A DNA stretch of 64,000 nt from a virus, in the IMG/VR virus record IMGVR_UViG_3300017963_000225, positions 27,635-91,634 of that record; one strand, given 5' to 3'. This document shows positions 1 to 64,000 of the stretch, in pieces. A program made the position numbers and the translations under genes. The notes below the pieces were generated by a model, which had not been told where the DNA came from, searched no databases, and saw nothing but the letters and a program-made list of their open reading frames with translations. Within the stretch, counting starts at the first letter, position 1, and every line of letters begins with the position of its first letter.

Positions 1-1073
1 TGATAGTCAAGCGGAAAATCAGCCGAGTTTGCCACAGTTAGCTCGGCAAACGAGCCGCCAGCGGCGATGTTCTGCCCGAGAGTAGTCATGGTCTTTCGAG
101 TCATATTAGGAATCGACACCGACTCCCCTGACGAATGCGGATAGACGGTCACACCTTCCAGCGTGACGGTCGATCCAACGCGAGAAAACCCCTTCGTCTC
201 GAAGGTCGCCCCTTCTGGATCGCCGATATACATGATTCCAATCTCTGGCACGTTCTCGTATGTCGAGCCCAAATCAAAAGACGACACCCCTGCCGCGTAG
301 CTCCCCAGGATTTCCGATTTTTTCTGCGGGTAATACAAATATCCTGAAGGATAGTCGTCTGGATCTTGTGGACCCTCGACGGCCGCTCCAGCGGCATAGT
401 CGTTTTTTGTTGGGCTAAAGAACGTGAGAATCGATCCGACCCTAGAAAACCCCTTAATCTCCGTCGGAGACAAAGTGATAAGCCCGCTTATTGGGACGTT
501 CGTCGTGTCCGACAACGCGACCGACAGCGACCCCGCTAAAGCCGGTGCTGCCAGTGTGGTTGACCACGTTAGCGCGCCGAAGCCATCGAAGTGGCCAGTG
601 TTCTCTTGGTGAAGGTAGGTTGTCCCGTAAAGCGAGCGGGACGAAGCGATAATCAATGCGTTCGATTTTATCTCAAGGACGATTTCATTTTTGCGGTACG
701 AGTAAATATCGACCAGGCCAGAATCGAAAGCAGAGTCGCCAAAGAACAACTTGATGAGACGCTCGAAAATGTACTCGATGTTCTTTTGCGTGTTTGTGAC
801 GATTTTTATGAGTTCGCGATATTTCGCGTCACTCATGTTGTATCCACGCAGCCGGAATAAATCGACGTTTACTCCGTGGACCTGGAGGTATTTCCCGGCT
901 GCCGTGGCGAGCAGGAACTGCTTCCGGTACTCCTTTACGTCGTCAGAGGCTTGATTCATTTCGTCGCCCGTTGTCTCCAACAGGATCGAAATGCCCTGGC
1001 CGCTTTTCAGTTGATAGAAAGGTCGCGGGAAATACCGCTCTAACGCTTTCTTCTTGTCGATAAAGTCAACCAC
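1..1073 (-). CDS. Baseplate wedge protein, 3'-truncated by window edge (MVDFIDKKKALERYFPRPFY...)
   Basis: Not in ORF track because it runs off the edge. GTG at 1073 with AAGGTG upstream; frame open to position 1. Follows baseplate J; 'FLLATAAGKYLQVHG...MSDAKYRELIK' resembles wedge (P2 gpI-like) proteins. Confidence 0.7.
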   Translation of the reverse strand, partial: MVDFIDKKKALERYFPRPFYQLKSGQGISILLETTGDEMNQASDDVKEYRKQFLLATAAGKYLQVHGVNVDLFRLRGYNMSDAKYRELIKIVTNTQKNIEYIFERLIKLFFGDSAFDSGLVDIYSYRKNEIVLEIKSNALIIASSRSLYGTTYLHQENTGHFDGFGALTWSTTLAAPALAGSLSVALSDTTNVPISGLITLSPTEIKGFSRVGSILTFFSPTKNDYAAGAAVEGPQDPDDYPSGYLYYPQKKSEILGSYAAGVSSFDLGSTYENVPEIGIMYIGDPEGATFETKGFSRVGSTVTLEGVTVYPHSSGESVSIPNMTRKTMTTLGQNIAAGGSFAELTVANSADFPLDY

Positions 1074-1082
1074 GGATCACCT

Positions 1083-2717
1083 TCAGCTCAGGGTGATGTT
1101 AGCCAGCGAGGTCTTCGGAAGTATGCCGTCTGGAATAACAATGTCAGCCGCTGGCGTTGTCAATTGGAAGTCCTTGACGCCCCTTACGAACCCTAGAGCT
1201 ACGATGCGGTTTTTGATGATAGAAACGCCAATGCCGAGGTTGTTAATGTAGTCGAGAATAGCCTGTTTGACTTCCGTCACAATTTCAGACAACGGCCTTG
1301 TGGTGTCGAGAATGAAGTTTCCAGCCACAGACACGTTCTGAATGGGCGGAACGCGAAGCTGCACCCAACTACCAAGCCCAACTACTCCACGGTATGTTTC
1401 GCGATCGAATCGGTCCCCGTAGAGATTATTGTTGGCTTCATGGATTAATCCAGTGTAGTAGGTCGCCTGCTCCAAAGTTATGGTGTCGCCTGCGGTCAGT
1501 GGCGAATTGAATTTTACAAGACCGTTGTCTGGCTGAACTCGGCATTGGGACAATCCGGTGCCTTGCGACATTACAACTGCGTTTTTCCGTATTTCGACGT
1601 TCGCATACACCATCGCGACATTTTCACCTGGCGACACAACGATTGGCAGGTATTGGAGAGGTATCCTCGCCTTTACTTCCCCGCCGTTGGCCGAAGCGAT
1701 GAGCGTTACTGGTGCCGCCAGCGATTCTTGAGTCGGAGTGAAGCCCGATCCATCGTCAACGTAGAGGATTGACGGCAACGTAGGGTCATTGTCCTCGAAA
1801 AGCTGGACGAAGCGGATTCTTTGCCCTTCAAAACTTGTTCCGAGCAGTGACCGCACGATGGCGTCAATGTTTGCCGAGCTTAACGACTGGCGCTCGCGAC
1901 GAATTCTTGCGCGATAGTCGGCGTCCGATTCCCTGTCGATGCCGTTGGAAATCTTGACGTTGTTGAGAACCTCGGCGTCGAGGAATGGCTTCGAGCCAAT
2001 AAATTTGACGATCGATGCCGAGGCGGTGTTTCCGATCGACCCCAAGGCATCAGCCTTGATATCGACGATGCCGCTCTCTTCTCCGTCATAAATGACAATC
2101 GGCGACGTTGTTTGATATGTCTTAGCCGACTCAGTAGCGGTGGCCTGCGTGCTGACGGTGAATGGACCAGGAAACGATCGGTCGCCAACCGTCGAGAGAA
2201 CGACATCCTCGCCAGCTCCGTGGTCGAACAAGATGTTGTCCGTCAGGCTTTGGAGCTGGTTTCCGACCTTGCTCGTGTAATCGAATGTCTCGAATACCGA
2301 ACTGCCACGCAAGCCAACCAGGACCGATCCGGCGCTGGGAAAGCTGGTCGCATCGACCAAATTAAGAAAGTTGTCTCCGTTGTTAGATCCACCACCGGCA
2401 ACGAAGTCCGCCACCTTAGTGATATTGGGATCGGTTACGGTGACGTTTCCAGTAGCTCGCTCAGCCGCGAAGCGTCCTTCTAGATCAGGAAATTCTGATC
2501 CCGCTTCGTCAAGGTCAGCTCCAATGGTCGTGTCAAGGCTCAACAGACCGAGAGCATTTTCCATCTCGACGTACAGCTCAAAAATTTGATCGGAAACCGC
2601 AAACAAGAAATTGTCTACGACTTCTCCGAGTGACGAGCTGGTCACAGGAGCCAATGCGAGGACATTCGCCGACATTTCGGCGTAAATTTGGCTTCTTTGC
2701 CTCGGATTGAAAACCAT
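1083..2717 (-). CDS. Baseplate J-like wedge protein
   Basis: 'GADLD...R..AERATGNV', 'GSIGN', 'NGIDRESDADYRARI', 'YINNLGIGVSI' are typical baseplate-J motifs; synteny. Confidence 0.9.
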   Translation of the reverse strand: MVFNPRQRSQIYAEMSANVLALAPVTSSSLGEVVDNFLFAVSDQIFELYVEMENALGLLSLDTTIGADLDEAGSEFPDLEGRFAAERATGNVTVTDPNITKVADFVAGGGSNNGDNFLNLVDATSFPSAGSVLVGLRGSSVFETFDYTSKVGNQLQSLTDNILFDHGAGEDVVLSTVGDRSFPGPFTVSTQATATESAKTYQTTSPIVIYDGEESGIVDIKADALGSIGNTASASIVKFIGSKPFLDAEVLNNVKISNGIDRESDADYRARIRRERQSLSSANIDAIVRSLLGTSFEGQRIRFVQLFEDNDPTLPSILYVDDGSGFTPTQESLAAPVTLIASANGGEVKARIPLQYLPIVVSPGENVAMVYANVEIRKNAVVMSQGTGLSQCRVQPDNGLVKFNSPLTAGDTITLEQATYYTGLIHEANNNLYGDRFDRETYRGVVGLGSWVQLRVPPIQNVSVAGNFILDTTRPLSEIVTEVKQAILDYINNLGIGVSIIKNRIVALGFVRGVKDFQLTTPAADIVIPDGILPKTSLANITLS

Positions 2718-2722
2718 GGCGT

Positions 2723-4807
2723 TTAACCTACCTTTTGTGTCTGGATGATCGGATCTTGGAGATTTTTCACAAAAACAGCCATAGTCACAAGGAGTGCTCC
2801 CTCGGATTGTTGGGCCGAAATCACCTGGCTTGCAACAATGCGACCGTCTCCAATAAACAACCCGCGTCCTTCCGCTTTTATGACCGCCTCTGTCACACCA
2901 TCAGAAAGACCAATGTAATTTGAAAACCCAATACGCCTTGACCTACGATAGGTCCCCTTCTTAGAAACCATCCGAAACCGAATGAACTGGCCGAGATTGA
3001 GTATCGAGTAGACGAGACGAATGTCGTCAGAAGTCCATTCGATATCGCCAGTTTGTTCGTTGATTAAGATGTCGTTGCCGAGCGAACGTTCAAATGGAGT
3101 CAGCGAAACAGACACGCCTGTCTCATTTCTGAAACGACGCTGCCCATCCTCGCCTGGAGGAGTGTCCTTCGGCACCGGATAGACAATCGGCTTGCCGTAA
3201 GCAATAACCGTGTCTTTTAACTCCGGGTGCGCGTCAATGTACGCCTGGTCAGCGACATACGGATATCGCAAGTTGTTAAGCAGCACCAGCTCGACCCAGC
3301 GACCAGGATCTCCGAGAAGCTTGGCTGCGATCGTTTGGATATCATCGTTCAAACCGACGACAGCCGTCCTGAAGTCGCTGTTAGCAGGATCGATATTTGC
3401 GAGCGTGATGCCTGCGCTGACCTCCCAATTGAACTGGCTAAGTGCCGTCGAAAACTCGGGCGCAATCAAGACAGCCGGATCAAAACTGCTCGACGGCGTA
3501 ATGGCCACGGACGAGTTTGGATTTTCCTCGATGCTCGTTGCAGAGCCAACGCTGGTGTCAGACGTTTCCTGTGCTTTTGGCTTGTCGTCAGCAGCGGCGG
3601 CTTCCGAAGGCTTCGTGGTCGTGAGGCCGCCAGCGGCCTGTGCTTCGGTTGGATCGACCGGCCTGCCATCAGGCAAGCTCCACGCACTTTGTTGCCTTCG
3701 CCTTTTTTTGCGGATTTTCTTGGCGTAGTCGGAAGGCTGAATGTTGTAGAGCTTGTCCAGCTTCAGCGTAAAGACAACCGCCCGCTCAGCCTTTATGATT
3801 GCATTGACGAGGGCGCTTCCTGCTCCTGCTGCTTCCAGTGCAGCAGCAGTCGAACGCAGGTTGGCGATGATTGACTTAGTACTATCACGCTTGAAGTTGA
3901 CAAGGTTCGGCAGGCGCCTGGCTTTAAGGTCAGCGTAGGATTGTGCCAACGAGTTAAGAGGTGCCAGTGTGTTATTGGCAAATCCATCGATAACGGCACT
4001 AATTTGACCAGCGACAAGGTTGACCCTATCCACTGTTTCCGAAAGTCGTTGAGTCACCGTGTCGAAAAGTTCAAATCCAGGAATTGACCCCATGATTTGT
4101 TCAACAAGGCTCTTTGAATCACTTCCATCGTATGGGTAGAGCGTTTCAAGAACAATTGTGTAAGAAAAACTGTTGTTGTGCTCGATAGCGTCTTCTCGCA
4201 CAAACTGCTTGGGCTCGACCACCCAAGCATCCTCGGTGCGACGATTGACATACACAAGAGAAAGACCCTTCGACAAATTTCCGAATCGCTTCAGAAATTT
4301 GTATCGACGGAACAGCGTTTCGAGAAACTTGATGCTTTCTAATCCAGATCCGATGCCGCTGTCCGGCAGCCTTTCGCGCTTATTGTTTGGATAAAGCCCG
4401 CACTGTCCTTGAATCACGATGTCGTTCATGACACCGCCTTCCGAGTTAACGAGCTTGCCGCCACCCTGCGTCACATTAGTTGTGCTCGCATGAGGCTCCG
4501 TCACCGTCTCCCTCTGCGGGTTTATGTTGAACGGTATTTGCACAACGGTGTCGTTGTATTTCAGAAGGAAGAAGTAGTCGCGAGTGGACTTGTCGCGAGT
4601 GCCTTTCCACAAGCGCCGATCGGTCGGCGTCTCGCCATACTGCTTAAAGGTACTTTCCGTCTGCTTAAAGAGCTGGCTGAAGCGGTCCTGACCGAAAAGG
4701 CCGAGCACAGCGTCGGCCGTCTCGGGACTAAGGATGGCGCCGGCAGCTCCAACCGCCGTAGCGACGCCAGCCAATGCTTGAGTCGGTGTTCCTACTCCAA
4801 TTGCCAT
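2723..4807 (-). CDS. Multidomain baseplate protein (tube-initiator-like N-terminus, LysM-like middle, gp25-like C-terminus)
   Basis: N-term 'IPFNINPQRETVTEP'; 'DDIQTIAAKLLGDPGRWVELVLLNNLRYPY' (LysM-like); C-term 'DIRLVYSILNLGQFIRFRM..KKG' (gp25-like) directly before baseplate J. Confidence 0.65.
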   Translation of the reverse strand: MAIGVGTPTQALAGVATAVGAAGAILSPETADAVLGLFGQDRFSQLFKQTESTFKQYGETPTDRRLWKGTRDKSTRDYFFLLKYNDTVVQIPFNINPQRETVTEPHASTTNVTQGGGKLVNSEGGVMNDIVIQGQCGLYPNNKRERLPDSGIGSGLESIKFLETLFRRYKFLKRFGNLSKGLSLVYVNRRTEDAWVVEPKQFVREDAIEHNNSFSYTIVLETLYPYDGSDSKSLVEQIMGSIPGFELFDTVTQRLSETVDRVNLVAGQISAVIDGFANNTLAPLNSLAQSYADLKARRLPNLVNFKRDSTKSIIANLRSTAAALEAAGAGSALVNAIIKAERAVVFTLKLDKLYNIQPSDYAKKIRKKRRRQQSAWSLPDGRPVDPTEAQAAGGLTTTKPSEAAAADDKPKAQETSDTSVGSATSIEENPNSSVAITPSSSFDPAVLIAPEFSTALSQFNWEVSAGITLANIDPANSDFRTAVVGLNDDIQTIAAKLLGDPGRWVELVLLNNLRYPYVADQAYIDAHPELKDTVIAYGKPIVYPVPKDTPPGEDGQRRFRNETGVSVSLTPFERSLGNDILINEQTGDIEWTSDDIRLVYSILNLGQFIRFRMVSKKGTYRRSRRIGFSNYIGLSDGVTEAVIKAEGRGLFIGDGRIVASQVISAQQSEGALLVTMAVFVKNLQDPIIQTQKVG

Positions 4808-4858
4808 TTCGCCATCTCCTCACACTGATTCTATATCAAGCTGTCACATTAACGAGCA

Positions 4859-5275
4859 TCATTCGATGCTTGTTTCGATCACAATTTCTGGAAGCGGTAA
4901 TCCTGGTATTTCCGGCAGCGTTGGCAGCGCGACTGAAGGCAAAGACGGGAGACTTGGAATCTCGATGCCGAGTGGAGGAGGAAAACCAATCGACGGCAAC
5001 GCCAGGGTCGGAAGCGTCACGCCAGGTATGCTTGGAAGTGACGGCAGTGATGGCAGTTGAATGCCAATCGGAGGAGGAAATCCTATGCTCGGAAGCGCCA
5101 AGGTCGGCAACGTCACTCCGGGAATACTCGGCAAGCTTGGAAGAGATGGCAATTCGATGCCGAGCGGTGGCGGAAATGCGATGCCAGGAAGCGTCGGAAT
5201 AGGTATGCGCTGCTCTAGCGAAAAGACAACGCGAGTAGCGTATTTGCCGGTAACTTTTGTGACGAGAACGCTCAT
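4859..5275 (-). CDS. Pro/Leu/Ser-rich tandem-repeat protein
   Basis: ATGA overlap with upstream gene; about 3 copies of a 32-aa unit GIELPSLPSLPSIPGVTLPTLALPSIGFPPPI. Confidence 0.7.
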   Translation of the reverse strand: MSVLVTKVTGKYATRVVFSLEQRIPIPTLPGIAFPPPLGIELPSLPSLPSIPGVTLPTLALPSIGFPPPIGIQLPSLPSLPSIPGVTLPTLALPSIGFPPPLGIEIPSLPSLPSVALPTLPEIPGLPLPEIVIETSIE

Positions 5276-5913
5276 TGAACGTCCGTTGTAAACATGAGCG
5301 GCGCTGGTGTTGGCGCAGAAGAATCGACGCCATCCAAATCAAACTTTAGCGCCAGGAATGCCTCGTACAGAAGGATTGGCATTTGCGGTGGGACGCGCAC
5401 AATCGGTGGAACTGCTGTCGCGAATGGATCAGGCACTGGAGGCGTCAAAATATCGCCGTATGAGCTATTGGCAAGCGGAGCACTAAGCAATCCACTGAGA
5501 AGGTCCGCGTAAGCCGAATCAAGAGCGGCAGGATTGACGACCACTGCCGGCGGCGCCGAATAAAGGCTCGTCGGTGGGCTCGGCGGCGTCGTGATTGACG
5601 TGCCGGCAGGAATAACGAGGGTCCCGGCAAGGATGCCGGCCTTCCAGGCATCGGCCAGCTTAGTCCGGCCAGGCACTGGATCGCTCGATGCAGGAAAACC
5701 CGAGGATAGCACTGCTAGAGCTGCGGCCGTGCCAAACGTGAATATGGCCGTCCCTGGACCCGGCAAAAGGATTGGTGGCTGCTTGGGCTCAAGCTTGCCG
5801 GTCGAGTGGTCGCCCATGAAGTTGGCAATCGCCGCGCCGGCCGCCGTGCCGGTCGGATCAAGCGGCAGGTCGTCCCAATCAAGCTGGAAGGTGTCTTGAG
5901 GATCTAAGCTCAT
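5272..5913 (-). CDS. Pro/Ala-rich putative baseplate or spike-associated protein
   Basis: Coupled by 4-nt overlaps to the spike gene and the next gene; function inferred from position only. Confidence 0.6.
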   Translation of the reverse strand: MSLDPQDTFQLDWDDLPLDPTGTAAGAAIANFMGDHSTGKLEPKQPPILLPGPGTAIFTFGTAAALAVLSSGFPASSDPVPGRTKLADAWKAGILAGTLVIPAGTSITTPPSPPTSLYSAPPAVVVNPAALDSAYADLLSGLLSAPLANSSYGDILTPPVPDPFATAVPPIVRVPPQMPILLYEAFLALKFDLDGVDSSAPTPAPLMFTTDVQ

Positions 5914-7040
5914 ACGTTAGCCCTTAACAGCACGTACTCGGCCTTGACGGACGTTGCCGGCGATGCCTCGGCAAGCGCCAGCGTGCTAGGCGGCAGCGGC
6001 GGTCCGCTCGGTCCAACACCCGTAGCATGCGTGTGGCCGTCGAATACCGTCTTCAGATTCTCGTAAACTGTCGCATGAAAAACTGCTGCCGTGCCGAGGT
6101 TGACGGTGCCGCATTCGAGCGTGCAGCTCGGTGCTGAGACGATCACATTTTTACCGGCTGTGAGCTGAAGCGTGTCGTCCTTCAGGTTGATGATGTTGGC
6201 GCCAGTCTTATCGACCAGAACGATGTCGTCTTTGAGCGTGATGAGCGATCCCTGGCTTGACGCCACCGAAGCGGTTTTGTTGGCCGCGTCGAGGTAAACC
6301 GTGTCGCCTTCGCTGTCGGCAATCAGCACGTTGCCGTCCTTGTCCATCTTGACAAGCGACCCTTTAAGGTGAGTTATCGTCACTTCCTCGGCGCCATCGG
6401 TCATGTCAAAGACGAACAGGTGCCCGGCTTCGTCCTTATTGGTGAAGTTGAGCGCAAATTTCTTCGACCGCTTGACCTCGGATTTGTCCTGGCCGATCAC
6501 GTCGGTCGTGTCAAAGATGACATTGCCGTCTTTGTCGATTGTGAGGTTGGTGCCGTTAATTCTGAGCTTGAATTGTTTTTTATCGTCCTTCTTAGGACGC
6601 GGTGATGGACACACCCCGGCGACACCGGCCTGAAAATGAGGATAAATCGCCGTGATGATGGGACGCGCAACGTCGCCCATAAGAAACTGCACCACTGCCG
6701 TGTCGCCGTTTGTGAGCTTCCGATCCTGAATCAACTCATCGAACTCTGAATCATCGACGTTTTTAGTGCCGTCGTGTATGGGGAAATGGATGTAGTTGTC
6801 GGCGCCGCCACACGCGACCATTACCGGCACGCGCTGAAGCGTGATTCCCATTTCCTCGACAAGTAGGTCACATAAAACACGCGACCCTTCGCGATTCTCC
6901 TCATCGTCGGTGTCGTAGACTTTTACTACTTGCGCCAGTACCGGATAATGAATGCGATAGGCGCCTTCACCAGAAGTGTCACGCGGCCTGAAAACCAGCC
7001 CATCTTGTCGGATTGTTCCATCGTTAAGAATATCATTCAT
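5910..7040 (-). CDS. Baseplate central spike (gpV/Gp5-like)
   Basis: N-terminal OB-fold-like region ('GDTAVVQFLMGDVARPII'), beta-repeat stalk, C-terminal HxH tip motif 'FDGHTHATGVGPSGPP'. Confidence 0.85.
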   Translation of the reverse strand: MNDILNDGTIRQDGLVFRPRDTSGEGAYRIHYPVLAQVVKVYDTDDEENREGSRVLCDLLVEEMGITLQRVPVMVACGGADNYIHFPIHDGTKNVDDSEFDELIQDRKLTNGDTAVVQFLMGDVARPIITAIYPHFQAGVAGVCPSPRPKKDDKKQFKLRINGTNLTIDKDGNVIFDTTDVIGQDKSEVKRSKKFALNFTNKDEAGHLFVFDMTDGAEEVTITHLKGSLVKMDKDGNVLIADSEGDTVYLDAANKTASVASSQGSLITLKDDIVLVDKTGANIINLKDDTLQLTAGKNVIVSAPSCTLECGTVNLGTAAVFHATVYENLKTVFDGHTHATGVGPSGPPLPPSTLALAEASPATSVKAEYVLLRANV

Positions 7041-9022
7041 GCGATTGTTCCAAATTGAGCGGAAATATCAGCAGCCGATTGCGCACTCGTGATTTCTTCC
7101 TCGTTAGACACCCCGGTGAGTTTGTACCTAATGCCGCGTACTACAGTCAGAGTAGTTCTGATCGGTTGTCCAATCGACCAATCATCGGCAACACCCTGCA
7201 CGTAAAACAGCTCCAATTTTGGGTAAGGATTTTCTGGAGTGATGCGGGTTTCAAGGTACTTGCAGACTATTCCGAGCCGCGCCTCTTTCAAAAAGCGACA
7301 AACCAAGCGTCCGTTTAGAAACGCCGGATTCATGAAATACCAGTTGGCCAATGTCTTCCCGAACTCAACCGCGAAACGATCGGCACTTTCCGGTTGTTCT
7401 TTGTTAGGTGAAGGCTCGACGTAATTTGTAGACAGCTCGACCATGCGGAAACCGTAGGTTTTGGCGCTATCAACGTCGATATGGAAACCACCGAGAGAGG
7501 TTACAAGTAGTCGCCTGTCGTCGTTGGCGTCGTACTTTCCAATGACCATCCAGCCGTTCTGACGGTCAGCATTAGAAAGACCGACCTCATAATCAAGCAG
7601 CATCGGAGTGGCTTCGGTTTCGATGTACTTGTCGATATCAGATCCCGTGTCTGACTCAAACGTAGGAAAGGCCATGGGGCCGTACACCATAATGTCGTTG
7701 CCATCATCCATCAGCTCGAAATAGTCGGCGCCGAATTCTTCCTGCATTTCAGCCGATCCAGAAAAATCCGACAGTTTCGCGGCGTATGGCTTCACGTAGT
7801 CAGCGACGTTGAACATCATCTCTGAGGTGATGTCGAGTGGACGCTGGCGCATACAGAAACTCGGCGCTGGCAATCCGTCTCTTCCGTTTCTTCCGCCTTC
7901 AACATCGCCATTAGGGCAAAGGTCGAAGAAGAACTCGTTAAAGCCTGGATTTTGCAAGTTTCGGATCATATCGAACAGGCCGGATGTGGAGCTGTTCAGG
8001 AAATTTTTGAAAAAGTTTCCGCCGTATGTTTGGTAGAGGCTTCTTAAGGAAATGACTGACAACGGCGATTGATCGCTAATGCTGCCTGACTCCGCAGCCA
8101 ATGCTTGAAGTTTTGAAAACGCACTGCCAGAAGGTGGCGTTTTGTTTCCGCGAGAACTGGCGATTTTCTTGTTAAACTCATCAAGCCTCTCTTGAGCCAG
8201 CTCAGTATTTTCTTGAAGCACTCCATCAAGGTCGAGGTCGTCGATGAGTTTTTGCGGCAGCTTCCATTGCGGGAATGGCACCGAGGTCAAGCAAATTACC
8301 AAAATTTGCTTCACGAGGTCGGTGGCTGATCCGATGAGTTTAAGGTCCGTGCCGGCGAAGATGCTGATTGCGTTCATGCCGTCAATGTATGGGTTATAGT
8401 AAAGCGAAATGTCTTGAATGATGGCTCCGAGGGAACGCCCGCTAACCTGGAAGCTGGCTGTATAGCCCTGGTCCTTGTTGCCGGGGGACTTCGTTCGAGA
8501 AATGCGATCGACCTTGCCGATGAAACGCTCCTGCATGACAAGGACGTTCATCTTGCGCCCCTGTCCAGGAATGGTGACGTTCCCACTCACTAACGGACCA
8601 AGGTTTGGCAACGGCACGAAGACTTTCCCGACATCGCCAGCGGGCTCTGTTGCGGCGATATCGCCACTTTCATTGGCCGATTGTTTCAGCGAACTGGTGG
8701 CGAAGTTGTATGCAAGCTCGCCGTCAGCGGACAACGTGGCGATTTGATCTCCCATGAATATCCGAACGAAGTCGTCCGGCTGTATTAGCTCGTCCCACGG
8801 CTCGCTGGCATTGAGGGTGAAGTTGAAGCTGCCGCCGACCTCGGTGATAGTGCGATCAGTCGTGCATGCGGTGACTTCCCAAAAGAGGTCGCGCACCTCG
8901 CGGCCGTCATTGCCGTTTGGGTAAAGGCGAATACCAACGCCAGCCTGCTGCTGGTAAACGTGTTTTGCGTGCGTGTTAGTTGGTTTTCCTGAAACACTAA
9001 ACAGGCTACTGATGCCAGCCAT
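7037..9022 (-). CDS. Baseplate hub / tail protein
   Basis: 661 aa between tape measure and spike; 'FQVSGRSLG', 'FNEFFFD', 'FYVQGVADDW...TTLTVVRG' are hub-like. Confidence 0.75.
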   Translation of the reverse strand: MAGISSLFSVSGKPTNTHAKHVYQQQAGVGIRLYPNGNDGREVRDLFWEVTACTTDRTITEVGGSFNFTLNASEPWDELIQPDDFVRIFMGDQIATLSADGELAYNFATSSLKQSANESGDIAATEPAGDVGKVFVPLPNLGPLVSGNVTIPGQGRKMNVLVMQERFIGKVDRISRTKSPGNKDQGYTASFQVSGRSLGAIIQDISLYYNPYIDGMNAISIFAGTDLKLIGSATDLVKQILVICLTSVPFPQWKLPQKLIDDLDLDGVLQENTELAQERLDEFNKKIASSRGNKTPPSGSAFSKLQALAAESGSISDQSPLSVISLRSLYQTYGGNFFKNFLNSSTSGLFDMIRNLQNPGFNEFFFDLCPNGDVEGGRNGRDGLPAPSFCMRQRPLDITSEMMFNVADYVKPYAAKLSDFSGSAEMQEEFGADYFELMDDGNDIMVYGPMAFPTFESDTGSDIDKYIETEATPMLLDYEVGLSNADRQNGWMVIGKYDANDDRRLLVTSLGGFHIDVDSAKTYGFRMVELSTNYVEPSPNKEQPESADRFAVEFGKTLANWYFMNPAFLNGRLVCRFLKEARLGIVCKYLETRITPENPYPKLELFYVQGVADDWSIGQPIRTTLTVVRGIRYKLTGVSNEEEITSAQSAADISAQFGTIA

Positions 9023-11814
9023 TATCGAAGACTCCCTCCAGCATTCCCGCCGCGAGCAACCCTATTGCCGAGTGCTCCAGTGTTCCGATCGGTCGCCTCA
9101 GTGTTCACACGGATCGCTTCTGCCAAAGCCTTTAGAGCTTCTTCCGACATAAACGGACTTTCGCTAGCCTTCTTGTCCGCAGCGTCACCTTTTGACGCTG
9201 ATTCTAGCGGTGCAATGCCGAGTTTTTTCATCGACGGAATTTGACCCGTCTCCTGGTATGCCTTTAGATATTTCTCGGCATCACTTCCGCGTCCTGATTC
9301 GTACAATTTGTCGGCAACATCACTAACGCGGGATTGTTCCATCGCTTTAGTCTTGCGAGCCCGTTTTTCTTCCTCGCTCCCGCCAACATCGAACGCTTGA
9401 CCGACCATGGAGCCTAGTCCACCGCCCATCGCTTCGATCGCTTCTCCTGGGTGGGCCGCCCACTCTGCCCAACCCCTGTCGCCTGTCTTCTCAGACAAGC
9501 GCTCGAAGAACGCGGTCGGGTCCTTCTGCATCTCGGCCATATCCATGCCGGCGCCGGCTACAGCGCTTGCCAGGTAAGCGGCCGGTATGCGCCCGGCCAT
9601 GCCGCCGCCAGCAGCCGCCGCGCCACCGCCAGCGCCAGCGGCACCAGCGGCGCCTGCCGCGCCGCGACCAAGCACCATCTTGAGAACGCCGGCTGCTCCG
9701 AGGCCAGCAGCGCCGATGCCGGCAGCGCCTGCCGCGATACCGCCCCAATCAGCATCGGTTTCCTTTGCGACACTCCCCTTGCCGAGGCCGAAAGTTTCAA
9801 GAGCCTTGGAAAGGGCAATAGCGGCACCTTTGGTGGCTTCTAGCATGGCGTTGTCGATGCCGGTGATAGCCTTGATGCCGTCTTTTGCTAGGCCAGCTAA
9901 AATCGCATTCGTTTGCCCCTGGATTTCGACAAGCTGCATCAAGGGATCTTTGTTTTCCTTGAGGATGTCTTTGATTTCCTTTTGGGCTCGCGTCTGGTCA
10001 ACATCGCCTGATTGCATGCGGCGCATGATTTCAATCAGGTCCTTTGATTGCCCAGGACCAATGCCGGCCTCCTGGTAAAGGCGCATTTGCACTTCTTGCT
10101 TCGAGCGATCGAACTGCGCCTGCTCCTCTTCGGTTAGCTTGCCTTTCTTCTCAAACAGCCCTCGCGTGCCACCCGACTCCTGGAAAAGCTGACCGAGAAT
10201 TTTTTGAATGTTCTCGACGCCGCCTTCTTTGCCGCCAAAGATGCCGCCTTCAGTTTTCTCCAGAAACTTGAGGTATCCGCCGATTCCTTCCTGCTCACCT
10301 TCGTTGCCGCCAAAAGCTCGGAACATGGTGCCGAGCATCGGACCTTGCAGCTTGCCGGCGCCTTTCATCATGCGGTCGAGCCCGCCGACGGCCTGCATCG
10401 CTGGCCCTCGGAAAAACTCCTCGCCGCGTCCGCTGGCACGCATGAGCTGGGAGAGGGCCTTGCTGATCGCTTGCGCGTTGTTCTCGCCGGTGGCCTGAAG
10501 AAGTTGACCCTGAATGTCAACCACGCGCGAAGTAAACTCAGTGATGCGGGCGCGGTCCATACCGCCCTTGACGCCTTCCATCATGATTTCTTCGAGCTTC
10601 TTACCGGCCTGCTCGGGCGCGGCTCCTCCAGCATGCTTCAGTGCGCCGGCCTGTGCTGCCACCTCTTCGCGGCCGAGCCCGAAGCGGAAGCTCGTGCGCG
10701 TCACGTCACGTAGGTTGTCGATGCCTGCCTTGCCGCCCACCTGCCGATTGAGCTGGCTAAGGAACTCCAGGTTTTCAGCGCCGCCGTAGCCGTACATATT
10801 GGCGGTCGCTGATCCGGCACGACCGACCGCGCCGCCCATCTGGCCAGAGAGCGTACGCGCCGTGGGAGCCATCCTGTGGGCCGTGTCGTAGGCGTCCTTT
10901 CCGACGCTGGCAGTGTAGCCGAGCCCGAGTGCTCCGACCCCGAGGGCTGCGCCGCCAAGCAATCCAGCGCCCCGTAAGAGTCCGCCACCGAGCCCGCCGA
11001 GTACGCCACCCGCTGCACCACCGCCACCGCCACCGCCCGACGGCATTAGGTCGCTCGTCATGCTGGCGTACTGCGCGACTCGCGACATTTGCGAGACGCC
11101 TGGAATATTCATGTCCGACAGCATCATGAGGCCGAGGTTGCCGCGACCCCCAAATCGACGGCCGCCGCGCTCGCCATCGGCAGCATCTTCTTCTGGAAAC
11201 GCCCCTTTAACGCCCTTGCGTGACTGTTGCAGCGTCTTGAGGTTGGCTTGCGCCTCTTCCCGCTGTTTCCGAGTCGTTTTAAGGATTTCCTGACGAAGCC
11301 TTAGCTCCTTCTCAAGCTCGGGCAACGCGGCCTTGCCTAGCTGACGCAGCTCCTTGGCTGTCTTGAGCGGCTGATCCTTGAAACCAAGGGCCGATTGCAT
11401 TTGTTCGCGAGCGCCGCGTTTTCTGAGCCCTGGTCCTTGTGGATCAAGGGCTTGCTCGATGGCCGACTTCTTCTTCGTCATCTCGCGAACTTCGCCGCGC
11501 TGCTGCTCCTCACGCGCCATCAATTCACCGGCGACATTCTCGCTGGCTTTTTCAAGACGGCTCGGCACCGACATGCCGCGCATGCTGTCCTTCACGTCAG
11601 CGGTGCGCTCAAAGGCACGAGCTGCCTGCTCGGCTTCAATACGCATCTGCTGAATAGCCAGCTTCTCGTCCTGGGTGAGGTCGCGCCCCTTTTGCAGAAG
11701 CTCATTGATGCTGCCAACGGCGTCCTTGGCGCGACTAAGCTCGCCCACAACGCGGGCGATTTCGTTGGCATCCATCACCGACAGCTTCTGAGCTAGGTCT
11801 TCTTCTTTAGCCAT
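9022..11814 (-). CDS. Tape measure protein
   Basis: 930 aa, helical Ala/Gly-rich with hydrophobic Gly stretches; follows the chaperone pair. Confidence 0.85.
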   Translation of the reverse strand: MAKEEDLAQKLSVMDANEIARVVGELSRAKDAVGSINELLQKGRDLTQDEKLAIQQMRIEAEQAARAFERTADVKDSMRGMSVPSRLEKASENVAGELMAREEQQRGEVREMTKKKSAIEQALDPQGPGLRKRGAREQMQSALGFKDQPLKTAKELRQLGKAALPELEKELRLRQEILKTTRKQREEAQANLKTLQQSRKGVKGAFPEEDAADGERGGRRFGGRGNLGLMMLSDMNIPGVSQMSRVAQYASMTSDLMPSGGGGGGGAAGGVLGGLGGGLLRGAGLLGGAALGVGALGLGYTASVGKDAYDTAHRMAPTARTLSGQMGGAVGRAGSATANMYGYGGAENLEFLSQLNRQVGGKAGIDNLRDVTRTSFRFGLGREEVAAQAGALKHAGGAAPEQAGKKLEEIMMEGVKGGMDRARITEFTSRVVDIQGQLLQATGENNAQAISKALSQLMRASGRGEEFFRGPAMQAVGGLDRMMKGAGKLQGPMLGTMFRAFGGNEGEQEGIGGYLKFLEKTEGGIFGGKEGGVENIQKILGQLFQESGGTRGLFEKKGKLTEEEQAQFDRSKQEVQMRLYQEAGIGPGQSKDLIEIMRRMQSGDVDQTRAQKEIKDILKENKDPLMQLVEIQGQTNAILAGLAKDGIKAITGIDNAMLEATKGAAIALSKALETFGLGKGSVAKETDADWGGIAAGAAGIGAAGLGAAGVLKMVLGRGAAGAAGAAGAGGGAAAAGGGMAGRIPAAYLASAVAGAGMDMAEMQKDPTAFFERLSEKTGDRGWAEWAAHPGEAIEAMGGGLGSMVGQAFDVGGSEEEKRARKTKAMEQSRVSDVADKLYESGRGSDAEKYLKAYQETGQIPSMKKLGIAPLESASKGDAADKKASESPFMSEEALKALAEAIRVNTEATDRNTGALGNRVARGGNAGGSLR

Positions 11815-12475
11815 CTTGAGTCAGCCCCTGCTTGGTCGCAAACTTCTTCAGAAACTCGTCTTCCTCGAAGTTCTTGAGCCAGTCGTCGGAAGTAAAATCG
11901 GTGCCGTGGATTTTGCCGCCAGTCACCGGATTTATTTTCTCGCCTTTCTCATTCTCTTTCACCCCCTGAAAACCAACAACCGGCGCGACAGTGCTTCCCT
12001 CAGGCGCTGCAATGTTTTTCTTGTCATGCACAAAGACAGGGCGGCGCCAAATATCCGCTCCGTCCGGGCAAGCAAGAACGTCCATGTCTGGAAACTCACC
12101 TCTGCCAAAGGCTTCTTCGAGCTGGTCAAGCTCGGGATCGCCGGTGCGGTAGTATGTGAGGCCAGTTTTAGGATTTTTGCGCTTGAAAATGCCCGCAAGC
12201 TCGACGCTTTTGGGGTTTTCAAAATAGAACTGCTCCCAAAGTTCAAGAGCGGCCTCTTCTGGCGTGTAGTCGTCAAAACGATCGTAGCGTGGCTTCTTCC
12301 ACCTGTGTTGCCACGCTACGCGAACGCTCGAATAGCCCCCTTGGACGTTTTCTCGCGCCTGTCTTTTGATTGACTCAAGCCATGCCGCTCCATCTTCTTC
12401 GCTGGTATCTGGCTTCGAGAATGGAAGCCGAGCACACTCAGGCGGAAGCGGCACCCTGGGCTTGAGGCTGAGCAT
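11807..12475 (-). CDS. Tail assembly chaperone, downstream (T-like) frame
   Basis: Overlaps the 3' end of the upstream chaperone in the +1 frame and precedes the tape measure gene. Confidence 0.65.
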   Translation of the reverse strand: MLSLKPRVPLPPECARLPFSKPDTSEEDGAAWLESIKRQARENVQGGYSSVRVAWQHRWKKPRYDRFDDYTPEEAALELWEQFYFENPKSVELAGIFKRKNPKTGLTYYRTGDPELDQLEEAFGRGEFPDMDVLACPDGADIWRRPVFVHDKKNIAAPEGSTVAPVVGFQGVKENEKGEKINPVTGGKIHGTDFTSDDWLKNFEEDEFLKKFATKQGLTQDG

Positions 12476-12815
12476 CGGGGTTTAGCGTCCTCTTGAAGCT
12501 GTTTTGGTATGCAATCCAGCGGTTGTAGACGGCAAAGACCGCCTCCCGGCACTGGAGCACGTTTTCGATCCAGTTAGGATCGGTCAGCCCGACCGGCTCA
12601 ACGGCGTTAGCCAGTGTGGCGACAGCTTCAAACCAAAGGTCGTCTTTGTCGCTGGCTGCTTTGAAGCCGGCAAGTAGCTGCGCCTTTGATTGCGCGATCA
12701 TTGTCTCGATGTTGGGTGTTCTTCGTTTCACGGTGAGGCTCAATCGGATGGTCCCGATGTCCTCTGTGCCGGTATCAAACTCGAAGGGAATGACTTTCTC
12801 ACGTTCCATTTTCAT
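12438..12815 (-). CDS. Tail assembly chaperone (G-like)
   Basis: 125 aa after tail tube; good SD (GGAG) upstream. Confidence 0.7.
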   Translation of the reverse strand: MKMEREKVIPFEFDTGTEDIGTIRLSLTVKRRTPNIETMIAQSKAQLLAGFKAASDKDDLWFEAVATLANAVEPVGLTDPNWIENVLQCREAVFAVYNRWIAYQNSFKRTLNPDAQPQAQGAASA

Positions 12816-12833
12816 TCTCTCTAACTCCCTTAC

Positions 12834-12858
12834 AAAACAGCCGGGAAAATTCCCGGCT
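12834..12858 (-). terminator. Intrinsic terminator-like hairpin after tail tube and tRNA-like element
   Basis: Minus strand AGCCGGGAA-TT-TTCCCGGCT followed by GTTTT. Confidence 0.7.
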
Positions 12859-12864
12859 TTTGAG

Positions 12865-12938
12865 TGGTCCAGGCCGGGCGCAAACCGGCATACTATCGCT
12901 TAGTAGGCGACTGCTCTATGCAATTGAGCTACTAGACC
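12865..12938 (-). tRNA. Degenerate tRNA-like element (Arg-like body, anticodon ACU); possibly a pseudo-tRNA
   Basis: Full cloverleaf: GGTCTAG/CTGGACC acceptor, GCTC/GAGC D-stem, GTCGC/GCGAT anticodon stem with loop CT-ACT-AA, GCCGG/CCGGC T-stem. T-loop TTTGCGC and D-loop AATTGCATA deviate from consensus; no CCA. Confidence 0.75.
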
Positions 12939-12946
12939 GTGGAAAA

Positions 12947-13456
12947 TCATGCAGCATCTGCGATGACGCCGGTATTCTCACCTTCCTCGGCCATAATACG
13001 AGCGACGAAGTTGCAGTTTTCCGACACCATTGCTCCAGCGGCGATTTCCCACGCCTTCTGAGCGCACTTGACGCCAGAAATCGTGTAAAGGCTGCCTTTG
13101 GTGATTCGATCCTGAATCACCGCTGTTAATTCGCCAGACTGAAGGATTGGCGAACCGTCGTCAGCGAATGCCGGCATGATTTGCGCGCTCTCCGTGCCGC
13201 CTTCGATGTTCGCCGAAAGTGACGGGAAGGTGGCGGCCGTGTTGAGACGGGAAGCCGTCGCGACACGAGCCAACGATGCCGTAAACTCGACCGTGTAAGC
13301 CACCGGGACGTGCTCGACCACTTCCAGATGACCCAGCACGTTCAACGGCTGGTAGTTAATTCCGGTCGTGCCGGAACAGTTGATTGCGTAGCCGACTGGC
13401 TTGTTGCCGACCTTGAGGACGGCACGCGCACCAGTGAACACCGAAGAAGCTGACAT
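12947..13456 (-). CDS. Tail tube protein
   Basis: 'VFTGARAVLKVGNKPVGYA...PLNVLGHLEVVEHVPVAY' is an SPO1/Twort-like tube; directly after sheath. Confidence 0.9.
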   Translation of the reverse strand: MSASSVFTGARAVLKVGNKPVGYAINCSGTTGINYQPLNVLGHLEVVEHVPVAYTVEFTASLARVATASRLNTAATFPSLSANIEGGTESAQIMPAFADDGSPILQSGELTAVIQDRITKGSLYTISGVKCAQKAWEIAAGAMVSENCNFVARIMAEEGENTGVIADAA

Positions 13457-13491
13457 GATCTACCCCCTTTATATCGTCAATGGTGCGTTAA

Positions 13492-15252
13492 TTACGCTGC
13501 CTGACCTTCGCGAATGCCTACGACGATCGGCAGAATGAAACGAATACCTTCCCAGCCGATCACGGCGACCTCGTAGCGCAGCTCGCCGGCAGAGGTCTGG
13601 ATCAGCTTAGTGAGCTTCTTGTCGAAGCCCTTGATCGACTTGATGGTGTCCTTCTCGGCTTGGACCGACTCGTCGATGGCGTCGAGAACGTCCTGTGGCG
13701 TAAAGACGCTGCGTCCCTGGAAGCGCGACTTCATGAAGGCGCGGTGGTTGAAGGCAAAGACGGCGAACGACTCCACCATCTCAATGTAAATGTTGGCATT
13801 GTTGGTGTCTGCCAACCAGCAGGTGTAGCCGCCTTTGATGCGGATCACGTTGTTCTCATCGGGTTGCGAGAACAAGGCACCGCCTTTGAGCATTTCTGCG
13901 GCGTCGGCCACGCTGTCCCAGCTCACGTCGGTTTCCGAGCCGCTCGACTGGATCTGGCGGTACTCAAGCGGCGTGCCGATCGGCGAGCCGGCCTGTGTCT
14001 GCGCGCAAACGACCGCAAAACCCCACTCGTCGTAAGTGATGTTTTCGCCGGCAATGTCCAGGTCGGTGATGCGCTCGCTCGTCACTGACAGCCAGCGCGA
14101 CGAAAGGCGCGAGCACTCGTCGAGAAAAGCCTGCTTGTTGCCCTTGATCGAAACGAAGCCCTGACACTCACTTCGTCCGAGCAGAGAGCTGCGGTTTTCC
14201 AGGTGGTCTTTCACCTGGCTGTTGATCGAAGCGATCGAGACGGTCGAGCCATCCTGGTTGTCGGAGCTGAACAGCGGCACGAGGATGTTTGCACGCACCT
14301 TGAGCAGCGCATTGAGCGCCGCCTGGTGGTCCGAGTTAGAAGTGGTCCCGCGAGTGCCGCCCGTAAAGAGTGCGGTCGCGACAGAAGCCGGCAGCGCATC
14401 GCCAGCATTACCAGCGGCACGGGCGAAGGTGACGAGCCGGCTGGTCGATTCAGCCCACGAGGTAAGCTCATAAAGGCCGGCTCTGAAAGCCTTCGGACCG
14501 GCCGCCACAAGCTCAACCGAGCCGGCAGTCAAAATCAGGTCGAGATCCTTGGCCTTGACGCCGCCCTTGTTGTTTTTGATGGAAGCAGTGTAGCCGGTGC
14601 TTGCTGCGACGAGCTGCACGAGCTGGGCGATCGTCAACTCGCCAACGGTGATGTCGAGGCTTGCCGATCCGTCGGTCTGACCGACAAGGGCAACCTTCAG
14701 CTTGAGCACGCCAGTGTCGTACTCAAACGTCAAGGTCGCTGTCGCCGCGTCTCCCGTGTAGTCCATCTCGAAATAATCCGTCGATCCGAGGTTGGGGGAC
14801 TTCTCGGCGATTCCAAGCTCGTCAGTGACGGTGACGACTTGCGAGCCAAGCACAGTGGCCAAGGCGCCGGTGTACTGCGCCGTGAATGCGCCGTATTGCT
14901 TGGTGGTCAGCGTGCCCTTGGTGGACAGCGGCAACGTCGATTGGGTGCTGTTGTTGGTCTTGTAGAAGAGGACGGTGCTAGCGCCGGCCTGCACGAGGTT
15001 GTCGCTGCCCGAGCGCAAGGCTAGGCGGCAAGCGTTTGCTCCGGGACCTGCCTTCAAGGATTGCTTGACGACTTCCGGCGACGTGCCGCCAGCAAAGAGG
15101 TGCAAGCCAGGCTTCCCGCCGTCCGCTTCGCCGGTCAAGGCGACAATGCCGATGCCTTGCGACGTTGGGGTGAGGAGACGATAAAGGTCGAGGTAGCTGT
15201 ACGCATCGGGCGTAATGATTTCGACGCCCGCAAAGATGGTGCTACGTCCCAT
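13492..15252 (-). CDS. Contractile tail sheath protein
   Basis: 586 aa; N-term 'FAGVEIITPDAYS...VALTGEADGGKPG' resembles Twort/SPO1-like sheath; 'LFTGGTRG'. Confidence 0.92.
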   Translation of the reverse strand: MGRSTIFAGVEIITPDAYSYLDLYRLLTPTSQGIGIVALTGEADGGKPGLHLFAGGTSPEVVKQSLKAGPGANACRLALRSGSDNLVQAGASTVLFYKTNNSTQSTLPLSTKGTLTTKQYGAFTAQYTGALATVLGSQVVTVTDELGIAEKSPNLGSTDYFEMDYTGDAATATLTFEYDTGVLKLKVALVGQTDGSASLDITVGELTIAQLVQLVAASTGYTASIKNNKGGVKAKDLDLILTAGSVELVAAGPKAFRAGLYELTSWAESTSRLVTFARAAGNAGDALPASVATALFTGGTRGTTSNSDHQAALNALLKVRANILVPLFSSDNQDGSTVSIASINSQVKDHLENRSSLLGRSECQGFVSIKGNKQAFLDECSRLSSRWLSVTSERITDLDIAGENITYDEWGFAVVCAQTQAGSPIGTPLEYRQIQSSGSETDVSWDSVADAAEMLKGGALFSQPDENNVIRIKGGYTCWLADTNNANIYIEMVESFAVFAFNHRAFMKSRFQGRSVFTPQDVLDAIDESVQAEKDTIKSIKGFDKKLTKLIQTSAGELRYEVAVIGWEGIRFILPIVVGIREGQAA

Positions 15253-15305
15253 GGTTCAAAACTCCTTCTTTGGGGCCTCGTTTCCAAGACCTTAGTGTTT
15301 GAATA

Positions 15306-15539
15306 TCAATAGCTTTTGAAAAGCTCTTGAAACTGTTTGTCGGTTGCAAACTCAAGCCCCTTCGCTTTTGCGAAGGCGCGCTTGCCGCCGCGTTCCCACA
15401 AAGGACACCCTGTCGAGTGCAGAAACAGCTCGACATGGATTTTCGACGGATCAGGAGAAACGGGAATCTGTTTCGGCGCTTCCAGTTTGGTTTCTGGAAT
15501 TTTGACAACCTTGATTTCTTCTTTTTTCGGATCAACCAT
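15306..15539 (-). CDS. Small hypothetical protein upstream of sheath
   Basis: ATG at 15539 (MVDPKK) with GGGAG SD overlapping the previous stop. Confidence 0.65.
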   Translation of the reverse strand: MVDPKKEEIKVVKIPETKLEAPKQIPVSPDPSKIHVELFLHSTGCPLWERGGKRAFAKAKGLEFATDKQFQELFKSY

Positions 15540-15951
15540 TTGCGTGCTCCCTTGCAAGCGTGTCTGTGGCGAGATACATTCCAATCAACTCTTTAGCACC
15601 AGTCTGAACAAGCCCCGCCGCAAACTTCTTCATGTCGTCATTCCCAAACCTTTGAACAAATGTTCGCATGTGTGGGTTGTCGGCCGACACAAAGCGCTTG
15701 GTCACTCGGTCGAATGTGATTTTACCGCGATCTTGCGCCGAGACGCCATATTTGCGACACAGCTCATCAACAAATGTGTTCCGATATTCTATGAACTGCT
15801 CCTGAAGCAGGGTTAGCTGCTCAGCCAAAGCATTGTGGGCCGTTTCTATGGCATAAAGTTTATCCCAAGCTCTGACCTCACCAGGAGTCAGCTCGAAATC
15901 ATAAATTTTCTCGCTCCACTTCTCGTCAGACTGAGAATCGAGCTTCATCAC
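15532..15951 (-). CDS. Hypothetical protein
   Basis: 139 aa, overlaps both neighbours in the operon. Confidence 0.7.
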   Translation of the reverse strand: MMKLDSQSDEKWSEKIYDFELTPGEVRAWDKLYAIETAHNALAEQLTLLQEQFIEYRNTFVDELCRKYGVSAQDRGKITFDRVTKRFVSADNPHMRTFVQRFGNDDMKKFAAGLVQTGAKELIGMYLATDTLAREHANG

Positions 15952-16727
15952 AGCACCTCGTCGGGATCGACGACAGCCGCACCGTCCGCGACCGATCCGG
16001 GCAGCCCAACGATGCCGCCCATGACGAGGGTATCGAATCCACTTTCCTCAATCGGTACAGATTCCTGCTTGGTGCAGTCGATAATGCACACGCGGGTGTA
16101 CGCAAAAATGCCTGCCTGAATCAAGGCTTCGTCCGGCTCAACGTCCATCCACGACACCTTTTGCTCAGCTATTCCGTAGCCCTCAAGATGAGGTCGATAG
16201 CGCAGCATGGCGTACTTGACTATGTAGTGCCAAAGGACCGTTTCGTCGAGGTTAGTGGTCACTATTGCGATGCGATATTGTGCTTGATTTTCAGTCCCAA
16301 GGTGAATGTACGACTTGCCTGTTTCTGTGTTTATAGTGCGATCTTTTATGTCGCCGAGGTATTGCCGCTCCGATTCACCGCCAAGCGTGATCGAAATGCA
16401 GGGCAAGTCCTGAGAGCTGCGCGGAAATCCATGCACAATGTGCATGTTGGCCGACTCCATTAGGCGCTGAATGTCCTCAATGGTTGGCACGGTGAGGCGA
16501 AAAATGCTGGTGTTTCCGGCCTCAGATTCTCGCCTTGGAATAGCATTCAGCCTGTCTTGAAACTCCTCAAAAACAAGCCGTTCGGTTGGTCCGCCGAGGT
16601 CACGACCGAGCCCGAGTCCTGGGTCGATGTTAAAAACCCTCGACAGAAGCTCGGGGTCCTTCTGGAGGTCGTCAAATCCTATGCGAATCGCAAACTCTAG
16701 CAATCTTTCCGCGTAGATGAAGCTCAT
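15948..16727 (-). CDS. Tail terminator / neck protein
   Basis: 'IVHGFPRSSQDLPCISITLGGESE..YLG' and position upstream of sheath as in SPO1/Twort-like phages. Confidence 0.7.
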   Translation of the reverse strand: MSFIYAERLLEFAIRIGFDDLQKDPELLSRVFNIDPGLGLGRDLGGPTERLVFEEFQDRLNAIPRRESEAGNTSIFRLTVPTIEDIQRLMESANMHIVHGFPRSSQDLPCISITLGGESERQYLGDIKDRTINTETGKSYIHLGTENQAQYRIAIVTTNLDETVLWHYIVKYAMLRYRPHLEGYGIAEQKVSWMDVEPDEALIQAGIFAYTRVCIIDCTKQESVPIEESGFDTLVMGGIVGLPGSVADGAAVVDPDEVL

Positions 16728-16733
16728 TGCGTT

Positions 16734-17450
16734 CTACCTTGATAACGTGGTGCGTTTTTTTACCCCGACCGAGGACTTGCGCTGGTTCTCGGCCTTTGTC
16801 GCCTCGGCAATCGCCGCCTTGATGATGGGACCGGCCTCTTTCTGGATGCGCTTGGCCAAATACCGGCCAGGCACGGAAGGCGACATCCAGCGGCTCGGGT
16901 CCTCTCGGATGGACTTCTCGGAAATGACGAAAAACCCGCGCATAGCCTGGGCGCTGATGCGCCCCGGTCGAGCTGGGCGACTGAGGCGTCGATGGGCCTC
17001 ATACTTCTTCATGCCGCCGTAGCGGGCGAGCGCCGACTTCACCATGCGCGGAACGCCCTTCTCGAAGGCTCTGGTGACGCTGGCGCCGACGCTCGGAGGT
17101 CGGAAGGTCGCCTTGGCCTTGGGCTCGACGTGGATCACCTTGTACTTGAAGCCGGCCTTGGAGCGCTTCACCTTGGCGCCCGACAGGATGGCCAGCCCGA
17201 GGTTGAAGGCGCGGTGGCCGTTTTCGACGTACTCGGCGTGCTTGGCGTAGTTGACGATCTTGATCTTGCCGCCCTGTACGCGCACGCTGCCGGCGGCGTA
17301 AAGCCCCCGCACGTAGGCGCCGCTGCCGGTTGGTGCGCGAGCTACCCACAGGTCACGGACGAAGAGGGCCAGATTCCACAGCATGCGTCGCGTGTTGTGG
17401 TTTCTGGCCAGCTCGGGGGCAAAATCAAACTCGACCGAAACCGGCATCAC
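16734..17450 (-). CDS. Basic tail-completion / neck protein (HK97 gp10-like)
   Basis: 'APTGSGAY..GL', 'HAEYVENG', 'WMSPSVPGRYL'. Confidence 0.6.
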   Translation of the reverse strand: MMPVSVEFDFAPELARNHNTRRMLWNLALFVRDLWVARAPTGSGAYVRGLYAAGSVRVQGGKIKIVNYAKHAEYVENGHRAFNLGLAILSGAKVKRSKAGFKYKVIHVEPKAKATFRPPSVGASVTRAFEKGVPRMVKSALARYGGMKKYEAHRRLSRPARPGRISAQAMRGFFVISEKSIREDPSRWMSPSVPGRYLAKRIQKEAGPIIKAAIAEATKAENQRKSSVGVKKRTTLSR

Positions 17451-17655
17451 GCCGCTCCTGGAATGCCGCCTCGGCCAGGGCGACAGCCTTTTGCAGCGTG
17501 GTGCCCTTCTGGTTGGTCGGCTCCAGGCCGAACTTCATCTTGGGGTAGGTCTTCTTGAGCGCGACAAGGTGCTCCCTGGCGTCCGACGGATCGTCGTACA
17601 CCTGATAGCGGATTTTCTTGCCGTGCGCGTCGATGCCGACGACCGTTACCGCCAT
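17425..17655 (-). CDS. Hypothetical protein with LxK[TA] sites
   Basis: 76 aa, GAGGTG SD; LKKT and LQKA. Confidence 0.55.
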   Translation of the reverse strand: MAVTVVGIDAHGKKIRYQVYDDPSDAREHLVALKKTYPKMKFGLEPTNQKGTTLQKAVALAEAAFQERRDAGFGRV

Positions 17656-17658
17656 GGA

Positions 17659-18150
17659 TCACCTCTTGTTCTTCGCGAGCCACGCCTGCGTCTTCTTGAG
17701 CGCAGAAGAAGTGTCGGCTCGGCCGTCGTCGAGCGACTTCTTCATGTCCGGCCCGTCGTCGTCGGCGTAGCCCTCTTTGAAGGACTTGTCAGCCTTGTGG
17801 CCGGCAAAACCCTTCTTCTCCTTGTGGTGCTTCACCTTCGGATTGCCGTCGGTCGCCGCATCGCCAGCGTAGCTGATTTCGTCGTCGGCCTCGGAGCGGT
17901 AGTGGTCGATGTTGCGGCGCATCTTGTCGGCCATCGAGCCGTAGCGGCTTTTGTTCTTGCGGGCATGCTCCAAGGCATGGCGCAAAAACATAAACTCGTG
18001 CTGGCGCTCGGCCTTCTGATCGCCGGCCACCCGCGCCGCCTTAGCATGACATGCGTGGTGGTACATAGCATCTTGACACGACTTGATGAGCGGATCGGCA
18101 TCGCCGAGCAGGTCGCCCACCCGTCCCATTGCTTTTGCAAGCCTGCTCAT
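17659..18150 (-). CDS. His/Lys-rich putative internal head protein
   Basis: Starts MSRLAKA; further LIKS, MKKS and LKKT sites. Confidence 0.6.
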   Translation of the reverse strand: MSRLAKAMGRVGDLLGDADPLIKSCQDAMYHHACHAKAARVAGDQKAERQHEFMFLRHALEHARKNKSRYGSMADKMRRNIDHYRSEADDEISYAGDAATDGNPKVKHHKEKKGFAGHKADKSFKEGYADDDGPDMKKSLDDGRADTSSALKKTQAWLAKNKR

Positions 18151-18160
18151 AGCATTCCTT

Positions 18161-18451
18161 TCAGGTAAAACGATTGCGGACGGTTTCGACGCGCTGGATG
18201 CGGACTAGGGTATTTCCGCCTCCGGTCGTTTCCTCAATGCCAGTTGTCTGATAGACGCCTGGCTCAAACTCCGCTGCCTCATCGAACACCTGAACGAAGC
18301 CGGCATCGACGCCTTGCTTGTGGTAGTCCTGGTAAGGCATCTTCATGAACTTCTCGGTGTTGACGACGGTGTGATTCACGCCGCGTCCTTCAAGAATGAT
18401 GTTCTTCTCGCTGGGAAACGGCGACAGAATACGAATAAATGGCGTAGACAT
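18161..18451 (-). CDS. Hypothetical virion-module protein
   Basis: 96 aa with GGAGG SD. Confidence 0.7.
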   Translation of the reverse strand: MSTPFIRILSPFPSEKNIILEGRGVNHTVVNTEKFMKMPYQDYHKQGVDAGFVQVFDEAAEFEPGVYQTTGIEETTGGGNTLVRIQRVETVRNRFT

Positions 18452-18462
18452 AGTAAACCTCC

Positions 18463-18669
18463 TTACGGGTTTGTCTCATTTTGACGAATATTCGAGAGAA
18501 GCTCGACGATGAGGAGTAGAAGCGCAATCACCGTTCGCTGTGGCGTGGTGGTCGATCCGTCAGCTTCGATGTCAGTAGCGCCGGAATGCTCGCCGGACTT
18601 CAATTGCACATACGGCCGCGCAATCCGCCTGGCTTCAGCAACGATCTCTGTCTTGGTCCTGGCTGCCAT
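18463..18669 (-). CDS. Hypothetical protein
   Basis: 68 aa with AGGAG SD. Confidence 0.65.
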   Translation of the reverse strand: MAARTKTEIVAEARRIARPYVQLKSGEHSGATDIEADGSTTTPQRTVIALLLLIVELLSNIRQNETNP

Positions 18670-18681
18670 GGATAGCTCCTA

Positions 18682-19077
18682 TCAGTCGCCCACAACAACA
18701 ATCTTGCCCTTGGCGACCGTCGAAACGCTAGGGTTAGTGACTAACAGACCCGTAAATTCCATGTGCATGATCGACGGACGACCGCCGAGAAACTTCAGGG
18801 CCTGAGACGTGCCAGCATCATTGACTACTTTTAGCTCGATGTCTTGGTCCATATCGACGACAAGCATCTTGCCAAGAGCGACGGTCCCCATGGAGACGGC
18901 TACGTCAGCCGCTGCGGCTGCCAAGTTGATTCGGCCAGCCTCGTTCTCATTCATGGCGGTGTTTTCGTACTGGACGTTGAGCTTCTCGTAGTCCTTCTCG
19001 ACGATCGCAGCGCCGGTGACGGTCGGGTTTTTTGCGACCGTGACGGAAGTGATTTGCTTGATAATCACGTCACCCAT
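18682..19077 (-). CDS. Beta-rich putative structural protein
   Basis: 131 aa, Val/Thr-rich, GAGGTG SD. Confidence 0.65.
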   Translation of the reverse strand: MGDVIIKQITSVTVAKNPTVTGAAIVEKDYEKLNVQYENTAMNENEAGRINLAAAAADVAVSMGTVALGKMLVVDMDQDIELKVVNDAGTSQALKFLGGRPSIMHMEFTGLLVTNPSVSTVAKGKIVVVGD

Positions 19078-19080
19078 ATC

Positions 19081-19938
19081 TCACCTCTTGGCATGATGTT
19101 TTGTGTGGTGGAAGTGAGCAGCATCGGCATGATCGGCCGCCAGCTTGGCGAACGCCCCAACGTGCTTACCCTTGCGCGACAAATGCTCCATCAAACTCAA
19201 CACAGCACTTGCCCGTTTGTGGTGAGCGTGCATGGCGTCAGCATGATCCTCGCGGCTAAAGCCCTTGTGGTGCTCGGCGTGCTTGTGGCTGTGGCGGTGG
19301 ATTTTCTTGCCGCTCTTTGTCTTGCCGACGTGTTCACGCGCCTTCTTCAGCTTAGCGCCAACGGCCAGGCCGAAGTGGTGATTCATTGCCTCGCGATGAT
19401 GCGCGATGACATTTGGGTGCGTCTCGGAGCCAAGCTTGGAGATATGAGCAGCATGGGCGCGGTATGCGTCCATGTGGTCGTGGGTTGAAAAACCCACGTG
19501 AGCCGAGCTGGATGGGTGCGACATGATTCGCTTGCCCGAGCGTGTCTGCCCGAGCGCGTGCTCGCCCTGGCTTTTGCGAGGCCGCATGACGCTGGTGCCG
19601 AGAGCTTTTTTGAAGTGGTCGCCAGACATGATGTGAAACTGACGCTTGGCTTCTCTGTCTTGCGAGCTTTTGCTTGGCGACGACCCCAGCTTTATCCCAT
19701 GCTCGTTGATGTGAGCCTTTATGCCGTTATTATGCGATTCAATCCCGCCAAGATCGGCGTGACTCCTTGCATGCGGCATGTTCTTGCCGTGAAGCAAATG
19801 CAAGCCAGCGGCATCAGCATGATCTTCTTTTGAAAACCCGGAGTATTCCCCCGGAGATTTTGCGCTGTAAACGTCCTTGCCGCTCCTGGTTGTCCCAAGT
19901 TTTTTTCCTAGACTTGATTTGCGAAGGAAAAATTTCAC
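19081..19938 (-). CDS. His-rich three-repeat putative head-cargo polyprotein
   Basis: N-terminal MKFFLRKS tag; three [LV]GxT[RK]SGK...GFSxxDHxDAxxxH units. Confidence 0.7.
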   Translation of the reverse strand: MKFFLRKSSLGKKLGTTRSGKDVYSAKSPGEYSGFSKEDHADAAGLHLLHGKNMPHARSHADLGGIESHNNGIKAHINEHGIKLGSSPSKSSQDREAKRQFHIMSGDHFKKALGTSVMRPRKSQGEHALGQTRSGKRIMSHPSSSAHVGFSTHDHMDAYRAHAAHISKLGSETHPNVIAHHREAMNHHFGLAVGAKLKKAREHVGKTKSGKKIHRHSHKHAEHHKGFSREDHADAMHAHHKRASAVLSLMEHLSRKGKHVGAFAKLAADHADAAHFHHTKHHAKR

Positions 19939-20777
19939 CGAAAAGGCCCTCGTCCCTGTGGGGAGTTGAACGTGGATTGCGTCGTGTGATCGACCGCGCC
20001 GCGCTGGCGCTGGACAATCGCCCGGTCAAGCCGCGTGGCAATCACATTGTAGGGAAACACAAGGTCAAGTCCAGTGCGCTGCGGATCTGGCAGATTGTCG
20101 TCATGACCAGTGCGATGCAATGGCTTTGCGGTTTCTCCGACAATCACGTACTCGGGACGGGCAAGGTAACGAACGCTGTACTTGGTGCCCTTTTGTAGCT
20201 TGGTTTCAATACGCCGAGCCGCCGCATTGAAGCTCCAGTCGTCGCTTCCAAGCTTCAGGATGGCTTGTGTCGTGGCGTCTTGGTAGAGTACCGTCTCAAC
20301 GCAGCTTACATCGCGAAATCGCAGTGTTTCAGCGGTTGACCCGTCGGTCAACGTCGCTCCAGCCGTGTGATATTCGTTGTTAACGACTTCCACGTCAGCG
20401 CACATTTGAACGATATCACCGTCGGCCGGTATTACGCCCGGAAAGAGCGTCACCGACACCGATCCAGTGATTGCGCGCCCACCATCCTTGCGCTCGCTCC
20501 TGCCGCTGCGGCTATGGACCATGGCTCGCGCATACATGGGGTCGGTTTCTGCTTCGAGGTGAAACCAACCAAGGCCACGGCACTGGTGGCAAGAAATGCT
20601 CGGCTGACCAGACAAAGCATTGGTGCATGGGCATGAAACGGCCTTCCAATACTTGATCGCAACGGAGTAGTCAGAGATGAACTCCTTGACGCCGCTTAGG
20701 TCAAGTTGAGGGAATCGCGTAGCCCCCGGAGCGGGAGCTACGCCAATAGCCGCTGGCCTTAAAGAGAAGCCACCCAT
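19935..20777 (-). CDS. Head-closure / neck protein with Zn-finger
   Basis: 'WKAVSCPC...CHQCRGLGW' CPC/CxxC motif of SPO1/Twort-like neck proteins; 'YSVRYLARPEY'. Confidence 0.75.
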   Translation of the reverse strand: MGGFSLRPAAIGVAPAPGATRFPQLDLSGVKEFISDYSVAIKYWKAVSCPCTNALSGQPSISCHQCRGLGWFHLEAETDPMYARAMVHSRSGRSERKDGGRAITGSVSVTLFPGVIPADGDIVQMCADVEVVNNEYHTAGATLTDGSTAETLRFRDVSCVETVLYQDATTQAILKLGSDDWSFNAAARRIETKLQKGTKYSVRYLARPEYVIVGETAKPLHRTGHDDNLPDPQRTGLDLVFPYNVIATRLDRAIVQRQRGAVDHTTQSTFNSPQGRGPFR

Positions 20778-20789
20778 GAGGTCCCTTCT

Positions 20790-21173
20790 TTACACGCTCG
20801 CCTGAATGCCGGCCGTCTTCAATGCGGCAATTTCAGCATCGATCTTCGCTTGGAGATCGAGCAGACGGGCATCAACGTCAGTGGCGAGCGCCGCATCGCC
20901 GGCGCCGCCCGATCCATCGGTCGTGCCGACGGCCGCAAGCGCTCCGAGCGCGGCGACGTTAGCCGCTTGCGAGGCGGTCAATTTGGCGGCGAGCGCAGAA
21001 ACAAGGCCCGACACCTTGCTTTGAGCGATCGAGGAGTCAGGCAGTCGCTGAGCTGCGAGAGCCTGATCGAGTGCTTTTGCCAGCTCGTCGTTCCCGGTGA
21101 TGCTTCCTTGAGCGATTCGGAGAACTCGAACTTCGTCGTCCGTCAGAACGCTGTATCCCTTAGCTGCCGACAT
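20790..21173 (-). CDS. Putative head fibre / decoration protein
   Basis: 'IAQSKVSGLVSALAAK...QAANVA...LQAKIDAEIAALKTAGI'; AAGGAGG SD. Confidence 0.6.
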   Translation of the reverse strand: MSAAKGYSVLTDDEVRVLRIAQGSITGNDELAKALDQALAAQRLPDSSIAQSKVSGLVSALAAKLTASQAANVAALGALAAVGTTDGSGGAGDAALATDVDARLLDLQAKIDAEIAALKTAGIQASV

Positions 21174-21232
21174 CTCTTTTCCTCCTTGGACTTGCGATAT
21201 TTATTATCGCTCGTTCATTGCAAAAAAACCAC

Positions 21233-22393
21233 TTAGGCAATCCAGGTCGGAAGTCCTCGATAGTTTGCCCGCATCGACGCGATGTTGTCTGGATCGAGGT
21301 CAACTTCGTAGCGCCGCGCCAAGGCTCCAAACTGAGTCATCTCCGCTGTCGCCAGCAGGTTAACCGAGCTGGATAGCCCGTCAACCCCGAACGAACGTGA
21401 GGCGATCCCGCGAGAAATCGCGATGCCAATTTCGTCAAGCAACACAACTGCGGCTTTTTTCATTACGATGTCGCAAACCTCTTTGGCGATTGCTCCATCC
21501 TCGGGGCCATAATCGTAATCGATCGCCCAAAAGCCTGGGACCATGTGATTGCCGACCGCTTCTAGCAGCGTCACGTCAAGAAACTGGCCGTTATTGTCGA
21601 TGATAATATTGATTGCGCCGGCCGTTGTGGGACGAATATAAACCCATCCCATTTTCATTTCGTTGCCGACAACCCATTCGTTTGGAATGCGATAAACCGT
21701 CTTGCCGGCGTAAACCCCGCGCACATTTCTGACGCGAACAATGTTTGAGTGCGGCAAGCGAATAGCCGACCACATGAAGCTCTGTTGTTGCTGCCACGGC
21801 AACAAATGCCCGTCTTCGTCGTAGTCAACGCCTTTGACTGGCGGCGGTGCCTGGGTGTCAGCATACGGTTTGGTTAGAACGCGACGGCCGCGTAATGGCG
21901 TCCCAATCTGCCGCTCCATCCAAGTGATCGCTACATCAACATGATGCTGTATGGTGTTGTCTGGAAGGTAATACCCGTTCGCGAGAGCCTGCCATACAGG
22001 CCACAAGTAAAACTTTTTCAGCGTGCATGCTGTAAGGTCGCCGATCGTACAAGTGAGCAGCTCGTTGTAATTCGGAACACCGCCAGTGAGCATCGTCACG
22101 ACATTGATGTCGAAGACGAGGTTGCGCTGCGAAGCGCCATTCAGCGGAATGATCTGCCACTGATCGTGATAAGTGCCACGCGCAGGGAAAAGCGATCCAG
22201 GCACCGTCACTTGATAGGTGCCAGTGCCAACATGCTCAACGCTTCCGCCAGGAATAACGGCGATTTGTTGGTACTGCTCATTCAGAATGATGACGTTCAC
22301 AATCTGATAAGCATCCATCAGAATGCCATTGTAAACATGGCGCAAACCAAGCGTCACATCCTGCCCGACGAGCGTTTCTGCGCGTGTCCCCAT
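21233..22393 (-). CDS. Head-tail adaptor / neck protein
   Basis: C-term 'IDYDYG...GIASRSFGVDGLSSSV...FGA' matches SPO1/Twort-like adaptor; extra Ig-like N-terminus. Confidence 0.75.
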   Translation of the reverse strand: MGTRAETLVGQDVTLGLRHVYNGILMDAYQIVNVIILNEQYQQIAVIPGGSVEHVGTGTYQVTVPGSLFPARGTYHDQWQIIPLNGASQRNLVFDINVVTMLTGGVPNYNELLTCTIGDLTACTLKKFYLWPVWQALANGYYLPDNTIQHHVDVAITWMERQIGTPLRGRRVLTKPYADTQAPPPVKGVDYDEDGHLLPWQQQQSFMWSAIRLPHSNIVRVRNVRGVYAGKTVYRIPNEWVVGNEMKMGWVYIRPTTAGAINIIIDNNGQFLDVTLLEAVGNHMVPGFWAIDYDYGPEDGAIAKEVCDIVMKKAAVVLLDEIGIAISRGIASRSFGVDGLSSSVNLLATAEMTQFGALARRYEVDLDPDNIASMRANYRGLPTWIA

Positions 22394-25300
22394 CAGAACG
22401 GCTCCCCGCTGCTAAGCAGCGCAGCAGTGTCGGCCTTGATGGTCGCACGCTCCGCTTTTGCTGTGTCGTTGGCTGGCTTGAGGGCATCGGCTGTGTCCGT
22501 GAAGCCCACGCCCTTGATCTGATCCAGCGCAGCCAGGATTGGCGTCAGGTCGAGGTCGGCAGCGTCGATGGCGTCTTTGATCGCCTTCAAGCTGTCGGCC
22601 ACCGACGTGAATCCCGAGCCCTTAATATCAGTCAGCGAGGCTTCCGTGGCGCGGCTGGAAATCGTCGCGTCCAGGTTGTTCAACCGCACGTCCGTCGCAA
22701 GCAGCGTATTGAGCGGGATCGCCGCAACCGCCGACGCCAAGCTGGAGAGGCCGGCCGCCGTAGCCAGCGTACCGACGACCGCCTGAACGGCAAGCAGCGT
22801 CGTTTGCTGAGCGCCACCAGAGATCGGGATCGCAGCGGCGAGGTCGGCAATGGCCTTGAGGCTGTGAAGGCTCGGGTTGTAGCCCACGCCGAACACATCA
22901 GCCAGCACCGCAGCCGCTGCTCGGCTTGAGACGCTGGCGTCGAGATAGGCCAGACGCGGGTCGCTCGCGAGCGCCGGATTGGTTGGAATGGCATTGACGC
23001 TTGTCTGAAGTGTGTTGACGCTCGCCTGGCTCGCACGGCTAGCGGCCGTGGCAGCGGCCGTAGCCGCCGAAGATGCCGCTGCATCAGCGCTTGTCTTGGC
23101 GGCATCCACCTTCGGCCTGAGGGCCGCGAGGCTGTCGGTGCCCGTGGCGAAGCCGGCGCCCTTGATGTCGGAGAGCTGCGCGAGCACCGGCGACAGGTCG
23201 GTGGGCGCTACGCTGTCTCGGATGGCCTCCAAGCTGTCGGTGACGGCATTGAAGCCGGCGCCTTTGATCGTCGTCAAGGTGGCTTCCTGAGCCCGACTCG
23301 ACACCGTTGCGTCGAGGTTGGTCAGACGAGGATCTGTCGTGAGCACCGGGTTGGTCGGGACGGCGGATACCTGAGCCGAAAGGGACGTGACGCTCGCCTG
23401 GCTTGCCTTGGTGCCGATCGACGCCAGGATCGTCGCCTGATTGGCTGCCGTCGCATCGCCGGCCGAGGTTGGCAACGTGTTGATCTTGTCTCGGATGGCC
23501 TCCAGCGTGTCAGTGGCACCGCTGAAACCGCCGCCTTTGATGCTGTCGAGGCTTGCCTGAGTGGCGCGCTCGCTCACCTTGGCATCGAGCACCTCACCGA
23601 AGCTGCCCACGGCGACGTGACCCGCACGAGCCTCGTCCCACACCGCATCGGCAATCTGACCGGCTGTAGGCGCCGATGTCACGCCGTCGCTGATAGCCTT
23701 GCCGACCGTGCCAGCCGCCAGGTGGGCGGCGATCGGCTCGTCAAGCACGGCGTTTTTGATCTGAGCGGCGGTTGGCAGGGCCGCTATCGAGGCGGCCGAT
23801 GCACGCGAGCTGATAGAAGCGTCAAGCAGGTCGAGCGCCGCTAGACGCGCTGGCGTCAATCCTGATTCTAGGTAGTTGGTGTCGGACAGAATATCGCCCG
23901 CCTGAGTCGAGCTGGCGCGGGTGCTGACCACCACGTCAAGTCGCGAAAGGTTGTCGATCAATGCCGCCCGGGCAGTCGAGATGACCCCCTGATTGGACTC
24001 GCCAAAGGTTCCGGCCGTGTTCTGGCCGGCACGAGCGGCGCCCCATATTGCATTTTGAAGGCTGCTTGGCGCTGTTTGAGCCACCGCCAACGAGGCGTCG
24101 GCCTCTGCCATGTCAACTTTTATCTCAACCACGGAAAGTTGAGCGGTCGTTGCAAGCGTGCTCAACGGCGTGTCAATGGCTTCACCAAAAGTGCCGACAA
24201 CTACGTGCAAAGCTCTTGGCTCGTCCCACACGGCCGCAGCGATTGCTTCCGGCGACGAACCAGCACTCGCATCATTCAGGCGTTTTCCGGTCGTTCCGAC
24301 GGTCAAGTGACCCGCGATAGGCTCGTTCCACACCTTGTCTGTGATGGCGTCCTCTTGAGAGGAAGCGATTACAGAATCGACACGACCGCCCGTAAAGACA
24401 AGCTGATCGGTTTTCACCTTGATTGCGGTTGTCTGAACAGCGATTCCATCGACAACGGTGTCAACCGTGTCAACGCTTGTCTGGCTAGCGCGGCTTGCCA
24501 CCGTTGTCTGGAGAGCTTCGCCGAAAGACCCGCCCAATGCGCTCGCCGCTCGTGTGCGGTCCCAAACAGCCACAGCGACCTCGACAGCAGCGTCGTTGGC
24601 TAAAGCAGCCGCGTCGATTGCGTTGGCGGCAAATTTCGATGACGTGATTGCCGCAGTGTCAATTTTTGCGGCTGTTATGGTGTTCGACTGGACTTTTGCG
24701 GCACTAATTGCGCCGTCGGCAAGCTTGGCATTTGTGATCGCCGCATCGACGATCTTTGCTGCGCTGATAGCACTATCAGCCAGGCCAGTGTTGGTCACGC
24801 GCACCGTTTCGCCAAAGCTTCCGGCGACAACGTGCCCAGCTCGAAGCTCGTCCCACACCTTGTCTGCGATTGTGTCTTCGTTACCAGATGTGATGCTGTA
24901 CCCGGTTTTGTCGCTGACGACTTGAGCGTTAGCGTTGACATTTCCTGCCGTAAAGGCGAGCTGGTCGGTCTTGGCCTTGATAGCGGAGCTGTCGGATTTT
25001 ACCGAAGCGATATCGGCCGACACGCTCACGCCGGCTGGCGTTCCGAGCTTGGTGTCAATAGCCGTCACGCTTGCCTGCGTGGCTCGGCTCGCCACGGTGG
25101 CGTCGAGGTTGTCAAGATTGGCAGCACGGCCATTGGTCCACTGTACCGTGGACAGCGCCGTGGAAGCCGGCGCCCTGGAAGAAACCGTCGCGTCGAGGTT
25201 GTCGAGATTGGCCGCGCGCCCGTTCGTCCACACGGCCGTCGAAAGGGCCGTTGCCGATGGAGCGCGACTAGACACCGTTGCGTCAAGGTTGTCGAGGTTT

Positions 25301-25887
25301 CCTGCGCGCAGCGTTGTGTAATCCGTCCGCAATCCACTCGTGTCGGACTTGACTGATGCAACGTCGGCAGAAAGTGAGGCGCCGGTTGGCGTGCCGATCT
25401 TTGCTTGAATGTCATCAGTATCGGCGTTGACGAGCGCGATTGCCGCCTGTGTGGCGTCATGCTCGGCCTGGTTGGTAGCAGCACGGCTAGCGGCCGAAGC
25501 CTCCGATTGCCGACTTGACACCGTCGCGTCAAGGTTGTCGAGATTGGCGGCGCGAGTGTTCGTCAAACGAGTAAGCAACGTCGCCAAATCCTGATCGAGA
25601 GAACGAACCTCGATAATTTCGGCGTCTCGTTCGTACCTATTGTCTACTGAGGCAAATGTCCCATCAGTGTAAATCTCATAGCTAACGCTATACTGCCCTT
25701 CGACAGTCGGATTCCATCCCGTTCCAGAATAGTGTCCGCCTGTTCTGTGCGTCAGCGTAAATGGCGACCCTGAAACCTCCGCTCCAGCGCTGTTGAACAC
25801 GCGAGCACGCACTCCGCGAGTAGCGTTTCCATCCCACAATGTAATCGACAGAAGGACGTTTCCGTTTACCTCTGTAGTGCGGCTCAT
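22393..25887 (-). CDS. Long repeat-rich fibre protein (neck or head fibre)
   Basis: 1164 aa; repeats RAANLDNLDATVSSR, [AK]VWDExRAxHxxxGxFG, AITxAKI and IKGxGF. Confidence 0.75.
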   Translation of the reverse strand: MSRTTEVNGNVLLSITLWDGNATRGVRARVFNSAGAEVSGSPFTLTHRTGGHYSGTGWNPTVEGQYSVSYEIYTDGTFASVDNRYERDAEIIEVRSLDQDLATLLTRLTNTRAANLDNLDATVSSRQSEASAASRAATNQAEHDATQAAIALVNADTDDIQAKIGTPTGASLSADVASVKSDTSGLRTDYTTLRAGNLDNLDATVSSRAPSATALSTAVWTNGRAANLDNLDATVSSRAPASTALSTVQWTNGRAANLDNLDATVASRATQASVTAIDTKLGTPAGVSVSADIASVKSDSSAIKAKTDQLAFTAGNVNANAQVVSDKTGYSITSGNEDTIADKVWDELRAGHVVAGSFGETVRVTNTGLADSAISAAKIVDAAITNAKLADGAISAAKVQSNTITAAKIDTAAITSSKFAANAIDAAALANDAAVEVAVAVWDRTRAASALGGSFGEALQTTVASRASQTSVDTVDTVVDGIAVQTTAIKVKTDQLVFTGGRVDSVIASSQEDAITDKVWNEPIAGHLTVGTTGKRLNDASAGSSPEAIAAAVWDEPRALHVVVGTFGEAIDTPLSTLATTAQLSVVEIKVDMAEADASLAVAQTAPSSLQNAIWGAARAGQNTAGTFGESNQGVISTARAALIDNLSRLDVVVSTRASSTQAGDILSDTNYLESGLTPARLAALDLLDASISSRASAASIAALPTAAQIKNAVLDEPIAAHLAAGTVGKAISDGVTSAPTAGQIADAVWDEARAGHVAVGSFGEVLDAKVSERATQASLDSIKGGGFSGATDTLEAIRDKINTLPTSAGDATAANQATILASIGTKASQASVTSLSAQVSAVPTNPVLTTDPRLTNLDATVSSRAQEATLTTIKGAGFNAVTDSLEAIRDSVAPTDLSPVLAQLSDIKGAGFATGTDSLAALRPKVDAAKTSADAAASSAATAAATAASRASQASVNTLQTSVNAIPTNPALASDPRLAYLDASVSSRAAAAVLADVFGVGYNPSLHSLKAIADLAAAIPISGGAQQTTLLAVQAVVGTLATAAGLSSLASAVAAIPLNTLLATDVRLNNLDATISSRATEASLTDIKGSGFTSVADSLKAIKDAIDAADLDLTPILAALDQIKGVGFTDTADALKPANDTAKAERATIKADTAALLSSGEPF
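25085..25310 (-). repeat. Intragenic 90-nt (30-aa) tandem repeat
   Basis: RA(G/A)NLDNLDATV(S/A)SRA three times at 30-aa spacing. Confidence 0.8.
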
Positions 25888-25891
25888 GGTC

Positions 25892-26359
25892 TTACCTCAA
25901 CCGAATTAGTTCAACTAACAGGATCGTCATGTCTGGAACAAACGATACAGTAGAGCCTTCAAGTGGAGATGCTTGAAGCTCAAAATAATCATTCGCGTTC
26001 ATGTTCATGATAAACAATGCGTGCAGGTTGTTGTTTTCAGCATCGTTAGCGCGGTTTGATCCATCCTGTGAATGACTTCTTCCAACGTCGCCAGATCCGT
26101 TCAGTAGAATTCTCGTGGAAACTCCGCTGTTGTTCGCGGAGGGATCGATGCGACAACGGTAATAAACCCTGACCGAGCAATCCACTAAAGCACGAAATTG
26201 ACTACTAGTTGGCTTGTCGAGATATCCGTTGTAAAAACTGTCCACATCAGAAGAAAAATCAACAGTCGTCCAAACCCCTGGTGTGTTCCCCAAATTCAAT
26301 GGGGCCGTCATCTCGTGCTGTACCCATGCTACCGGATGTGGATTGCTTGCTTTTGGCAT
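25892..26359 (-). CDS. C1q/TNF-like beta-sandwich protein
   Basis: 'WTTVDF...F.A...V.Y...IMNMNANDYFELQA' pattern of C1q-like fibre heads. Confidence 0.55.
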   Translation of the reverse strand: MPKASNPHPVAWVQHEMTAPLNLGNTPGVWTTVDFSSDVDSFYNGYLDKPTSSQFRALVDCSVRVYYRCRIDPSANNSGVSTRILLNGSGDVGRSHSQDGSNRANDAENNNLHALFIMNMNANDYFELQASPLEGSTVSFVPDMTILLVELIRLR

Positions 26360-26382
26360 CGACCCCTCCTTTCAGAAACTCT

Positions 26383-26712
26383 TTACAGCATAGCTGAAAG
26401 CGCGGCGAAACCTTCGTCCAGAGACAATTCCTCGCCGTTAATGAGCATCAGCGTCGAATCGGCTCCATTGTTGACTGGAGCAGCAAAAATGATGCCTTTC
26501 TTGTTGACAAGAACGGGAGCATCGTCGGCCGTTAATTCGATGAATGGCTCTGCCGCCAGCGCCAGCTTAACATCCTCGTAAGACTCATCTGCCTGATAGC
26601 TGTTTCCGTCAATCATGGTGACGACTGAATCGTTGTCTTGAGCGGCGACTTTCAAAATCAAATCGCTGTTAAATTTGAGGGAATCGCCCTGAACGAAAAG
26701 ACTGAAAAACAT
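26383..26712 (-). CDS. Tandem FlbD/SwrD-like two-repeat protein
   Basis: Two ~53-aa units of pattern 'NxxxI...DSxxxxIxG....DE'. Confidence 0.5.
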   Translation of the reverse strand: MFFSLFVQGDSLKFNSDLILKVAAQDNDSVVTMIDGNSYQADESYEDVKLALAAEPFIELTADDAPVLVNKKGIIFAAPVNNGADSTLMLINGEELSLDEGFAALSAML

Positions 26713-26728
26713 TTTTCACTCCTTTGAT

Positions 26729-27178
26729 TTATTTCGAGCCGAGAATCGCACTTACTAGCTTGTCTTTTGGTTGATCGACGTTTGCGATGCCCAGGCTGGC
26801 AGCCAGCTTCTTCAACTCTTCCGGCTTCGCCGCGTCGAGCTGCTCCTTCGTAAATTTCTCACTAGTAGCCACCTGCTTGCCTTGGGCTGTCGATTGAGGT
26901 TGAGCTTGCTGAGTGACAACCGGAGCGACCGGCGCCTTGACAATTGGCGGCTGTCCAACTTCTGCTCGCCGCATTTGTAGCGATGGCGCATCAGGCGGAA
27001 GGGATGAGAGGTTCGGACCACCGGACGACGTATTTGAAAAAGCATCCTGGACTTCCGAAGGAGGAAGCTCCTCCCCAGCGAAACGCCACAAATGTCCCTT
27101 GAGGGCATGCGTGGCGGTCGTCTTATCACCACGAAGCAAATCTTCTGACTTCAGTCCGAGGGCTGGGAACGCAAACAT
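26729..27178 (-). CDS. Protein with C-terminal Rho-N/HeH-like domain
   Basis: 'EELKKLAASLGIANVDQPKDKLVSAIL'; follows the capsid gene. Confidence 0.65.
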   Translation of the reverse strand: MFAFPALGLKSEDLLRGDKTTATHALKGHLWRFAGEELPPSEVQDAFSNTSSGGPNLSSLPPDAPSLQMRRAEVGQPPIVKAPVAPVVTQQAQPQSTAQGKQVATSEKFTKEQLDAAKPEELKKLAASLGIANVDQPKDKLVSAILGSK

Positions 27179-27190
27179 GGGTGCTCTCCT

Positions 27191-27226
27191 AAGATGAAAG
27201 GCCGGGGGATCGTAGTCCCCCGGCCT
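27191..27226 (-). terminator. Hairpin terminator after major capsid gene
   Basis: 11-bp stem AGGCCGGGGGA/TCCCCCGGCCT, 6-nt loop, short U-rich tail (TTCATCTT). Confidence 0.7.
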
Positions 27227-27256
27227 GGTCTACCTAAATTACGACGTTAGGCCAGG

Positions 27257-28855
27257 TCAGGCTGGTCGATCAAGAAGAGGCTTCTTGATTTCGGTGCCGC
27301 CGACGTTGAGCCAAACCACGTTCACCCACGGACGCGGCACTTGCGGTGCCAGAACATGAGCGAACAGCTTGTTGGTATGCAGCCAACCAAGCTTGGCAAG
27401 GTCGAACTCGAAGAGGCCGGTGAGCTGGGCGAGCGCGACCGACGAGCGACCAACGGTGTACTCGTTGGTTGCCGAGGTCGGGACGCCGCCATCATCAATC
27501 GCTTGCGCGTTCGGCGAGTGGACATCAGATCCCCAAGCCCACGTCGTTCCCGGAATGTAGTCATCGCGATCGATGACGACGACCGGAGTCGTGTTGCCTG
27601 GAGCAATGCCGTTCGGGACCTCAAAAATGAAGACGGGATCGCGCAGGACCGGCTCCATAAAGGTGTCCGGCTGTGCAGGATCAGCAACGTATCCGCGATA
27701 GATGCGGAACGACTGCTCATCACCACGCGGGGTGATCGTGAACTCGATCGTCTTCCCTGCCTGCGCGTTGACGGCAGCGGACAGGTTGGAGGCGACCGAT
27801 TCGCCGACTTCATTGACGGCGGTCATGTAATAGACCATGCCGGTCAAGCGCTCGCCAGAAGAGGCGAACTTGCCGGTGCCGGCGACGTTGACGGCCGGTT
27901 GAGTGACCGAGCCGGCGCCAGCGCCGCCAAAGGTGAATGCCGACGGTGCGCCCGGAATGGCGACCGTGTTCGGACCGCCCGTCCGCACGAGAGACGACAG
28001 AGCGTTCTCACGGCGGAAATAGACGATGTTTCCGTTGACCTTCACGCCATCGACCGATTGGCCGATGATGAGGCCCTTGGTATTCGCCGCCGCAATGTTG
28101 CCCATCAGCGTGAAGCGCGCTGCGGGATCGAGGTTGGCCTCGATGTTCTCGGTCACTTCAGGAGCGCAATAGATGCGCTTCAGAACGCCGTGGCGCTTGT
28201 TGAAGGCGGTCGCCTGCGAGCGAATGCCCTTGGTGCCGTCCATCAGAAGCGGCTTGCCGCGCATGTCGATGAAAATGTCCGTGTTCGCAAATGGCACGGT
28301 GGCCAGCGGCGAGCGCGTCAATTCGTCGATGAGCTGCCAAACGCCTTTGAAGATGTTCGGGTCGGTCGAGAAGCGAGTGTCCGACTGGAAAAGCTCGACG
28401 TTGAGCTGGTACATCATGAGCAGGCGAACGACGAGATCGTTCGATGCCGCGATGTCCGGCTGTCCGAGCAGCTTCACCGTGTTTTGCAGCACGGTGAGGC
28501 CCTGGACGGCCGTCGTCTTGCCGTAGAGCTTGAGCTGGACTTGCTTCTTGGTTCCCTCGATGTTCGCCGAAGGCGGCAGCGAGTTTGGCGCGAACGCCAG
28601 CTTCGTCTTGTGGTTGCCGTAGCGATCAACCTGAGTGAACTCGTGGTTGACCTGCTGCGCTTGCTGCTTCGGAAGATCCTTGAGCAGCGTCATTTCTTGC
28701 CGGTCAGTCTCGGAATAAAGCTGGAGGTACGCTTCGTCCTCCAGGTCTTCCTTCATGAACGGCTGGATGCTGGTGCCGGTCGCCGAATCGACCGACAGTG
28801 CTTTACGCACGAGGTCGAGAATCTGCGCGTCGGCCATGTTTGAAGAATTCAACAT
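27257..28855 (-). CDS. Major capsid protein (532 aa; probably cleaved at K18/A19)
   Basis: Start reassigned to ATG 28855 (AGGAGG SD). 'RKAL...EDLE...LLKDLPK...VNHEF...YG' is SPO1/Twort-like; follows protease and scaffold. Confidence 0.92.
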   Translation of the reverse strand: MLNSSNMADAQILDLVRKALSVDSATGTSIQPFMKEDLEDEAYLQLYSETDRQEMTLLKDLPKQQAQQVNHEFTQVDRYGNHKTKLAFAPNSLPPSANIEGTKKQVQLKLYGKTTAVQGLTVLQNTVKLLGQPDIAASNDLVVRLLMMYQLNVELFQSDTRFSTDPNIFKGVWQLIDELTRSPLATVPFANTDIFIDMRGKPLLMDGTKGIRSQATAFNKRHGVLKRIYCAPEVTENIEANLDPAARFTLMGNIAAANTKGLIIGQSVDGVKVNGNIVYFRRENALSSLVRTGGPNTVAIPGAPSAFTFGGAGAGSVTQPAVNVAGTGKFASSGERLTGMVYYMTAVNEVGESVASNLSAAVNAQAGKTIEFTITPRGDEQSFRIYRGYVADPAQPDTFMEPVLRDPVFIFEVPNGIAPGNTTPVVVIDRDDYIPGTTWAWGSDVHSPNAQAIDDGGVPTSATNEYTVGRSSVALAQLTGLFEFDLAKLGWLHTNKLFAHVLAPQVPRPWVNVVWLNVGGTEIKKPLLDRPA

Positions 28856-28869
28856 CGTAACCTTCCTCC

Positions 28870-29811
28870 TTACGCCATGGCTTTCGCGAGGACCGTTGCG
28901 TCGCCAGCACGGCCACGCTTCCACTCCTCGTGAGTGATTTTTCCTTCTGCCTTCGCCTTCATGAGTGCATTGCGCTGATCGCCAGTCACAATGCGCCCGA
29001 GTGCATCAGGCTGAGCAGAAACCTGGACTTGATCTTGCGACACCGCAGCGATTGCGGGCGCCATGCCGGCAACCTTCGGCATGCCAGGAAGTTGAGAAAT
29101 CGACTTCATCAGAGAGGTGTGCTCTCCGAGCGACTTCTCAAGGCGGTTTTGCTTCTCGATGACCGCCGTCAGCCCCTTTTGCAGGGAAATCAGCAGACGA
29201 TCGCGACGAGGATCGGCCAGCTCCGCGAGCAGCTCGCCGAAGGTGGCAACGCCAGAACGAAGCTCTCTGACGGACTTGCCGAGGTATTCCACGGCATCGC
29301 CCATGCCTTCGAGGAATTCGGTGGCATCGACGCCACCTTCGTCCGCATCGTCGTCATCGACGACCTGCTCGCTTTTCTTCATCTTCTTCTTGCCCTTGGA
29401 CTTGCCACGGCTGAAGAAGGCCGGCATGCCATCATCATCATCATCGTCGTCGTCGTCATCGGCGTCATCGTCGCCCTTATTGACGATTTTCGAGGAGTCC
29501 TGATAGCCCTGTCCCGACTTCTTCGGGCTCTTGGCCGGGTCGTCCTCGGTGGCAATCACCTGGGAGCCGCTTCGTCCTTTGGCATCCAAGGTGTTGTCAC
29601 TGCGCGGAGCGCCGTTGGCCTTGAAAAGAGCGCCGAGGCCCTCTTTCACGCCATCAACGATCGACTTGCGGATCAGGTCGGGAGTGACTTGCGCTCCAGC
29701 CTGATTTGCGTCCTGGCCGCCTTCGCCGCCAGTGTCACCTGCGGACTGATCCGCCGCAACTGCGGCGTCCATGTCCCGAATGGCTTTTTCAAGCAGATCC
29801 TCGTGGTCCAT
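28870..29811 (-). CDS. Capsid scaffolding protein
   Basis: Acidic, poly-Asp, coiled-coil; about 10 hydrophobic-x-K-[ASG] sites; between protease and capsid. Confidence 0.8.
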   Translation of the reverse strand: MDHEDLLEKAIRDMDAAVAADQSAGDTGGEGGQDANQAGAQVTPDLIRKSIVDGVKEGLGALFKANGAPRSDNTLDAKGRSGSQVIATEDDPAKSPKKSGQGYQDSSKIVNKGDDDADDDDDDDDDDGMPAFFSRGKSKGKKKMKKSEQVVDDDDADEGGVDATEFLEGMGDAVEYLGKSVRELRSGVATFGELLAELADPRRDRLLISLQKGLTAVIEKQNRLEKSLGEHTSLMKSISQLPGMPKVAGMAPAIAAVSQDQVQVSAQPDALGRIVTGDQRNALMKAKAEGKITHEEWKRGRAGDATVLAKAMA

Positions 29812-29844
29812 TTCTATAACCTCCTTGGGATATGGACGCTTATA

Positions 29845-30573
29845 TCAGCCAAACTTGGAAGCGAGGTAATTTTGTACCCGCAACCGAGCTTGGTCATGAT
29901 TGTCTCCGTACTTACTCATCGCGTGCTCGACAAGCCCGTCCTCAAGGCTTGTCGATGTCACCGAAGCGAGTGGCGAGAAGGCTTTCTCGTAAAACTCATC
30001 GCGACAAAGAACTGGCATCTGTTTCATGAGGGATTTGGCGAGAACTGACACGGTGCAATTTGGATTTACGGGCCGGAAGGTAAGAGCGATGTTGTAAACG
30101 ACGGCCTTTTGAACGTAGCGCCCGCATGGACTACGCTCCATGACCTTTCCCTCGATGGACTGACACAATCCGCGATTCGTCCCTGCTTTTCTGAGCTGGG
30201 TGTGCTGCTGAATCACCATGTCTGTCGAGTAGCCTTCCCAGATCGGGAGGCCCTTGATGATTCGGCCTTCACTAAACCACTTGCCATCCTGAAACCAAGC
30301 CTTCTTTCCCCACGGAACACCAACGGTGGCGTGTGGAATATGGTTCCAGTTGAAATCGCCGTGCTCCATAAACGGCGAGAAGTCCAACCCCTTCTGGAGT
30401 ATGACCTCTTTGTCCCGGTCTTTGTCTGGCGTCGAAGCAATACCCGTAAACGGATAGTATTTCGTGTCGCCTTGCTTTTGTTCGGACTTCAACATGAGCC
30501 CGTCGGGACAGAACGCAATGAAGGTCCCGTCACTCCTAACGTAAAGCCCATTGTCTTCGCCAACGTCGAACAT
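29845..30573 (-). CDS. Prohead protease
   Basis: 'GIASTPDKDRDKEVILQKGLDFS...FNWNH...SIEG...IALTFRPVNPN' (HK97-like protease His and Ser motifs). Confidence 0.92.
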   Translation of the reverse strand: MFDVGEDNGLYVRSDGTFIAFCPDGLMLKSEQKQGDTKYYPFTGIASTPDKDRDKEVILQKGLDFSPFMEHGDFNWNHIPHATVGVPWGKKAWFQDGKWFSEGRIIKGLPIWEGYSTDMVIQQHTQLRKAGTNRGLCQSIEGKVMERSPCGRYVQKAVVYNIALTFRPVNPNCTVSVLAKSLMKQMPVLCRDEFYEKAFSPLASVTSTSLEDGLVEHAMSKYGDNHDQARLRVQNYLASKFG

Positions 30574-30601
30574 TCAGTACCTACCTCTTGACCGGGACGA
30601 G

Positions 30602-30622
30602 CGATGCTTGATTCTAGCATCG
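30602..30622 (-). promoter_or_regulatory. Extended -10 promoter (TGcTAGAAT) for the head operon, inside an inverted repeat
   Basis: Minus strand CGATGCT-AGAATCA-AGCATCG just downstream of a terminator and ~40 nt upstream of the protease start. Confidence 0.55.
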
Positions 30623-30645
30623 AAATGCTCAAATAAATCCAAGCA

Positions 30646-30685
30646 TAAAAAAAGAAATGCCCCCGAATTCATAATTCGAGGGCAC
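30646..30685 (-). terminator. Intrinsic terminator ending the cargo block
   Basis: Minus strand GTGCCCTCGAATT-ATG-AATTCGGGGGCAT followed by TTCTTTTTTT. Confidence 0.85.
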
Positions 30686-30750
30686 TGGAGCAGAAAACTT
30701 ATCCGCTTTCTTTAGAGCAATTTAGCCTTACCAAACCATCGGCGGCGTTG

Positions 30751-30987
30751 TCAAGCCCCGTGATATCGCGCAAGCATCTCGAAGTTTTTTTTGATTTGCT
30801 TTAATCGACTGTTTTGAAGCCACGAGGGCTGGTTAAGCGTCCCGCCTTCAGAGAAATACTGGTTCCAACTCTCCAGAGTGATGTCGGCCACGCTCATCGG
30901 CCCCCGGTAGCCGACACTGATGGATTTGAGCAGTGAGCTTGGTGTGGGAAACTTGATCTTGAAGCGCATAGACAAGGCCCTCCTCAT
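30751..30987 (-). CDS. Small putative cargo protein
   Basis: ATGA-coupled; 'MRFKIK...LLKS'. Confidence 0.55.
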   Translation of the reverse strand: MRRALSMRFKIKFPTPSSLLKSISVGYRGPMSVADITLESWNQYFSEGGTLNQPSWLQNSRLKQIKKNFEMLARYHGA

Positions 30988-31799
30988 TCGTCGTAGTCGA
31001 TGGACGGTGGCTTTTTGTGAACGCGCATAGCATTTCGCATGTAGGACTCGACGCCAGCCATGTTGACCTCGCCATCGTTTTTAAGCGCCATGCGCCGCAC
31101 GCAATAGTCAAACCACTTGGGGTGGTCACGGAAAAACGGCCGCGTGTGAGCCATCGATAGAGCTTTCCTGAGCGGCACCGTTGCGCCCTGCTTCTGCTCC
31201 ATCATGGTGCGGAATGCCTGATTGAAGCGGTCTAGCGCCTCATGCTCCATGCCGGACGGGCCGTGCTCATAAGCCTTCTCAATGATCGCTCGGCAAAGGC
31301 CCTTAAAGCCAGTGCGCGGCACTTCATGCAACCTCTCGACATTGCCGAGGATTTTGCGACAAGCGTAAAGCAGGTGAGCGATGGGTTTTTTGGCGCGGCG
31401 AAACTGCTCGCCCACCCAAGCATCGCGATCGGTTTGCGACAGCCCCTTCGTCTCATTCCTGAGACGAGCCGCCCAAACCTCTCCAGCCTCGTGTTCCTTC
31501 TTGACCTTCTCCCACTTGCCCTTGCCGCGCTTGATATAAGTGCCGTCGGCGCGCTTTCTGACCGTGCCGACCGGCAGCGCCCTGGCCTTCTCGATCAGGT
31601 CGAGCTTCGAGTAGTAGTCAGGGTCCTCGGCAAGATGGTCCATGGCGATTTCGCGCGCCAACGCCCGATCCTTCGTGTGCTCCAGCTCGTGCTTGGTCCC
31701 TCGCGCAAGCTGGCCAGCGTCAAAGTCGCTCGGCTTACGCTTGTCGGCCTTGCCGCCTGGCAGGCGATCTTTATAGCCGGCCTTGAGTAAAAACCGCAT
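30984..31799 (-). CDS. Putative head-cargo protein (DUF5661-like domain plus PVGT module)
   Basis: MRFLLKA tag; 'GTKHELEHT...AREIAMDHLAEDPDYYSKL'; then 'IEKARALPVGTVRKRADGTYIK..GKW'. Confidence 0.75.
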   Translation of the reverse strand: MRFLLKAGYKDRLPGGKADKRKPSDFDAGQLARGTKHELEHTKDRALAREIAMDHLAEDPDYYSKLDLIEKARALPVGTVRKRADGTYIKRGKGKWEKVKKEHEAGEVWAARLRNETKGLSQTDRDAWVGEQFRRAKKPIAHLLYACRKILGNVERLHEVPRTGFKGLCRAIIEKAYEHGPSGMEHEALDRFNQAFRTMMEQKQGATVPLRKALSMAHTRPFFRDHPKWFDYCVRRMALKNDGEVNMAGVESYMRNAMRVHKKPPSIDYDE

Positions 31800-34700
31800 T
31801 CAGTCCTCCTCGTCCAGGCCGAGCGCCTTCTTGAGTTTTTTTCCGCCAACCGCTGTCTCAATAAAGACAAGCTCGTCCATTGCGCGAGTGTAGGCGACGT
31901 ACATAAGATTCTTCTCTTGCACTATCTCCCACGGCTTCTTTGCCATGCTAGACGGCATCAGGTGGTGGTTGAGGATAAACACACGCGGCGCCTCAAGCCC
32001 CTTGGCCTTATGCACCGAGGACAGGCGCAAAATGCTATCGCGTTTCTTGCCTTCGTCATCCTTGAACATCGATTCGATTTCACGCACGAGCCCGTCAACG
32101 TCCTTGGCCTGACTTTCCGCCATGAACACCGAAAGGGTTTCAAACTTGTCCTCAATCGCCGTTGTGTCGGCGTCGGGATCTTTGAGTTTGAGCTTGTTGA
32201 TTTCCCGCTTACTCCACTCGACCAGCTTACCTCCGAGGTCGTCGAGGCTCTTTGGCTTGAGCTTCTTAATGAGTGAGGTCATGCCCAAACCGATGTCACG
32301 CCCCATCACCTTGCACGGCACGCGCTCGCGCAGCAGCTTGTAGGCCATGCTGACCAGCGGCGCGTTGTTGCGGCAGACAATCATATCGGTCTGCTTGAAG
32401 TCCTCGATCTTGAACTTGGTGCCGAGGTCTTTGATCTCGCCTGGCTGAGCATCGGGACGCGGCTTGATGCCTGGAACGATTGTCTGAGCCAGCTCGATGA
32501 TTTTCTTGCCGCAGCGGTAGGAAATCGGCAGCTCGAACACCTTAGCGTTGAACTGCTTGCGGATCAGGTCGAGGCTCTCGGGGTTGGCACCACGGAAGCC
32601 GTAAATGGCCTGATGCGGGTCGCCGACCGCCACGACGCGCGTTTTGGTGTCGGTCGAACGCCGGATCGCCTCGCGCTGAATGTCGGACACGTCCTGCGCC
32701 TCGTCAACGAACAGAAAGTCGTACTTGGCCCAAGGCGTGTTGTAGATGATCGGCATATAGAACTGGTCGTCGAAGTCGATCACGTCCTTTTGCATAATGG
32801 ACTTCTCAAGCGCCAGGCGCGACAGGCGGATAGCATGCTCGACCGTCTGCGGGTAGTCGATTTCAATCGAGAAGTGCTCGATGAGATTTTCCCACTGCTC
32901 CCTGGTGTCGGGCACGAGCCCCTTGATGCCGTGTGCGGCAAGCGAGGCTGGCGCCAGGCCCATCTGCTTGGCCTTGGATACCATGCTTTTCACCGTCCCG
33001 AAGTATGTCTTGTCCTCGGGACCTTGCAGCATGTCGCGTAGGATAGCGCTGGTCTTGGTGCCCTTCTCGACCTTGACCCGGTTGTAGCCGCCCATGAAAC
33101 GCGCCCATGAGGCAAAGCCAAGCGCGTTGAGTGTCCGCACCGCCTTCTGATCGACAGCCCACTGCGGGACACGGCCGAGCAGCTCGTCGCGAGCCGAGGT
33201 GTTGAAGGCCAGGAAGATGATCGACTTGTCGCGTGGGATAACGTCGAGCGCCCGCACGATCGTGGCCGTCTTACCAGATCCGGCCTTAGCATCAATCATC
33301 GCGTTGCCGCTGCCCTTCTCGATCCAATCGAAAATCGCCTGCTGATATGGCGACGGCTTGAACGGTTTTTTTGGCTCATGTCCCGGAGCGTCTTTGGGCT
33401 CAGGATCGACCGGAACCTTGGGCTCGGGTTCTTGAGATGGCGGCGGCAAAACAACGGCGGGTTGCATGGTGGGAGCCTCCTGCTTAGGCGGCTCCTTCTT
33501 CGGAGCCGGTGGTTTTTCTGCGGGTTGTTTTACCGTGCCGGCCTCCTGTTGTCTACGCTTGGCCTTGGCCTTCAAAGCTTGCGTAACGAGGTCGTCAGGT
33601 TGTTTCTTCTTATCAAGCCTCTTGTCATCCCAAGCGACAGCTTCCTCGAACGTGACCTCGCGGCCGGCTTGTTTCATAAGCTTGGCCAGGTGACGCTTGG
33701 CCATCGCGATATTTTGCTGCTCCTCGCGCGGCGACGCCTCGCCGTCTCGTGACGTGCGCTCGGGCTCCAGCTCCAGGTGAGCGTGCCAAATTTTCTCCAT
33801 CAGCTCATCGCTGATCTCTTCCTTCTTTGACTTAGCCTTTTTTGGCTCAGCCTTCTTCTTCGGCTCGGGCTTGGCGGTGGCCTCGACGCGCTTCTTACCC
33901 TGCTCGTGCAGCAGGTCGTGGTAGCGCATCACCGTTTCATGGATCTTGCCGGCGGTCTTTTCCCAGCCGCTGTTCTTCCAGTCGTCGTCGCCGAACATTT
34001 CCGAAAAATACTCATGGTGATCGTCGGGGGAGGTCGAGTGCGGGTGAATGTCTTTCTTGTGAAGGTGATTGGCCCAATGCTTGACACCGGCTGTGAACTC
34101 TTTCTTGATCGCAGCGTAGTCCTTGCGTTTCTTGTAGCCACCGGCCTCAAGCGTCTTCTCGGCAAGGCGCGGCAGGTGCTCTTTCTGCCACTTGTGGTCG
34201 TCCACCTTGACGTAGGTGCCGTCTGCCCACTTGCGGCGGGTGCCGACCGGCGCCTTCCTGGCCTTGAAGAAAAACCGCACGAGCCCGCCTCGCGGCTCGA
34301 TAGCTGGCGGATCGACAAGCTTGATGCCGATCCGTGCGACGACAGCCTTCCTGATCTTGTCGTGCTTCAAAATGTACTCCATCAGCTCCGCGATGCGTTC
34401 TTTGTACTTCCAATCGGGAGCGTCCGCGTGTTTGGGGTCGTCCTTGGTGTAATAAAGCGCATGCGGCACGAAGTTGTCGATGTAGCTCTTGTCGATCTTG
34501 CCAGCGGCAATCAACTCCTCGGCCTTCACCAAGCCATACACCTCAAAGGCTCGCGCAAATACCTCGGTCGGCTTGTTCAAGTAAGCACTGAACGACTGTC
34601 CCATCATTTTGCCTTTGTGCGACCACTGGTAGTAGGGCGTCGAGCGCACTAGCTCCAGCATCTCTTTGTACTTGGCCTTCAGCTCAGGATCGCTGGCAAT

Positions 34701-36716
34701 GGCGGCCGAGCGCGGCGTGCTGTCAGTTCCCTCGTGCATGGCATAGTCGATGGCGTGTCCAAGCTCATGGATCATCGACTTGGAGTCGCTCGTGAAGTCG
34801 TGGATCTCCACCGACAGCTTGCCATGCCAGTAGGTGGCAGCCGCACGGGAGGCGCGCTTGCCCAGCCGGGCGTTCACCCGGAAGTGCAGCGGCCGGATGA
34901 AACGCACCCCCATGTGATCCATGATGATGTTGGTCTGCTTAATCATTTGCAGGATGCGGAAGCGCTGATCCTTGTTCGTCTTGGCCAGATCAACGCTACG
35001 GATCATGTTGGTGCGCGCCTGCACGGCGTCGTTGACCTCGGGCGGTATTTCGCCCGACAGCAGCGGGTAGTCCTTCTTGGTGCCCTCTCCCAGCTCGTAG
35101 CCGGCCTGGTGCGCGGAGTAGGCCAGCGCTTGGTGGCGCAGCGCGTACTCCTTCTTGAGCCGCAACATCGCCTTGCGGCGGCGCTCATGCTCCTGCAAGG
35201 ATGCGCCGCTTTCCGCCTGATCGCGCTCGAAGTGATCTCCGGCGCTCCTGGGCTGATCGTCGAGCCCGAAGGCGGCACGCACGTACCACTGATCCTTCTC
35301 GATGTGACGGATGACCGCCAGCATCTCGTCCACCCATTTTTTCTTGGGCATCAGGTGGGCGTTTACTTCGAGCTGGTTGTGCTTCAGCCACCACTTCTTG
35401 GCTTCCTTCGCCTCGGCCTCACTGCCGAACGAGCCGACCGTGTTTTTGCGGTCCCTGCCGATCGAAACCAAGTCGAAAATGCCAGGACGATCCTCGCCGC
35501 CGAGGCCGACGCCGCTATGGATTTCATACGTGCGCTCGCGCTCGGCCATGCCACCTCGCTTGAGGCCCTTGGCCCTCTTGTGGCCCTCGTGCTTCAAAAA
35601 CCCGTAATAGTTTTTGACGATGGTATGCACGGTGTCGGCGGTCTTCTGCCAGCCGCTCTTATGCCACTCGGGGTCGTCGAACACCTCGGCCCAATGCTCA
35701 TGGTGCTCATTTGGCTTGGTGTGCTCTGGGTGCTGGTCGTTGGCGTGCAGGTAGTCGGCCCAATCGGATGCTGCCCGCACAACTTCCTTTTGGATCTCTT
35801 TGAAATCCTCGCGCTTGGCGTGACCGTGGTCCTTGAGCGCCTTCACCGCTAGTTTCTTTACCGTCTCGCGATGCCAGTTGTGGTCATCGACCTTGACGTA
35901 AACCCCATCAGCCCAGGTGTGGCGCGTGCCGACCGGAACTTTCTTTGCTTTGAAGAGGAAGCGCACCGAGGCTTCTCCTTTCTTGAGGCTGCCTCGATGC
36001 TCCAGCTCGGCCTTGAGCGAAGCAAGCATAGCCTCGTGTGACTTAATGGCAAATTCGCTTTGCATGCCCTCGATCTTGGTGATCCGCTCCTTAATCGCCT
36101 GCTCGTCGAGGTGAGCATACTTGCGGCCGACGCCGCGCACGTCGAACAGCGTGCCGATCTCGATCTCAAAGTCTTCCTGGGCGTGCTTCTTGCCGTTGAG
36201 CGACTTGTCGTTGTATTTGCGGAAGCCGCCCATGTCGAGCAGCTTGAGGTTTCCATCGCCGTCGCGGGCAAATTGCAGCTTGTCCCACGGGTAATAGCCC
36301 TCCTTGCGGAAGATGCGCCACAGCTCGTCGCGCACCGCCTCGGGCTCGCCGCGCTTGAGGTCGCTCATTTCGATCGGCTTCAGGTGCTCACGCGCCAGAA
36401 ACAGCTTCTTGCCCTTGCGCCACGTCGCGTAGTGCTTCGGAATGAGCGAGCTGCCGGCAAGATCCTTGAGCGCGTTGTGCTCCAGCATGAGGTCGTCGCG
36501 GGCACCCTTGGGCGTTTTCTTCGGAGCGTGACGCGCCTGGAAAGGCGCCTGCTTGGACACCTTGACGGCCACGTCGCCGATCGGCTCGACCTTGGCGTGA
36601 AAGACATGCCCTTGATGGCCATGGCCGATGTACTTCCATTTGCCGTTGGCGATCTTCTGCCAGTCGCCATGCACAGTGCCGATCGGCACGGCCTTAGCTT
36701 TCAACAGAAACATCAT
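31800..36716 (-). CDS. Large polyvalent protein: kinase-like, zincin/LPD1-like and UvrD-like SF1 helicase domains
   Basis: Kinase: GHGHQGHV, VAVK, LLDMG. Peptidase: HELGHAIDY, YLNKPTEVFARAFE. Helicase: AKAGSGKT, VDEAQD, VGDPHQAIYGFRGA, SVHKAKGLE, YVAYTRA. Confidence 0.88.
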   Translation of the reverse strand: MMFLLKAKAVPIGTVHGDWQKIANGKWKYIGHGHQGHVFHAKVEPIGDVAVKVSKQAPFQARHAPKKTPKGARDDLMLEHNALKDLAGSSLIPKHYATWRKGKKLFLAREHLKPIEMSDLKRGEPEAVRDELWRIFRKEGYYPWDKLQFARDGDGNLKLLDMGGFRKYNDKSLNGKKHAQEDFEIEIGTLFDVRGVGRKYAHLDEQAIKERITKIEGMQSEFAIKSHEAMLASLKAELEHRGSLKKGEASVRFLFKAKKVPVGTRHTWADGVYVKVDDHNWHRETVKKLAVKALKDHGHAKREDFKEIQKEVVRAASDWADYLHANDQHPEHTKPNEHHEHWAEVFDDPEWHKSGWQKTADTVHTIVKNYYGFLKHEGHKRAKGLKRGGMAERERTYEIHSGVGLGGEDRPGIFDLVSIGRDRKNTVGSFGSEAEAKEAKKWWLKHNQLEVNAHLMPKKKWVDEMLAVIRHIEKDQWYVRAAFGLDDQPRSAGDHFERDQAESGASLQEHERRRKAMLRLKKEYALRHQALAYSAHQAGYELGEGTKKDYPLLSGEIPPEVNDAVQARTNMIRSVDLAKTNKDQRFRILQMIKQTNIIMDHMGVRFIRPLHFRVNARLGKRASRAAATYWHGKLSVEIHDFTSDSKSMIHELGHAIDYAMHEGTDSTPRSAAIASDPELKAKYKEMLELVRSTPYYQWSHKGKMMGQSFSAYLNKPTEVFARAFEVYGLVKAEELIAAGKIDKSYIDNFVPHALYYTKDDPKHADAPDWKYKERIAELMEYILKHDKIRKAVVARIGIKLVDPPAIEPRGGLVRFFFKARKAPVGTRRKWADGTYVKVDDHKWQKEHLPRLAEKTLEAGGYKKRKDYAAIKKEFTAGVKHWANHLHKKDIHPHSTSPDDHHEYFSEMFGDDDWKNSGWEKTAGKIHETVMRYHDLLHEQGKKRVEATAKPEPKKKAEPKKAKSKKEEISDELMEKIWHAHLELEPERTSRDGEASPREEQQNIAMAKRHLAKLMKQAGREVTFEEAVAWDDKRLDKKKQPDDLVTQALKAKAKRRQQEAGTVKQPAEKPPAPKKEPPKQEAPTMQPAVVLPPPSQEPEPKVPVDPEPKDAPGHEPKKPFKPSPYQQAIFDWIEKGSGNAMIDAKAGSGKTATIVRALDVIPRDKSIIFLAFNTSARDELLGRVPQWAVDQKAVRTLNALGFASWARFMGGYNRVKVEKGTKTSAILRDMLQGPEDKTYFGTVKSMVSKAKQMGLAPASLAAHGIKGLVPDTREQWENLIEHFSIEIDYPQTVEHAIRLSRLALEKSIMQKDVIDFDDQFYMPIIYNTPWAKYDFLFVDEAQDVSDIQREAIRRSTDTKTRVVAVGDPHQAIYGFRGANPESLDLIRKQFNAKVFELPISYRCGKKIIELAQTIVPGIKPRPDAQPGEIKDLGTKFKIEDFKQTDMIVCRNNAPLVSMAYKLLRERVPCKVMGRDIGLGMTSLIKKLKPKSLDDLGGKLVEWSKREINKLKLKDPDADTTAIEDKFETLSVFMAESQAKDVDGLVREIESMFKDDEGKKRDSILRLSSVHKAKGLEAPRVFILNHHLMPSSMAKKPWEIVQEKNLMYVAYTRAMDELVFIETAVGGKKLKKALGLDEED

Positions 36717-36973
36717 GACTCTTCGCTTTCATAATCCTGGAAAACCATCCTGCTTCCCTTCAGGTGATAAATTTTCCCGTCTTTATGAATGTAAATTTTT
36801 CCGCCAACATCCAAGGTCGCCGAAGGATGATCGCCGCCAACCATCCAGCGACCGCCCTCCTTGTGCGCGGTCGTCTCCGTCGATGTCCCATCTTTCCAGT
36901 AAATTTTCGCTCGATGCTTCCGAGGCTGCTTGTCTTTTGCGCCCTTCGTCCTCGACTTGAAAAAAAACTTCAT
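36713..36973 (-). CDS. Small basic putative cargo protein
   Basis: MKFFFKS tag then 'RTKGAKDKQPRKHR'; coupled overlaps on both sides. Confidence 0.7.
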   Translation of the reverse strand: MKFFFKSRTKGAKDKQPRKHRAKIYWKDGTSTETTAHKEGGRWMVGGDHPSATLDVGGKIYIHKDGKIYHLKGSRMVFQDYESEES

Positions 36974-38010
36974 AAAGACACCTTCCTGAGTGAGTTTTTA
37001 GACATGGCTTGCTTGACCGTCTCACGCACAGCGGCCCGCACGTTGCGCGACAGCGGCACAGTCGCCAGCACGTCCGAAGGCTCGCCGGGAATCAGCACCC
37101 ACCAATCGGTCATCTGCTTGAAGCCCATAAACTCGGTCAGGTATTTGATGCCCGCACCTGTAGGCCAAAAATCAGGCATGCCGAGCACAATAGGCATCAC
37201 TTCCAAAATTTTGGTGACGTATTCGTCGAAACTGCGGGCCTGACGAAAGCGCACCTCGCGCAGGTGCGGCACGTCAAGCGGCGAGCGGTCGTAGTAGCGC
37301 GCCCCGCGCACCTGGCCGGGGCTCAAGAGCTGGTAGAAGGGCTGGCTCACGCGGCCGTGTCCGTGACGCGCCAGCGTGTAGCCATCCTGCTCGTCAACGA
37401 CGACAAGCGGCATCGCCATCAGGACCGCACGTATTACGGCGCGTCCCGTGACGCTGCTCGCGTCTACCCAAGCGGCGCCGGTGCTTACCTCTGGGCGATA
37501 GTCCGTTCCCTCCATGACACGCCGCACCCATCCGAAGGGCAGCACGCGCTCGGCCTTGGTCAGCTCGGGCAGCTTGTCACTCATCCACACCCCACACTTG
37601 CAGTTAGGATGCAGAGCGCCTTGCATCCACGGCTTTACCTGCTTCACGCGCCAACGGCGCGGGCGACCAGGAGGTCCGAATATTTTGGCGCAAGAATCGC
37701 AACAATCCGACGTACTGCGATAGACGATGCCATTCGGCCCTACAGCCGACGCCAATAGCTCGAAGCTGCTTTTACCGCGAGCATTGGTGATCTCGGTGCG
37801 AAGCACTCGCCCCCAATCGCGCTTGTCGGTTTTGGTGCCGGCCTGGCGCTTGAGCTGCTTTTCGGCGCCAAAGGGCGTCAGGTCGCGTCGAATAGCGTCC
37901 GAAACGATGCGGCGCACGCTGGCCAGCCGTTTCTTACCGATCTTGGTGATGAGGCCGCCGCCCTCCTCCTCGGCTTCAAGGGCAGCCAGCTTGGTTGCTA
38001 TGGTCGGCAT
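36970..38010 (-). CDS. MuF / SPP1 gp7-like minor head protein with C-terminal extension
   Basis: 'RDWGRVLRTE', 'CDSC', 'LHPNCKC'; lies between portal and protease; LTKA site right after the MuF domain. Confidence 0.8.
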   Translation of the reverse strand: MPTIATKLAALEAEEEGGGLITKIGKKRLASVRRIVSDAIRRDLTPFGAEKQLKRQAGTKTDKRDWGRVLRTEITNARGKSSFELLASAVGPNGIVYRSTSDCCDSCAKIFGPPGRPRRWRVKQVKPWMQGALHPNCKCGVWMSDKLPELTKAERVLPFGWVRRVMEGTDYRPEVSTGAAWVDASSVTGRAVIRAVLMAMPLVVVDEQDGYTLARHGHGRVSQPFYQLLSPGQVRGARYYDRSPLDVPHLREVRFRQARSFDEYVTKILEVMPIVLGMPDFWPTGAGIKYLTEFMGFKQMTDWWVLIPGEPSDVLATVPLSRNVRAAVRETVKQAMSKNSLRKVSL

Positions 38011-38013
38011 GAC

Positions 38014-41000
38014 TCACTCCTCATCGCCTTCGATATGATGGCGAACGCCATTATACCCGCGCTGGTTTTCCTGGAACATCGCCGCCGCTGAAAGAAGCAC
38101 CTTCTTTGTCTTGGCGCTTGCCTTCTCGCCTAGCTTTTTCTCAAGAGCCGGCCAGAAACTGTCGGCCTCCTTCGGATTTGCCACGTCGCCGTCGCCTAGG
38201 TGGTCGAGCTGGCGCGAGCCAAGGTGCTTCACCATGTCCTTCAGGTGCTCGCCCATGTGCTTTTTGATCTTGGCGTCGGACTTGATGCCGTGCGTGTTGA
38301 GGGCCGCCTCGACAGCCGACTCGTGGTCTTGGTCCTTGTGCGGAGTATGCGCCTTCCCTGAAGCCCAGCGATCCACCGTGTCGCGCATCGCCTTCTTGGT
38401 GCCATCTGTGAGCTTCTCTTTGTGCTTCTTCTCGTACTCGTTGACATACGAGCTGAAGAGAGCGTCAGTCACCTTCTTGCCCTTGCCCTTCGCTGCCTCG
38501 TGACGCGAAGCAAGCTCGACAATGTGCGGCATGATGCTTCCTTCGATGCCACGATCAAAAAGCAGGTGGTGGTCCTTCTTTCCACGCGAGCGCAAGTGAT
38601 CGCGAAAGTGCCCAAGCAGGCCGTCTTTCTCAGAGTCCTCAACCGTGCCGCTGCCGACGACACCGCCAGCATACTGCTGATAGCCGGGCTGGCCGTGCAT
38701 GGCCTGCGCCTGCTCGCCACCGATCGGCGCGGCCGTCGATCGCTTGTACTGCGGATCGCCGTCCTCGCCGGTGTACTTCTTCGCGTATGCCTTCCCTTCC
38801 TCGTGCTGGAACTGAAGGATCTTCTGCCCCAGCTCGTGGTACTTCGGAAGGATTTCAGACTTGCGCATTCCCCTGATGTTTTCGAGGTTAAGCGTGATCG
38901 CCGTCTCGGTGTCGGTGTCGTCCATGTCCGAAACGATCATCATGTTCGTGTGAAGCTTCGCCATGAGGCGCACGTACTTCGTCACGTCCATCGTGTCGTC
39001 AACAAGGCCCAAGTGAATGTTGACGGGCTTGTCTTGGCCGAAACGCCAGATTCGCGCGTAAGACTGCTCCTGCGTGCCAGGCGAGTAGTGGTGATCGTAA
39101 CGGTACATGCCGTTGGCGATTTGCAGGTTGACGCCCTCCGTGACCGACTGATCGACGGCGACGATGATCTGCGGTCCCTTGGGGTCGTTCTGGAAGTCCT
39201 CAAGCTCCTTCTTGTGCGAGGCGTCGTAGTAAATCGCCTTGCTTTTCAGGTGCTCTGGCATGTGGTCGAGAACGTGCTGGGCGCTCATGCGGCGCTGGCA
39301 AAACACAATAAACTTGCCGTTCTTGGGGTCCTTGAAGTGCTCGTCGAGCTTCGCATAGAGGTCGGTCGCCTTGGGGCTGACCTTGCCCTTCAAGGCGCGG
39401 ATCGCCTTGCGCGTGTCGGGTGACAGCTTCGACAGAAGGTCGATCGCCTCCTGCTTCTCGGCCTCAAGCTCGGCCGCCGCGTCCCCTCTTAGCTCTGCCT
39501 TGATCGCCCGCGCAGCGGCACGAGTCCCGCCGAGGGTGGATATCGCTTTCTCGACCGTCTCGGCCAGTGTGTCGGGATGGTCCGTGATGCCCATAAGCAC
39601 GTTGAATTTGCTCATGAACGCCGGCTTCGCATCGCCTTCGCTGGGAAGGAAGTCCTCGCTCTCGTCCCCGACACCGCTCTCCTCCAAAATCTGGGAGATC
39701 ACGTCGTCGAGCGCCGTCTCGTACACGCCCTGCGTCGTCGCGTCGTGCTTGACTACGGACATATGCTCGTTGCGCTGCGGCAGCTTGTCGATCCATGCCG
39801 AGCGCCGGATGCTCACAAGCCCCATGCGCTGCAAATCTTCGCGCAGCTTCTTCAGGCCGTCGCGGGACCACTTCACCGACTTCGGCCCGCGCCCCTTGCC
39901 CTTGTTGCCCTTGCCGCCGCCTACCACCGCCCCGAAAGCCGCGTTGCCTTCCAAGCCCTTCGCGGCGCCGCCCTCGTGCCCATAGGCTTCCTTGAACTGC
40001 TTTTCGGTCCAGTTGACGTAGGGGTGCAGAAACTTGAGCTGGCCGATGGCATCGAGCGGGTTGTTGGAGATGAACGTGCCAGACGCCACGCGCTTGTACT
40101 TGATGCCGCTAAGGTGCTGCACCGCCTTGAATCGTGACGTTTCCGTCGTCTTGATCCGGTGCGACTCGTCGAGGGCAACGTAGTCGAAACCCGAGGCGCT
40201 CAGGCGCTTGGCGTTGGCGTAGTCGTCGGAGCCCTTGGGCTTGTAGGAGACAAAATCGTAGCCGGCCATGAAGATGGTGTTGGGTGGAGCCTCGTCCATC
40301 GCCTGCATCATGGCTTCCAGATCGCCCTTGAAGTCATCCTTGAGCGTCTTGGCGCTCATTTTGAACACGTTGACGCGACCCTCGGTGTACTTCTCGGCCG
40401 TCAGCTTGGCGTTCTGGTCGAGCGTGTTGGTCGGCACGACGATCAGCGGCTTCTTGATCTTGCCTTTCGCCATGAGGTTGAGGGCATCGGCCGGCAGGAT
40501 GAGCCCCTTGCCGCCGCCCATGTCCACGTCCACCATGGCGTTGGTCAGGCCGTCGAGCTTGGCGAGCGTCTCGGCTTGGTGCCCGAAAAACTTGATCGAC
40601 GACGAAAGAGCTGGGATATGCGGGCAGTCCTTAGGGCCAAGGTGTGCGACCTTTCCAGCCTCGTCAAAAATCCTCTTCACGTCCTCGATGGCGTGCTCGG
40701 AGTGCTCGCCCATCAGCTTGCCGAGCGCCTGCTCGTGCGTCCCGCGCATCTCTGGATCGGACGCCACATCGTCAAAGAAATCACGCAGCACCGGGTCCTT
40801 GTGCGTGTACGCCTGGGCATACGTCGTCACGTCGCCGTGTGTGTCGTTCAGGTGCTTGGCAATCTTAGACACATGGTTTTTGTATATCCAGAAATCGGCT
40901 CCCAACTCGTTACGAAACCTTGGCGTCGGCGATTCTTTCTCCGCTTCGAGAATCTCGTCGAGGAAGGCGTCGTAGTCTTTGATGCCCTTGGAGCGCTGCC

Positions 41001-41331
41001 AAATTTCCCGCGCGTGCTCGTCGGGCCGGTAAACGCCGTTCAAAAACCGCGACTTCTCATCGTGGTTCATTTCGCCTTTGTGCTTGAACACGTCAGGCGC
41101 AACGGCCTTGCCCTTTGTCCTCAACGACTGCCATCTCTTCGGCATCACCGTCGTCGATTTGTCGTCGGAGTGAATCACCTTGCCGGCGAACGTGCCTGGG
41201 TCCTTCTTCGCCTGATCGCGCTTGTCCTGGTGCTGGTCGATGTAAACCAGGCTGCCGTTGGGAAGATGGCGGTAGTGCGCCTTGACGGCGCGCGACTTGA
41301 TGAGCGCATTAGGTCCGAAATAAAGCCTCAT
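38014..41331 (-). CDS. SNF2-family helicase/ATPase, putative head cargo
   Basis: DMGGGKG, LIVVP, LDESH, SGTFISN, EGVNLQ, QSYARIWRFGQ; N-term 'LIKSRAVKAHYR..NG..VY...H'. Confidence 0.88.
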   Translation of the reverse strand: MRLYFGPNALIKSRAVKAHYRHLPNGSLVYIDQHQDKRDQAKKDPGTFAGKVIHSDDKSTTVMPKRWQSLRTKGKAVAPDVFKHKGEMNHDEKSRFLNGVYRPDEHAREIWQRSKGIKDYDAFLDEILEAEKESPTPRFRNELGADFWIYKNHVSKIAKHLNDTHGDVTTYAQAYTHKDPVLRDFFDDVASDPEMRGTHEQALGKLMGEHSEHAIEDVKRIFDEAGKVAHLGPKDCPHIPALSSSIKFFGHQAETLAKLDGLTNAMVDVDMGGGKGLILPADALNLMAKGKIKKPLIVVPTNTLDQNAKLTAEKYTEGRVNVFKMSAKTLKDDFKGDLEAMMQAMDEAPPNTIFMAGYDFVSYKPKGSDDYANAKRLSASGFDYVALDESHRIKTTETSRFKAVQHLSGIKYKRVASGTFISNNPLDAIGQLKFLHPYVNWTEKQFKEAYGHEGGAAKGLEGNAAFGAVVGGGKGNKGKGRGPKSVKWSRDGLKKLREDLQRMGLVSIRRSAWIDKLPQRNEHMSVVKHDATTQGVYETALDDVISQILEESGVGDESEDFLPSEGDAKPAFMSKFNVLMGITDHPDTLAETVEKAISTLGGTRAAARAIKAELRGDAAAELEAEKQEAIDLLSKLSPDTRKAIRALKGKVSPKATDLYAKLDEHFKDPKNGKFIVFCQRRMSAQHVLDHMPEHLKSKAIYYDASHKKELEDFQNDPKGPQIIVAVDQSVTEGVNLQIANGMYRYDHHYSPGTQEQSYARIWRFGQDKPVNIHLGLVDDTMDVTKYVRLMAKLHTNMMIVSDMDDTDTETAITLNLENIRGMRKSEILPKYHELGQKILQFQHEEGKAYAKKYTGEDGDPQYKRSTAAPIGGEQAQAMHGQPGYQQYAGGVVGSGTVEDSEKDGLLGHFRDHLRSRGKKDHHLLFDRGIEGSIMPHIVELASRHEAAKGKGKKVTDALFSSYVNEYEKKHKEKLTDGTKKAMRDTVDRWASGKAHTPHKDQDHESAVEAALNTHGIKSDAKIKKHMGEHLKDMVKHLGSRQLDHLGDGDVANPKEADSFWPALEKKLGEKASAKTKKVLLSAAAMFQENQRGYNGVRHHIEGDEE

Positions 41332-41639
41332 TTCGGCTCCTCCCGGCTGACGTGCAGCATTCCGTCGTCTCCGACATAAAACCAGCCAAGGTCGGTGGCC
41401 TCGTCAACAAGGCTCGTGTAGTCCCACTCGGGATGCGCGGCCTTCATCTTATGCATCACCCACTCGAAGGCTTTAAGCTCGTCGCCGCTCATCGGCCTGC
41501 GCGCCTGGCGCAGCTCGAAAGGATGCAAGTGGTAGTCGGTGATGCCGCCTTGCAGCTCGTCGTTCTCGTCGATCGGCTGACGCTGGCCGCTGCCGTCGTC
41601 GTCCTGCGATTTATGAAACCAGTTTAGAATGCTCATCAC
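41328..41639 (-). CDS. Small acidic protein with WFHKS N-terminus
   Basis: 103 aa, coupled overlaps. Confidence 0.65.
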   Translation of the reverse strand: MMSILNWFHKSQDDDGSGQRQPIDENDELQGGITDYHLHPFELRQARRPMSGDELKAFEWVMHKMKAAHPEWDYTSLVDEATDLGWFYVGDDGMLHVSREEPK

Positions 41640-42016
41640 GTCACCTCGATCGCGAGCGACTCAATTTGGTATGGCCACTTCAAGATGGTGTTGTCGGCAA
41701 ATCGAACTACGAAACGACCATAAAACATTCCTTTGTCGGCCGTGTCGTTTGGATGCCACTGATAGCGCACAACGCCAGCCACAGCATCAATCACCTCGAC
41801 CTGGCCGAAGACGCCCTTTTGATCGTGCGTGCGTGAGCAGGCGTTGAACAGCTCGAAGCTCACAACGGCGTCAGTAAGATCAACACCAGCGATAGCCGTG
41901 GTTTGGCAACCATAGGACTGTGACGGGAGCTGGACAGGCACCTGTCCCGTTGGCGTCAGCGTCACCTCAAGCGAGGGCTGCGTGGCGCCCTGCGGGATCA
42001 TGAAATTGGCGATCAT
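41636..42016 (-). CDS. BppU-N-like Ig-fold protein
   Basis: 'VDLTDAVVSF...GVVRYQWHPNDT..GMFYGRFVVRF'. Confidence 0.65.
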   Translation of the reverse strand: MIANFMIPQGATQPSLEVTLTPTGQVPVQLPSQSYGCQTTAIAGVDLTDAVVSFELFNACSRTHDQKGVFGQVEVIDAVAGVVRYQWHPNDTADKGMFYGRFVVRFADNTILKWPYQIESLAIEVT

Positions 42017-42330
42017 GCCGTCTCCTCCGAGATGCGCTTCACGTCCATCGCTACTGGCCCCTCGTGGTTTTTGCCGACGTAAAACTCCACCGCGTCCCCT
42101 TCGGCAAGCGACTTGAAGCCACGTTGAACAATAAATTTGAAATGCACGAAGAGGTCTTTGCCATTCAGCGCGCGCTGAAGCTCCAGGTCGTCGGGCTTGA
42201 TATATCCGAAGCCGCGCTGCGCGTTAAACCACTGGACGCGGCCTTTAAGCCTTCTTCTTGCGTTGAAGTGAGGCAATTCTCTGGACGAACTCGTCGTCTG
42301 ACTCATCTCTGCGCTGCGGTCCCCGTGCAT
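42013..42330 (-). CDS. Cold-shock domain protein
   Basis: 'GRVQWFNAQRGFGYI', 'DLFVHF', 'GFKSLAEGDAVEF'. Start uncertain; ATG 42330 has a GAGGAAG SD inside the portal gene. Confidence 0.85.
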   Translation of the reverse strand: MHGDRSAEMSQTTSSSRELPHFNARRRLKGRVQWFNAQRGFGYIKPDDLELQRALNGKDLFVHFKFIVQRGFKSLAEGDAVEFYVGKNHEGPVAMDVKRISEETA

Positions 42331-44071
42331 TTGATTCTTCCTCGTCGTCCTGTTGCCCATCATCATCGCCGCCGCCGCCGTCGCCGCCGTCATCGTTGCC
42401 CTCATCGCCGCCTTGAGCTTGACCCTGAGCGCCTGGCTGAGCTGCTTGCGCCTGCATTTGTTGTTTCTGCATTTCCATCTGTTGCTTAGCCTGGAGCGCT
42501 TGCGCGACGATCGGATTGGAAACCACGTCGCCACCCTGCTCGGGCGGCAACGGATCAAGCCCCTGCTCCTGGCGCATCTCATTGACGGTCACAAATGTTG
42601 CCTTGGCCGTCGTGATTTGGATCGACTCCATTTCATTCTGGCCATAGTCCCACTCCATCGTCAGATCAGGATGGATGCGCTCAAGAATCGGGTCAAAAAC
42701 CGTCGTCTTGTAGTGCTGAAGACAACTTTCGAGCCCTTGCTCCTGGCTCATCTCGATTTGCGTAGCCTGAGACGCCTGATTCAGCGATCCCCGGTTGTCT
42801 CCAGCTCGCGGCGCCTCGTTAATTTCGCTTGGGTGCATGCGAAAAACAGCGCAAGCCAGGTTCGTCAATTTCTGGATGTAGACATCGAACAGCATGTCGC
42901 GATGATTTTGTCTGGTAGGAATAACACTGAGGTCATCCTTACCATTCGGCAGCGCAACGACCGGCAATCTAAACATTCCCGCGATGCCGCTCATGTTGGT
43001 CGCGAGGATGTTCGTAAAGTCGGTAATGTGTTTGTCGTTCCACTGACCGCGAATGCCGATGATTGTCTCGGCCATGTTGCCAAACTCAAAAAACCTTTGG
43101 TTGGCTGTCATGGCGAGAATTTCGGCAAGGATCGTGAAGATGGACCGCTCAAGCATCGAGCGTGGATAGCCAGCCTTCGTCACGTCCGTTGTCGGCATGG
43201 TCGGCGCGACGATAATTTCGTCGTGCCTGAATGCGGCTGTTGGCCGCCCTTGTAGAATGTAAATGTACTGCGTCTTCTCATCGACGCTGATCTGGTACTT
43301 GTCGGCAATCATACCTAGCGTTGACTTCCAAGCAGCATAGTTCGTCGCGAAGTCTTTCGGAAACTCGCGATTCACGGTGCTGATATATTTCACCGCCGCA
43401 AATGTCGGGATCACATTTGCACCATCAATCGCTCCGAACGCCCGAGGCGTGCGGTTTGGATCAAGCCCAAGCTCAATACATGGGCGATTGATTACCAGAA
43501 GATCCTCAGTAATTTTCTGAAGGAAGCCCGACATATTTGGCTCGATTTCGTCGTAAACGACGCCCTCGCTCCAATAAACCTTCCACGGCTTCATCAAAAA
43601 TTCTTCGACCTCTCGGCAGAAGACATTGAATTCTTCCGGGACCTTAAATTTAGAATCCGCATGACGTTTGTGGACAACCTTGAAGCCAACGTCGCCCTTC
43701 TTTGCGCCCTGCGAGCGCCGAGAAAAACGCTGCACTTGATGCAGGCGAGTGCTCACAATTGCACTAAGCAGCGGCGACCTCTCGCTAACTTGCCGAAGCG
43801 TGGCGAAGTTGAGCGTGCCTTTCTTCTGGCCAAGGTTGTTAGTGTAGCCCTTGGGATATCCGCCGAACATGGTGGCTGATCCAGTCATGTATTGTTCGGC
43901 TATCCGTGGCGCCTGCGGACCAAGACCAAAGGCAAGTAGCTTGATAACCTCATCAAGCGACGGCCCTTGTTGGCGAGACGGCGCCTGCTCCGTCTGCGGC
44001 ACTCCTGGAATCATTCCCGCCATGCCCATACCAATAGGTACTAACCCTTGATGATCGTCATTATCTGCCAT
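42245..44071 (-). CDS. Portal protein
   Basis: 608 aa after TerL; 'FLQKITEDLL', 'GYPRSMLE', 'RDMLF', 'CAVFRMHPSEIN', 'TVNEMR..GLDPL..GGD'. Confidence 0.92.
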   Translation of the reverse strand: MADNDDHQGLVPIGMGMAGMIPGVPQTEQAPSRQQGPSLDEVIKLLAFGLGPQAPRIAEQYMTGSATMFGGYPKGYTNNLGQKKGTLNFATLRQVSERSPLLSAIVSTRLHQVQRFSRRSQGAKKGDVGFKVVHKRHADSKFKVPEEFNVFCREVEEFLMKPWKVYWSEGVVYDEIEPNMSGFLQKITEDLLVINRPCIELGLDPNRTPRAFGAIDGANVIPTFAAVKYISTVNREFPKDFATNYAAWKSTLGMIADKYQISVDEKTQYIYILQGRPTAAFRHDEIIVAPTMPTTDVTKAGYPRSMLERSIFTILAEILAMTANQRFFEFGNMAETIIGIRGQWNDKHITDFTNILATNMSGIAGMFRLPVVALPNGKDDLSVIPTRQNHRDMLFDVYIQKLTNLACAVFRMHPSEINEAPRAGDNRGSLNQASQATQIEMSQEQGLESCLQHYKTTVFDPILERIHPDLTMEWDYGQNEMESIQITTAKATFVTVNEMRQEQGLDPLPPEQGGDVVSNPIVAQALQAKQQMEMQKQQMQAQAAQPGAQGQAQGGDEGNDDGGDGGGGDDDGQQDDEEESNARGPQRRDESDDEFVQRIASLQRKKKA

Positions 44072-44074
44072 GAT

Positions 44075-45856
44075 CTAGCCCTCAGTAGTCGCTTGTATTC
44101 TACCCTGTTCTTTCATTTGCTCCCACAACCGCCTGTAATGCTCGACTAATACCCGATCGGTCCCCGGCGGTATGAGCCGCATCAACTGATCGAGATTTTC
44201 CGGCATCGCTCCAGCGGAAGCGCCAGCCTTCACGCCATAAACACGAAATTCTCCACGTATTTTATATGCGAGTAAGCAATACACTTCAGCATGATAATAG
44301 TGGTCAGGATCGCCAAGATAGACATACCGTGGAGGATTGCTTTCTTGGTCCAAAATCCGCGTCGGTGTCTTGAGCATCTCGTAGTATTCCGAGCGGTCTA
44401 ACGACTGTGCGTTAGCTGGGAGTAGTAGGCGCTTTTGCACAAACCACGCCTGCACCAAGTCCATCAGCATGGTCCGGTCAGCACTCACCACGCCGTAGCG
44501 GCGATTGTCCTTCTCCTCCTCACTGCTCCTGATCTCATTTATACCTTGGTGATATCGACAAATGTAACCTCGCCCAGGATGTTTGCACGCATAATCAATC
44601 GATTTGCGTGTCTCAGGCATCGCGTCAATCACATAAGAAACAATGTTGAAACGGGCAAAAAGGAAATCAAGCTCCTCGAACTCTCGGACGGTGCCGGCAA
44701 AAACAAGCGGCAATTTCTCGCCTTCCTGCACGATTTTTCTGACGACAACGTGCAACCGCTTGCCAACGTCAACACCCATCACGCACGGCTCGCGCTCGTC
44801 GGTGGGCATCAGGTAAAAATCTTTGCAGGCGTTTAGAATGTCGTCGGTGAGCTTGGCTCCCTTGCCAGCGTAGGTCAAGCCGAGCATTGAGTTGTAAAAC
44901 ACCTGTAGCTTGGTGTCGTCCTCGACAGCGAGCTTGAACTTCTCCCACATTGTTTTTATTTCGACGTAGCTACTGAGCATCTGATGGATCAAGTAACCGT
45001 GCTTGTCTTTTATGTTTGGATGCTTTGCCACCCACCCTGATTTGTGAGTGAAGCGATTCAGCGGCTTGTCGCACTTGACGCACAGAACGAAAATGTCTCG
45101 ACCGCACCCGTCATGCCACGCGGCGTCCTTTAGACGGTAAAACCCATCATCTGTCTGATCGACCACGTTCTTAAACCAATCCATCACTTGCCAGAAGCCA
45201 CAGCTCGGGCACTTGACGAAGAACTCCATCATGTTGGTAAGGCGATAACTGGCATTGATGCCGTATTTATCGACCGTCGGGTTTGACGCCTCGCGCTTGA
45301 GCTTGAAGGGAGATGCCGTCATGCGGTCATCGGCCTTCTCGTAGTTCACGAGGTCAAATCGGTCAGTCTCGTCAGCGACGATCATGTCGAGCGGCTTCTC
45401 GATAAACGTCGTCGCCGAGTTTGAGCCAGCGTAAAAAATCGATCCCTTGCCAAAATGCTTCAGGCCACGGCTGTCCTGCGTTCTAGCGGCGCTGCGAAGC
45501 TGCATCTTGTAGTAGGGGACTTTCTCGATCACAGTATCGACGCGGTTGGCGACGAACTGGTTTCTTAGCTGCTCGGTCGGAATAACGTACATCACTTGCA
45601 ATCCGCGCTCGGCTCCCTCGAATGCGGTAATCATCAGGTATTCGGTCTTACCTGTCTGCACGCTCGATTGCATGACGACGACTTGCGCGCTGTCTTTGTA
45701 GATGGCGACAAGGTAGGGCTTGTCGTCGAAGCGCATGTTCTCGCCGCGAATGTTTCTGTGATGGAGGATGGCGTACTTTAATCGAGGATAGCGATTAAGT
45801 TCGTGGTCCAAGAGATAGAGGCGGGTCAGAAACTCCTGCTCAAGTGTCTCCCTCAT
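44075..45856 (-). CDS. Terminase large subunit (lambda GpA-like)
   Basis: Walker A 'SSVQTGKTE', Walker B 'IVADETD', 'SNPT', CxxC Zn-finger, nuclease 'MGVDVG', 'DHYYHA'. Confidence 0.93.
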   Translation of the reverse strand: MRETLEQEFLTRLYLLDHELNRYPRLKYAILHHRNIRGENMRFDDKPYLVAIYKDSAQVVVMQSSVQTGKTEYLMITAFEGAERGLQVMYVIPTEQLRNQFVANRVDTVIEKVPYYKMQLRSAARTQDSRGLKHFGKGSIFYAGSNSATTFIEKPLDMIVADETDRFDLVNYEKADDRMTASPFKLKREASNPTVDKYGINASYRLTNMMEFFVKCPSCGFWQVMDWFKNVVDQTDDGFYRLKDAAWHDGCGRDIFVLCVKCDKPLNRFTHKSGWVAKHPNIKDKHGYLIHQMLSSYVEIKTMWEKFKLAVEDDTKLQVFYNSMLGLTYAGKGAKLTDDILNACKDFYLMPTDEREPCVMGVDVGKRLHVVVRKIVQEGEKLPLVFAGTVREFEELDFLFARFNIVSYVIDAMPETRKSIDYACKHPGRGYICRYHQGINEIRSSEEEKDNRRYGVVSADRTMLMDLVQAWFVQKRLLLPANAQSLDRSEYYEMLKTPTRILDQESNPPRYVYLGDPDHYYHAEVYCLLAYKIRGEFRVYGVKAGASAGAMPENLDQLMRLIPPGTDRVLVEHYRRLWEQMKEQGRIQATTEG

Positions 45857-46124
45857 TTTGGTCTATCCTGACGGCATAAGGAACGTCACCCGCTGGCGTA
45901 AAAACTCCACTCGGCACCTTCTTAAAGGCGTTAACGTCCTTTGTTTTTATTACACGACCACAACGATAACAATGAACAGCATCTTTGCTGCCCGTATAGC
46001 GAACAAGACAAAAGTCACAAACGCCAACGCGCTGTGGTATCACGACAAATGTGTCAATAACAGCATTTGACGAACTGTATTTTTTTTTGGCCTTACTACC
46101 GCCTTCTGTGCTTTTGCCTGCCAT
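45840..46124 (-). CDS. Small Zn-finger protein
   Basis: CDFC...CYRCG; overlaps the TerL start. Confidence 0.65.
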   Translation of the reverse strand: MAGKSTEGGSKAKKKYSSSNAVIDTFVVIPQRVGVCDFCLVRYTGSKDAVHCYRCGRVIKTKDVNAFKKVPSGVFTPAGDVPYAVRIDQNEGDT

Positions 46125-46129
46125 AAAAC

Positions 46130-46558
46130 CTACTCATCTTGTGGTTGTGTTGGTGGCTCGCCGTCGAAGGTCCCTTCGATAATTTCTCTTCCATCGGGCC
46201 ATGGCACGTCTTCTATGGGGTAGTTTTCGAGCGGCTCTTGTGTCTCTCCATCAAACTTTTTCCGGCTTTCGGCTTCCTGCTTCTTCTTCTCCTTGGCGGC
46301 ACGCTGACGCTCCCAGCGTTTTTCTGCCGCTCGCTTGGCCTTCTCTTTGCTTGTCAGACCAACCTTTTCACCAGCCGCCTTTTCCATCATCGCCGCCGCC
46401 TTTGAAACTTCTTTGCCAGATTCCCACAACGGGCGCGCACTAACAGCGTTCTGCATGTGCTCAGCCGACTCGATAGTCCTCATCGCTGCCTGAAGCGCTG
46501 CACGGTCGATTGGATCGCGTAGGTCAAGCTCGATCGACACTCTGGTTGTATTGCTCAC
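46130..46558 (-). CDS. Hypothetical protein with basic 'KAKRAAEKRW' motif
   Basis: GTG start with GGGAG SD; first gene of the packaging operon. Confidence 0.65.
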   Translation of the reverse strand: MSNTTRVSIELDLRDPIDRAALQAAMRTIESAEHMQNAVSARPLWESGKEVSKAAAMMEKAAGEKVGLTSKEKAKRAAEKRWERQRAAKEKKKQEAESRKKFDGETQEPLENYPIEDVPWPDGREIIEGTFDGEPPTQPQDE

Positions 46559-46607
46559 GTTGAATGCTCCCAGTCATCCTATCAGAACGACCCACGCTCA
46601 CCAAAAC

Positions 46608-46805
46608 CTAACCGCCTAGCTGCTTCTCAAGGCCGGCCACGATGTCACTCAGCCGGCGGTCCTTGTACGTCTTGGCCCTCAGACACGCCCGAATCACTGC
46701 CGCCAGAATCGCCGGCAACGCGGAGTCTGGCTGGATGCTGATCTGCTGAATCAATAGCTGGCTCGGCGCTGGCCTCACCTCCTCGGGATTTTTCCCCATG
46801 TCCAT
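46608..46805 (-). CDS. Hypothetical protein
   Basis: Strong AGGAGG SD; overlapped by an alternative frame (46645-46974). Confidence 0.5.
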   Translation of the reverse strand: MDMGKNPEEVRPAPSQLLIQQISIQPDSALPAILAAVIRACLRAKTYKDRRLSDIVAGLEKQLGG

Positions 46806-46945
46806 CCTCCTTTCGATTAATTCTCAGCGACAAGGTGCGTTGAGCATGCGCAAGCATGCCAAGAACAACACTTTCGATCAATTGCACTGGTACTTCACCG
46901 TTGAAATTAAGCTCGAAACGTTCGCCCAGCACCTGCACTCTCTCG

Positions 46946-47290
46946 TCAATTTGCAGAAACAATCCGATCCTCATGCGGCTTTGCCCTTTCAATAAGCGCC
47001 AGATAAGCTGGCGTGTGGATATGCTGTTGAAACAAAATGGCAATTTGATGCTTGTCGAGCCTGCGAGCGGCAGCCAGCCTCAGGATAGACTGTTGCACGT
47101 CTTTGAGAACGGTCGTCAGTCCCGAAGCGGCCATCGCCTGTGATTCCGGTAGGGCGAGCTTGTCGAGCGTGTCGGTGCCTTGAGCGACCAGCATGGCGTG
47201 GTATCCATAGAGGTGGCGCTCCAGGCGCTGCACGGCAGCATGACGCAGTGTCACCTTCATGCGTCCGATGTCTTTAGTTGTCGCTTTCAT
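46946..47290 (-). CDS. Hypothetical protein
   Basis: 114 aa, ATGA-coupled. Confidence 0.6.
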   Translation of the reverse strand: MKATTKDIGRMKVTLRHAAVQRLERHLYGYHAMLVAQGTDTLDKLALPESQAMAASGLTTVLKDVQQSILRLAAARRLDKHQIAILFQQHIHTPAYLALIERAKPHEDRIVSAN

Positions 47291-47562
47291 TTTTTTCCCT
47301 CAGGACGCAAAACACGATATTCATAATGCCCCAGCGCAGGGGCGCCGCGATGGCGTTTCTCAACGATATAAGAGCCGAATCGTGGCTTTCGCAAATGCCG
47401 CAGTTGAGCAGAAACCGATGCAGAAGCATACCCAGTAGCCGCTTCAATCTCGCGCAATGTTCGCCACACACCGTCAAGCATGAGTTCACGAATGCTTGCA
47501 TGTTGCTTAGTGAGCCTTTCGCTGTCCGTGCCGTGGTCGTATGATGGACCGTTGAACCTCAT
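47287..47562 (-). CDS. Winged-HTH DNA-binding protein
   Basis: 'WRTLREIEAATGYASASVSAQLRHLRK'; start moved to ATG 47562 (GGAG SD, ATGA overlap). Confidence 0.7.
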   Translation of the reverse strand: MRFNGPSYDHGTDSERLTKQHASIRELMLDGVWRTLREIEAATGYASASVSAQLRHLRKPRFGSYIVEKRHRGAPALGHYEYRVLRPEGKK

Positions 47563-48767
47563 AACAGCTCCAGATGGCGTCTGGCGACGTTCTCCCAACT
47601 ATTCACGCGCAAAAACTCAGCCTGACGCCCTAATTGAGCCTTGCGCTCGTCCGCACTCGAAAACAAGCCGGTCAGTGCCTGCACAATCCCGGCTACGTCC
47701 GACACCCTCGGAGCGACGCCTTGCAGGTCGTGGAAATGGGGCTCTGTTGACGCCACGATAGGAATGCCATGGCTCATGGCGATCCGCGCCGCTCCCGAAC
47801 AACCAAACACAGTATGGTCGGGTGCTGCACAGTAAGGAAACACCGCTGCCTGGTTAGTCCTCAGATAGCTCCCAAGCGTCTCGTCGGATTGAAACCCGCG
47901 CACAATGGCGACGTTCTCCTGGACGCCAAGCTCATCGACAAGCTCGTGCAAATCTTGCGCGTAAGCATCATGCTGTACTTTGGCATGAGGCGATTCGCTG
48001 AATAGCGCCGTAAAGAATACGTCGGGAAGGGTTTGCCGTAGCTCAGCCACGGCTCGAATGCACGACTCAAAACCCTTATAGCGGAAACCGAAACCAAACT
48101 GCATGAATGTGTGCTTGGATCTGTAAAGATTCCAGTATTTCTCACCGCTGTTGAACGAGTGACAGCCGTGCGGAATGACATGAACATCGCCCGGAACTTT
48201 CTTCTCGTTCTTTAGAACGTCGCGAGCCAGCTCAGTATGAACAATGATGTTCGGTACGGCTGCTTCGCAGATGGTCTTGTCCTTGTGATGGAATACGCTG
48301 TGCAAGGTGACAAACACCTTGTAGTCGCGCAACGCACTCAAAAACGCGAGCCAGTGCCTTGCGTCGGGAAACAGGCCGTACTCGTGCTGAATCATCACAA
48401 CGTCAGGATCGAATTGCTTGATCTCGTTGACAAGTCGCATAAGCGGCTGGCCGCGCTTCCACGACGGCACGAGCATCGTCTTCTTCAGGTCCTCGTCGGC
48501 AAACCAATCAGGAGAACGCTCGACAGTACCCTCCTCGCAGAAGATGCGCGCCTCGGCCACGCCGGCTATTAGGTGCGGCCACAGTGCCTCGGCATAGGTG
48601 CTGATGCCGCAGCGCTCCTTGTAGACGCCGACCAGGGCCACGCGCAGCCGAGAAGGCTCGACGCGAGCGGCCGTGTCGATGAGCTGGCCTTGACGCACCA
48701 CGAAACGCTCCATGAGCACACCGTCGGCAATCTCCTCAAGATGCGCCGGCACCTCCAGGACTTTCAT
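47559..48767 (-). CDS. GT4-family glycosyltransferase
   Basis: 'RCGISTYA', 'IQHEYGLF', 'VTLHS', 'VIPHG', 'FGFGFRYKG', 'SGAARIAMSHGIPIV'; start uncertain. Confidence 0.85.
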   Translation of the reverse strand: MKVLEVPAHLEEIADGVLMERFVVRQGQLIDTAARVEPSRLRVALVGVYKERCGISTYAEALWPHLIAGVAEARIFCEEGTVERSPDWFADEDLKKTMLVPSWKRGQPLMRLVNEIKQFDPDVVMIQHEYGLFPDARHWLAFLSALRDYKVFVTLHSVFHHKDKTICEAAVPNIIVHTELARDVLKNEKKVPGDVHVIPHGCHSFNSGEKYWNLYRSKHTFMQFGFGFRYKGFESCIRAVAELRQTLPDVFFTALFSESPHAKVQHDAYAQDLHELVDELGVQENVAIVRGFQSDETLGSYLRTNQAAVFPYCAAPDHTVFGCSGAARIAMSHGIPIVASTEPHFHDLQGVAPRVSDVAGIVQALTGLFSSADERKAQLGRQAEFLRVNSWENVARRHLELL

Positions 48768-48802
48768 GCCGCTGTCATCACTGTATTGAACATGATGGCT
48801 GC

Positions 48803-49801
48803 TTACAGCCCTAATTTGTCGGCCACGATAGGCACAATATCGAGCCACCTTTTTTTCACTCCCTTGGCATAGTCGGTATTGGGCAATTGGCTTCCAGACA
48901 GCAGATCAACGGTGTCGAGAAGCTGTCTGTCGGTAAAGCCGTAGTAGGGCACCGTCTCGATGCCACTGTCCATGGCAAAAGCATTCATTTTGTCGTGGCT
49001 ATTGATAAGGATTGCATGACGGCCGAGGGCAGCCGAAAACACAGCGCCGTGCAGCCTTTGAGTAACGACCAGGTGCGAGCGCGCAATCGACGCCCGGCAC
49101 TCGGCCTCATCCATGTAGCCCATGCGCGAGAAGTAGCTCATCGGATCGGAGTTCATCTTGCCCGTCACCGCCCACATCGGCCGCTCGTCCGATTCACGCG
49201 GATTGACGCACATGGCGTAGAAGCTGACGTGCAATCCGTCATCGATCATGCGATCGAGCGCCTTGGCCATCTCGCGGACAAACCACTCGTGCGCCTGATA
49301 GGCCCAAATCGGCGCGTCCCGGCGCGGCGTCAGATGGTCGCTGAGAAACACGGCCACCATCCTTGACGGCGGCTGCTCGCATAGCTGCCAATAAACATCG
49401 TCGCGGGCTAGAACAAGGTCGCCGGCGTAATGGACTTTATTACGGTCTATTTCATGTATACGAGTCAGCTTGTCGAACGACAAACGATCGCGCACGACGA
49501 TCAGCTTGGCTTTTTTCAGCAGCTTGCTGTGGTCAGGATGCACCACGTCGCCGCAGCTCACCCCGAGATAGGCAATCGGCATGCCCTCAGGCAGGTGAAT
49601 GTCAATGCTTCCGGCCACCGCCTGATCGAGAAAGCTGCCGCCGCCGAACACCACGGCGTCAAATCTTATCGCCAGTCGCTCCGGAAGCCTGTCGGCGAAC
49701 GTGAAATCAACACCAGGGAAAAGCCCGGTAATCGCCGGACGAAAAGCCTCGTCACCCAAATTGCCGTGGCCGTACCAACCGTAAACAAGCACCTTCGCCA
49801 T
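48803..49801 (-). CDS. Polysaccharide pyruvyl transferase (CsaB/WcaK-like)
   Basis: 'GWYGHGNLGDE', 'GGGSFL', 'VRDRLS', 'RLHGAVFS'; start at ATG 49801 (GAGG SD). Confidence 0.85.
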   Translation of the reverse strand: MAKVLVYGWYGHGNLGDEAFRPAITGLFPGVDFTFADRLPERLAIRFDAVVFGGGSFLDQAVAGSIDIHLPEGMPIAYLGVSCGDVVHPDHSKLLKKAKLIVVRDRLSFDKLTRIHEIDRNKVHYAGDLVLARDDVYWQLCEQPPSRMVAVFLSDHLTPRRDAPIWAYQAHEWFVREMAKALDRMIDDGLHVSFYAMCVNPRESDERPMWAVTGKMNSDPMSYFSRMGYMDEAECRASIARSHLVVTQRLHGAVFSAALGRHAILINSHDKMNAFAMDSGIETVPYYGFTDRQLLDTVDLLSGSQLPNTDYAKGVKKRWLDIVPIVADKLGL

Positions 49802-49837
49802 TGTGTCTACCTCTCTAACATTTATTTCTGACACACA

Positions 49838-50200
49838 CTAACGCGCTAAGGTTGACGCTTTCCAGTGAATTCGGCGATGCCCGCTAACCGACCACGTTAA
49901 ACGTACACCCCACCTTCCACCGAGCCAAACCTTCTCGATTCGGCAAATATCTGTCGGCGCAGGATTGCAGGGATCGGGCATCGGCTCGGGATCATCAAAG
50001 ACGCATGATACTGAGGCGACTTGTCGGAGCTTGAGGCTAATCGTACACCCCGAGCTGGCCGAGACGTGCAGAACGCCTTCCTGCTCGTTCCTTGCATTAA
50101 TTAAACGAAACAGCTCACGCAGCACCTTGAACATACCTTGCTCCCTGATTGTTTGGATTAAGGAGCCTCGAAACCGTCGAAGCTCTCGGCGCCAGTCCAC
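49838..50200 (-). CDS. Hypothetical beta-rich protein, paralog of 50337-50591
   Basis: 'DDPEPMPDPC...D...W.G...LTW..SG.R.I.W'. Confidence 0.6.
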   Translation of the reverse strand: MDWRRELRRFRGSLIQTIREQGMFKVLRELFRLINARNEQEGVLHVSASSGCTISLKLRQVASVSCVFDDPEPMPDPCNPAPTDICRIEKVWLGGRWGVRLTWSVSGHRRIHWKASTLAR

Positions 50201-50340
50201 GATCGAAGCTGCATCCTCCGCTTGCCATTCGGCGTGACGTTTTCGTCGTAACCAACATCGACAGCCACCTCGACGTGTTCAAACTGGTCGTCCACAATCG
50301 TTTCATTGGTATTCACATTGATGGCGATCACCCGGATCAT
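50158..50340 (-). CDS. Hypothetical protein
   Basis: 60 aa from ATG 50340, ATGA-coupled. Confidence 0.5.
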   Translation of the reverse strand: MIRVIAINVNTNETIVDDQFEHVEVAVDVGYDENVTPNGKRRMQLRSWTGAESFDGFEAP

Positions 50341-50591
50341 CCTCTGACCTCCCATACGATTTTTCTCGTAGTGCTCGTTCTCCACGCGATTTTTAGCTTG
50401 AAATCGCTTCCTTCCCGCCACAACTGCGCTTCCAGGTAGTCAACGCTTTGAGCGCCGCATCCAGGAGGAATGCTCTCTGGATCTTCGGCATACTTGACGC
50501 TTGAGCTTTTGGGATCAGTCAGCGCGACAAGTATTTCAGCAGATCCAGTCCCAACAACACTAAGGTTGCCGACGACAAGCCTTCTCGACAT
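50337..50591 (-). CDS. Hypothetical beta-rich protein, paralog of 49838-50200
   Basis: 'EDPESIPPGC...D...W..G...IAW.TS..R.I.W'. Confidence 0.6.
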   Translation of the reverse strand: MSRRLVVGNLSVVGTGSAEILVALTDPKSSSVKYAEDPESIPPGCGAQSVDYLEAQLWREGSDFKLKIAWRTSTTRKIVWEVRG

Positions 50592-50650
50592 ATAAAAAAC
50601 CCCCATTTGTTTTTAACAAGGGGGATTGTAATCATGATGGACTTAAATAT

Positions 50651-50884
50651 CTATCCGTGGATGCGTTTGGATGGCGGGTCGCCAGTAAGGGCGGACAAGG
50701 CGTCGTCAAGGTCGAGCTGGGTGGCGTTGGCCACTGCCTTCCAGTCCACGCGGTAGCCATTCTTGTCCATCTCGCGTGCTGTCTTGATGCGCTGAATGGC
50801 GGCCACGGCGGTATTGACGAGCTGGCGAAGCGGCTCGTGGTCCATTGGGTTTTCGATCATTTGCGGCGCACCAGCTTGATCCAC
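50651..50884 (-). CDS. Hypothetical protein
   Basis: 77-aa ORF in operon context. Confidence 0.5.
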   Translation of the reverse strand: MDQAGAPQMIENPMDHEPLRQLVNTAVAAIQRIKTAREMDKNGYRVDWKAVANATQLDLDDALSALTGDPPSKRIHG

Positions 50885-51141
50885 GAGACACGCGGCCGGT
50901 AAAGGCGTCCATCCTCTTCAAGCAGGTACGTGTCGTGCTCGGTCGCATTGCCGATGTTTTCATAATAAGTGTCCCCGCGCTTGACGCACGGCAGCTTGTT
51001 GGCCACCGTCTCGGGACGCTCGCCGGCCTTTACTTTGCAGGCGACATAGCCGACGTGCATTTTGCGAACACCGCGCCCGATGCCGACCCACCTCACCTTG
51101 TCACCGGAGCTGAAAGATTGGCTACTCGTCTTCGTCTTCAC
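50857..51141 (-). CDS. Hypothetical SH3-like protein
   Basis: 'FSSGDKVRW...HVG...HDTYL....LYRPR'; GTG start at 51141 inferred. Confidence 0.55.
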   Translation of the reverse strand: MKTKTSSQSFSSGDKVRWVGIGRGVRKMHVGYVACKVKAGERPETVANKLPCVKRGDTYYENIGNATEHDTYLLEEDGRLYRPRVSWIKLVRRK

Positions 51142-51328
51142 TAGAGAAACCCTTTCGTGTAAATTGAGGCGAACTTTCGTCATCAATGCGCATGATGTCA
51201 ACCTCTTTTGGCGCATCAAACGCAAGCCGCACTTGCCCTGACCTTAGTTCTACAACGACGATTGTGATATCGCCATGGCTTGTCCTCATCACGATGCGCT
51301 CATTCTTCTTCCGAGTAAGACACAGCAC
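51122..51328 (-). CDS. csrA: Carbon storage regulator CsrA-like protein
   Basis: 'MLCLTRKKNERI...ITIVVVELRSGQVRLAFDAPKEVDIMR'. Confidence 0.85.
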   Translation of the reverse strand: MLCLTRKKNERIVMRTSHGDITIVVVELRSGQVRLAFDAPKEVDIMRIDDESSPQFTRKGFSSEDEDE

Positions 51329-51345
51329 CGCCCACCCCCCGTTTG

Positions 51346-51744
51346 CTAATGAACGAGATTGTCCGTTTTCTTTACTAAGCGTGGTGTTAATTTTTTGAAA
51401 GGGTAGTTTTTGATTATTGTTTGTAGCTCAGTGCCGCAAAACGGACAGAAATTCAAAACGACTAGAGAGTCCCCCCCCTTCAAAACAATCACAAGTGGGT
51501 GCTCGCTGTCCGTGTAGGCAAAAATGTTACCCTGCCTCAGGTTTTCCACCAGCGCTTCACATAAAGAATCTTCCGTGCAGCAGCTCATATCATGGGGCAC
51601 CGACTCCGACTCCAATTCCGATTGGTCCTCGAAGCTTGTTGTATTGCGCCACGAGGAAAACTCCAAGAGCCAGTGGAGCGACGGCCATAATGATTGCCAC
51701 AACCAAGCAAGCAACAAAATGACCATAGCCTCGATCATCGTCAA
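51346..51744 (-). CDS. Hypothetical Cys-rich protein
   Basis: 'CC...C' and 'FCPFCG'; start uncertain. Confidence 0.55.
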   Translation of the reverse strand: MTMIEAMVILLLAWLWQSLWPSLHWLLEFSSWRNTTSFEDQSELESESVPHDMSCCTEDSLCEALVENLRQGNIFAYTDSEHPLVIVLKGGDSLVVLNFCPFCGTELQTIIKNYPFKKLTPRLVKKTDNLVH

Positions 51745-52247
51745 ACCTCATCGGTCGGCTCCGGTACTGAAGTCAACGGTCGCAGAAGCAGTGCGCGAAC
51801 AATCGCGTTAAACAGCTCGTCCTTCTGTCTTTGGCCGAGTGGAAGCTTGTCGTAAGTGATCAAGCACGGGTGCTCTTTCTTAGCAACGTCCTTGACCTCG
51901 CCATACCGCCAGCCGCTTGCAAGCTTCTCGATCATCCAATTTTCATGCAGGGCGCTTGGTGACGACAGTGGGTTTCTGATCTTGAACAAAATGCCGTTGC
52001 ACGTTGTCTCCTTCATCCAGTCCTCGGCGTCGTCCCATGGTGGGCTGGCGGCCTCGCCGAGCGTTACCTGCAACGCTCGATTTGCCTCGTGACACACACG
52101 AGCACAAGCGAGTATGTGGCCTGTGAGCATGAGGATGCTCTTTCCCTTGAAGCGGTCCTGAACTCCTGGCGGAAATCCGTCGAGGTATCCTTCGTCAAGC
52201 ATCTTTGCCATCACGGCCGCTGACAATTGAGCATCCAAAACAGTCAT
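51741..52247 (-). CDS. Phage RyR-domain protein
   Basis: 'ARVCHEANRA...HENWM.EK...GW.YG.VKD..KKEHPCL..YD.LP..QR.KD'. Confidence 0.85.
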   Translation of the reverse strand: MTVLDAQLSAAVMAKMLDEGYLDGFPPGVQDRFKGKSILMLTGHILACARVCHEANRALQVTLGEAASPPWDDAEDWMKETTCNGILFKIRNPLSSPSALHENWMIEKLASGWRYGEVKDVAKKEHPCLITYDKLPLGQRQKDELFNAIVRALLLRPLTSVPEPTDEV

Positions 52248-52257
52248 CGTTAGCCCC

Positions 52258-52635
52258 TCATATTTTTACAGTGTTTGTGAAGCGAGCGGGGTCGCCATAG
52301 GCCGCGATGCGACTTACCAAAAATGCTGCATCGCGCTCGACGTGCGGGTTGAACATTTGAAAATCGTCCATGTGACCGATCAACAGATGGCAGCGCCGAC
52401 ACAAGACAATCGCATTATCCCTGTCTAGTTCGCGATGAGGCGCCAAATGAAACGGCTCGATGTGATGGACCTCAAGACGCTTCTTTGACATGCAGGCTGA
52501 GCAGCTCCCGTATTTCTTGACGAGAGCCCGAGCGAAGCTTGCCCATTTAGGGCTTCGTCGCATGCCGCCTGGCAGCCTGCCGGTGGAAACGTCACGAACG
52601 TGCTCAACTGCGCCTTTGATGGCCTGAATAATCAT
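52258..52635 (-). CDS. HNH endonuclease
   Basis: 'CSAC...LEVHHI.P...N...LCRRCH..GH'. Confidence 0.85.
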   Translation of the reverse strand: MIIQAIKGAVEHVRDVSTGRLPGGMRRSPKWASFARALVKKYGSCSACMSKKRLEVHHIEPFHLAPHRELDRDNAIVLCRRCHLLIGHMDDFQMFNPHVERDAAFLVSRIAAYGDPARFTNTVKI

Positions 52636-52668
52636 CCTTCGTCACTCCGACTCCATGGGGAAGAATCA

Positions 52669-52878
52669 TCAGCGATTACCCAGCACGCAGCGCACGGCCG
52701 CGTCCTTGGCTTCCAAAAGCTTTCTCAGCGCCACGGCCTGCTCCTCGGCATCGACGGCCGGCGTGTTGACGATGATCCTGGCAAGATCCTCGAAGTAGCG
52801 CGCCACCTCCCGCAGGTGCGGCGGCAGGTGACAGCTATTGAAGTAGCGCATGATAGGTAGTTCTTTACTAGACATCAC
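52669..52878 (-). CDS. Small conserved helical-hairpin phage protein
   Basis: 'YF...HLPPHL...F..LA...E..VALRKLLEAKDAAVR'. Confidence 0.7.
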   Translation of the reverse strand: MMSSKELPIMRYFNSCHLPPHLREVARYFEDLARIIVNTPAVDAEEQAVALRKLLEAKDAAVRCVLGNR

Positions 52879-53377
52879 ATTTCTCCTTTATCACGTTATT
52901 CTCCGCGTCCTCGCGCCGCTTCTCCAGGTACCGCGTGTGTCGTGCGCGCGACTCGCTCCAAGTGCAAGCGCTATAGCCGCATCCCCGCTCGTCAGCGCCG
53001 AACGACGAGCACATACGAGGACGAATGTCGTAGATGGTGCAGTTTCCACCGACGTAGTGCTTGCACTTGTAGTGATAGACGGGATCGCTCGCCGATTCGA
53101 GCCCTGCTTCGCGTGTCCTCTCTCCGTCAGGGTGCTCGTGTGATTGCCTGATGTACGTCAACATAGGGTAAATCAGCTCAATGTCCTGATAAATCGGCAG
53201 CGACAGCTTGCCGCCGAGCCGGTGCCTATCGCGCCCTTGCATTTCAATCACCACCTGCTCGCGAAAGTCCTTGCTGCGAATAGCAAGCATGTATGAATCT
53301 CGCAGGTCACTTGGCGCCAGCGGCAGTCCGATGTTCTCGCAGCAGTGCCCGGTGCATCGTCCGCATTGTTCTTTCAT
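52868..53377 (-). CDS. YkgJ-like Cys-cluster (Zn/Fe-S) protein
   Basis: 'CGRCTGHCC' ... 'C.HY...CTIYDIRPRMC'. Confidence 0.75.
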   Translation of the reverse strand: MKEQCGRCTGHCCENIGLPLAPSDLRDSYMLAIRSKDFREQVVIEMQGRDRHRLGGKLSLPIYQDIELIYPMLTYIRQSHEHPDGERTREAGLESASDPVYHYKCKHYVGGNCTIYDIRPRMCSSFGADERGCGYSACTWSESRARHTRYLEKRREDAENNVIKEKCDV

Positions 53378-53388
53378 GTAAAACCATT

Positions 53389-53715
53389 CTACTCGTTGTT
53401 GTCTTTACGTCGTGATTTGCCCCTCGGCCATCCCGGCCTTTTGACAGAAGCCTCCTCCGCTTCCGCAAGGCTCACGGCCGACGCGCCGTCGCTTACTTCC
53501 GTTTCAGATCCAGGATTCCTCCATGGCCTAACTGGTTCTTCGTCTATGCCCTTGCTTGTCATCCTTTCAAGCTTGCGCTTCAGGTACTCGCGCACCTCAA
53601 ATAATTCCTTGATGAGGATGCGCTTGGCGTTCCCATTGTCCATCTCATTGATTTTCTTTTTGAGGCTTGCGATATGGGAACTAAGCTCAGGACCGCTCAT
53701 CGTGCGGAAATTCAT
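53389..53715 (-). CDS. Hypothetical protein
   Basis: 108 aa, coupled overlap. Confidence 0.6.
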   Translation of the reverse strand: MNFRTMSGPELSSHIASLKKKINEMDNGNAKRILIKELFEVREYLKRKLERMTSKGIDEEPVRPWRNPGSETEVSDGASAVSLAEAEEASVKRPGWPRGKSRRKDNNE

Positions 53716-54014
53716 AGCTGGCGTCCACCGAGCTTATCCGGGTCGCGATCACACTCGACCTTGCGTCCGTCCCAAGGCGCGACGACCGGCAACGTGCTCA
53801 CGTCGAACTCTTCAAAGTTGATTTTGACGTTGGCGCGAACATTGGCGGCAGCCTCCTCGATGGCCGCCGCCATGGCGGCCGCAGGATCGCGCCGCAGCGT
53901 GTCGGACTTGTAGCGGTCGATTCTGCCTCGCGGACCTGATGAGCAGGTGCCGCGATACCACAGCTCACCGCGATAGTTGACCGGCTGCACTTCAACGTGA
54001 ATGACAAAACTCAT
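53712..54014 (-). CDS. Hypothetical protein
   Basis: 100 aa, coupled overlap. Confidence 0.6.
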   Translation of the reverse strand: MSFVIHVEVQPVNYRGELWYRGTCSSGPRGRIDRYKSDTLRRDPAAAMAAAIEEAAANVRANVKINFEEFDVSTLPVVAPWDGRKVECDRDPDKLGGRQL

Positions 54015-54265
54015 TTCGCAACCTTTTCATTTTCTTTCGATTTTTTCGGTGGTTGAAACACTGGCGGGATTTGAAGCGGAAACCCATTAACCGCGTCGCG
54101 CCAAGTCAAAATTTCATCAAAGAAAAATTTGATAATTTTCGAGAGAGGAACTCTGGTTTCGGCGGCTCGAATGGCCGCCCAATACCCTTGTGCAAACCCT
54201 CGTCGATATGTGCCTTCGATCGATGGGTGCTTCTTTTCATTCTCGTCCACAAGCGCCTCCTTCAC
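54011..54265 (-). CDS. Hypothetical protein
   Basis: 84 aa; 'YRRGFAQG'. Confidence 0.6.
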   Translation of the reverse strand: MKEALVDENEKKHPSIEGTYRRGFAQGYWAAIRAAETRVPLSKIIKFFFDEILTWRDAVNGFPLQIPPVFQPPKKSKENEKVAK

Positions 54266-54510
54266 AGGGAATTCAAAAGGTCAGCAAGACCATTTTTGTT
54301 GGCATTTTTTAAGGCATTTGCCGCGCCGCCTTGCGCCCTTAACCAACAGCGTGCCGTGACGGAAATGCTAACTTTTGGGTCAAGGCTGTCTTCCAGCTCT
54401 TTGTTGTGAGCTGGACACAGCGAAGCCCATACCCTACCGAAGCTGTCCGCTTGGTCCTCGTGAGCCGCATTACAACAATCGACCCAGGTGCATTTTTTAA
54501 CTTCGCTCAA
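54262..54510 (-). CDS. Hypothetical Zn-binding protein
   Basis: 'CTWVDC...LCPAH'; TTG start at 54510 inferred from TTGA overlap. Confidence 0.55.
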   Translation of the reverse strand: MSEVKKCTWVDCCNAAHEDQADSFGRVWASLCPAHNKELEDSLDPKVSISVTARCWLRAQGGAANALKNANKNGLADLLNSL

Positions 54511-54815
54511 GGTTTTCCATCCTCGATCTTCATCGTGACCTTGACCTTCACGTCGTCTCCCCACTCGATATCGTAATCATCTTCGAGAAAGCGAATGATG
54601 GCGCGACCTCGCACGCGCAAGCGGTCGCCCTTCTTGAAGTCGGGCATGTCACCGCTAAACGGGAAGCTCCAAATTCCCGTCTCGAAAAACCCCAGTATCT
54701 CACCCCAATCATCGCCCATCGGTGCCGGAATGTCGGTTTTGTCATACAGAAGCTTCCACGGAACGAGCTTGCTCGCCGTTCGGACATAAATGAAATCGAT
54801 TTTCAGATTTACCAT
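54507..54815 (-). CDS. Hypothetical protein
   Basis: 102 aa, GGAG SD. Confidence 0.6.
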   Translation of the reverse strand: MVNLKIDFIYVRTASKLVPWKLLYDKTDIPAPMGDDWGEILGFFETGIWSFPFSGDMPDFKKGDRLRVRGRAIIRFLEDDYDIEWGDDVKVKVTMKIEDGKP

Positions 54816-55052
54816 TCAATACTCCAAATCATGTTCTATTGGCTCAAATACCTGAAAACAAGACACGCCGCTGCCGTTCAGCACGTAGCAAACGCTCTCG
54901 CGATTTGAGCACCGCCACATATTCTGGCTAATGCTCATCGACACGATCGCGCACTGCATCGCGTGTTCTTGATCGATTAATTTTGATTTGGATTCTTTTA
55001 GCTCTTTGCACGAGCTACAGAAAAAACTGAGGACGAGGACGAGGATTTTCAC
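54816..55052 (-). CDS. Putative small lipoprotein
   Basis: GTG 55052 with GGAGG SD; MKILVLVLSFFCSSC signal-like; Cys-rich C-terminus. Confidence 0.6.
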   Translation of the reverse strand: MKILVLVLSFFCSSCKELKESKSKLIDQEHAMQCAIVSMSISQNMWRCSNRESVCYVLNGSGVSCFQVFEPIEHDLEY

Positions 55053-55080
55053 TGATTGGCCTCCTGCCAAAAAATAAAAG

Positions 55081-55153
55081 CTGCGGTGGCACGACTCGAA
55101 CATGCGACAGGTGGATTAACAGTCCATTGCTCTACCAACTGAGCTACACCGCA
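55081..55153 (-). tRNA. tRNA-Asn (GUU)
   Basis: TGCGGTG/CACCGCA acceptor, AGCTCAGTTGGTAGAGC D-arm, CT-GTT-AA loop, TTCGAGT T-loop, G discriminator; CCA not encoded. Confidence 0.95.
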
Positions 55154-55165
55154 TTGCTTTGCTCG

Positions 55166-55194
55166 AACGTATTCACAATCTGACACGCAATCAA
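55166..55194 (-). promoter_or_regulatory. Sigma70-like promoter for tRNA-Asn
   Basis: TTGATT-17 nt-TACGTT ending 12 nt before the tRNA, just after a terminator. Confidence 0.55.
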
Positions 55195-55197
55195 CAC

Positions 55198-55244
55198 AAA
55201 AAAGTAGGGTGGGCGCCACGAGCTTCCCCAGCACTGCCCACCCT
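55198..55244 (-). terminator. Terminator-like hairpin downstream of ssb
   Basis: AGGGTGGGC/GCCCACCCT stem with 21-nt loop followed by ACTTTTTT. Confidence 0.6.
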
Positions 55245-55421
55245 GTCAAAGCCTTCTCGTGGTGCTTATCAAAACGCCCGACACCATGCCGGGAACGTCC
55301 CGATCATTTGTAAAGGACCGCTGGCCTGACTGACTATCGCCGACCAGGCTGTAACCTCTTGCGCTTGTAGCAGCGGCCTTATCGTTCGCATGCCCGACTG
55401 GAGCCTCGGGCATACTTTCGA

Positions 55422-56141
55422 TCAAAATGGAATATCATTCAAACCTGGCGGTGGCGTTCCGTATGCAGGAGCATTCTGCGGCTGCCCATACGGCTGCCCG
55501 TATTGCGGCTGCTGCGCTTGCGGCTGCTGCGCTTGCGGAGCTTGTGCAGCTTGTGCAGCTTGTGGCTGAGCGGCTCTTGGCTGCTGCCAAGCATTGGGAT
55601 GCGGCTGCTGCGGAGCTTGCCCATAAGCCTGACCAGCGTACTGCGGCGCAGGCGCAGGCGCTGGCGGCGGCGCGTAGGCTTGACCATAGCCTTGCGCTTG
55701 CGGAGCATGCTGCTGCTGCTGCTGCTGCTGCTGCGCCTGACCTTGCATCGGATAGCGCGAAGGTCCAGGATGCAGAAACACCGCATTGGCGTTAATCACC
55801 GTCTTCCACTTCTTCTCGCCGCTGTTGTTATCAGTCCAGCTCTCGTTCTCGACGCCACCGAAGAAACAAATCGTCTGCCCTGGCTGAGCTTGCGCCAGCG
55901 ATTCAGCGGCCGTCCCCCAGGCTTTAACATTGATTGTGTCGTGATGGATCGGGCGCTGACCGCCCTGGCTGTCGGCGCGACCGAGCCGGCAAATCTGCAC
56001 TCGGGTGCTGGCGACCTTATTGCCGTTTTGCGTCTGATTAACGCGGGGGGCCTCGACAACGTGGCCGACGTATGGAGCGTCACCCTTGTAATGGTCAGGC
56101 GCACTGTAGTTCAGACGTGGATCTTGATTCGGATGTGACAT
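55422..56141 (-). CDS. ssb: Single-stranded DNA-binding protein
   Basis: OB fold 'VKAWG..AE......G..I...G.....W.D..GEKK..T.I.A', Gln/Pro/Ala linker, C-terminal DIPF. Confidence 0.92.
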   Translation of the reverse strand: MSHPNQDPRLNYSAPDHYKGDAPYVGHVVEAPRVNQTQNGNKVASTRVQICRLGRADSQGGQRPIHHDTINVKAWGTAAESLAQAQPGQTICFFGGVENESWTDNNSGEKKWKTVINANAVFLHPGPSRYPMQGQAQQQQQQQQHAPQAQGYGQAYAPPPAPAPAPQYAGQAYGQAPQQPHPNAWQQPRAAQPQAAQAAQAPQAQQPQAQQPQYGQPYGQPQNAPAYGTPPPGLNDIPF

Positions 56142-56190
56142 TTGATACCTCGCTTACGTTGTCTTGGCCCCACGCATGGGACACGGTAAA

Positions 56191-56490
56191 TCAGTTGAGC
56201 GTGAGCTGCTTCTTCTCGGTGAGCTTCAGCTCGCGTCCACCGACCGCGAAAATGACCTTCTCAAGCGCTGGCTCGGCGTTGAGCATCTTAATCAGCTCGC
56301 GGCGGGTCGAAGCTTCGATCAGCGTGATGCCGACCTCGCGCAGGCGCACAACGGCGTAGTAGCTCGGCCGGGCGCGAGCGGCCTTGGCCTCACCTTCTGC
56401 GGCTTCGTCTTCGGCCGGCTGTGCTGCCTCGGGCAGGCCCTCGGCGACAGGGAGCGCCTCTTGCGTAGCTTGGGCTTCTTGGGTTTCCAT
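56191..56490 (-). CDS. Hypothetical protein
   Basis: Likely start ATG 56490 (METQEA) with AAGGA SD. Confidence 0.55.
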   Translation of the reverse strand: METQEAQATQEALPVAEGLPEAAQPAEDEAAEGEAKAARARPSYYAVVRLREVGITLIEASTRRELIKMLNAEPALEKVIFAVGGRELKLTEKKQLTLN

Positions 56491-56614
56491 GACGATATCC
56501 TTCCATGTTGAAATCACCGCTGGATCGACACGCGCACCATGCGCGTTGTACCAGCGTCGATAGCTGTTTTTACTAGGTCCGATAAGATTCGCTCGCGTGA
56601 GCGCACAAAAAGGC

Positions 56615-56944
56615 TCACCGCACACCTCGCTGTGCCAAAAAATCGACCACTTCCCACCACAGCCTCTTGTGCCTCCTTAGGCACTCACGAGCCTTGGCTA
56701 GGTGGACATGCGGCTCAAGCTCGTAGCCGTCGAGCTGTCGCTCCAGCTCCGACACGGCCAGGTATTCACCTTGGAAGACGATCTTCATGCACTGCCAAAA
56801 TGGTGAGCCTGGTGCCCGCTGATGCTTAGGAACAAGCTCTATCCACGCCTCATTTAGTGCGGTCATATACTTGTCACAATTTGACACAATTTCTGCTTGT
56901 CTTGGCGTCAAACTTGTCGCGTAGTTTTGTGTTTCTTCGCTCAT
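56615..56944 (-). CDS. Hypothetical protein
   Basis: 109 aa, ATGA-coupled to the primase-helicase. Confidence 0.6.
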   Translation of the reverse strand: MSEETQNYATSLTPRQAEIVSNCDKYMTALNEAWIELVPKHQRAPGSPFWQCMKIVFQGEYLAVSELERQLDGYELEPHVHLAKARECLRRHKRLWWEVVDFLAQRGVR

Positions 56945-58806
56945 TCTTTGTCAGCTCCAGCCGCCATATCTTGACCTGATAAATGACCTTTAGGCCAACG
57001 GCTTCTGTACGTTCGCGACTGTTTCTTTGTCGCAACAGGAGCACCTTCTGTCAACTCAGTTTCTTCGATTGAACGTGTTTTTTCGTCGAAGCGATAGAAC
57101 ACTTTTCCCTTACGTCCGAGGTATCGATTCTTCTGCACTTCGATGTAATTGTCGCCGTCGTCACCGCCCGGCTGTAGCAGCAAAACATTGTCAACATCTT
57201 GCGTTGCCTTGCCACTTCCGAATACCGCACTCAGGTCCATCGACGCGCCAAAGCCCCACTTCTTAGGGTGACTAATCAGCCAAAGGTGAACGCCAAGCTG
57301 GTTTACAAACACGCGCAGCTTGTGAATCGCCTCGTCTTGAACGTCAAATTTGTTGCTGCCTTTCGCTTGAACGGACAGCATAAACTGAAGGTTATCGATC
57401 ATGATCTGCCGCACGCCCTGAACGCGCACGGCATACGTGCAGGCGTCGATTACCTCGTCAACATTGGTTGATCCCCAGAACGTCGTCAGCTCAATAGGTA
57501 GGGCTTCAATGAAGTCCAAAACCTTGTCGGCGTTCCCCTCTTTCGTCAGGTCGCCGTCTCCTCCAAGCTGGCGAGCCACGTCGGTTAGGAGCACGTCGTT
57601 AACGATCTCAAACGAGCACAGCAGCGTCGGAAGCTGATATTCCATGCAAAGGTTAAGCACCATTTGCCGCACGGTTGTCGTCTTTCCGAAGCCGGTTGGG
57701 CCAGTGACGAGCGTGATTTCTGTTGGCCTGTGGCCACCAAGTAGCTTCGTCAACCTCTCGAATCCAGGTATAGGAAGCCCTAGGTATTTGTCAGGATTTA
57801 GCAGCCTGTCTTTGACCTTCTCCCTGTACTTCGCTGGCGTCACGATCTCTTTGTGCGGCCTCAGTTTCGCGCTTGCGACGAGGCTTTTGATCGACAATCC
57901 GGCTAGCAAAGCGTCGTTCGCGTCCTTCGGTCCAACGCTAGTTCCGCCTCGCGTTTGTATGACATAACTGCGGTCCAAACCTATCTTCGGTATGTGTTTG
58001 TCGAGCGCTTCTCGGCCAGCCTTGTCGTCATCGAGCCACAGAAAAATGCGTCTAAAACGCTCCAGTTTTTTGACCAAATCAGGCATCAACGAATCTGTAC
58101 CGTTAGGTAAACTGATAGCCACCATGCCGGTTTCCTGATGCACCGTGATGGCATCCAGCTCACCCTCAGTGAGCACAACCTCTTGCGTGTCTTCGGTTAC
58201 GAGGTGCCACCCGAAGAACGAGTAGCCTCCCCCCTTCGGCTCAAGCGTCATGCACTTCTTGTCGTGAACGGATCGCAGCTTGGTGCGGACGGCAATCTCT
58301 CGACCATCCTGGTCGGTGTCGTACCACCCGAAGGTGACGCAGTTGTGCAGCAGGTCGCCGAACTGCTTGACCTCGGCTCCGAGTCGGTATGCCTTGGCAC
58401 CGGCCTCGGTGATGCCTCGCGATGCCAGCCATTCCACCACCACGGTGTTGCCGTCAAGCCAGGATTGGGCTCTCTTGAGGCGCTCGGGATCGGCCTTGAC
58501 GAAATTGCGGCGCTTGAAGCTCGGCCCATTCTGGCGCTCCAGCGCGTCGTCGAGGTCGCCTAGGTCGCGTCGAAGGTCCGCATGGCTGCCGGTGGCGCTG
58601 CATCGGTTGCAGCGAAACGCACCTGTGTCTTTTCGGACATAGAGCTTGTACTCGTTGTCGGACTTGCCTTTCGTAGGTGGGCAGAACGGGCAAACCTTGA
58701 TAGTCCACTGGTCCTGGCTGTCGCGAAGCTCGAAACCCTTGGTGCCCAAGTAGCTGCGGAACTCTGACTGGTTGTATTCCAAGTAGCGGTTGCCATGTGC
58801 GCTCAA
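56941..58806 (-). CDS. T7 gp4/Twinkle-type primase-helicase
   Basis: Zn-finger CPFC...CNRC, TOPRIM 'TEGELDA', 'LDDDKAG', 'KDAND', SF4 helicase 'GPTGFGKTT', 'IDNLQF', 'HPKK', 'QKNR'. Confidence 0.93.
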   Translation of the reverse strand: MSAHGNRYLEYNQSEFRSYLGTKGFELRDSQDQWTIKVCPFCPPTKGKSDNEYKLYVRKDTGAFRCNRCSATGSHADLRRDLGDLDDALERQNGPSFKRRNFVKADPERLKRAQSWLDGNTVVVEWLASRGITEAGAKAYRLGAEVKQFGDLLHNCVTFGWYDTDQDGREIAVRTKLRSVHDKKCMTLEPKGGGYSFFGWHLVTEDTQEVVLTEGELDAITVHQETGMVAISLPNGTDSLMPDLVKKLERFRRIFLWLDDDKAGREALDKHIPKIGLDRSYVIQTRGGTSVGPKDANDALLAGLSIKSLVASAKLRPHKEIVTPAKYREKVKDRLLNPDKYLGLPIPGFERLTKLLGGHRPTEITLVTGPTGFGKTTTVRQMVLNLCMEYQLPTLLCSFEIVNDVLLTDVARQLGGDGDLTKEGNADKVLDFIEALPIELTTFWGSTNVDEVIDACTYAVRVQGVRQIMIDNLQFMLSVQAKGSNKFDVQDEAIHKLRVFVNQLGVHLWLISHPKKWGFGASMDLSAVFGSGKATQDVDNVLLLQPGGDDGDNYIEVQKNRYLGRKGKVFYRFDEKTRSIEETELTEGAPVATKKQSRTYRSRWPKGHLSGQDMAAGADKE

Positions 58807-58839
58807 AAGCGGCCTCCTGCCTTGTCTCGCTTGGGTTTG

Positions 58840-60267
58840 TTAATATGGCTCGTTATCAAAACCGCACGGCTCACCGCCTTCATAGTACGGGTCATCTTGA
58901 GGCGGCGAACCTGCCGCACTGATTGGGTAAACTTGCTGATCGTTTTGGCTATAGTTATTTTCGCCGCTGTTGCGTTCTGGTGCCTCACCGTCCCCAAGGT
59001 CGGGCGAAGGGCTTTGCGTCAAGCAGGAGCGAAACTCGGCGATCCTTGACGGCACCTGGGGGGCGACTTGAGGTGCCGCCGAAACGATGGCGGCCTCGCC
59101 GCCCGGTGAGCTGGGCAGGGGGAGCACGATCTTCGCATCCTTGCCGATCCCATCCCGCTTGGGAGTAGGCACGCAGCCATCGTTAGGCACGAAACCCGGA
59201 CACATCGCGGGGTCTAGCTCTGTGTTCTCCGCGCAATCCTTGTGGTGCATGGGCGACAAGGCGAGTAGCAGTTTGCGAAAATGCGCCGCCGACGGCGTTG
59301 CGCTCGGATCGAAACACTCGGCAGGCCACATTAAGCTCTTGTATTTCTTGCCCATCATCAAGTTATCCCAGCTTGGCTGCCAAAATTTTGGGCGTCCATC
59401 GTGTGCAAAAAGTAAGCTGGCGCCGATTTGAGCACTCATGAGGCGCATGGTCGTGGCCACCACGTTGCCACGAGTCCCACCGTTCTCGATCTCGATCAGC
59501 TTCGCCAGGCGCTCCAAAAGCTCGGGGTCCGCGTCCGAGTGGACAGGATCGTCGATGCCAGCGGTGATCGCGCACTGGACACGAGCCCACGCCAAAAGGC
59601 TCACGGCGCAGTCGGCAAGCTGCCCACGCCAGGTGGGACCGCACGACTCGACAACGCTCTTGAAGCCCCCCCATCCAACCGGCAGCACGGACCTAGCCGC
59701 CCTTTCGCCGATCGTCAGGTTTGCCGTCTCGCCCTGCTCCGCTCCGCTTCTGCTTGCAGGCTCGTCAGAGCCTTTAGCAGAAGCAGAAGAAGAAGAATAG
59801 GTTGGACGGTGGTTGGATTCGGTTGAACCGCTGTTGAGCCGCTGTTTACGTTTGTCGGCCTGTATTTCTTGGCTCCTCTTGCCCTTATTCGACTGCGATA
59901 TCAGAAACTTAACCCTCTTGGACATGCCGTTGACGTAAAAGAACCCCGGTTCATTCCAACAGCGGTTCAACTCCGGTTGAACAACTGTTAAGCATTTGCT
60001 CACCTCATGTTTAGCATCGGCTAGAAGCTGTTCACAGGGGGTCACGAGCCCTGCATCTACCAGCGCCTGAACAACTCGGTCTTTTGCCGCGCATTCGCAC
60101 GTATGCGCCAGCTCCAAAGCTGTCATGATTGGGCGCTTTTCTTTGTGGCAGCGCACCCAAATAGCCATCATGCGACCGATGGCCTCGAAGCGTTTCCAGT
60201 CCATAGCGTCAGCCAAAAGACCAAATCTGCCATCGCTGAACACGCCTTCATCGACGAGAATATTCAC
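58840..60267 (-). CDS. Putative replication initiator (lambda-O / replisome-organiser-like)
   Basis: N-terminal wHTH-like 'DGRF..LA......EAIG....W', low-complexity linker carrying DNA repeats, directly upstream of the helicase. Confidence 0.6.
   Translation of the reverse strand: MNILVDEGVFSDGRFGLLADAMDWKRFEAIGRMMAIWVRCHKEKRPIMTALELAHTCECAAKDRVVQALVDAGLVTPCEQLLADAKHEVSKCLTVVQPELNRCWNEPGFFYVNGMSKRVKFLISQSNKGKRSQEIQADKRKQRLNSGSTESNHRPTYSSSSASAKGSDEPASRSGAEQGETANLTIGERAARSVLPVGWGGFKSVVESCGPTWRGQLADCAVSLLAWARVQCAITAGIDDPVHSDADPELLERLAKLIEIENGGTRGNVVATTMRLMSAQIGASLLFAHDGRPKFWQPSWDNLMMGKKYKSLMWPAECFDPSATPSAAHFRKLLLALSPMHHKDCAENTELDPAMCPGFVPNDGCVPTPKRDGIGKDAKIVLPLPSSPGGEAAIVSAAPQVAPQVPSRIAEFRSCLTQSPSPDLGDGEAPERNSGENNYSQNDQQVYPISAAGSPPQDDPYYEGGEPCGFDNEPY
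59799..59985. repeat. Iteron-like repeats with a perfect 15-bp inverted repeat (candidate origin)
   Basis: GTTGAACCGCTGTTG (59822-59836) and CAACAGCGGTTCAAC (59957-59971), plus several GGTTG[AG]/CCGCTGTT copies. Confidence 0.6.
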
Positions 60268-60273
60268 GGTATG

Positions 60274-60534
60274 TCACCCTTTCTTGCCGAGTAGTTTCTG
60301 TGCTTCTGCCACCGCCTCGACGGCACTTGCTATCCACACTTGCAGCAGCTCAGGACTGCGATGCGAGCGCATGGAGTAAACAAAATCTCTGAAGGCATCG
60401 CCCTCCAACCGCACCGGCGTTCCGTCGGGAAGCTCCACAACAAGGCGCGATCCTGTAACCTCAAAGACAGCCATCGTTGCCAAAACTGACACGCTGCTGC
60501 GAAGCTGCGGGCGCTCCTTGACGCTAATCGCCAT
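60274..60534 (-). CDS. Hypothetical protein
   Basis: ATG 60534 with GGAGAGG SD. Confidence 0.6.
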   Translation of the reverse strand: MAISVKERPQLRSSVSVLATMAVFEVTGSRLVVELPDGTPVRLEGDAFRDFVYSMRSHRSPELLQVWIASAVEAVAEAQKLLGKKG

Positions 60535-60638
60535 CACCTCTCCCCCAAAATTTATGCAAGTTGACGCATGATTTTTCTCGTCGCGATCCCACCACGACCG
60601 CCTTGTCCCGGTCAACATAATTTTGTGTCGAGGAAAAA

Positions 60639-61781
60639 TTATGTGGCGTCGTCCGACGTGCCTTCTTCTTGAGCACGCACCTCGGCTTCGATCGTTTCGG
60701 CTTGGGTAAGTTGATCGGACTGTACGAGCTGGCGCAGTGACTCCATCTTGGCCAGCTCGCCTTCGAGCTGCTCAGGGGTCATCGAGCCGAGCTTGGAGGC
60801 ATAGCGCTTGAGCGTGACCGACATGCTGTCTGTTTCGCCCTGGCCGGCCTTCTGGGCTCCCTGCATCTGCTGGATGAGGATATTGACGTTGCCCGAGCCA
60901 TCGACCATCCGACGCATGACCTCGGCGGCCATGGCAATGTCGCTTATGGTGGGCACCTTGAGCAGCTCGGTCGTGCCGTCGCCCGACTTGACGCGGCCTG
61001 TCTGGTTGTATTGCATGAGCTGGACGTTGGCCACCTTGAGCTGCTGGTACATCATCTTGTGCAGCTCGAAGTTGCGAACGGCTGCCGCCAGGCGCATTTC
61101 GTCCGGTATTACGTCAAAGGTGGCATAGACATGATTGAGCCGCTGGCCTCGCCAATCGTCGCGCTGCGACACGCGGCGAATCGACTGTTCGGTGATCGAC
61201 TTGAACATGAGCGGGCGTCCCAATTTGTCGATGATCCCGAACTCGATCATCAGCGCCCTGAGGTTTGGCATCTCGCCAACTGGCGCGAGGATGTAGGCGT
61301 CGCGCACCTTCTCAATTAGCGCTTCTTCCTCGGTGACTGGCACGGCAATATGCACCTTGCGCTCCTCATGCACCTGAGCAAACTGCTTGGCTACCGGATG
61401 ACTCAGCCGAGCGGTTGACTTGACGACCTTCTCTTTATCAATCGTGAACCTCTGTTCTGTTTTCTCTTTTTTGTTCTTGATAAGAATCGTGAAGCCTTCA
61501 GGCGACTGGCAGTTGAGAACGCGGCTTTTCCATTCTTTCCGCACCTCGATCGGCGCATTTGGAAACATCGCAAGGCATTCCTGCGCGATCAGTCCTTCGT
61601 CGTAGCGCTCGTAAATCCATGAGCTTGTTTTGCGAAGCGACCGCGCCAGCTCCTCTGCGGTAAACGCGCGATTGTGTAGGCTCGGATTGTCCTTTATCGC
61701 GTTTCGCAGAATGATGAGGTCTTGTTGTTTGATGGGCCGGCGTGATTTACTTGCTTTGTTTTTTTCACGATTGGAGGTCAT
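60639..61781 (-). CDS. DNA-binding protein, possibly terminase-small-subunit-like
   Basis: Two HTH-like segments ('FTAEELARSLRKTSSWIY', 'SIRRVSQRDDWRGQR'); C-term 'MTPEQLEGEL'. Confidence 0.45.
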   Translation of the reverse strand: MTSNREKNKASKSRRPIKQQDLIILRNAIKDNPSLHNRAFTAEELARSLRKTSSWIYERYDEGLIAQECLAMFPNAPIEVRKEWKSRVLNCQSPEGFTILIKNKKEKTEQRFTIDKEKVVKSTARLSHPVAKQFAQVHEERKVHIAVPVTEEEALIEKVRDAYILAPVGEMPNLRALMIEFGIIDKLGRPLMFKSITEQSIRRVSQRDDWRGQRLNHVYATFDVIPDEMRLAAAVRNFELHKMMYQQLKVANVQLMQYNQTGRVKSGDGTTELLKVPTISDIAMAAEVMRRMVDGSGNVNILIQQMQGAQKAGQGETDSMSVTLKRYASKLGSMTPEQLEGELAKMESLRQLVQSDQLTQAETIEAEVRAQEEGTSDDAT

Positions 61782-61784
61782 GCC

Positions 61785-62222
61785 GTGGATTCTGCCTTTC
61801 TAACGTCCGCTGTCTCATTCAGTATCGGATTGGTCGCACTTCTAAACATCGTCATCCTTGCCAGGGAAATTGGCAACCTTCGACAAAAGGTCGCCAACTC
61901 AGACGAACGGCAAGCATCGATGCGGGCTCAACTCGACACGACCCGAGCCGCAATCACCGCAACGCGAAGGGTAATCGAAATTTTGGCCGACAGGTATAGG
62001 GATCTCCACAACGATGTCGGCGACATGGCCGACGAGCTTGCCAAGCTTGCAGGCATGATGCAGCCACAAAACGAGGCATACCAGCTTCCAGAAAATATTG
62101 TTGTTGATGAGGAGGCTTTTATGCGTAAGGAGCGCGGCGTGATAAAATCACAGCTAGACGACGCCGACGACGATGACTTCAGCGATGAAGCAACCAGAGA
62201 GGTTTTCGCTCAGGAGCATTGA
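61785..62222 (+). CDS. Membrane-anchored coiled-coil protein
   Basis: N-terminal hydrophobic helix, coiled coil, acidic tail; GGAGG SD. Confidence 0.65.
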   Translation: MDSAFLTSAVSFSIGLVALLNIVILAREIGNLRQKVANSDERQASMRAQLDTTRAAITATRRVIEILADRYRDLHNDVGDMADELAKLAGMMQPQNEAYQLPENIVVDEEAFMRKERGVIKSQLDDADDDDFSDEATREVFAQEH

Positions 62223-62732
62223 ATGTCTTTTGCATCGGATCGCAAGCTGCTTTCGTGTCCCACCTGCGCGGACAAAAAATGGCACCGGAAGCTGGAGCGG
62301 CTTGTTTATCGATGCACCGCCTGCGGCAACGCGCTGGACTTAGCCACGGTCAAACGTGACGAAAAACGACAGCGCGACACCGAGCGGCGATTCAAGCAAG
62401 AGCCGAAGCCACGCAAGAAACGACCCACCCGCAAAATACGCCTTATCGACAAGCCTTTTGTCGCATTCATTCACGACTGGCCTTGCATCGTTCCAGGATG
62501 CGAAAGGCCGTGGCCAGTGCATGCGCATCACTCCATACCGCGAGGAAGAGGTGGCAGCGACCGCACCTGCATTCCGCTATGTCACCGCCACCATGCCGAC
62601 TATCACGACAAAATTGGCAGCATCGAAGCGGCTGAGAAAGAATGGGGGATTGACGTTGAAGCTGCTACAATAGCACTCAATGCGGCCTTTGATGCCGGAC
62701 GGCAAGGGCCATACCACGGGATGGAGCCGTGA
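62223..62732 (+). CDS. Zn-ribbon plus HNH-like (DUF968/Ref-like) nuclease
   Basis: CPTC..CTAC; 'PCIVPGC...HAHH...GGSD...IPLCHRHH'. Confidence 0.75.
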   Translation: MSFASDRKLLSCPTCADKKWHRKLERLVYRCTACGNALDLATVKRDEKRQRDTERRFKQEPKPRKKRPTRKIRLIDKPFVAFIHDWPCIVPGCERPWPVHAHHSIPRGRGGSDRTCIPLCHRHHADYHDKIGSIEAAEKEWGIDVEAATIALNAAFDAGRQGPYHGMEP

Positions 62733-62950
62733 ATCTTGAGGTCTACATCGTCTCGAACATTGTCTGCATCGCCAGCTTCCTGCTTGGTGTTTACCTGCGC
62801 CATTTCGCCATACGCCAAGTAGCGCACCTGCCTGTTTTCTTCCTAGCTATGCTTGTCAGCGCCATACTCCAGTTCTATGCGTTTTTCGGCTTTCTAGTTA
62901 ACTGGCACGCATTTGTAACCGCACCCAATCTCCATGATATAATCAAGTAA
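62729..62950 (+). CDS. Small two-helix membrane protein
   Basis: Two hydrophobic stretches; GTGA overlap. Confidence 0.6.
   Translation: MNLEVYIVSNIVCIASFLLGVYLRHFAIRQVAHLPVFFLAMLVSAILQFYAFFGFLVNWHAFVTAPNLHDIIK
62935..62945 (+). promoter_or_regulatory. Extended -10 promoter (TGaTATAAT) upstream of the PDZ gene
   Basis: TG-A-TATAAT about 30 nt before the start codon. Confidence 0.55.
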
Positions 62951-62972
62951 ATCAAAAATTCTGGAGGCTTCC

Positions 62973-63425
62973 GTGAAAAGGGTCCTACCGATCCTGTGCG
63001 CGGTATTGCTTGCGCTAAAAGCGGTCACGCCGACGCCGGTCGTCGTCCGCTATGATGACGCAATCAAGATGGTGCAATCGAAACCAGCCGTCGTCGATGT
63101 CACCATCACGAAGGAGGCGATCGAGTATGCGATTGACGATGGCTTGCCGTCGATAATGGCGTCGGCGTCGGTCGAGCCTGTCGTGGAGTTCGATCAGCAA
63201 ATTGGCTATCGGCTGCTGACCGTCAATCCGGGCTCGATATGGGAGGCTCTAAATCTGAGGGCTGGCGACATTGTGCTTGAGGTCGAAGGCATACCACTTT
63301 CGAGCGAGGAAAGGACGAAATCGATCGTCTTCTTTGTCATCACGCAACGGACGTTCACCTACACTGTCAGACATAAAACGGGCAGAGTGTTTGAAGAGGT
63401 CTTGTACCAAGTCGTGGTCCAATAA
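62973..63425 (+). CDS. Exported PDZ-domain protein (GspC-PDZ-like)
   Basis: Signal-like N-terminus; 'GYRLLTVNPGSIWEALNLRAGDIVLEVEGIPL'; GGAGG SD. Confidence 0.75.
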   Translation: MKRVLPILCAVLLALKAVTPTPVVVRYDDAIKMVQSKPAVVDVTITKEAIEYAIDDGLPSIMASASVEPVVEFDQQIGYRLLTVNPGSIWEALNLRAGDIVLEVEGIPLSSEERTKSIVFFVITQRTFTYTVRHKTGRVFEEVLYQVVVQ

Positions 63426-63465
63426 AAAAGAAGGCCGCCTGTACCCCCGCATAGGTACAGGCGGC
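63424..63465 (-). terminator. Intrinsic terminator
   Basis: 12-bp stem GCCGCCTGTACC/GGTACAGGCGGC followed on the minus strand by CTTCTTTTTT. Confidence 0.85.
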
Positions 63466-63550
63466 ACAGCACCGCCAATCGCTCCCAATCCCCCCTCACG
63501 ACACCCGAGAGCTTGATTATAAATCAGACATGCTCGAAGGAACAAATCCG

Positions 63551-63655
63551 ATGGAAGAATTGATCGCCATGATCGTTAAAGGCGTCCTAGGTGCGTCGGC
63601 CATACTGACCTTTGTCGCCGCGTTTGTGTTGGGCGCCATCATAAGCTCCGTCTAG
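63551..63655 (+). CDS. 34-aa hydrophobic peptide MEELIAMIVKGVLGASAILTFVAAFVLGAIISSV
   Basis: Below the ORF-track cutoff; AAGGA SD; stop overlaps the stop of the convergent gene (CTAG). Confidence 0.55.
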   Translation: MEELIAMIVKGVLGASAILTFVAAFVLGAIISSV

Positions 63656-63978
63656 TCTTCGGGGAGTAAATCCGATTGCCGACGGTCGAGGGCCTCATCG
63701 CCGGTTTTCTCGCCGAAACCAGTTGAGCGCTCGAAGTGCTCGATGCAAATCATGACCGCCTCCTCCAACGGACAGCCATGCGAGAGGCGAAGCTGGCCAG
63801 TGATGCGACGGAAGGTGCCGACCTGCTCCTCGTCGAGGTAAAGACTGATGGGGTGCTTCAGCGTGCCCTCCGTCTCCAGCTCCTCGTCGTCCAGCTTGTA
63901 TTTGCCGGCGTCGTCAGCGGGCTCCTCTAGGATGAGGTTGGCCCAAGCGTCGAAGTCGGAAAACTCCTCGGACGACAT
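63652..63978 (-). CDS. Acidic hypothetical protein (frame may extend past the window)
   Basis: 108-aa ORF near the window edge. Confidence 0.55.
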   Translation of the reverse strand: MSSEEFSDFDAWANLILEEPADDAGKYKLDDEELETEGTLKHPISLYLDEEQVGTFRRITGQLRLSHGCPLEEAVMICIEHFERSTGFGEKTGDEALDRRQSDLLPED

Positions 63979-64000
63979 GATTTCGGCGGTGAGCGTTTTC

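Follow-up and report, generated by a model that had tools for sequence, protein, structure and literature searches.

In phage T4, the internal proteins IPI-III and Alt bear a short N-terminal capsid-targeting sequence (CTS), of which 10 residues are enough in the case of IPIII; the prohead protease gp21 cuts it off (Mullaney and Black 1996, reviewed in PMC9026906). Polyvalent proteins (Iyer et al. 2017, PMC5512222) combine several enzymes in one large polypeptide (SNF2, zincin peptidase, kinases, ART) and are thought to be packaged and injected; the same paper proposes their processing by an embedded zincin metallopeptidase. In phages phiKZ and SPN3US, a single prohead protease recognises a simple motif and processes many of the ejection proteins inside the head (PMC10052503, PMC7411985), and the Dar system of P1 (DarA, DarB, DdrB) includes giant helicase-containing antirestriction proteins that are packaged in the head, some being proteolytically processed (PMC9024508).

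The locus described here belongs to an uncultured phage of ~92 kb, represented by the complete IMG/VR genome IMGVR_UViG_3300017963_000225 (91,634 bp, with direct terminal repeats). The analysed window covers 64,000 nucleotides of this record (positions 27,635 to 91,634); coordinates below are those of the window and all features are located on its minus strand. Gene order on this strand was large terminase (44075-45856), portal, a 126-aa ORF, seven ORFs, protease, scaffold and capsid protein. The seven ORFs were tightly coupled and filled 30751-41639, hereafter the cassette, between the portal and 126-aa genes and the protease gene, from which a terminator-like hairpin with a 14-bp stem and a T-run (30656-30686) separated them. 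The portal protein at the upstream border (608 aa, 42245-44071) matched PHROG portal families (E 6e-18) and was 26% identical to Herelleviridae portals. The 126-aa protein (41636-42016) was found directly 3' of the portal in all five relatives, with 40-45% BLASTP identity among positional homologues, and had no family match in Pfam or PHROG. These relatives are viral contigs whose proteases were 44-65% identical to that of the window, and they carried the same leaders, described below, on the same cassette. No further loci were found with the single portal sequence as query, nor prophage relatives by a protease-alignment search of genome contigs, and a metagenome scan for related loci yielded almost only duplicates.

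By sequence, the capsid protein and the protease are of the Herelleviridae type known from SPO1 and phi812. The prohead serine protease (242 aa, 29845-30573) was assigned to phrog_1028 (E 3e-30), was 37% identical to the head maturation protease of the SPO1-like phage CampHawk (E 4e-27) and was related with an hhalign probability of 96.8% to the protease of a Silviavirus, whose record labels it phrog_1028 as well; the protease profile had no match among PDB sequences. H78 and S139 were invariant among 26 homologues and represent, by conservation, a candidate catalytic pair. All 26 also displayed [LI]K[AS] near residue 29, which in the window is the N-terminal site GLMLK/S (30487-30501; the slash marks the predicted cut). 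The scaffold (313 aa with an acidic tract, 28870-29811) contained the sites MDHEDLLEK/A at its N-terminus (29785-29811) and LIRK/S (29665-29682). Alignment of six scaffolds revealed N-termini of the form M..D[LI][LF]EK/A and repeated conserved K/[AS] sites, and the scaffold of CampHawk likewise contains more than ten xxK/S sites.

The major capsid protein (phrog_752; 532 aa from its likely start, 27257-28855) begins with a leader of 18 residues ending in LVRK/ALSVD (28802-28855). K18-A19-L20 was invariant in 10 out of 10 capsid proteins sharing 22-72% identity, with leaders of variable length. A single capsid sequence gave no match against the PDB; only a profile succeeded, matching, over the full length, SPO1 gp6.1 (9vel, 3e-87) and the phi812 capsid protein (5lii/9row) at 4.9e-43. 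The 439-aa phi812 chain (9row) starts with SFQTGYG, right after the ..DVVK of the 463-aa chain (5lii). We read this deposited start as the mature capsid N-terminus, after V-V-K, the anchor being a remote homologue of about 25% capsid identity. HK97 gp5 is cut at a comparable pair, K103/S104. A direct statement on a Lys-ended leader, or on N-terminal processing of SPO1, A511 or phi812 capsid proteins, was not found in the literature.

A leader with the consensus M-x-[FL]-hydrophobic-hydrophobic-K-[AS] starts six of the seven cassette genes and one gene located at 19081-19938, and two further copies are internal and in frame in an ORF of 1638 aa. Its conservation is clear and its occurrence is limited to head-module genes. 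In a six-frame translation of the whole 91.6-kb genome, the strict motif F[FL][FL].?K[AS] was matched seven times, always on the head-gene strand: six matches were leader gene starts or internal copies and one was out of frame. With a relaxed test (two hydrophobic residues and K[AS], separated by at most one residue and no further than 16 residues from the first start codon), 16 of 48 cassette ORFs from this genome and the five relatives were positive, versus 10 of 325 other ORFs (Fisher 1e-9). About half of these ten were capsid or scaffold proteins or homologues of the 285-aa protein; the others were unrelated small ORFs, four of them in a single genome (G002). The preliminary description of this DNA had noticed a tag shared by unrelated proteins, had proposed such a scan and had equated the tag end with the K/[AS] of scaffold and capsid: the tag is indeed real, conserved and enriched between portal and protease, and its end corresponds to the N-terminal sites of capsid, scaffold and protease and to the phi812 mature N-terminus.

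Several simple origins were discarded. Chance is ruled out by the strict six-frame count together with the cassette enrichment. Leaders of only 6-12 residues, with no hydrophobic core of the required length, are not signal peptides. The leader codons varied among copies (TTA CTC vs CTG TTG vs TTT TTC); since synonymous codons differ, conservation acts at the level of the protein, and these codons together with the internal copies also led us to reject an RNA-level start signal. The idea that the leader imitates the L27/Prp site of Firmicutes, as seen in staphylococcal phage 80alpha, was rejected as well: cleavage there falls between Phe and Ala with no Lys involved, and the phage studied here encodes its own protease.

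The first cassette gene codes for an acidic protein of 103 aa (41328-41639) starting with (V)MSILNWFHK/S (41610-41639); its orthologue in relative G001 starts with MKFPVGWFRK/A. It is followed by a 1105-aa SNF2-helicase protein (38014-41331; Pfam SNF2-rel_dom 1e-15, Helicase_C), whose leader MRLYFGPNALIK/S (41296-41331) precedes a conserved basic module, VKxHYRxLPNG (41236-41295), that matched no Pfam family at lax thresholds. Among six SNF2 orthologues the leader varied in length, and its end was always K/[ASG], 2-3 residues before this module. The next gene codes for a 346-aa protein (36970-38010) with an HPNCKC motif and no leader. It matched neither Pfam Phage_Mu_F, even at lax thresholds, nor PHROG, and only an HPNCxC-type C-terminal motif and the gene position suggest MuF kinship. 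A candidate joint, LTK/A (K152, 37555-37563), is present in this MuF-like protein; a K/[AS] lay within about 20 residues after HPNCxC in five of five orthologues, and in two of the five the sequence behind it was non-homologous. As a counter-point, it is worth noting that the MuF-like and 126-aa proteins of the same cassette both lack a leader.

A basic protein of 86 aa (36713-36973; leader MKFFFK/S, 36956-36973), with no homologue in the five relatives, separates the MuF-like gene from that of the 1638-aa protein. Downstream of the latter, a 271-aa protein (30984-31799) starts with MRFLLK/A (31782-31799), followed by DUF5661 (Pfam 2e-10) and the joint LIEK/A (31587-31604), behind which come a hairpin module (31506-31586) and a C-terminal domain. 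In G001 and G003, what follows the joint is encoded by an independent gene that has a leader of its own, and DUF5661 sits in another small protein. A resemblance of this protein to the capsid N-arm (RK/ALS..PFF) was dropped, as the orthologue retains only part of it. The last ORF (78 aa, 30751-30987) carries the leader MRFKIKFPTPSSLLK/S (30925-30969) and its start is probably Met7 (30969), because AGGAGG precedes this codon. The domain behind its site is preceded by KLKK/A in G001 and by YMSK/A in another sequence (P0140), where it is internal. Finally, 11 kb from the cassette and after a virion structural gene, a His-rich protein of 285 aa with three repeats (19081-19938), for which lax Pfam thresholds returned no family, starts with VKFFLRK/S (19918-19938); positional homologues start with MNERLLK/A (G005) and M..RSLLK/A (G001).

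The 1638-aa protein (31800-36716) is composed of three leader-headed units. Unit 1 (residues 1-250) is kinase-like, unit 2 carries a HELGH zincin motif (34755-34769) and unit 3 contains a UvrD helicase (residues 1132-1619; Pfam UvrD-helicase 1e-19 and UvrD_C 5e-14; PHROG DNA helicase 6e-100). The first leader, MMFLLK/A (36699-36716), is followed by a hairpin module at 36627-36698, the second, VRFLFK/A (residues 251-256, 35949-35966), by one at 35865-35948 and the third, VRFFFK/A (residues 813-818, 34263-34280), by one at 34179-34262. A candidate site, LKK/G (35976-35987), lies upstream of the second leader and a domain-end site, KHDKIRK/A (34344-34355), upstream of the third; KHDKIRK/A plus leader recurs in two other protein clusters. 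Of the enzymes named in the preliminary description, the SNF2 and SF1 (UvrD) helicase domains were confirmed by Pfam. The kinase is backed by the motifs GxGxxGxV, VxK and DxG, shared with the one homologue found, and by a language-model lead (nearest ESM Atlas clusters named protein kinase, score 0.95), but it had no Pfam match, and an AlphaFold model based on a single homologue in the alignment (pLDDT 49) was too poor for a fold search. Likewise, the metallopeptidase has its HELGH motif, whereas the matches to Pfam ATLF (0.0037, below cutoff) and to a PHROG peptidase family (6e-4) were both sub-threshold.

The hairpin module is small and basic, with the consensus P-V-G-T-x-R-x-W-x-D-G-x-Y-x-K, and matched no Pfam family at lax thresholds. 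In the AlphaFold model the leader had low confidence and no secondary structure and residues 11-30 formed a hairpin (pLDDT 77-79); as modelled, the leader lies outside this fold. A leader-plus-hairpin profile retrieved 120 protein clusters among 1.84 billion representatives, with 55 N-terminal copies (52 with the site) and 142 internal copies (125 with the site), and a median unit-to-unit spacing of 309 aa. The carriers included ART-PolyVal, RadC, SAM lyase, topoisomerase IB and DUF5661 proteins. A few database proteins begin at the hairpin, without leader, so the leader is not obligatory for the module. A motif variant was also noticed by eye in human-gut phages of roughly 100 kb, whose cassette proteins showed no module family in Pfam at lax thresholds.

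Comparison with the relatives indicates that K/[AS] joints mark points where modules are fused, split or swapped. Units of the 271-aa and 1638-aa proteins exist in relatives as tagged genes of their own; for units 2 and 3, the homology is between the first 100-140 aa or so of the unit and the N-terminal part of such genes. The suggestion in the preliminary description that domains tend to end in a second site was borne out only in part. In a wide protein set, a second K[AS] was enriched 5-14 residues upstream of the hairpin-proximal site, with 39 of 103 cases versus 15.5 +/- 3.6. However, loose internal sites in the six genomes numbered 86 against 58.6 expected in composition-matched shuffles (~1.5-fold, z about 3.3); this excess is moderate, these proteins are rich in Lys, Ala and Ser, and many of the LKKG- or LRKA-type sites listed earlier may be due to chance.

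We consider it fairly probable that the leader is a propeptide ending in the site of the phage's own prohead protease, carried by head-internal cargo, and that the same element joins the modules of polyproteins. Since the leader ends in the site at which the capsid protein is predicted to be trimmed, leader-bearing proteins probably enter the head and undergo cleavage inside it. The protease would be an SPO1/phi812-type serine protease cutting after Lys. Its substrates would be cargo inside the head, expressed together with the late head genes: the two polyproteins with helicase domains, a DUF5661 protein and several small proteins of basic, acidic or His-rich composition. Because the same K/[AS] site joins its modules, the 1638-aa product would yield at least three pieces on cleavage in the prohead; Ala or Ser would be the first residue of each, usually as part of a start with the small basic beta-hairpin module. 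Separate translation could replace cleavage at the two internal copies, since each has a GTG codon behind a Shine-Dalgarno-like sequence. Cleavage, presence in the virion, a role of leader or hairpin in loading and delivery with the DNA are all inferred from gene and protein sequences. Co-folding of the protease with leader plus hairpin scored 0.00, which gives no verdict on binding either way.

Another explanation, which we regard as rather unlikely, can be based on the joints: the hydrophobic-K/[AS] element would only separate polyprotein modules, loading would depend on the hairpin, on MuF or portal binding or on DNA binding, and the element would persist at gene starts since units often shift between internal and terminal positions. 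The many internal copies with the site, the frequent fusion and fission of units among relatives and the proteins that begin at the hairpin all fit this explanation, as does the retention of the hairpin on the predicted mature product. However, small proteins without hairpin (86, 103 and 78 aa, and the 271-aa N-terminus) still bear the leader, and the cargo leaders (F-L-L-K, F-F-F-K) are more hydrophobic than the capsid and scaffold sites (V-R-K, L-E-K). Additionally, about 38% of the internal leaders are bracketed by a second upstream site, which a mere separator would not need.

It is improbable that no proteolysis takes place and that leader plus hairpin form an ordinary functional N-terminus, for instance for DNA or protein binding, with a coincidental likeness to the capsid site. 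The hairpin is conserved, basic and predicted to be folded, and these Lys-rich proteins contain many K[AS] dipeptides, which fits this reading; but the leader is independent of the hairpin, being also found before acidic, His-rich and DUF5661 sequences, its length varies while the position of K/[AS] relative to the next module is fixed, and the same P1/P1' pair recurs in capsid, scaffold and protease across 30-65% protease identity. Translation signals or gene-fusion relics, with selection at the RNA level and three proteins made from the 1638-aa ORF by internal initiation at its two GTG codons (AAAGGAG 8 nt upstream of VRFLFK/A, GAGG 7 nt upstream of VRFFFK/A), are most improbable, given that leader codons differ between copies, that most internal leaders of the wide set do not start with Val, Met or Leu and that internal initiation would still give leader-bearing products and leave the leader itself unexplained.

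A propeptide of this kind would resemble the T4 CTS in being a short N-terminal peptide common to otherwise unrelated head-module proteins and, as predicted here, ending in the motif of the phage's own protease, with cargo swapped among related phages; the likeness rests here on sequence, whereas targeting is proven in T4. T4-type proteases cut after Glu (for example L-I-E in gp21), whereas Lys/Ala or Lys/Ser is predicted here, and the head genes are of the SPO1/phi812 and not of the T4 type. In addition, the element also joins modules in giant polyproteins, where it is usually followed by the conserved hairpin. Neither a gp21-type Glu motif nor similarity to the IPIII CTS was found in the leaders, all of which end in Lys; the leader thus falls outside the T4 CTS family, although it may function in a similar way.

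In its cargo the locus resembles polyvalent proteins. The 1638-aa protein unites a UvrD helicase, a HELGH region and a kinase-like unit, and the cassette lies beside a MuF-like gene between portal and protease, in agreement with the multi-enzyme composition and the portal/MuF head-gene neighbourhood reported in PMC5512222; ART-PolyVal, RadC and DUF5661 proteins are among the carriers of the leader-plus-hairpin unit. Text searches of PMC5512222 turned up neither a shared leader nor a Lys-ended joint, nor the hairpin module. SPO1/Twort-like heads share the protease (phrog_1028) and capsid families as well as a scaffold rich in K/S, but in SPO1-like phages the protease gene directly follows the portal, where this phage has 11 kb of leader-bearing cargo genes. 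The jumbo phages phiKZ and SPN3US use T4 gp21-like Glu-specific sites; they differ by long propeptides instead of a 6-12-residue leader and by the absence of repeated leader-plus-hairpin units. The locus resembles P1 Dar in encoding giant helicase-containing proteins, and to our knowledge the Dar proteins have no shared short leader. No published description of the leader as such was found.

A broader proposal is put forward tentatively, as possible but still short of probable. The leader may be a portable capsid-targeting signal of SPO1-type heads, which would dock to the protease/scaffold core and then be clipped; together with the basic hairpin it may form a plug-and-play unit for polyproteins that are loaded, cut in the head and injected, in many uncultivated phages. 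Helicases, ADP-ribosyltransferases, SAM lyase, topoisomerase and kinases would be strung into such polyproteins, and the human-gut phages of roughly 100 kb may belong to the same group. If this were true, the sequence itself would reveal what a virion carries.

If the leader and joint code holds, the capsid cargo of a large group of uncultivated phages would be predictable from sequence alone. Within the counter-defence repertoire of phages, cargo delivered as infection begins is the hardest part to access. For polyvalent proteins, a prohead protease acting at Lys joints represents an alternative, open to test, to the embedded metallopeptidase suggested in 2017, and because the protease and capsid families also occur in cultured Herelleviridae, laboratory systems in which to examine the cleavage rule are already at hand. 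A tag this short might also serve, like the T4 CTS at present, to bring foreign proteins into heads of the SPO1/phi812 type.

Short hydrophobic N-terminal peptides ending in K/[AS], where the slash marks the predicted cut by the prohead protease, were found on otherwise different head-module proteins; the N-terminal tags listed in the preliminary description were read identically here. These leaders are MRFLLK/A on a 271-aa protein, MMFLLK/A on a 1638-aa ORF, MKFFFK/S on an 86-aa protein, MRLYFGPNALIK/S on the 1105-aa SNF2 helicase protein, (V)MSILNWFHK/S on a 103-aa protein, MRFKIKFPTPSSLLK/S on a 78-aa ORF read from Met7, which is preceded by AGGAGG, and VKFFLRK/S on a 285-aa protein (19081-19938). 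The 1638-aa ORF contains two further in-frame copies, VRFLFK/A at residue 251 and VRFFFK/A at residue 813. Seven matches to the strict motif, F[FL][FL].?K[AS], were obtained in six-frame translation of the whole genome, all on the strand of the head genes; six of them are gene starts or internal copies and one is out of frame at 27066. This last match, SFLLRKS on the minus strand, is probably due to chance; it falls in an alternative-frame ORF of 106 aa (26812-27132) overlapping, in another frame, the gene that comes after the capsid gene (ORF 26729-27178). Leader codons vary from copy to copy, which argues for selection on the peptide, and no leader was found on replication, lysis or tail genes in this genome. 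The 285-aa protein is His-rich, its gene comes after a phrog_1004 virion structural gene, and its three repeats each bear a hairpin-like [LV]G.T[RK]SGK.[VI] element and are each preceded by K/[AS] (LRK/S, PRK/S and LKK/A).

The source record is a complete IMG/VR virus of 91,634 bp with direct terminal repeats, of which the window covers 64 kb, and its late genes are all on the minus strand. In transcription order, the genes for the large terminase (44075-45856) and the portal (42245-44071; about 26% identity to portals of Bacillus Herelleviridae) are followed by a 126-aa ORF (41636-42016), a cassette of seven tightly coupled ORFs (30751-41639), and the genes for the prohead protease (29845-30573; phrog_1028, E 3e-30), an acidic scaffold (28870-29811) and the major capsid protein (27257-28855; phrog_752). 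With a profile built from ten capsid sequences, matches were obtained to SPO1 gp6.1 (9vel, E 3e-87) and, at E about 5e-43, to the capsid protein of phi812 (5lii/9row), and the head maturation protease of CampHawk, a SPO1-like phage, showed 37% identity to the window protease (E 4e-27). Because of these portal, capsid-profile and protease matches, the head module is assigned by sequence to the SPO1/Twort type. However, the CampHawk protease gene directly follows the portal gene, whereas about 11 kb of genes separate the two in the window phage. The 126-aa protein, which has no leader and a weak BppU_N match, is kept directly after the portal gene in 5/5 relatives (40-45% identity). The end of the cassette is set off from the protease gene by a strong terminator-like hairpin (30656-30686, minus strand; 14-bp stem and T-run), and a second one (27199-27226) follows the capsid gene; the cargo cassette and the portal gene may form one transcription unit, apart from protease, scaffold and capsid.

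Analysis of protease homologues (27, at 41-65% identity) included five related viral contigs readable in full. All five have the same cassette, with genes starting with like leaders: MIQILFK/A, MKFLFK/A, MMFIYK/A, MFRFLFK/S and MLILK/S, as well as MKLMLK/A, MRLVVK/A, MKFLFNLFK/A, MVRMFDWIKK/A and MARLFDWIRK/S. A leader was scored when K[AS], preceded by a pair of hydrophobic residues with at most one residue in between, lay no more than 16 residues after the first start of the ORF; leaders so defined occurred on 16 of 48 cassette ORFs versus 10 of 325 other ORFs (Fisher 1e-9). About half of these ten were capsid or scaffold proteins or homologues of the 285-aa protein; the others were small, unrelated ORFs, and a single contig (G002) supplied four of these. 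Further putative cargo at this cassette position comprises a PAPS-reductase-like protein of a relative (L008:8650-9837), with the leader MFRFLFK/S and a hairpin, and a NUDIX protein (L044:6895-8637) encoded by the cassette of gut phages with genomes of about 100 kb.

The same type of site is found in the head proteins themselves. K18-A19-L20 is invariant in the ten capsid proteins (22-72% identity), preceded by a leader of 17 to 36 residues; scaffolds start with M..D[LI][LF]EK/A and have additional K/[AS] sites in common, and [LI]K[AS] is present near residue 29 in 26/26 proteases. The CampHawk scaffold has more than ten xxK/S sites, and its protease starts with ..ADILK/S. For phi812, the 463-aa capsid chain (PDB 5lii) reads ..QEDVVKSFQTGYG, and the 439-aa chain (PDB 9row) begins with SFQTGYG, right after V-V-K, a start that we read as the mature N-terminus. 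HK97 gp5 is cut at K103/S104. The C-terminal tails of the relatives' proteases carry a motif, FYK/ALS...PF.KEDLEG (columns about 235-265 of the protease alignment A1; window 29845-30100), that copies the capsid sequence just behind its cut site, RK/ALSVDS...PFMKEDLE; in the window's own protease it is shortened by deletion. In a Silviavirus, too, the protease tail (L077:2605-3345) reproduces the N-arm of that phage's capsid protein (LK/SFLTGTETTPDTQVDAGALRKESL versus VK/SFQTGYGITPDTQIDAGALRREIL). Such a capsid-like tail may be a means of bringing the protease into the prohead.

Most K/A sites are followed by a basic module, P-[VI]-G-T-x-R-x-W-x-D-G-x-Y-x-K-x-x-x-x-x-W (alignment A3). AlphaFold modelled it as a hairpin at residues 11-30 (pLDDT 77-79), the leader being unstructured and of low confidence, and a Pfam search found no family covering the module. 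A profile of leader plus hairpin, hereafter the unit, retrieved 120 clusters among 1.84 billion representatives. The unit lay inside the first 25 residues in 85/120 proteins, two to four units were present in 56/120 (median spacing 309 residues), and 24/120 exceeded 1000 aa. The hydrophobic-K-[ASG] element was present in 52/55 N-terminal and 125/142 internal copies. A second K[AS] occurred 5-14 residues upstream in 39/103 internal copies, compared with 15.5 +/- 3.6 for randomly chosen positions. Many internal leaders thus lie between two sites, as though these units were pre-proteins in their own right. Carriers include ART-PolyVal, RadC, DUF5661, SAM lyase, topoisomerase IB and an intein-containing UvrD helicase, and are typical polyvalent proteins; the UvrD-type carrier (P0030) matched Pfam Intein_splicing. 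By eye, K/[AS] with a module variant behind it, I-G-E-x-R-x-W-x-G-K-x-Y-x-K-T-P-x-G-W, was also seen on several cassette proteins of gut-metagenome contigs of about 100 kb (protease about 30% identical), whose capsid proteins have DILK/A.

The sites also mark joints between exchangeable modules. In six orthologues of the SNF2 protein, the leader varies in length and sequence and K/[ASG] always stands 2-3 residues before VKxHYRxLPNG. An orthologue from G002, related to the L008 locus, has a large insertion at the DExH motif, starting with CFHPDTLIDMADG (alignment columns about 450-520), that looks like an intein. In the 346-aa MuF-like protein, K/[AS] follows HPNCxC within about 20 residues in 5/5 orthologues, a coincidence with a chance of roughly 1e-5 by our post hoc estimate from site densities; the sequence behind it is unrelated in two relatives, one of which holds an internal leader and hairpin. 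The 271-aa protein is laid out as leader-DUF5661, LIEK/A, hairpin and domain, and in two relatives (G001 and G003) its second half is encoded separately, behind a leader of its own, while DUF5661 is part of a small fusion protein with the 78-aa-ORF domain. The kinase-like unit has one database homologue, fused through IKK/S and MSK/A joints to DUF5661-like and 78-aa-type domains. The kinase and metallopeptidase named earlier are leads, short of findings. Loosely defined internal sites exceeded those in shuffled sequences by only about 1.5-fold (86 versus 58.6 over six genomes), and several of the sites listed in the preliminary description may be chance. The 1638-aa ORF comprises three leader-headed units in a single frame; over about their first 100-140 aa, the second and third match the N-terminal portions of tagged proteins that relatives encode as genes of their own. 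Internal initiation, in place of cleavage, may operate at its two internal leaders in this phage, as both start with GTG behind Shine-Dalgarno-like sequences; in the wide protein set, however, internal leaders mostly start with a residue that is not start-compatible.

The closest functional analogue of the leader is the T4 capsid-targeting sequence (CTS): ten N-terminal residues of IPIII are enough for loading and are then removed by gp21 (PMC9026906). The window leader differs from it in sequence, predicted specificity (Lys, not Glu) and head lineage, doubles as an internal joint, and is outside the T4 CTS family. The cargo proteins fit the polyvalent-protein class of Iyer et al. 2017, for which processing by an embedded zincin peptidase was proposed; a text search of that paper turned up neither a leader nor a linker or short motif (PMC5512222). 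Our literature search found propeptide systems for T4 and the phiKZ/SPN3US group only. The leader/joint element is real, conserved and head-specific, and it is most probably a propeptide on head-internal cargo, read by a Lys-specific prohead protease of SPO1 type; the leader may itself be the address for loading. Apparently new to print, it is akin to CTS-like propeptides and polyvalent virion proteins, and the cargo would be packaged, cleaved and injected.

Follow-up and report, generated by a model that had tools for sequence, protein, structure and literature searches.

A giant ORF built from three cargo modules

The window analyzed here, a 64,000-nt stretch of the 91.6-kb genome of an uncultured phage, contains a giant open reading frame (ORF; P0001, 1638 amino acids [aa], positions 31800 to 36716 on the minus strand, as are all modules, motifs, and cargo genes below) that we interpret as a phage-type polyvalent protein with relic gene starts. 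The protein probably arose by in-frame fusion of three neighboring cargo genes, a reading that is well supported. The fusion partners would have been genes for a kinase-like module (aa 1 to 250), a zincin metallopeptidase (aa 251 to 812), and a UvrD-like helicase (aa 813 to 1638). Cargo genes of this lineage appear to begin with a leader, M-[RK]-F-[FL]-h-K-[AS], followed by a beta-hairpin, PxGTxRxWxDGxYhK, and often by a His-rich four-helix bundle. In this view, genes 2 and 3 once began at two in-frame GTG codons, at positions 35966 and 34280, with the Shine-Dalgarno (SD)-like motifs upstream of them serving for ribosome binding; today these codons and motifs encode Val and linker residues.

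The ORF is located between the portal (positions 42245 to 44071) and head-protease (29845 to 30573) genes, a virion or late-gene context, and its 1638 codons are open without a stop. A missed stop, which the original prediction had raised as something to exclude, is unlikely: covering Logan contigs from two runs, which may derive from the very sample that gave this genome, show zero differences across positions 31700 to 36800, and a record search found a protein identical to P0001 encoded on 3 contigs.

Several unrelated domains, namely, a kinase-like fold, a zincin-like region with a HELGH motif, and a UvrD helicase, are joined in one polypeptide. Module 1 (35967 to 36716) opens with MMFLLKAKAVPIGT; in addition to its leader (MMFLLKA) and a short hairpin motif (PxGT), it has a domain resembling protein kinases, for which a fold model (pLDDT 64) matches 329 PDB kinase chains at an E value of ≤1e-3. 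Modules 2 and 3 each begin with a head domain of ~130 aa. That of module 2 (35570 to 35966; model pLDDT, 80) pairs a beta-hairpin (PVGTRHTWADGVYVKV) with a His-rich four-helix bundle behind a disordered leader (predicted for the first 12 residues), and that of module 3 (33887 to 34280) is a paralogue with 50% identity in protein sequence. Recent gene conversion between the internal copies was considered and is unlikely, given this level of protein identity and many synonymous differences in the first 100 nt. A search of 1.84 billion proteins yielded just 13 representatives of the head domain, and searches of Pfam, Foldseek PDB, PDB sequences, and the ESM Atlas returned no match to it.

The zincin-like metallopeptidase core of module 2 (34317 to 35039) carries HELGH at aa 650 to 654 followed by PTEVFARAFE, a motif unchanged across relatives. 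Profile matches of this region were all below the cutoff (ATLF, 0.0037; LPD1, 0.016; phrog_4415, 6e-4), LPD1 was weakly matched in four of eight family members (best, 0.001), and a PDB sequence search with the zincin region gave no match. In module 3, a UvrD/PcrA-like SF1 helicase core (aa 1115 to 1638; 31803 to 33374) is clearly recognized (Pfam UvrD-helicase, 1e-19; phrog_1967, 6e-100) and ends in LKKA, invariant in relatives, plus a 7-residue tail.

Leaders and start signals at the module borders

The internal leader VRFLFKA begins with a GTG (V251; 35964 to 35966) preceded, with an 8-nt spacer, by the SD-like sequence AAAGGAG (35975 to 35981), and the internal leader VRFFFKA with a GTG (V813; 34278 to 34280) preceded, with a 7-nt spacer, by GAGG (34288 to 34291). 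Both start codons and both SD-like motifs lie exactly where the original prediction had placed them. The peptides that begin at V251 and V813 are VRFLFKAKKVPVGT and VRFFFKARKAPVGT. The leader x-R-F-[LF]-F-K-A that opens at both GTGs also stands at the start of the giant ORF itself and of four further phage genes, bearing out the proposed resemblance of the internal leaders to the N termini of nearby genes. Those four are a 271-aa cargo gene with DUF5661, an internal hairpin copy, and a P0013-like module (30984 to 31799; MRFLLKA); an 86-aa gene next to the giant ORF (36713 to 36973; MKFFFKS); an SNF2-type helicase cargo gene of 1105 aa with a hairpin-like segment (38014 to 41331; leader MRLYFG, start MRLYFGP); and a His-rich gene of 285 aa whose true start is GTG (19081 to 19938; VKFFLRKS). 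The pattern M/V-[RKM]-[FL]-[FLY]-h-[KRG]-[ASKP] is common to the N termini of all five genes, as would be expected of a shared N-terminal signal.

When all six frames of the complete 91.6-kb genome were scanned with a loose form of the leader pattern, 15 matches came up, 7 of them in real gene frames. ATG or GTG came first in all seven gene-frame matches (five true gene starts plus V251 and V813) and in none of the eight background matches, a link between leader and start codon which indicates that the internal sites are more than chance. In the family alignment, Met1 of the stand-alone homologues and of the N-terminal copies falls exactly on V251 and V813.

The SD sequences at V251 and V813 are, on their own, not exceptional. 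Start-type codons make up 95 of the 1637 internal codons of the giant ORF, and only 9 of these have an SD duplex energy of ≤−7.8 kcal/mol; V251 (−8.7 kcal/mol) ranks 6th and V813 (−7.8 kcal/mol) ranks 9th, compared with a median of −8.1 kcal/mol for 32 real starts. That both internal SDs are about as strong as the median real start is an observation that runs against reading them as relics. Ranked second of the 95 is a third in-frame candidate start, an ATG (M1084; 33465 to 33467) that has AGGAGG 8 nt upstream (33481 to 33476; −10.3 kcal/mol) and lies ~30 aa N-terminal of the helicase core. Stand-alone helicase genes are the usual form, at 500 to 600 aa, and begin at about the position of this ATG.

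Split and differently fused relatives

Every module has homologues that are split or otherwise fused, and the partners vary between phages. The original prediction had pointed to relatives with the modules as separate ORFs, and such genes were found at the same locus in two syntenic phages (L053 and L054; identity to this phage of 72% for the capsid, 54 to 56% for the protease, and 41 to 44% for the SNF2 protein), where separate tagged genes start with MKFLFKAKKFPVGT, MIQILFKARKAPVGA, and MMFIYKAKAELVGT, as well as in the form of stand-alone zincins and helicases. In six stand-alone zincin proteins, the head domain comes first and the C terminus falls 10 to 16 residues past a conserved KKA. 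P0022, which is stand-alone or differently fused, is 35% identical to module 1 over aa 3 to 247; there, module 1 is joined to other partners, and the homology extends no further than residue 247 of 250. P0003 to P0006, the nearest relatives of P0001, start at module 2, so that junction 1 is, at the protein level, their N terminus.

All five closest relatives are fused at junction 2, where they read GLDV[IM]KAKKGTGAPIGT and have neither leader nor start residue. Since junction 2 is fused but different in these proteins, the leader in our phage needs an independent fusion or recombination event. In relatives generally, the leader is confined to N termini and internal copies lack it. Several internal copies, in P0012, P0018, P0014, and P0019, nevertheless have Met at the position equivalent to the N terminus, which could reflect selection keeping a start rather than decay. 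The internal ATG of P0014, from L054, has no SD. Distant polyvalent proteins (P0020 and P0021) carry the hairpin motif internally, with neither M nor V.

Megablast and tblastn against a phage database gave zero matches, as did a single-protein scan of viral contigs; a whole-protein alignment scan of viral contigs returned only an unrelated helicase; and a metagenome scan returned helicase-core loci only, all without the tag. A helicase query against the L053 and L054 records, which are 66% and 48% complete, likewise gave zero matches. With the zincin family as query, a viral scan led back to these two phages and to a distant polyvalent locus (L058) lacking the motif. Among the listed sequencing runs, none was of RNA.

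A proposed route from neighboring genes to one chain

We propose that adjacent tagged cargo genes join in frame and that fusion is tolerated because every module retains its own loading and cut signals. The leader and hairpin would carry the protein into the prohead, where the sites cut by the head protease may be h-[RK]-K-[AS], among them the K-A at the end of each leader. Fusion would then cost little, because the cleaved chain would give the same mature pieces as separate genes, and the internal GTGs would start little or no protein. Stop loss is a plausible route. From the KIRKA motif to the junction 2 GTG there are 21 residues, compared with tails of 10 to 16 residues past KKA in stand-alone zincins, a surplus that matches read-through of a short SD-containing spacer. 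At both junctions a stop codon is a single step away, TAA for the GAA at aa 249 and TGA for the CGA at aa 809, but this was given no weight, since the same holds for 18 of the 61 sense codons.

The original prediction had also placed a predicted cleavage site shortly before each internal leader. Both sequences are present, LKKG (aa 244 to 247) and IRKA (aa 788 to 791; 34344 to 34355), but only the latter fits the pattern [ILVFM][RK]K[AS]; it is invariant in relatives and, by motif, is a candidate head-protease site. Matches to the pattern are concentrated in head and cargo genes (12 of 14) and include sites near the N termini of the capsid protein (aa 16; DLVRKALSVD) and the scaffold (aa 47; DLIRKSIVDG), besides a second site in the giant ORF 7 residues before its C terminus (LKKA). 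Considering this distribution, it is quite possible that each internal leader has been retained as a head-protease site (h-h-K-A followed by K/R) at which the chain is split in the prohead, with the GTG and SD incidental. Such an explanation is compatible with an origin by fusion and differs only on the reason for the persistence of the motif. The leaders do terminate in K-A or K-S, residues 1 to 12 of the head domain are predicted to be disordered, and the prohead protease removes the CTS leaders of T4 (PMC9024508). However, most leaders lack [RK] at position −2 of the motif, relatives do without a leader at junction 2, and the motif is short and Lys rich within proteins that are themselves Lys rich.

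We consider it unlikely that the internal GTGs are working starts yielding nested co-terminal proteins of 1638, 1388, and 826 aa, perhaps with a further product of 555 aa from ATG 33467. Under such an arrangement, each product would have its own loading leader, and the kinase, peptidase, and helicase cargo could have separate copy numbers. At each junction, an in-frame start codon does follow an SD at a spacing within 5 to 10 nt and of a strength close to the real-start median, initiation would rebuild the N-terminal leader of five genes, internal copies of other members of the family are enriched in Met at the matching position, and nested in-frame phage genes, such as those of endolysins, are well known (PMC9430671). 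On the other hand, GTG is a weak initiator, and both GTGs are base-paired in hairpin stems: GTG 35966 in a 10-bp hairpin and GTG 34280 in a terminator-like hairpin (34299 to 34280) that holds its GAGG in the loop. The mRNA shows no local opening at either site (−15.3 and −21.4 kcal/mol, compared with averages of −13.3 at real starts and −17.0 along the ORF), and SDs of equal or greater strength occur at 6 (V251) and 9 (V813) of the 95 in-frame start-type codons. Nor are the starts conserved in relatives: at the protein level, leader and start are missing at junction 2 of the closest ones, and an internal ATG in L054 lacks an SD. Within this phage, a fourth internal copy, the hairpin inside gene 30984 to 31799, lacks a start codon. 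A promoter and terminator scan was overall not above shuffles. Thus, while the original prediction had allowed for either three fused cargo genes or a nested set of isoforms, split homologues and leaders at Met1 positions uphold the fusion, and the RNA structure, the nonunique SDs, and junction 2 speak against the isoforms. Were the GTGs, and perhaps ATG 33467, live after all, fusion would be reversible in translation, cargo ratios would be tunable by the phage, and polyvalent proteins of this clade would routinely be nested gene sets.

Highly improbable is an ancestral multimodule chain that underwent fission to give the stand-alone genes seen in relatives, with the Val codons and SD-like strings a coincidence of Lys/Gly/Glu-rich linkers; the internal hairpins without M or V in P0020 and P0021 and the fused junction 2 in five of five closest relatives are in its favor, but fission would have to re-create the N-terminal leader consensus shared by all stand-alone homologues each time, our internal copies have a leader where those of relatives do not, leaders are associated with start codons (7/7 versus 0/8), and module partners differ from phage to phage.

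Comparison with known systems

The giant ORF fits the framework of phage-type polyvalent proteins (Iyer, Burroughs, Anand, de Souza, and Aravind, 2017; PMC5512222). Such proteins likewise combine unrelated enzyme domains in one chain, with a position among virion head genes, and their architectures are mosaic across relatives, with processing into units predicted; their zincin hub would correspond to the zincin-like core of module 2, for which profile matches are below the cutoff. In contrast, each module here is headed by a leader and hairpin, modules 2 and 3 add a helical domain outside Pfam, and the module borders retain start codons and SDs, a feature for which we found no mention in the sections of that study covered by our search. 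Polyvalent mosaics are known, and their formation has mostly been inferred from domain architectures; because the borders keep start codons and SDs, the fusion history is here directly readable at the seams.

The previously undescribed head domain of leader and hairpin, with or without the helical bundle, is a possible capsid-loading tag. As in the internal proteins of T4 (CTS) and in DarB of P1 (PMC9024508), the leader would be a short N-terminal signal on large, head-carried antidefense enzymes; DarB is likewise a giant helicase-containing protein, and its gene adjoins the portal and protease genes. The Dar proteins of P1 have no common consensus (PMC9024508), whereas one leader is found across five genes here and also occurs within an ORF; the leader is a putative capsid-targeting signal, with a motif resemblance to the N-terminal regions of the capsid and scaffold proteins.

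Internal "starts" of this kind should not be split into genes during annotation without evidence. Genes nested in frame are exemplified by T7 gene 4A/4B and lambda C/Nu3. Two-polypeptide endolysins are also nested in-frame genes, with an internal SD and start (PMC9430671). All three resemble the giant ORF in having an in-frame start and SD within a longer ORF that would lead to co-terminal products, but in those systems the shorter protein has been demonstrated and its start is conserved, whereas here the local RNA is structured.

Architecture of the giant ORF and its genomic setting

The virus record is complete (91.6 kb with direct terminal repeats), the window forming part of it, and no sequence similar to this phage was found in the phage reference collection. 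On the minus strand lie, in order, the large terminase (44075..45856), the portal (42245..44071), two small genes, a 1,105-aa SNF2-type helicase (38014..41331), a 346-aa gene and an 86-aa gene, the giant ORF (1,638 aa, 31800..36716), a 271-aa gene with DUF5661 and a 78-aa gene (30751..30987), the head-maturation protease (29845..30573), a scaffold-like gene, and the major capsid protein.

The giant ORF, without a stop across 1,638 codons, begins with MMFLLKAKAVPIGT. Module 1 (aa 1 to 250) has a protein-kinase-like fold (model pLDDT of 64; 329 PDB kinase chains at E ≤ 1e-3). Module 2 (aa 251 to 812) starts with a head domain of ~130 residues, followed by the zincin motif HELGH and then PTEVFARAFE, with weak Pfam and PHROG matches (ATLF, LPD1, peptidase). 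Module 3 (aa 813 to 1638) opens with a second head domain, 50% identical to that of module 2, and continues through a Lys/Pro-rich linker into a UvrD/PcrA-like helicase (Pfam, 1e-19; phrog_1967, 6e-100). In the head-domain model, residues 1 to 12 form a disordered leader, 14 to 25 a beta-hairpin, and 31 to 127 a confidently modeled four-helix bundle (pLDDT of about 90). This domain had no matches in PDB, Pfam, or Atlas, and when its profile was run against 1.84 billion proteins, just 13 representatives were recovered.

Leaders inside the ORF as probable traces of former N termini

The sequence confirmed the predicted internal start signals, namely, GTG at 35966 (V251) with AAAGGAG 8 nt upstream and GTG at 34280 (V813) with GAGG 7 nt upstream. 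Each GTG begins a peptide of the form V-R-F-[LF]-F-K-A-[KR]-K-x-P-V-G-T, and the proposed resemblance to N termini of neighboring genes also held (MRFLLKA, MKFFFKS, MRLYFGP, and VKFFLRKS, the last from a gene with a genuine GTG start). Scanning the genome end to end in six frames for a loose form of the leader returned 15 matches. All seven in real gene frames (five gene starts and the two internal sites) begin with ATG or GTG, versus none of the eight background matches, so the joint occurrence of a leader with a start-type codon cannot be put down to chance. By themselves, the Shine-Dalgarno (SD) motifs are less special than this coincidence: when the 95 in-frame ATG, GTG, or TTG codons within the giant ORF were ordered by anti-SD duplex energy, V251 came 6th (−8.7 kcal/mol) and V813 came 9th (−7.8 kcal/mol), against a median of −8.1 kcal/mol for 32 real starts.

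We tabulated all copies of the hairpin, which carries the motif PxGT. N-terminal copies have Met 9 to 11 residues ahead of the Pro of PxGT, and Val (GTG) stands at −10 in the two internal copies of the giant ORF. The proteins most closely related to the giant one (P0003 to P0006, 53 to 57% identical by alignment) carry the leader MKFF[IV]RS, followed by xLLxKAKKSPIGT, at the N terminus only; it is absent from their internal copies (GLDV[IM]KAKK, IDMVKAKK, and WAFIFKAKK). The distant polyvalent proteins P0020 (containing LPD1) and P0021 (containing ART-PolyVal and topoisomerase IB) have an internal hairpin with neither a leader nor M/V. Since the leader is N-terminal only in relatives and missing from their internal hairpins, a leader inside an ORF is the apparent trace of a one-time N terminus. 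Met at −9 is kept in several internal copies of other family members (P0012, P0018, P0014, and P0019) above expectation from Met frequency, perhaps through repeated fusions or through selection for a start.

Separate and re-partnered modules in relatives

Split homologues, which the original prediction had proposed as a check, were found. The IMG/VR contigs L053 (61 kb) and L054/L055 belong to clearly related phages; the L053/L054 relatives share 72% identity with this phage in the capsid protein, 54 to 56% in the head protease, 41 to 44% in the SNF2 protein, and 38 to 39% in the 346-aa gene. Where this phage has the giant ORF, L053 carries two separate genes with stop/start overlap, encoding P0013 (N terminus MKFLFKAKKFPVGT) and P0008 (N terminus MIQILFKARKAPVGA; head domain plus zincin), and L054 has P0014 and P0015 (N terminus of the latter, MMFIYKAKAELVGT). 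P0003 to P0006, compared as proteins only, begin at module 2 with their own leader, so that module 1 lies outside their protein. A homologue of module 1 (35% identical over aa 3 to 247; E = 4e-46) occurs in P0022, where a DUF5661-like stretch comes after it, along with a homologue of the 78-aa gene. Six stand-alone zincin proteins (466 to 520 aa) carry the head domain at their start and end 10 to 16 residues past a conserved [IV]KKA; in the giant ORF, 21 residues separate the equivalent KIRKA from the junction-2 GTG, and the 5 to 11 excess residues are the amount that read-through of a short SD-holding spacer would add. Helicase cores of this type are mostly stand-alone genes of 500 to 600 aa beginning at FKPSxYQQAIFDW. 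Every module is thus known either on its own or with different partners, and parsimony suggests that the change was fusion rather than fission.

In P0004 and P0006, again seen as proteins only, ~330 inserted residues interrupt the helicase directly behind the FVDE motif. The insertion has intein-splicing and endonuclease Pfam matches (PF14890, PF04480, and PF18741), and its terminal HN precedes CQDVS; it is a putative intein within a cargo helicase.

Use of the internal starts

We consider it unlikely that the internal GTGs actively initiate translation. GTG initiates less efficiently than ATG. Around real starts in the window, local RNA structure averages −13.3 kcal/mol (63 nt), weaker than the ORF average of −17.0, and the two sites have −15.3 and −21.4 kcal/mol; RNA around the start is open at neither. 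At junction 1, a 10-bp stem (35964..36000, minus strand) pairs the GTG and extends over some of the SD. The hairpin at junction 2 (34280..34299, minus strand) has a 6-bp GC-rich stem that includes the first G of GTG, and its loop contains the SD; this hairpin is terminator-like and is followed by TGCGGTTTTTC, the T-run being made by Phe codons. Both junction hairpins could be coincidental or left over from structures for translational coupling. The starts are not conserved in relatives, the closest of which were judged at the protein level, and the internal ATG of P0014 in L054 has no SD. In start conservation and in RNA openness, the giant ORF thus departs from a nested gene. The sequencing runs listed included none of RNA. 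A missed stop, which the original prediction had wished excluded, is unlikely, since contigs from two sequencing runs (possibly of the source sample) span the giant ORF with no differences and the identical 1,638-aa protein is recorded from three contigs.

Elsewhere in the ORF, an in-frame ATG (M1084; 33465..33481, minus strand) has a perfect AGGAGG 8 nt upstream, the second-strongest combination of SD and start within it. It lies ~30 aa ahead of the helicase core, near the point at which stand-alone helicases start, and initiation there would yield a 555-aa helicase-only product; Met at this position is not conserved in relatives compared as proteins.

A candidate protease motif and the polyvalent-protein framework

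The motif [ILVFM][RK]K[AS] is a candidate head-protease site, with 12 of 14 matches falling in head and cargo genes. It occurs at capsid residue 16 (DLVRKALSVD; present in L053 and L054 too), scaffold residue 47 (DLIRKSIVDG), giant-ORF aa 788 (KIRKA, just ahead of junction 2) and aa 1628 (LKKA, 7 residues from the C terminus and invariant in relatives), and in three copies in a 285-aa His-rich protein. Leaders themselves end in K-A or K-S, and their ends resemble the N-terminal regions of capsid and scaffold. Of the cleavage sites predicted before the junctions, IRKA fits the motif and LKKG does not. The motif-bearing head and cargo regions of the window are 27257..29811, 31800..36716, and 19081..19938 (minus strand).

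Were the head protease to cut at this motif, a fused chain and separate genes would yield identical mature pieces; because cutting, if it occurs, gives the same pieces, fusion would be nearly neutral and the old SD and GTG would decay slowly. With unrelated catalytic domains in one chain and a gene placed among head genes, the giant protein matches phage-type polyvalent proteins; its zincin is a candidate hub domain, with a motif invariant in relatives and weak profile matches. PMC5512222 describes such proteins as head-packed enzymes delivered with DNA, their units predicted to be freed by a zincin or head protease, and the giant protein may work in the same way. Capsid targeting by an N-terminal signal has been proven for the internal proteins of T4 and for DarB of P1, a giant protein that contains a helicase (PMC9024508); the leader is a putative signal of this kind. 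New elements here are the undescribed head domain and fusion seams that are still legible.

Other leader-bearing genes

The 271-aa gene (30984..31799, minus strand) is itself a fusion of leader MRFLLKA plus DUF5661, an internal hairpin copy (LDLIEKARALPVGTVRKRADGTYIK), and a P0013-like module; its DUF5661 and P0013-like parts are separate genes in L053. At the homologous position of its internal hairpin copy stands Leu (CTC/CTG), with no start codon. L053 and P0022 both show the DUF5661 part joined to the 78-aa gene (30751..30987).

The SNF2-type helicase (38014..41331, minus strand) has the leader MRLYFG at its start and a degenerate hairpin-like stretch (LIKSRAVKAHYRHLPNGSLVYIDQH), both kept in L053 (MKIIIRG...VKGHYRHLPNGHIVYIKEH); thus, the head cargo of this phage seems to include two different helicases. 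The 285-aa His-rich protein (19081..19938, minus strand) has a GTG start, the leader VKFFLRKS, and three internal repeats, and its gene, 11 kb away from the cargo block, adjoins other structural genes.
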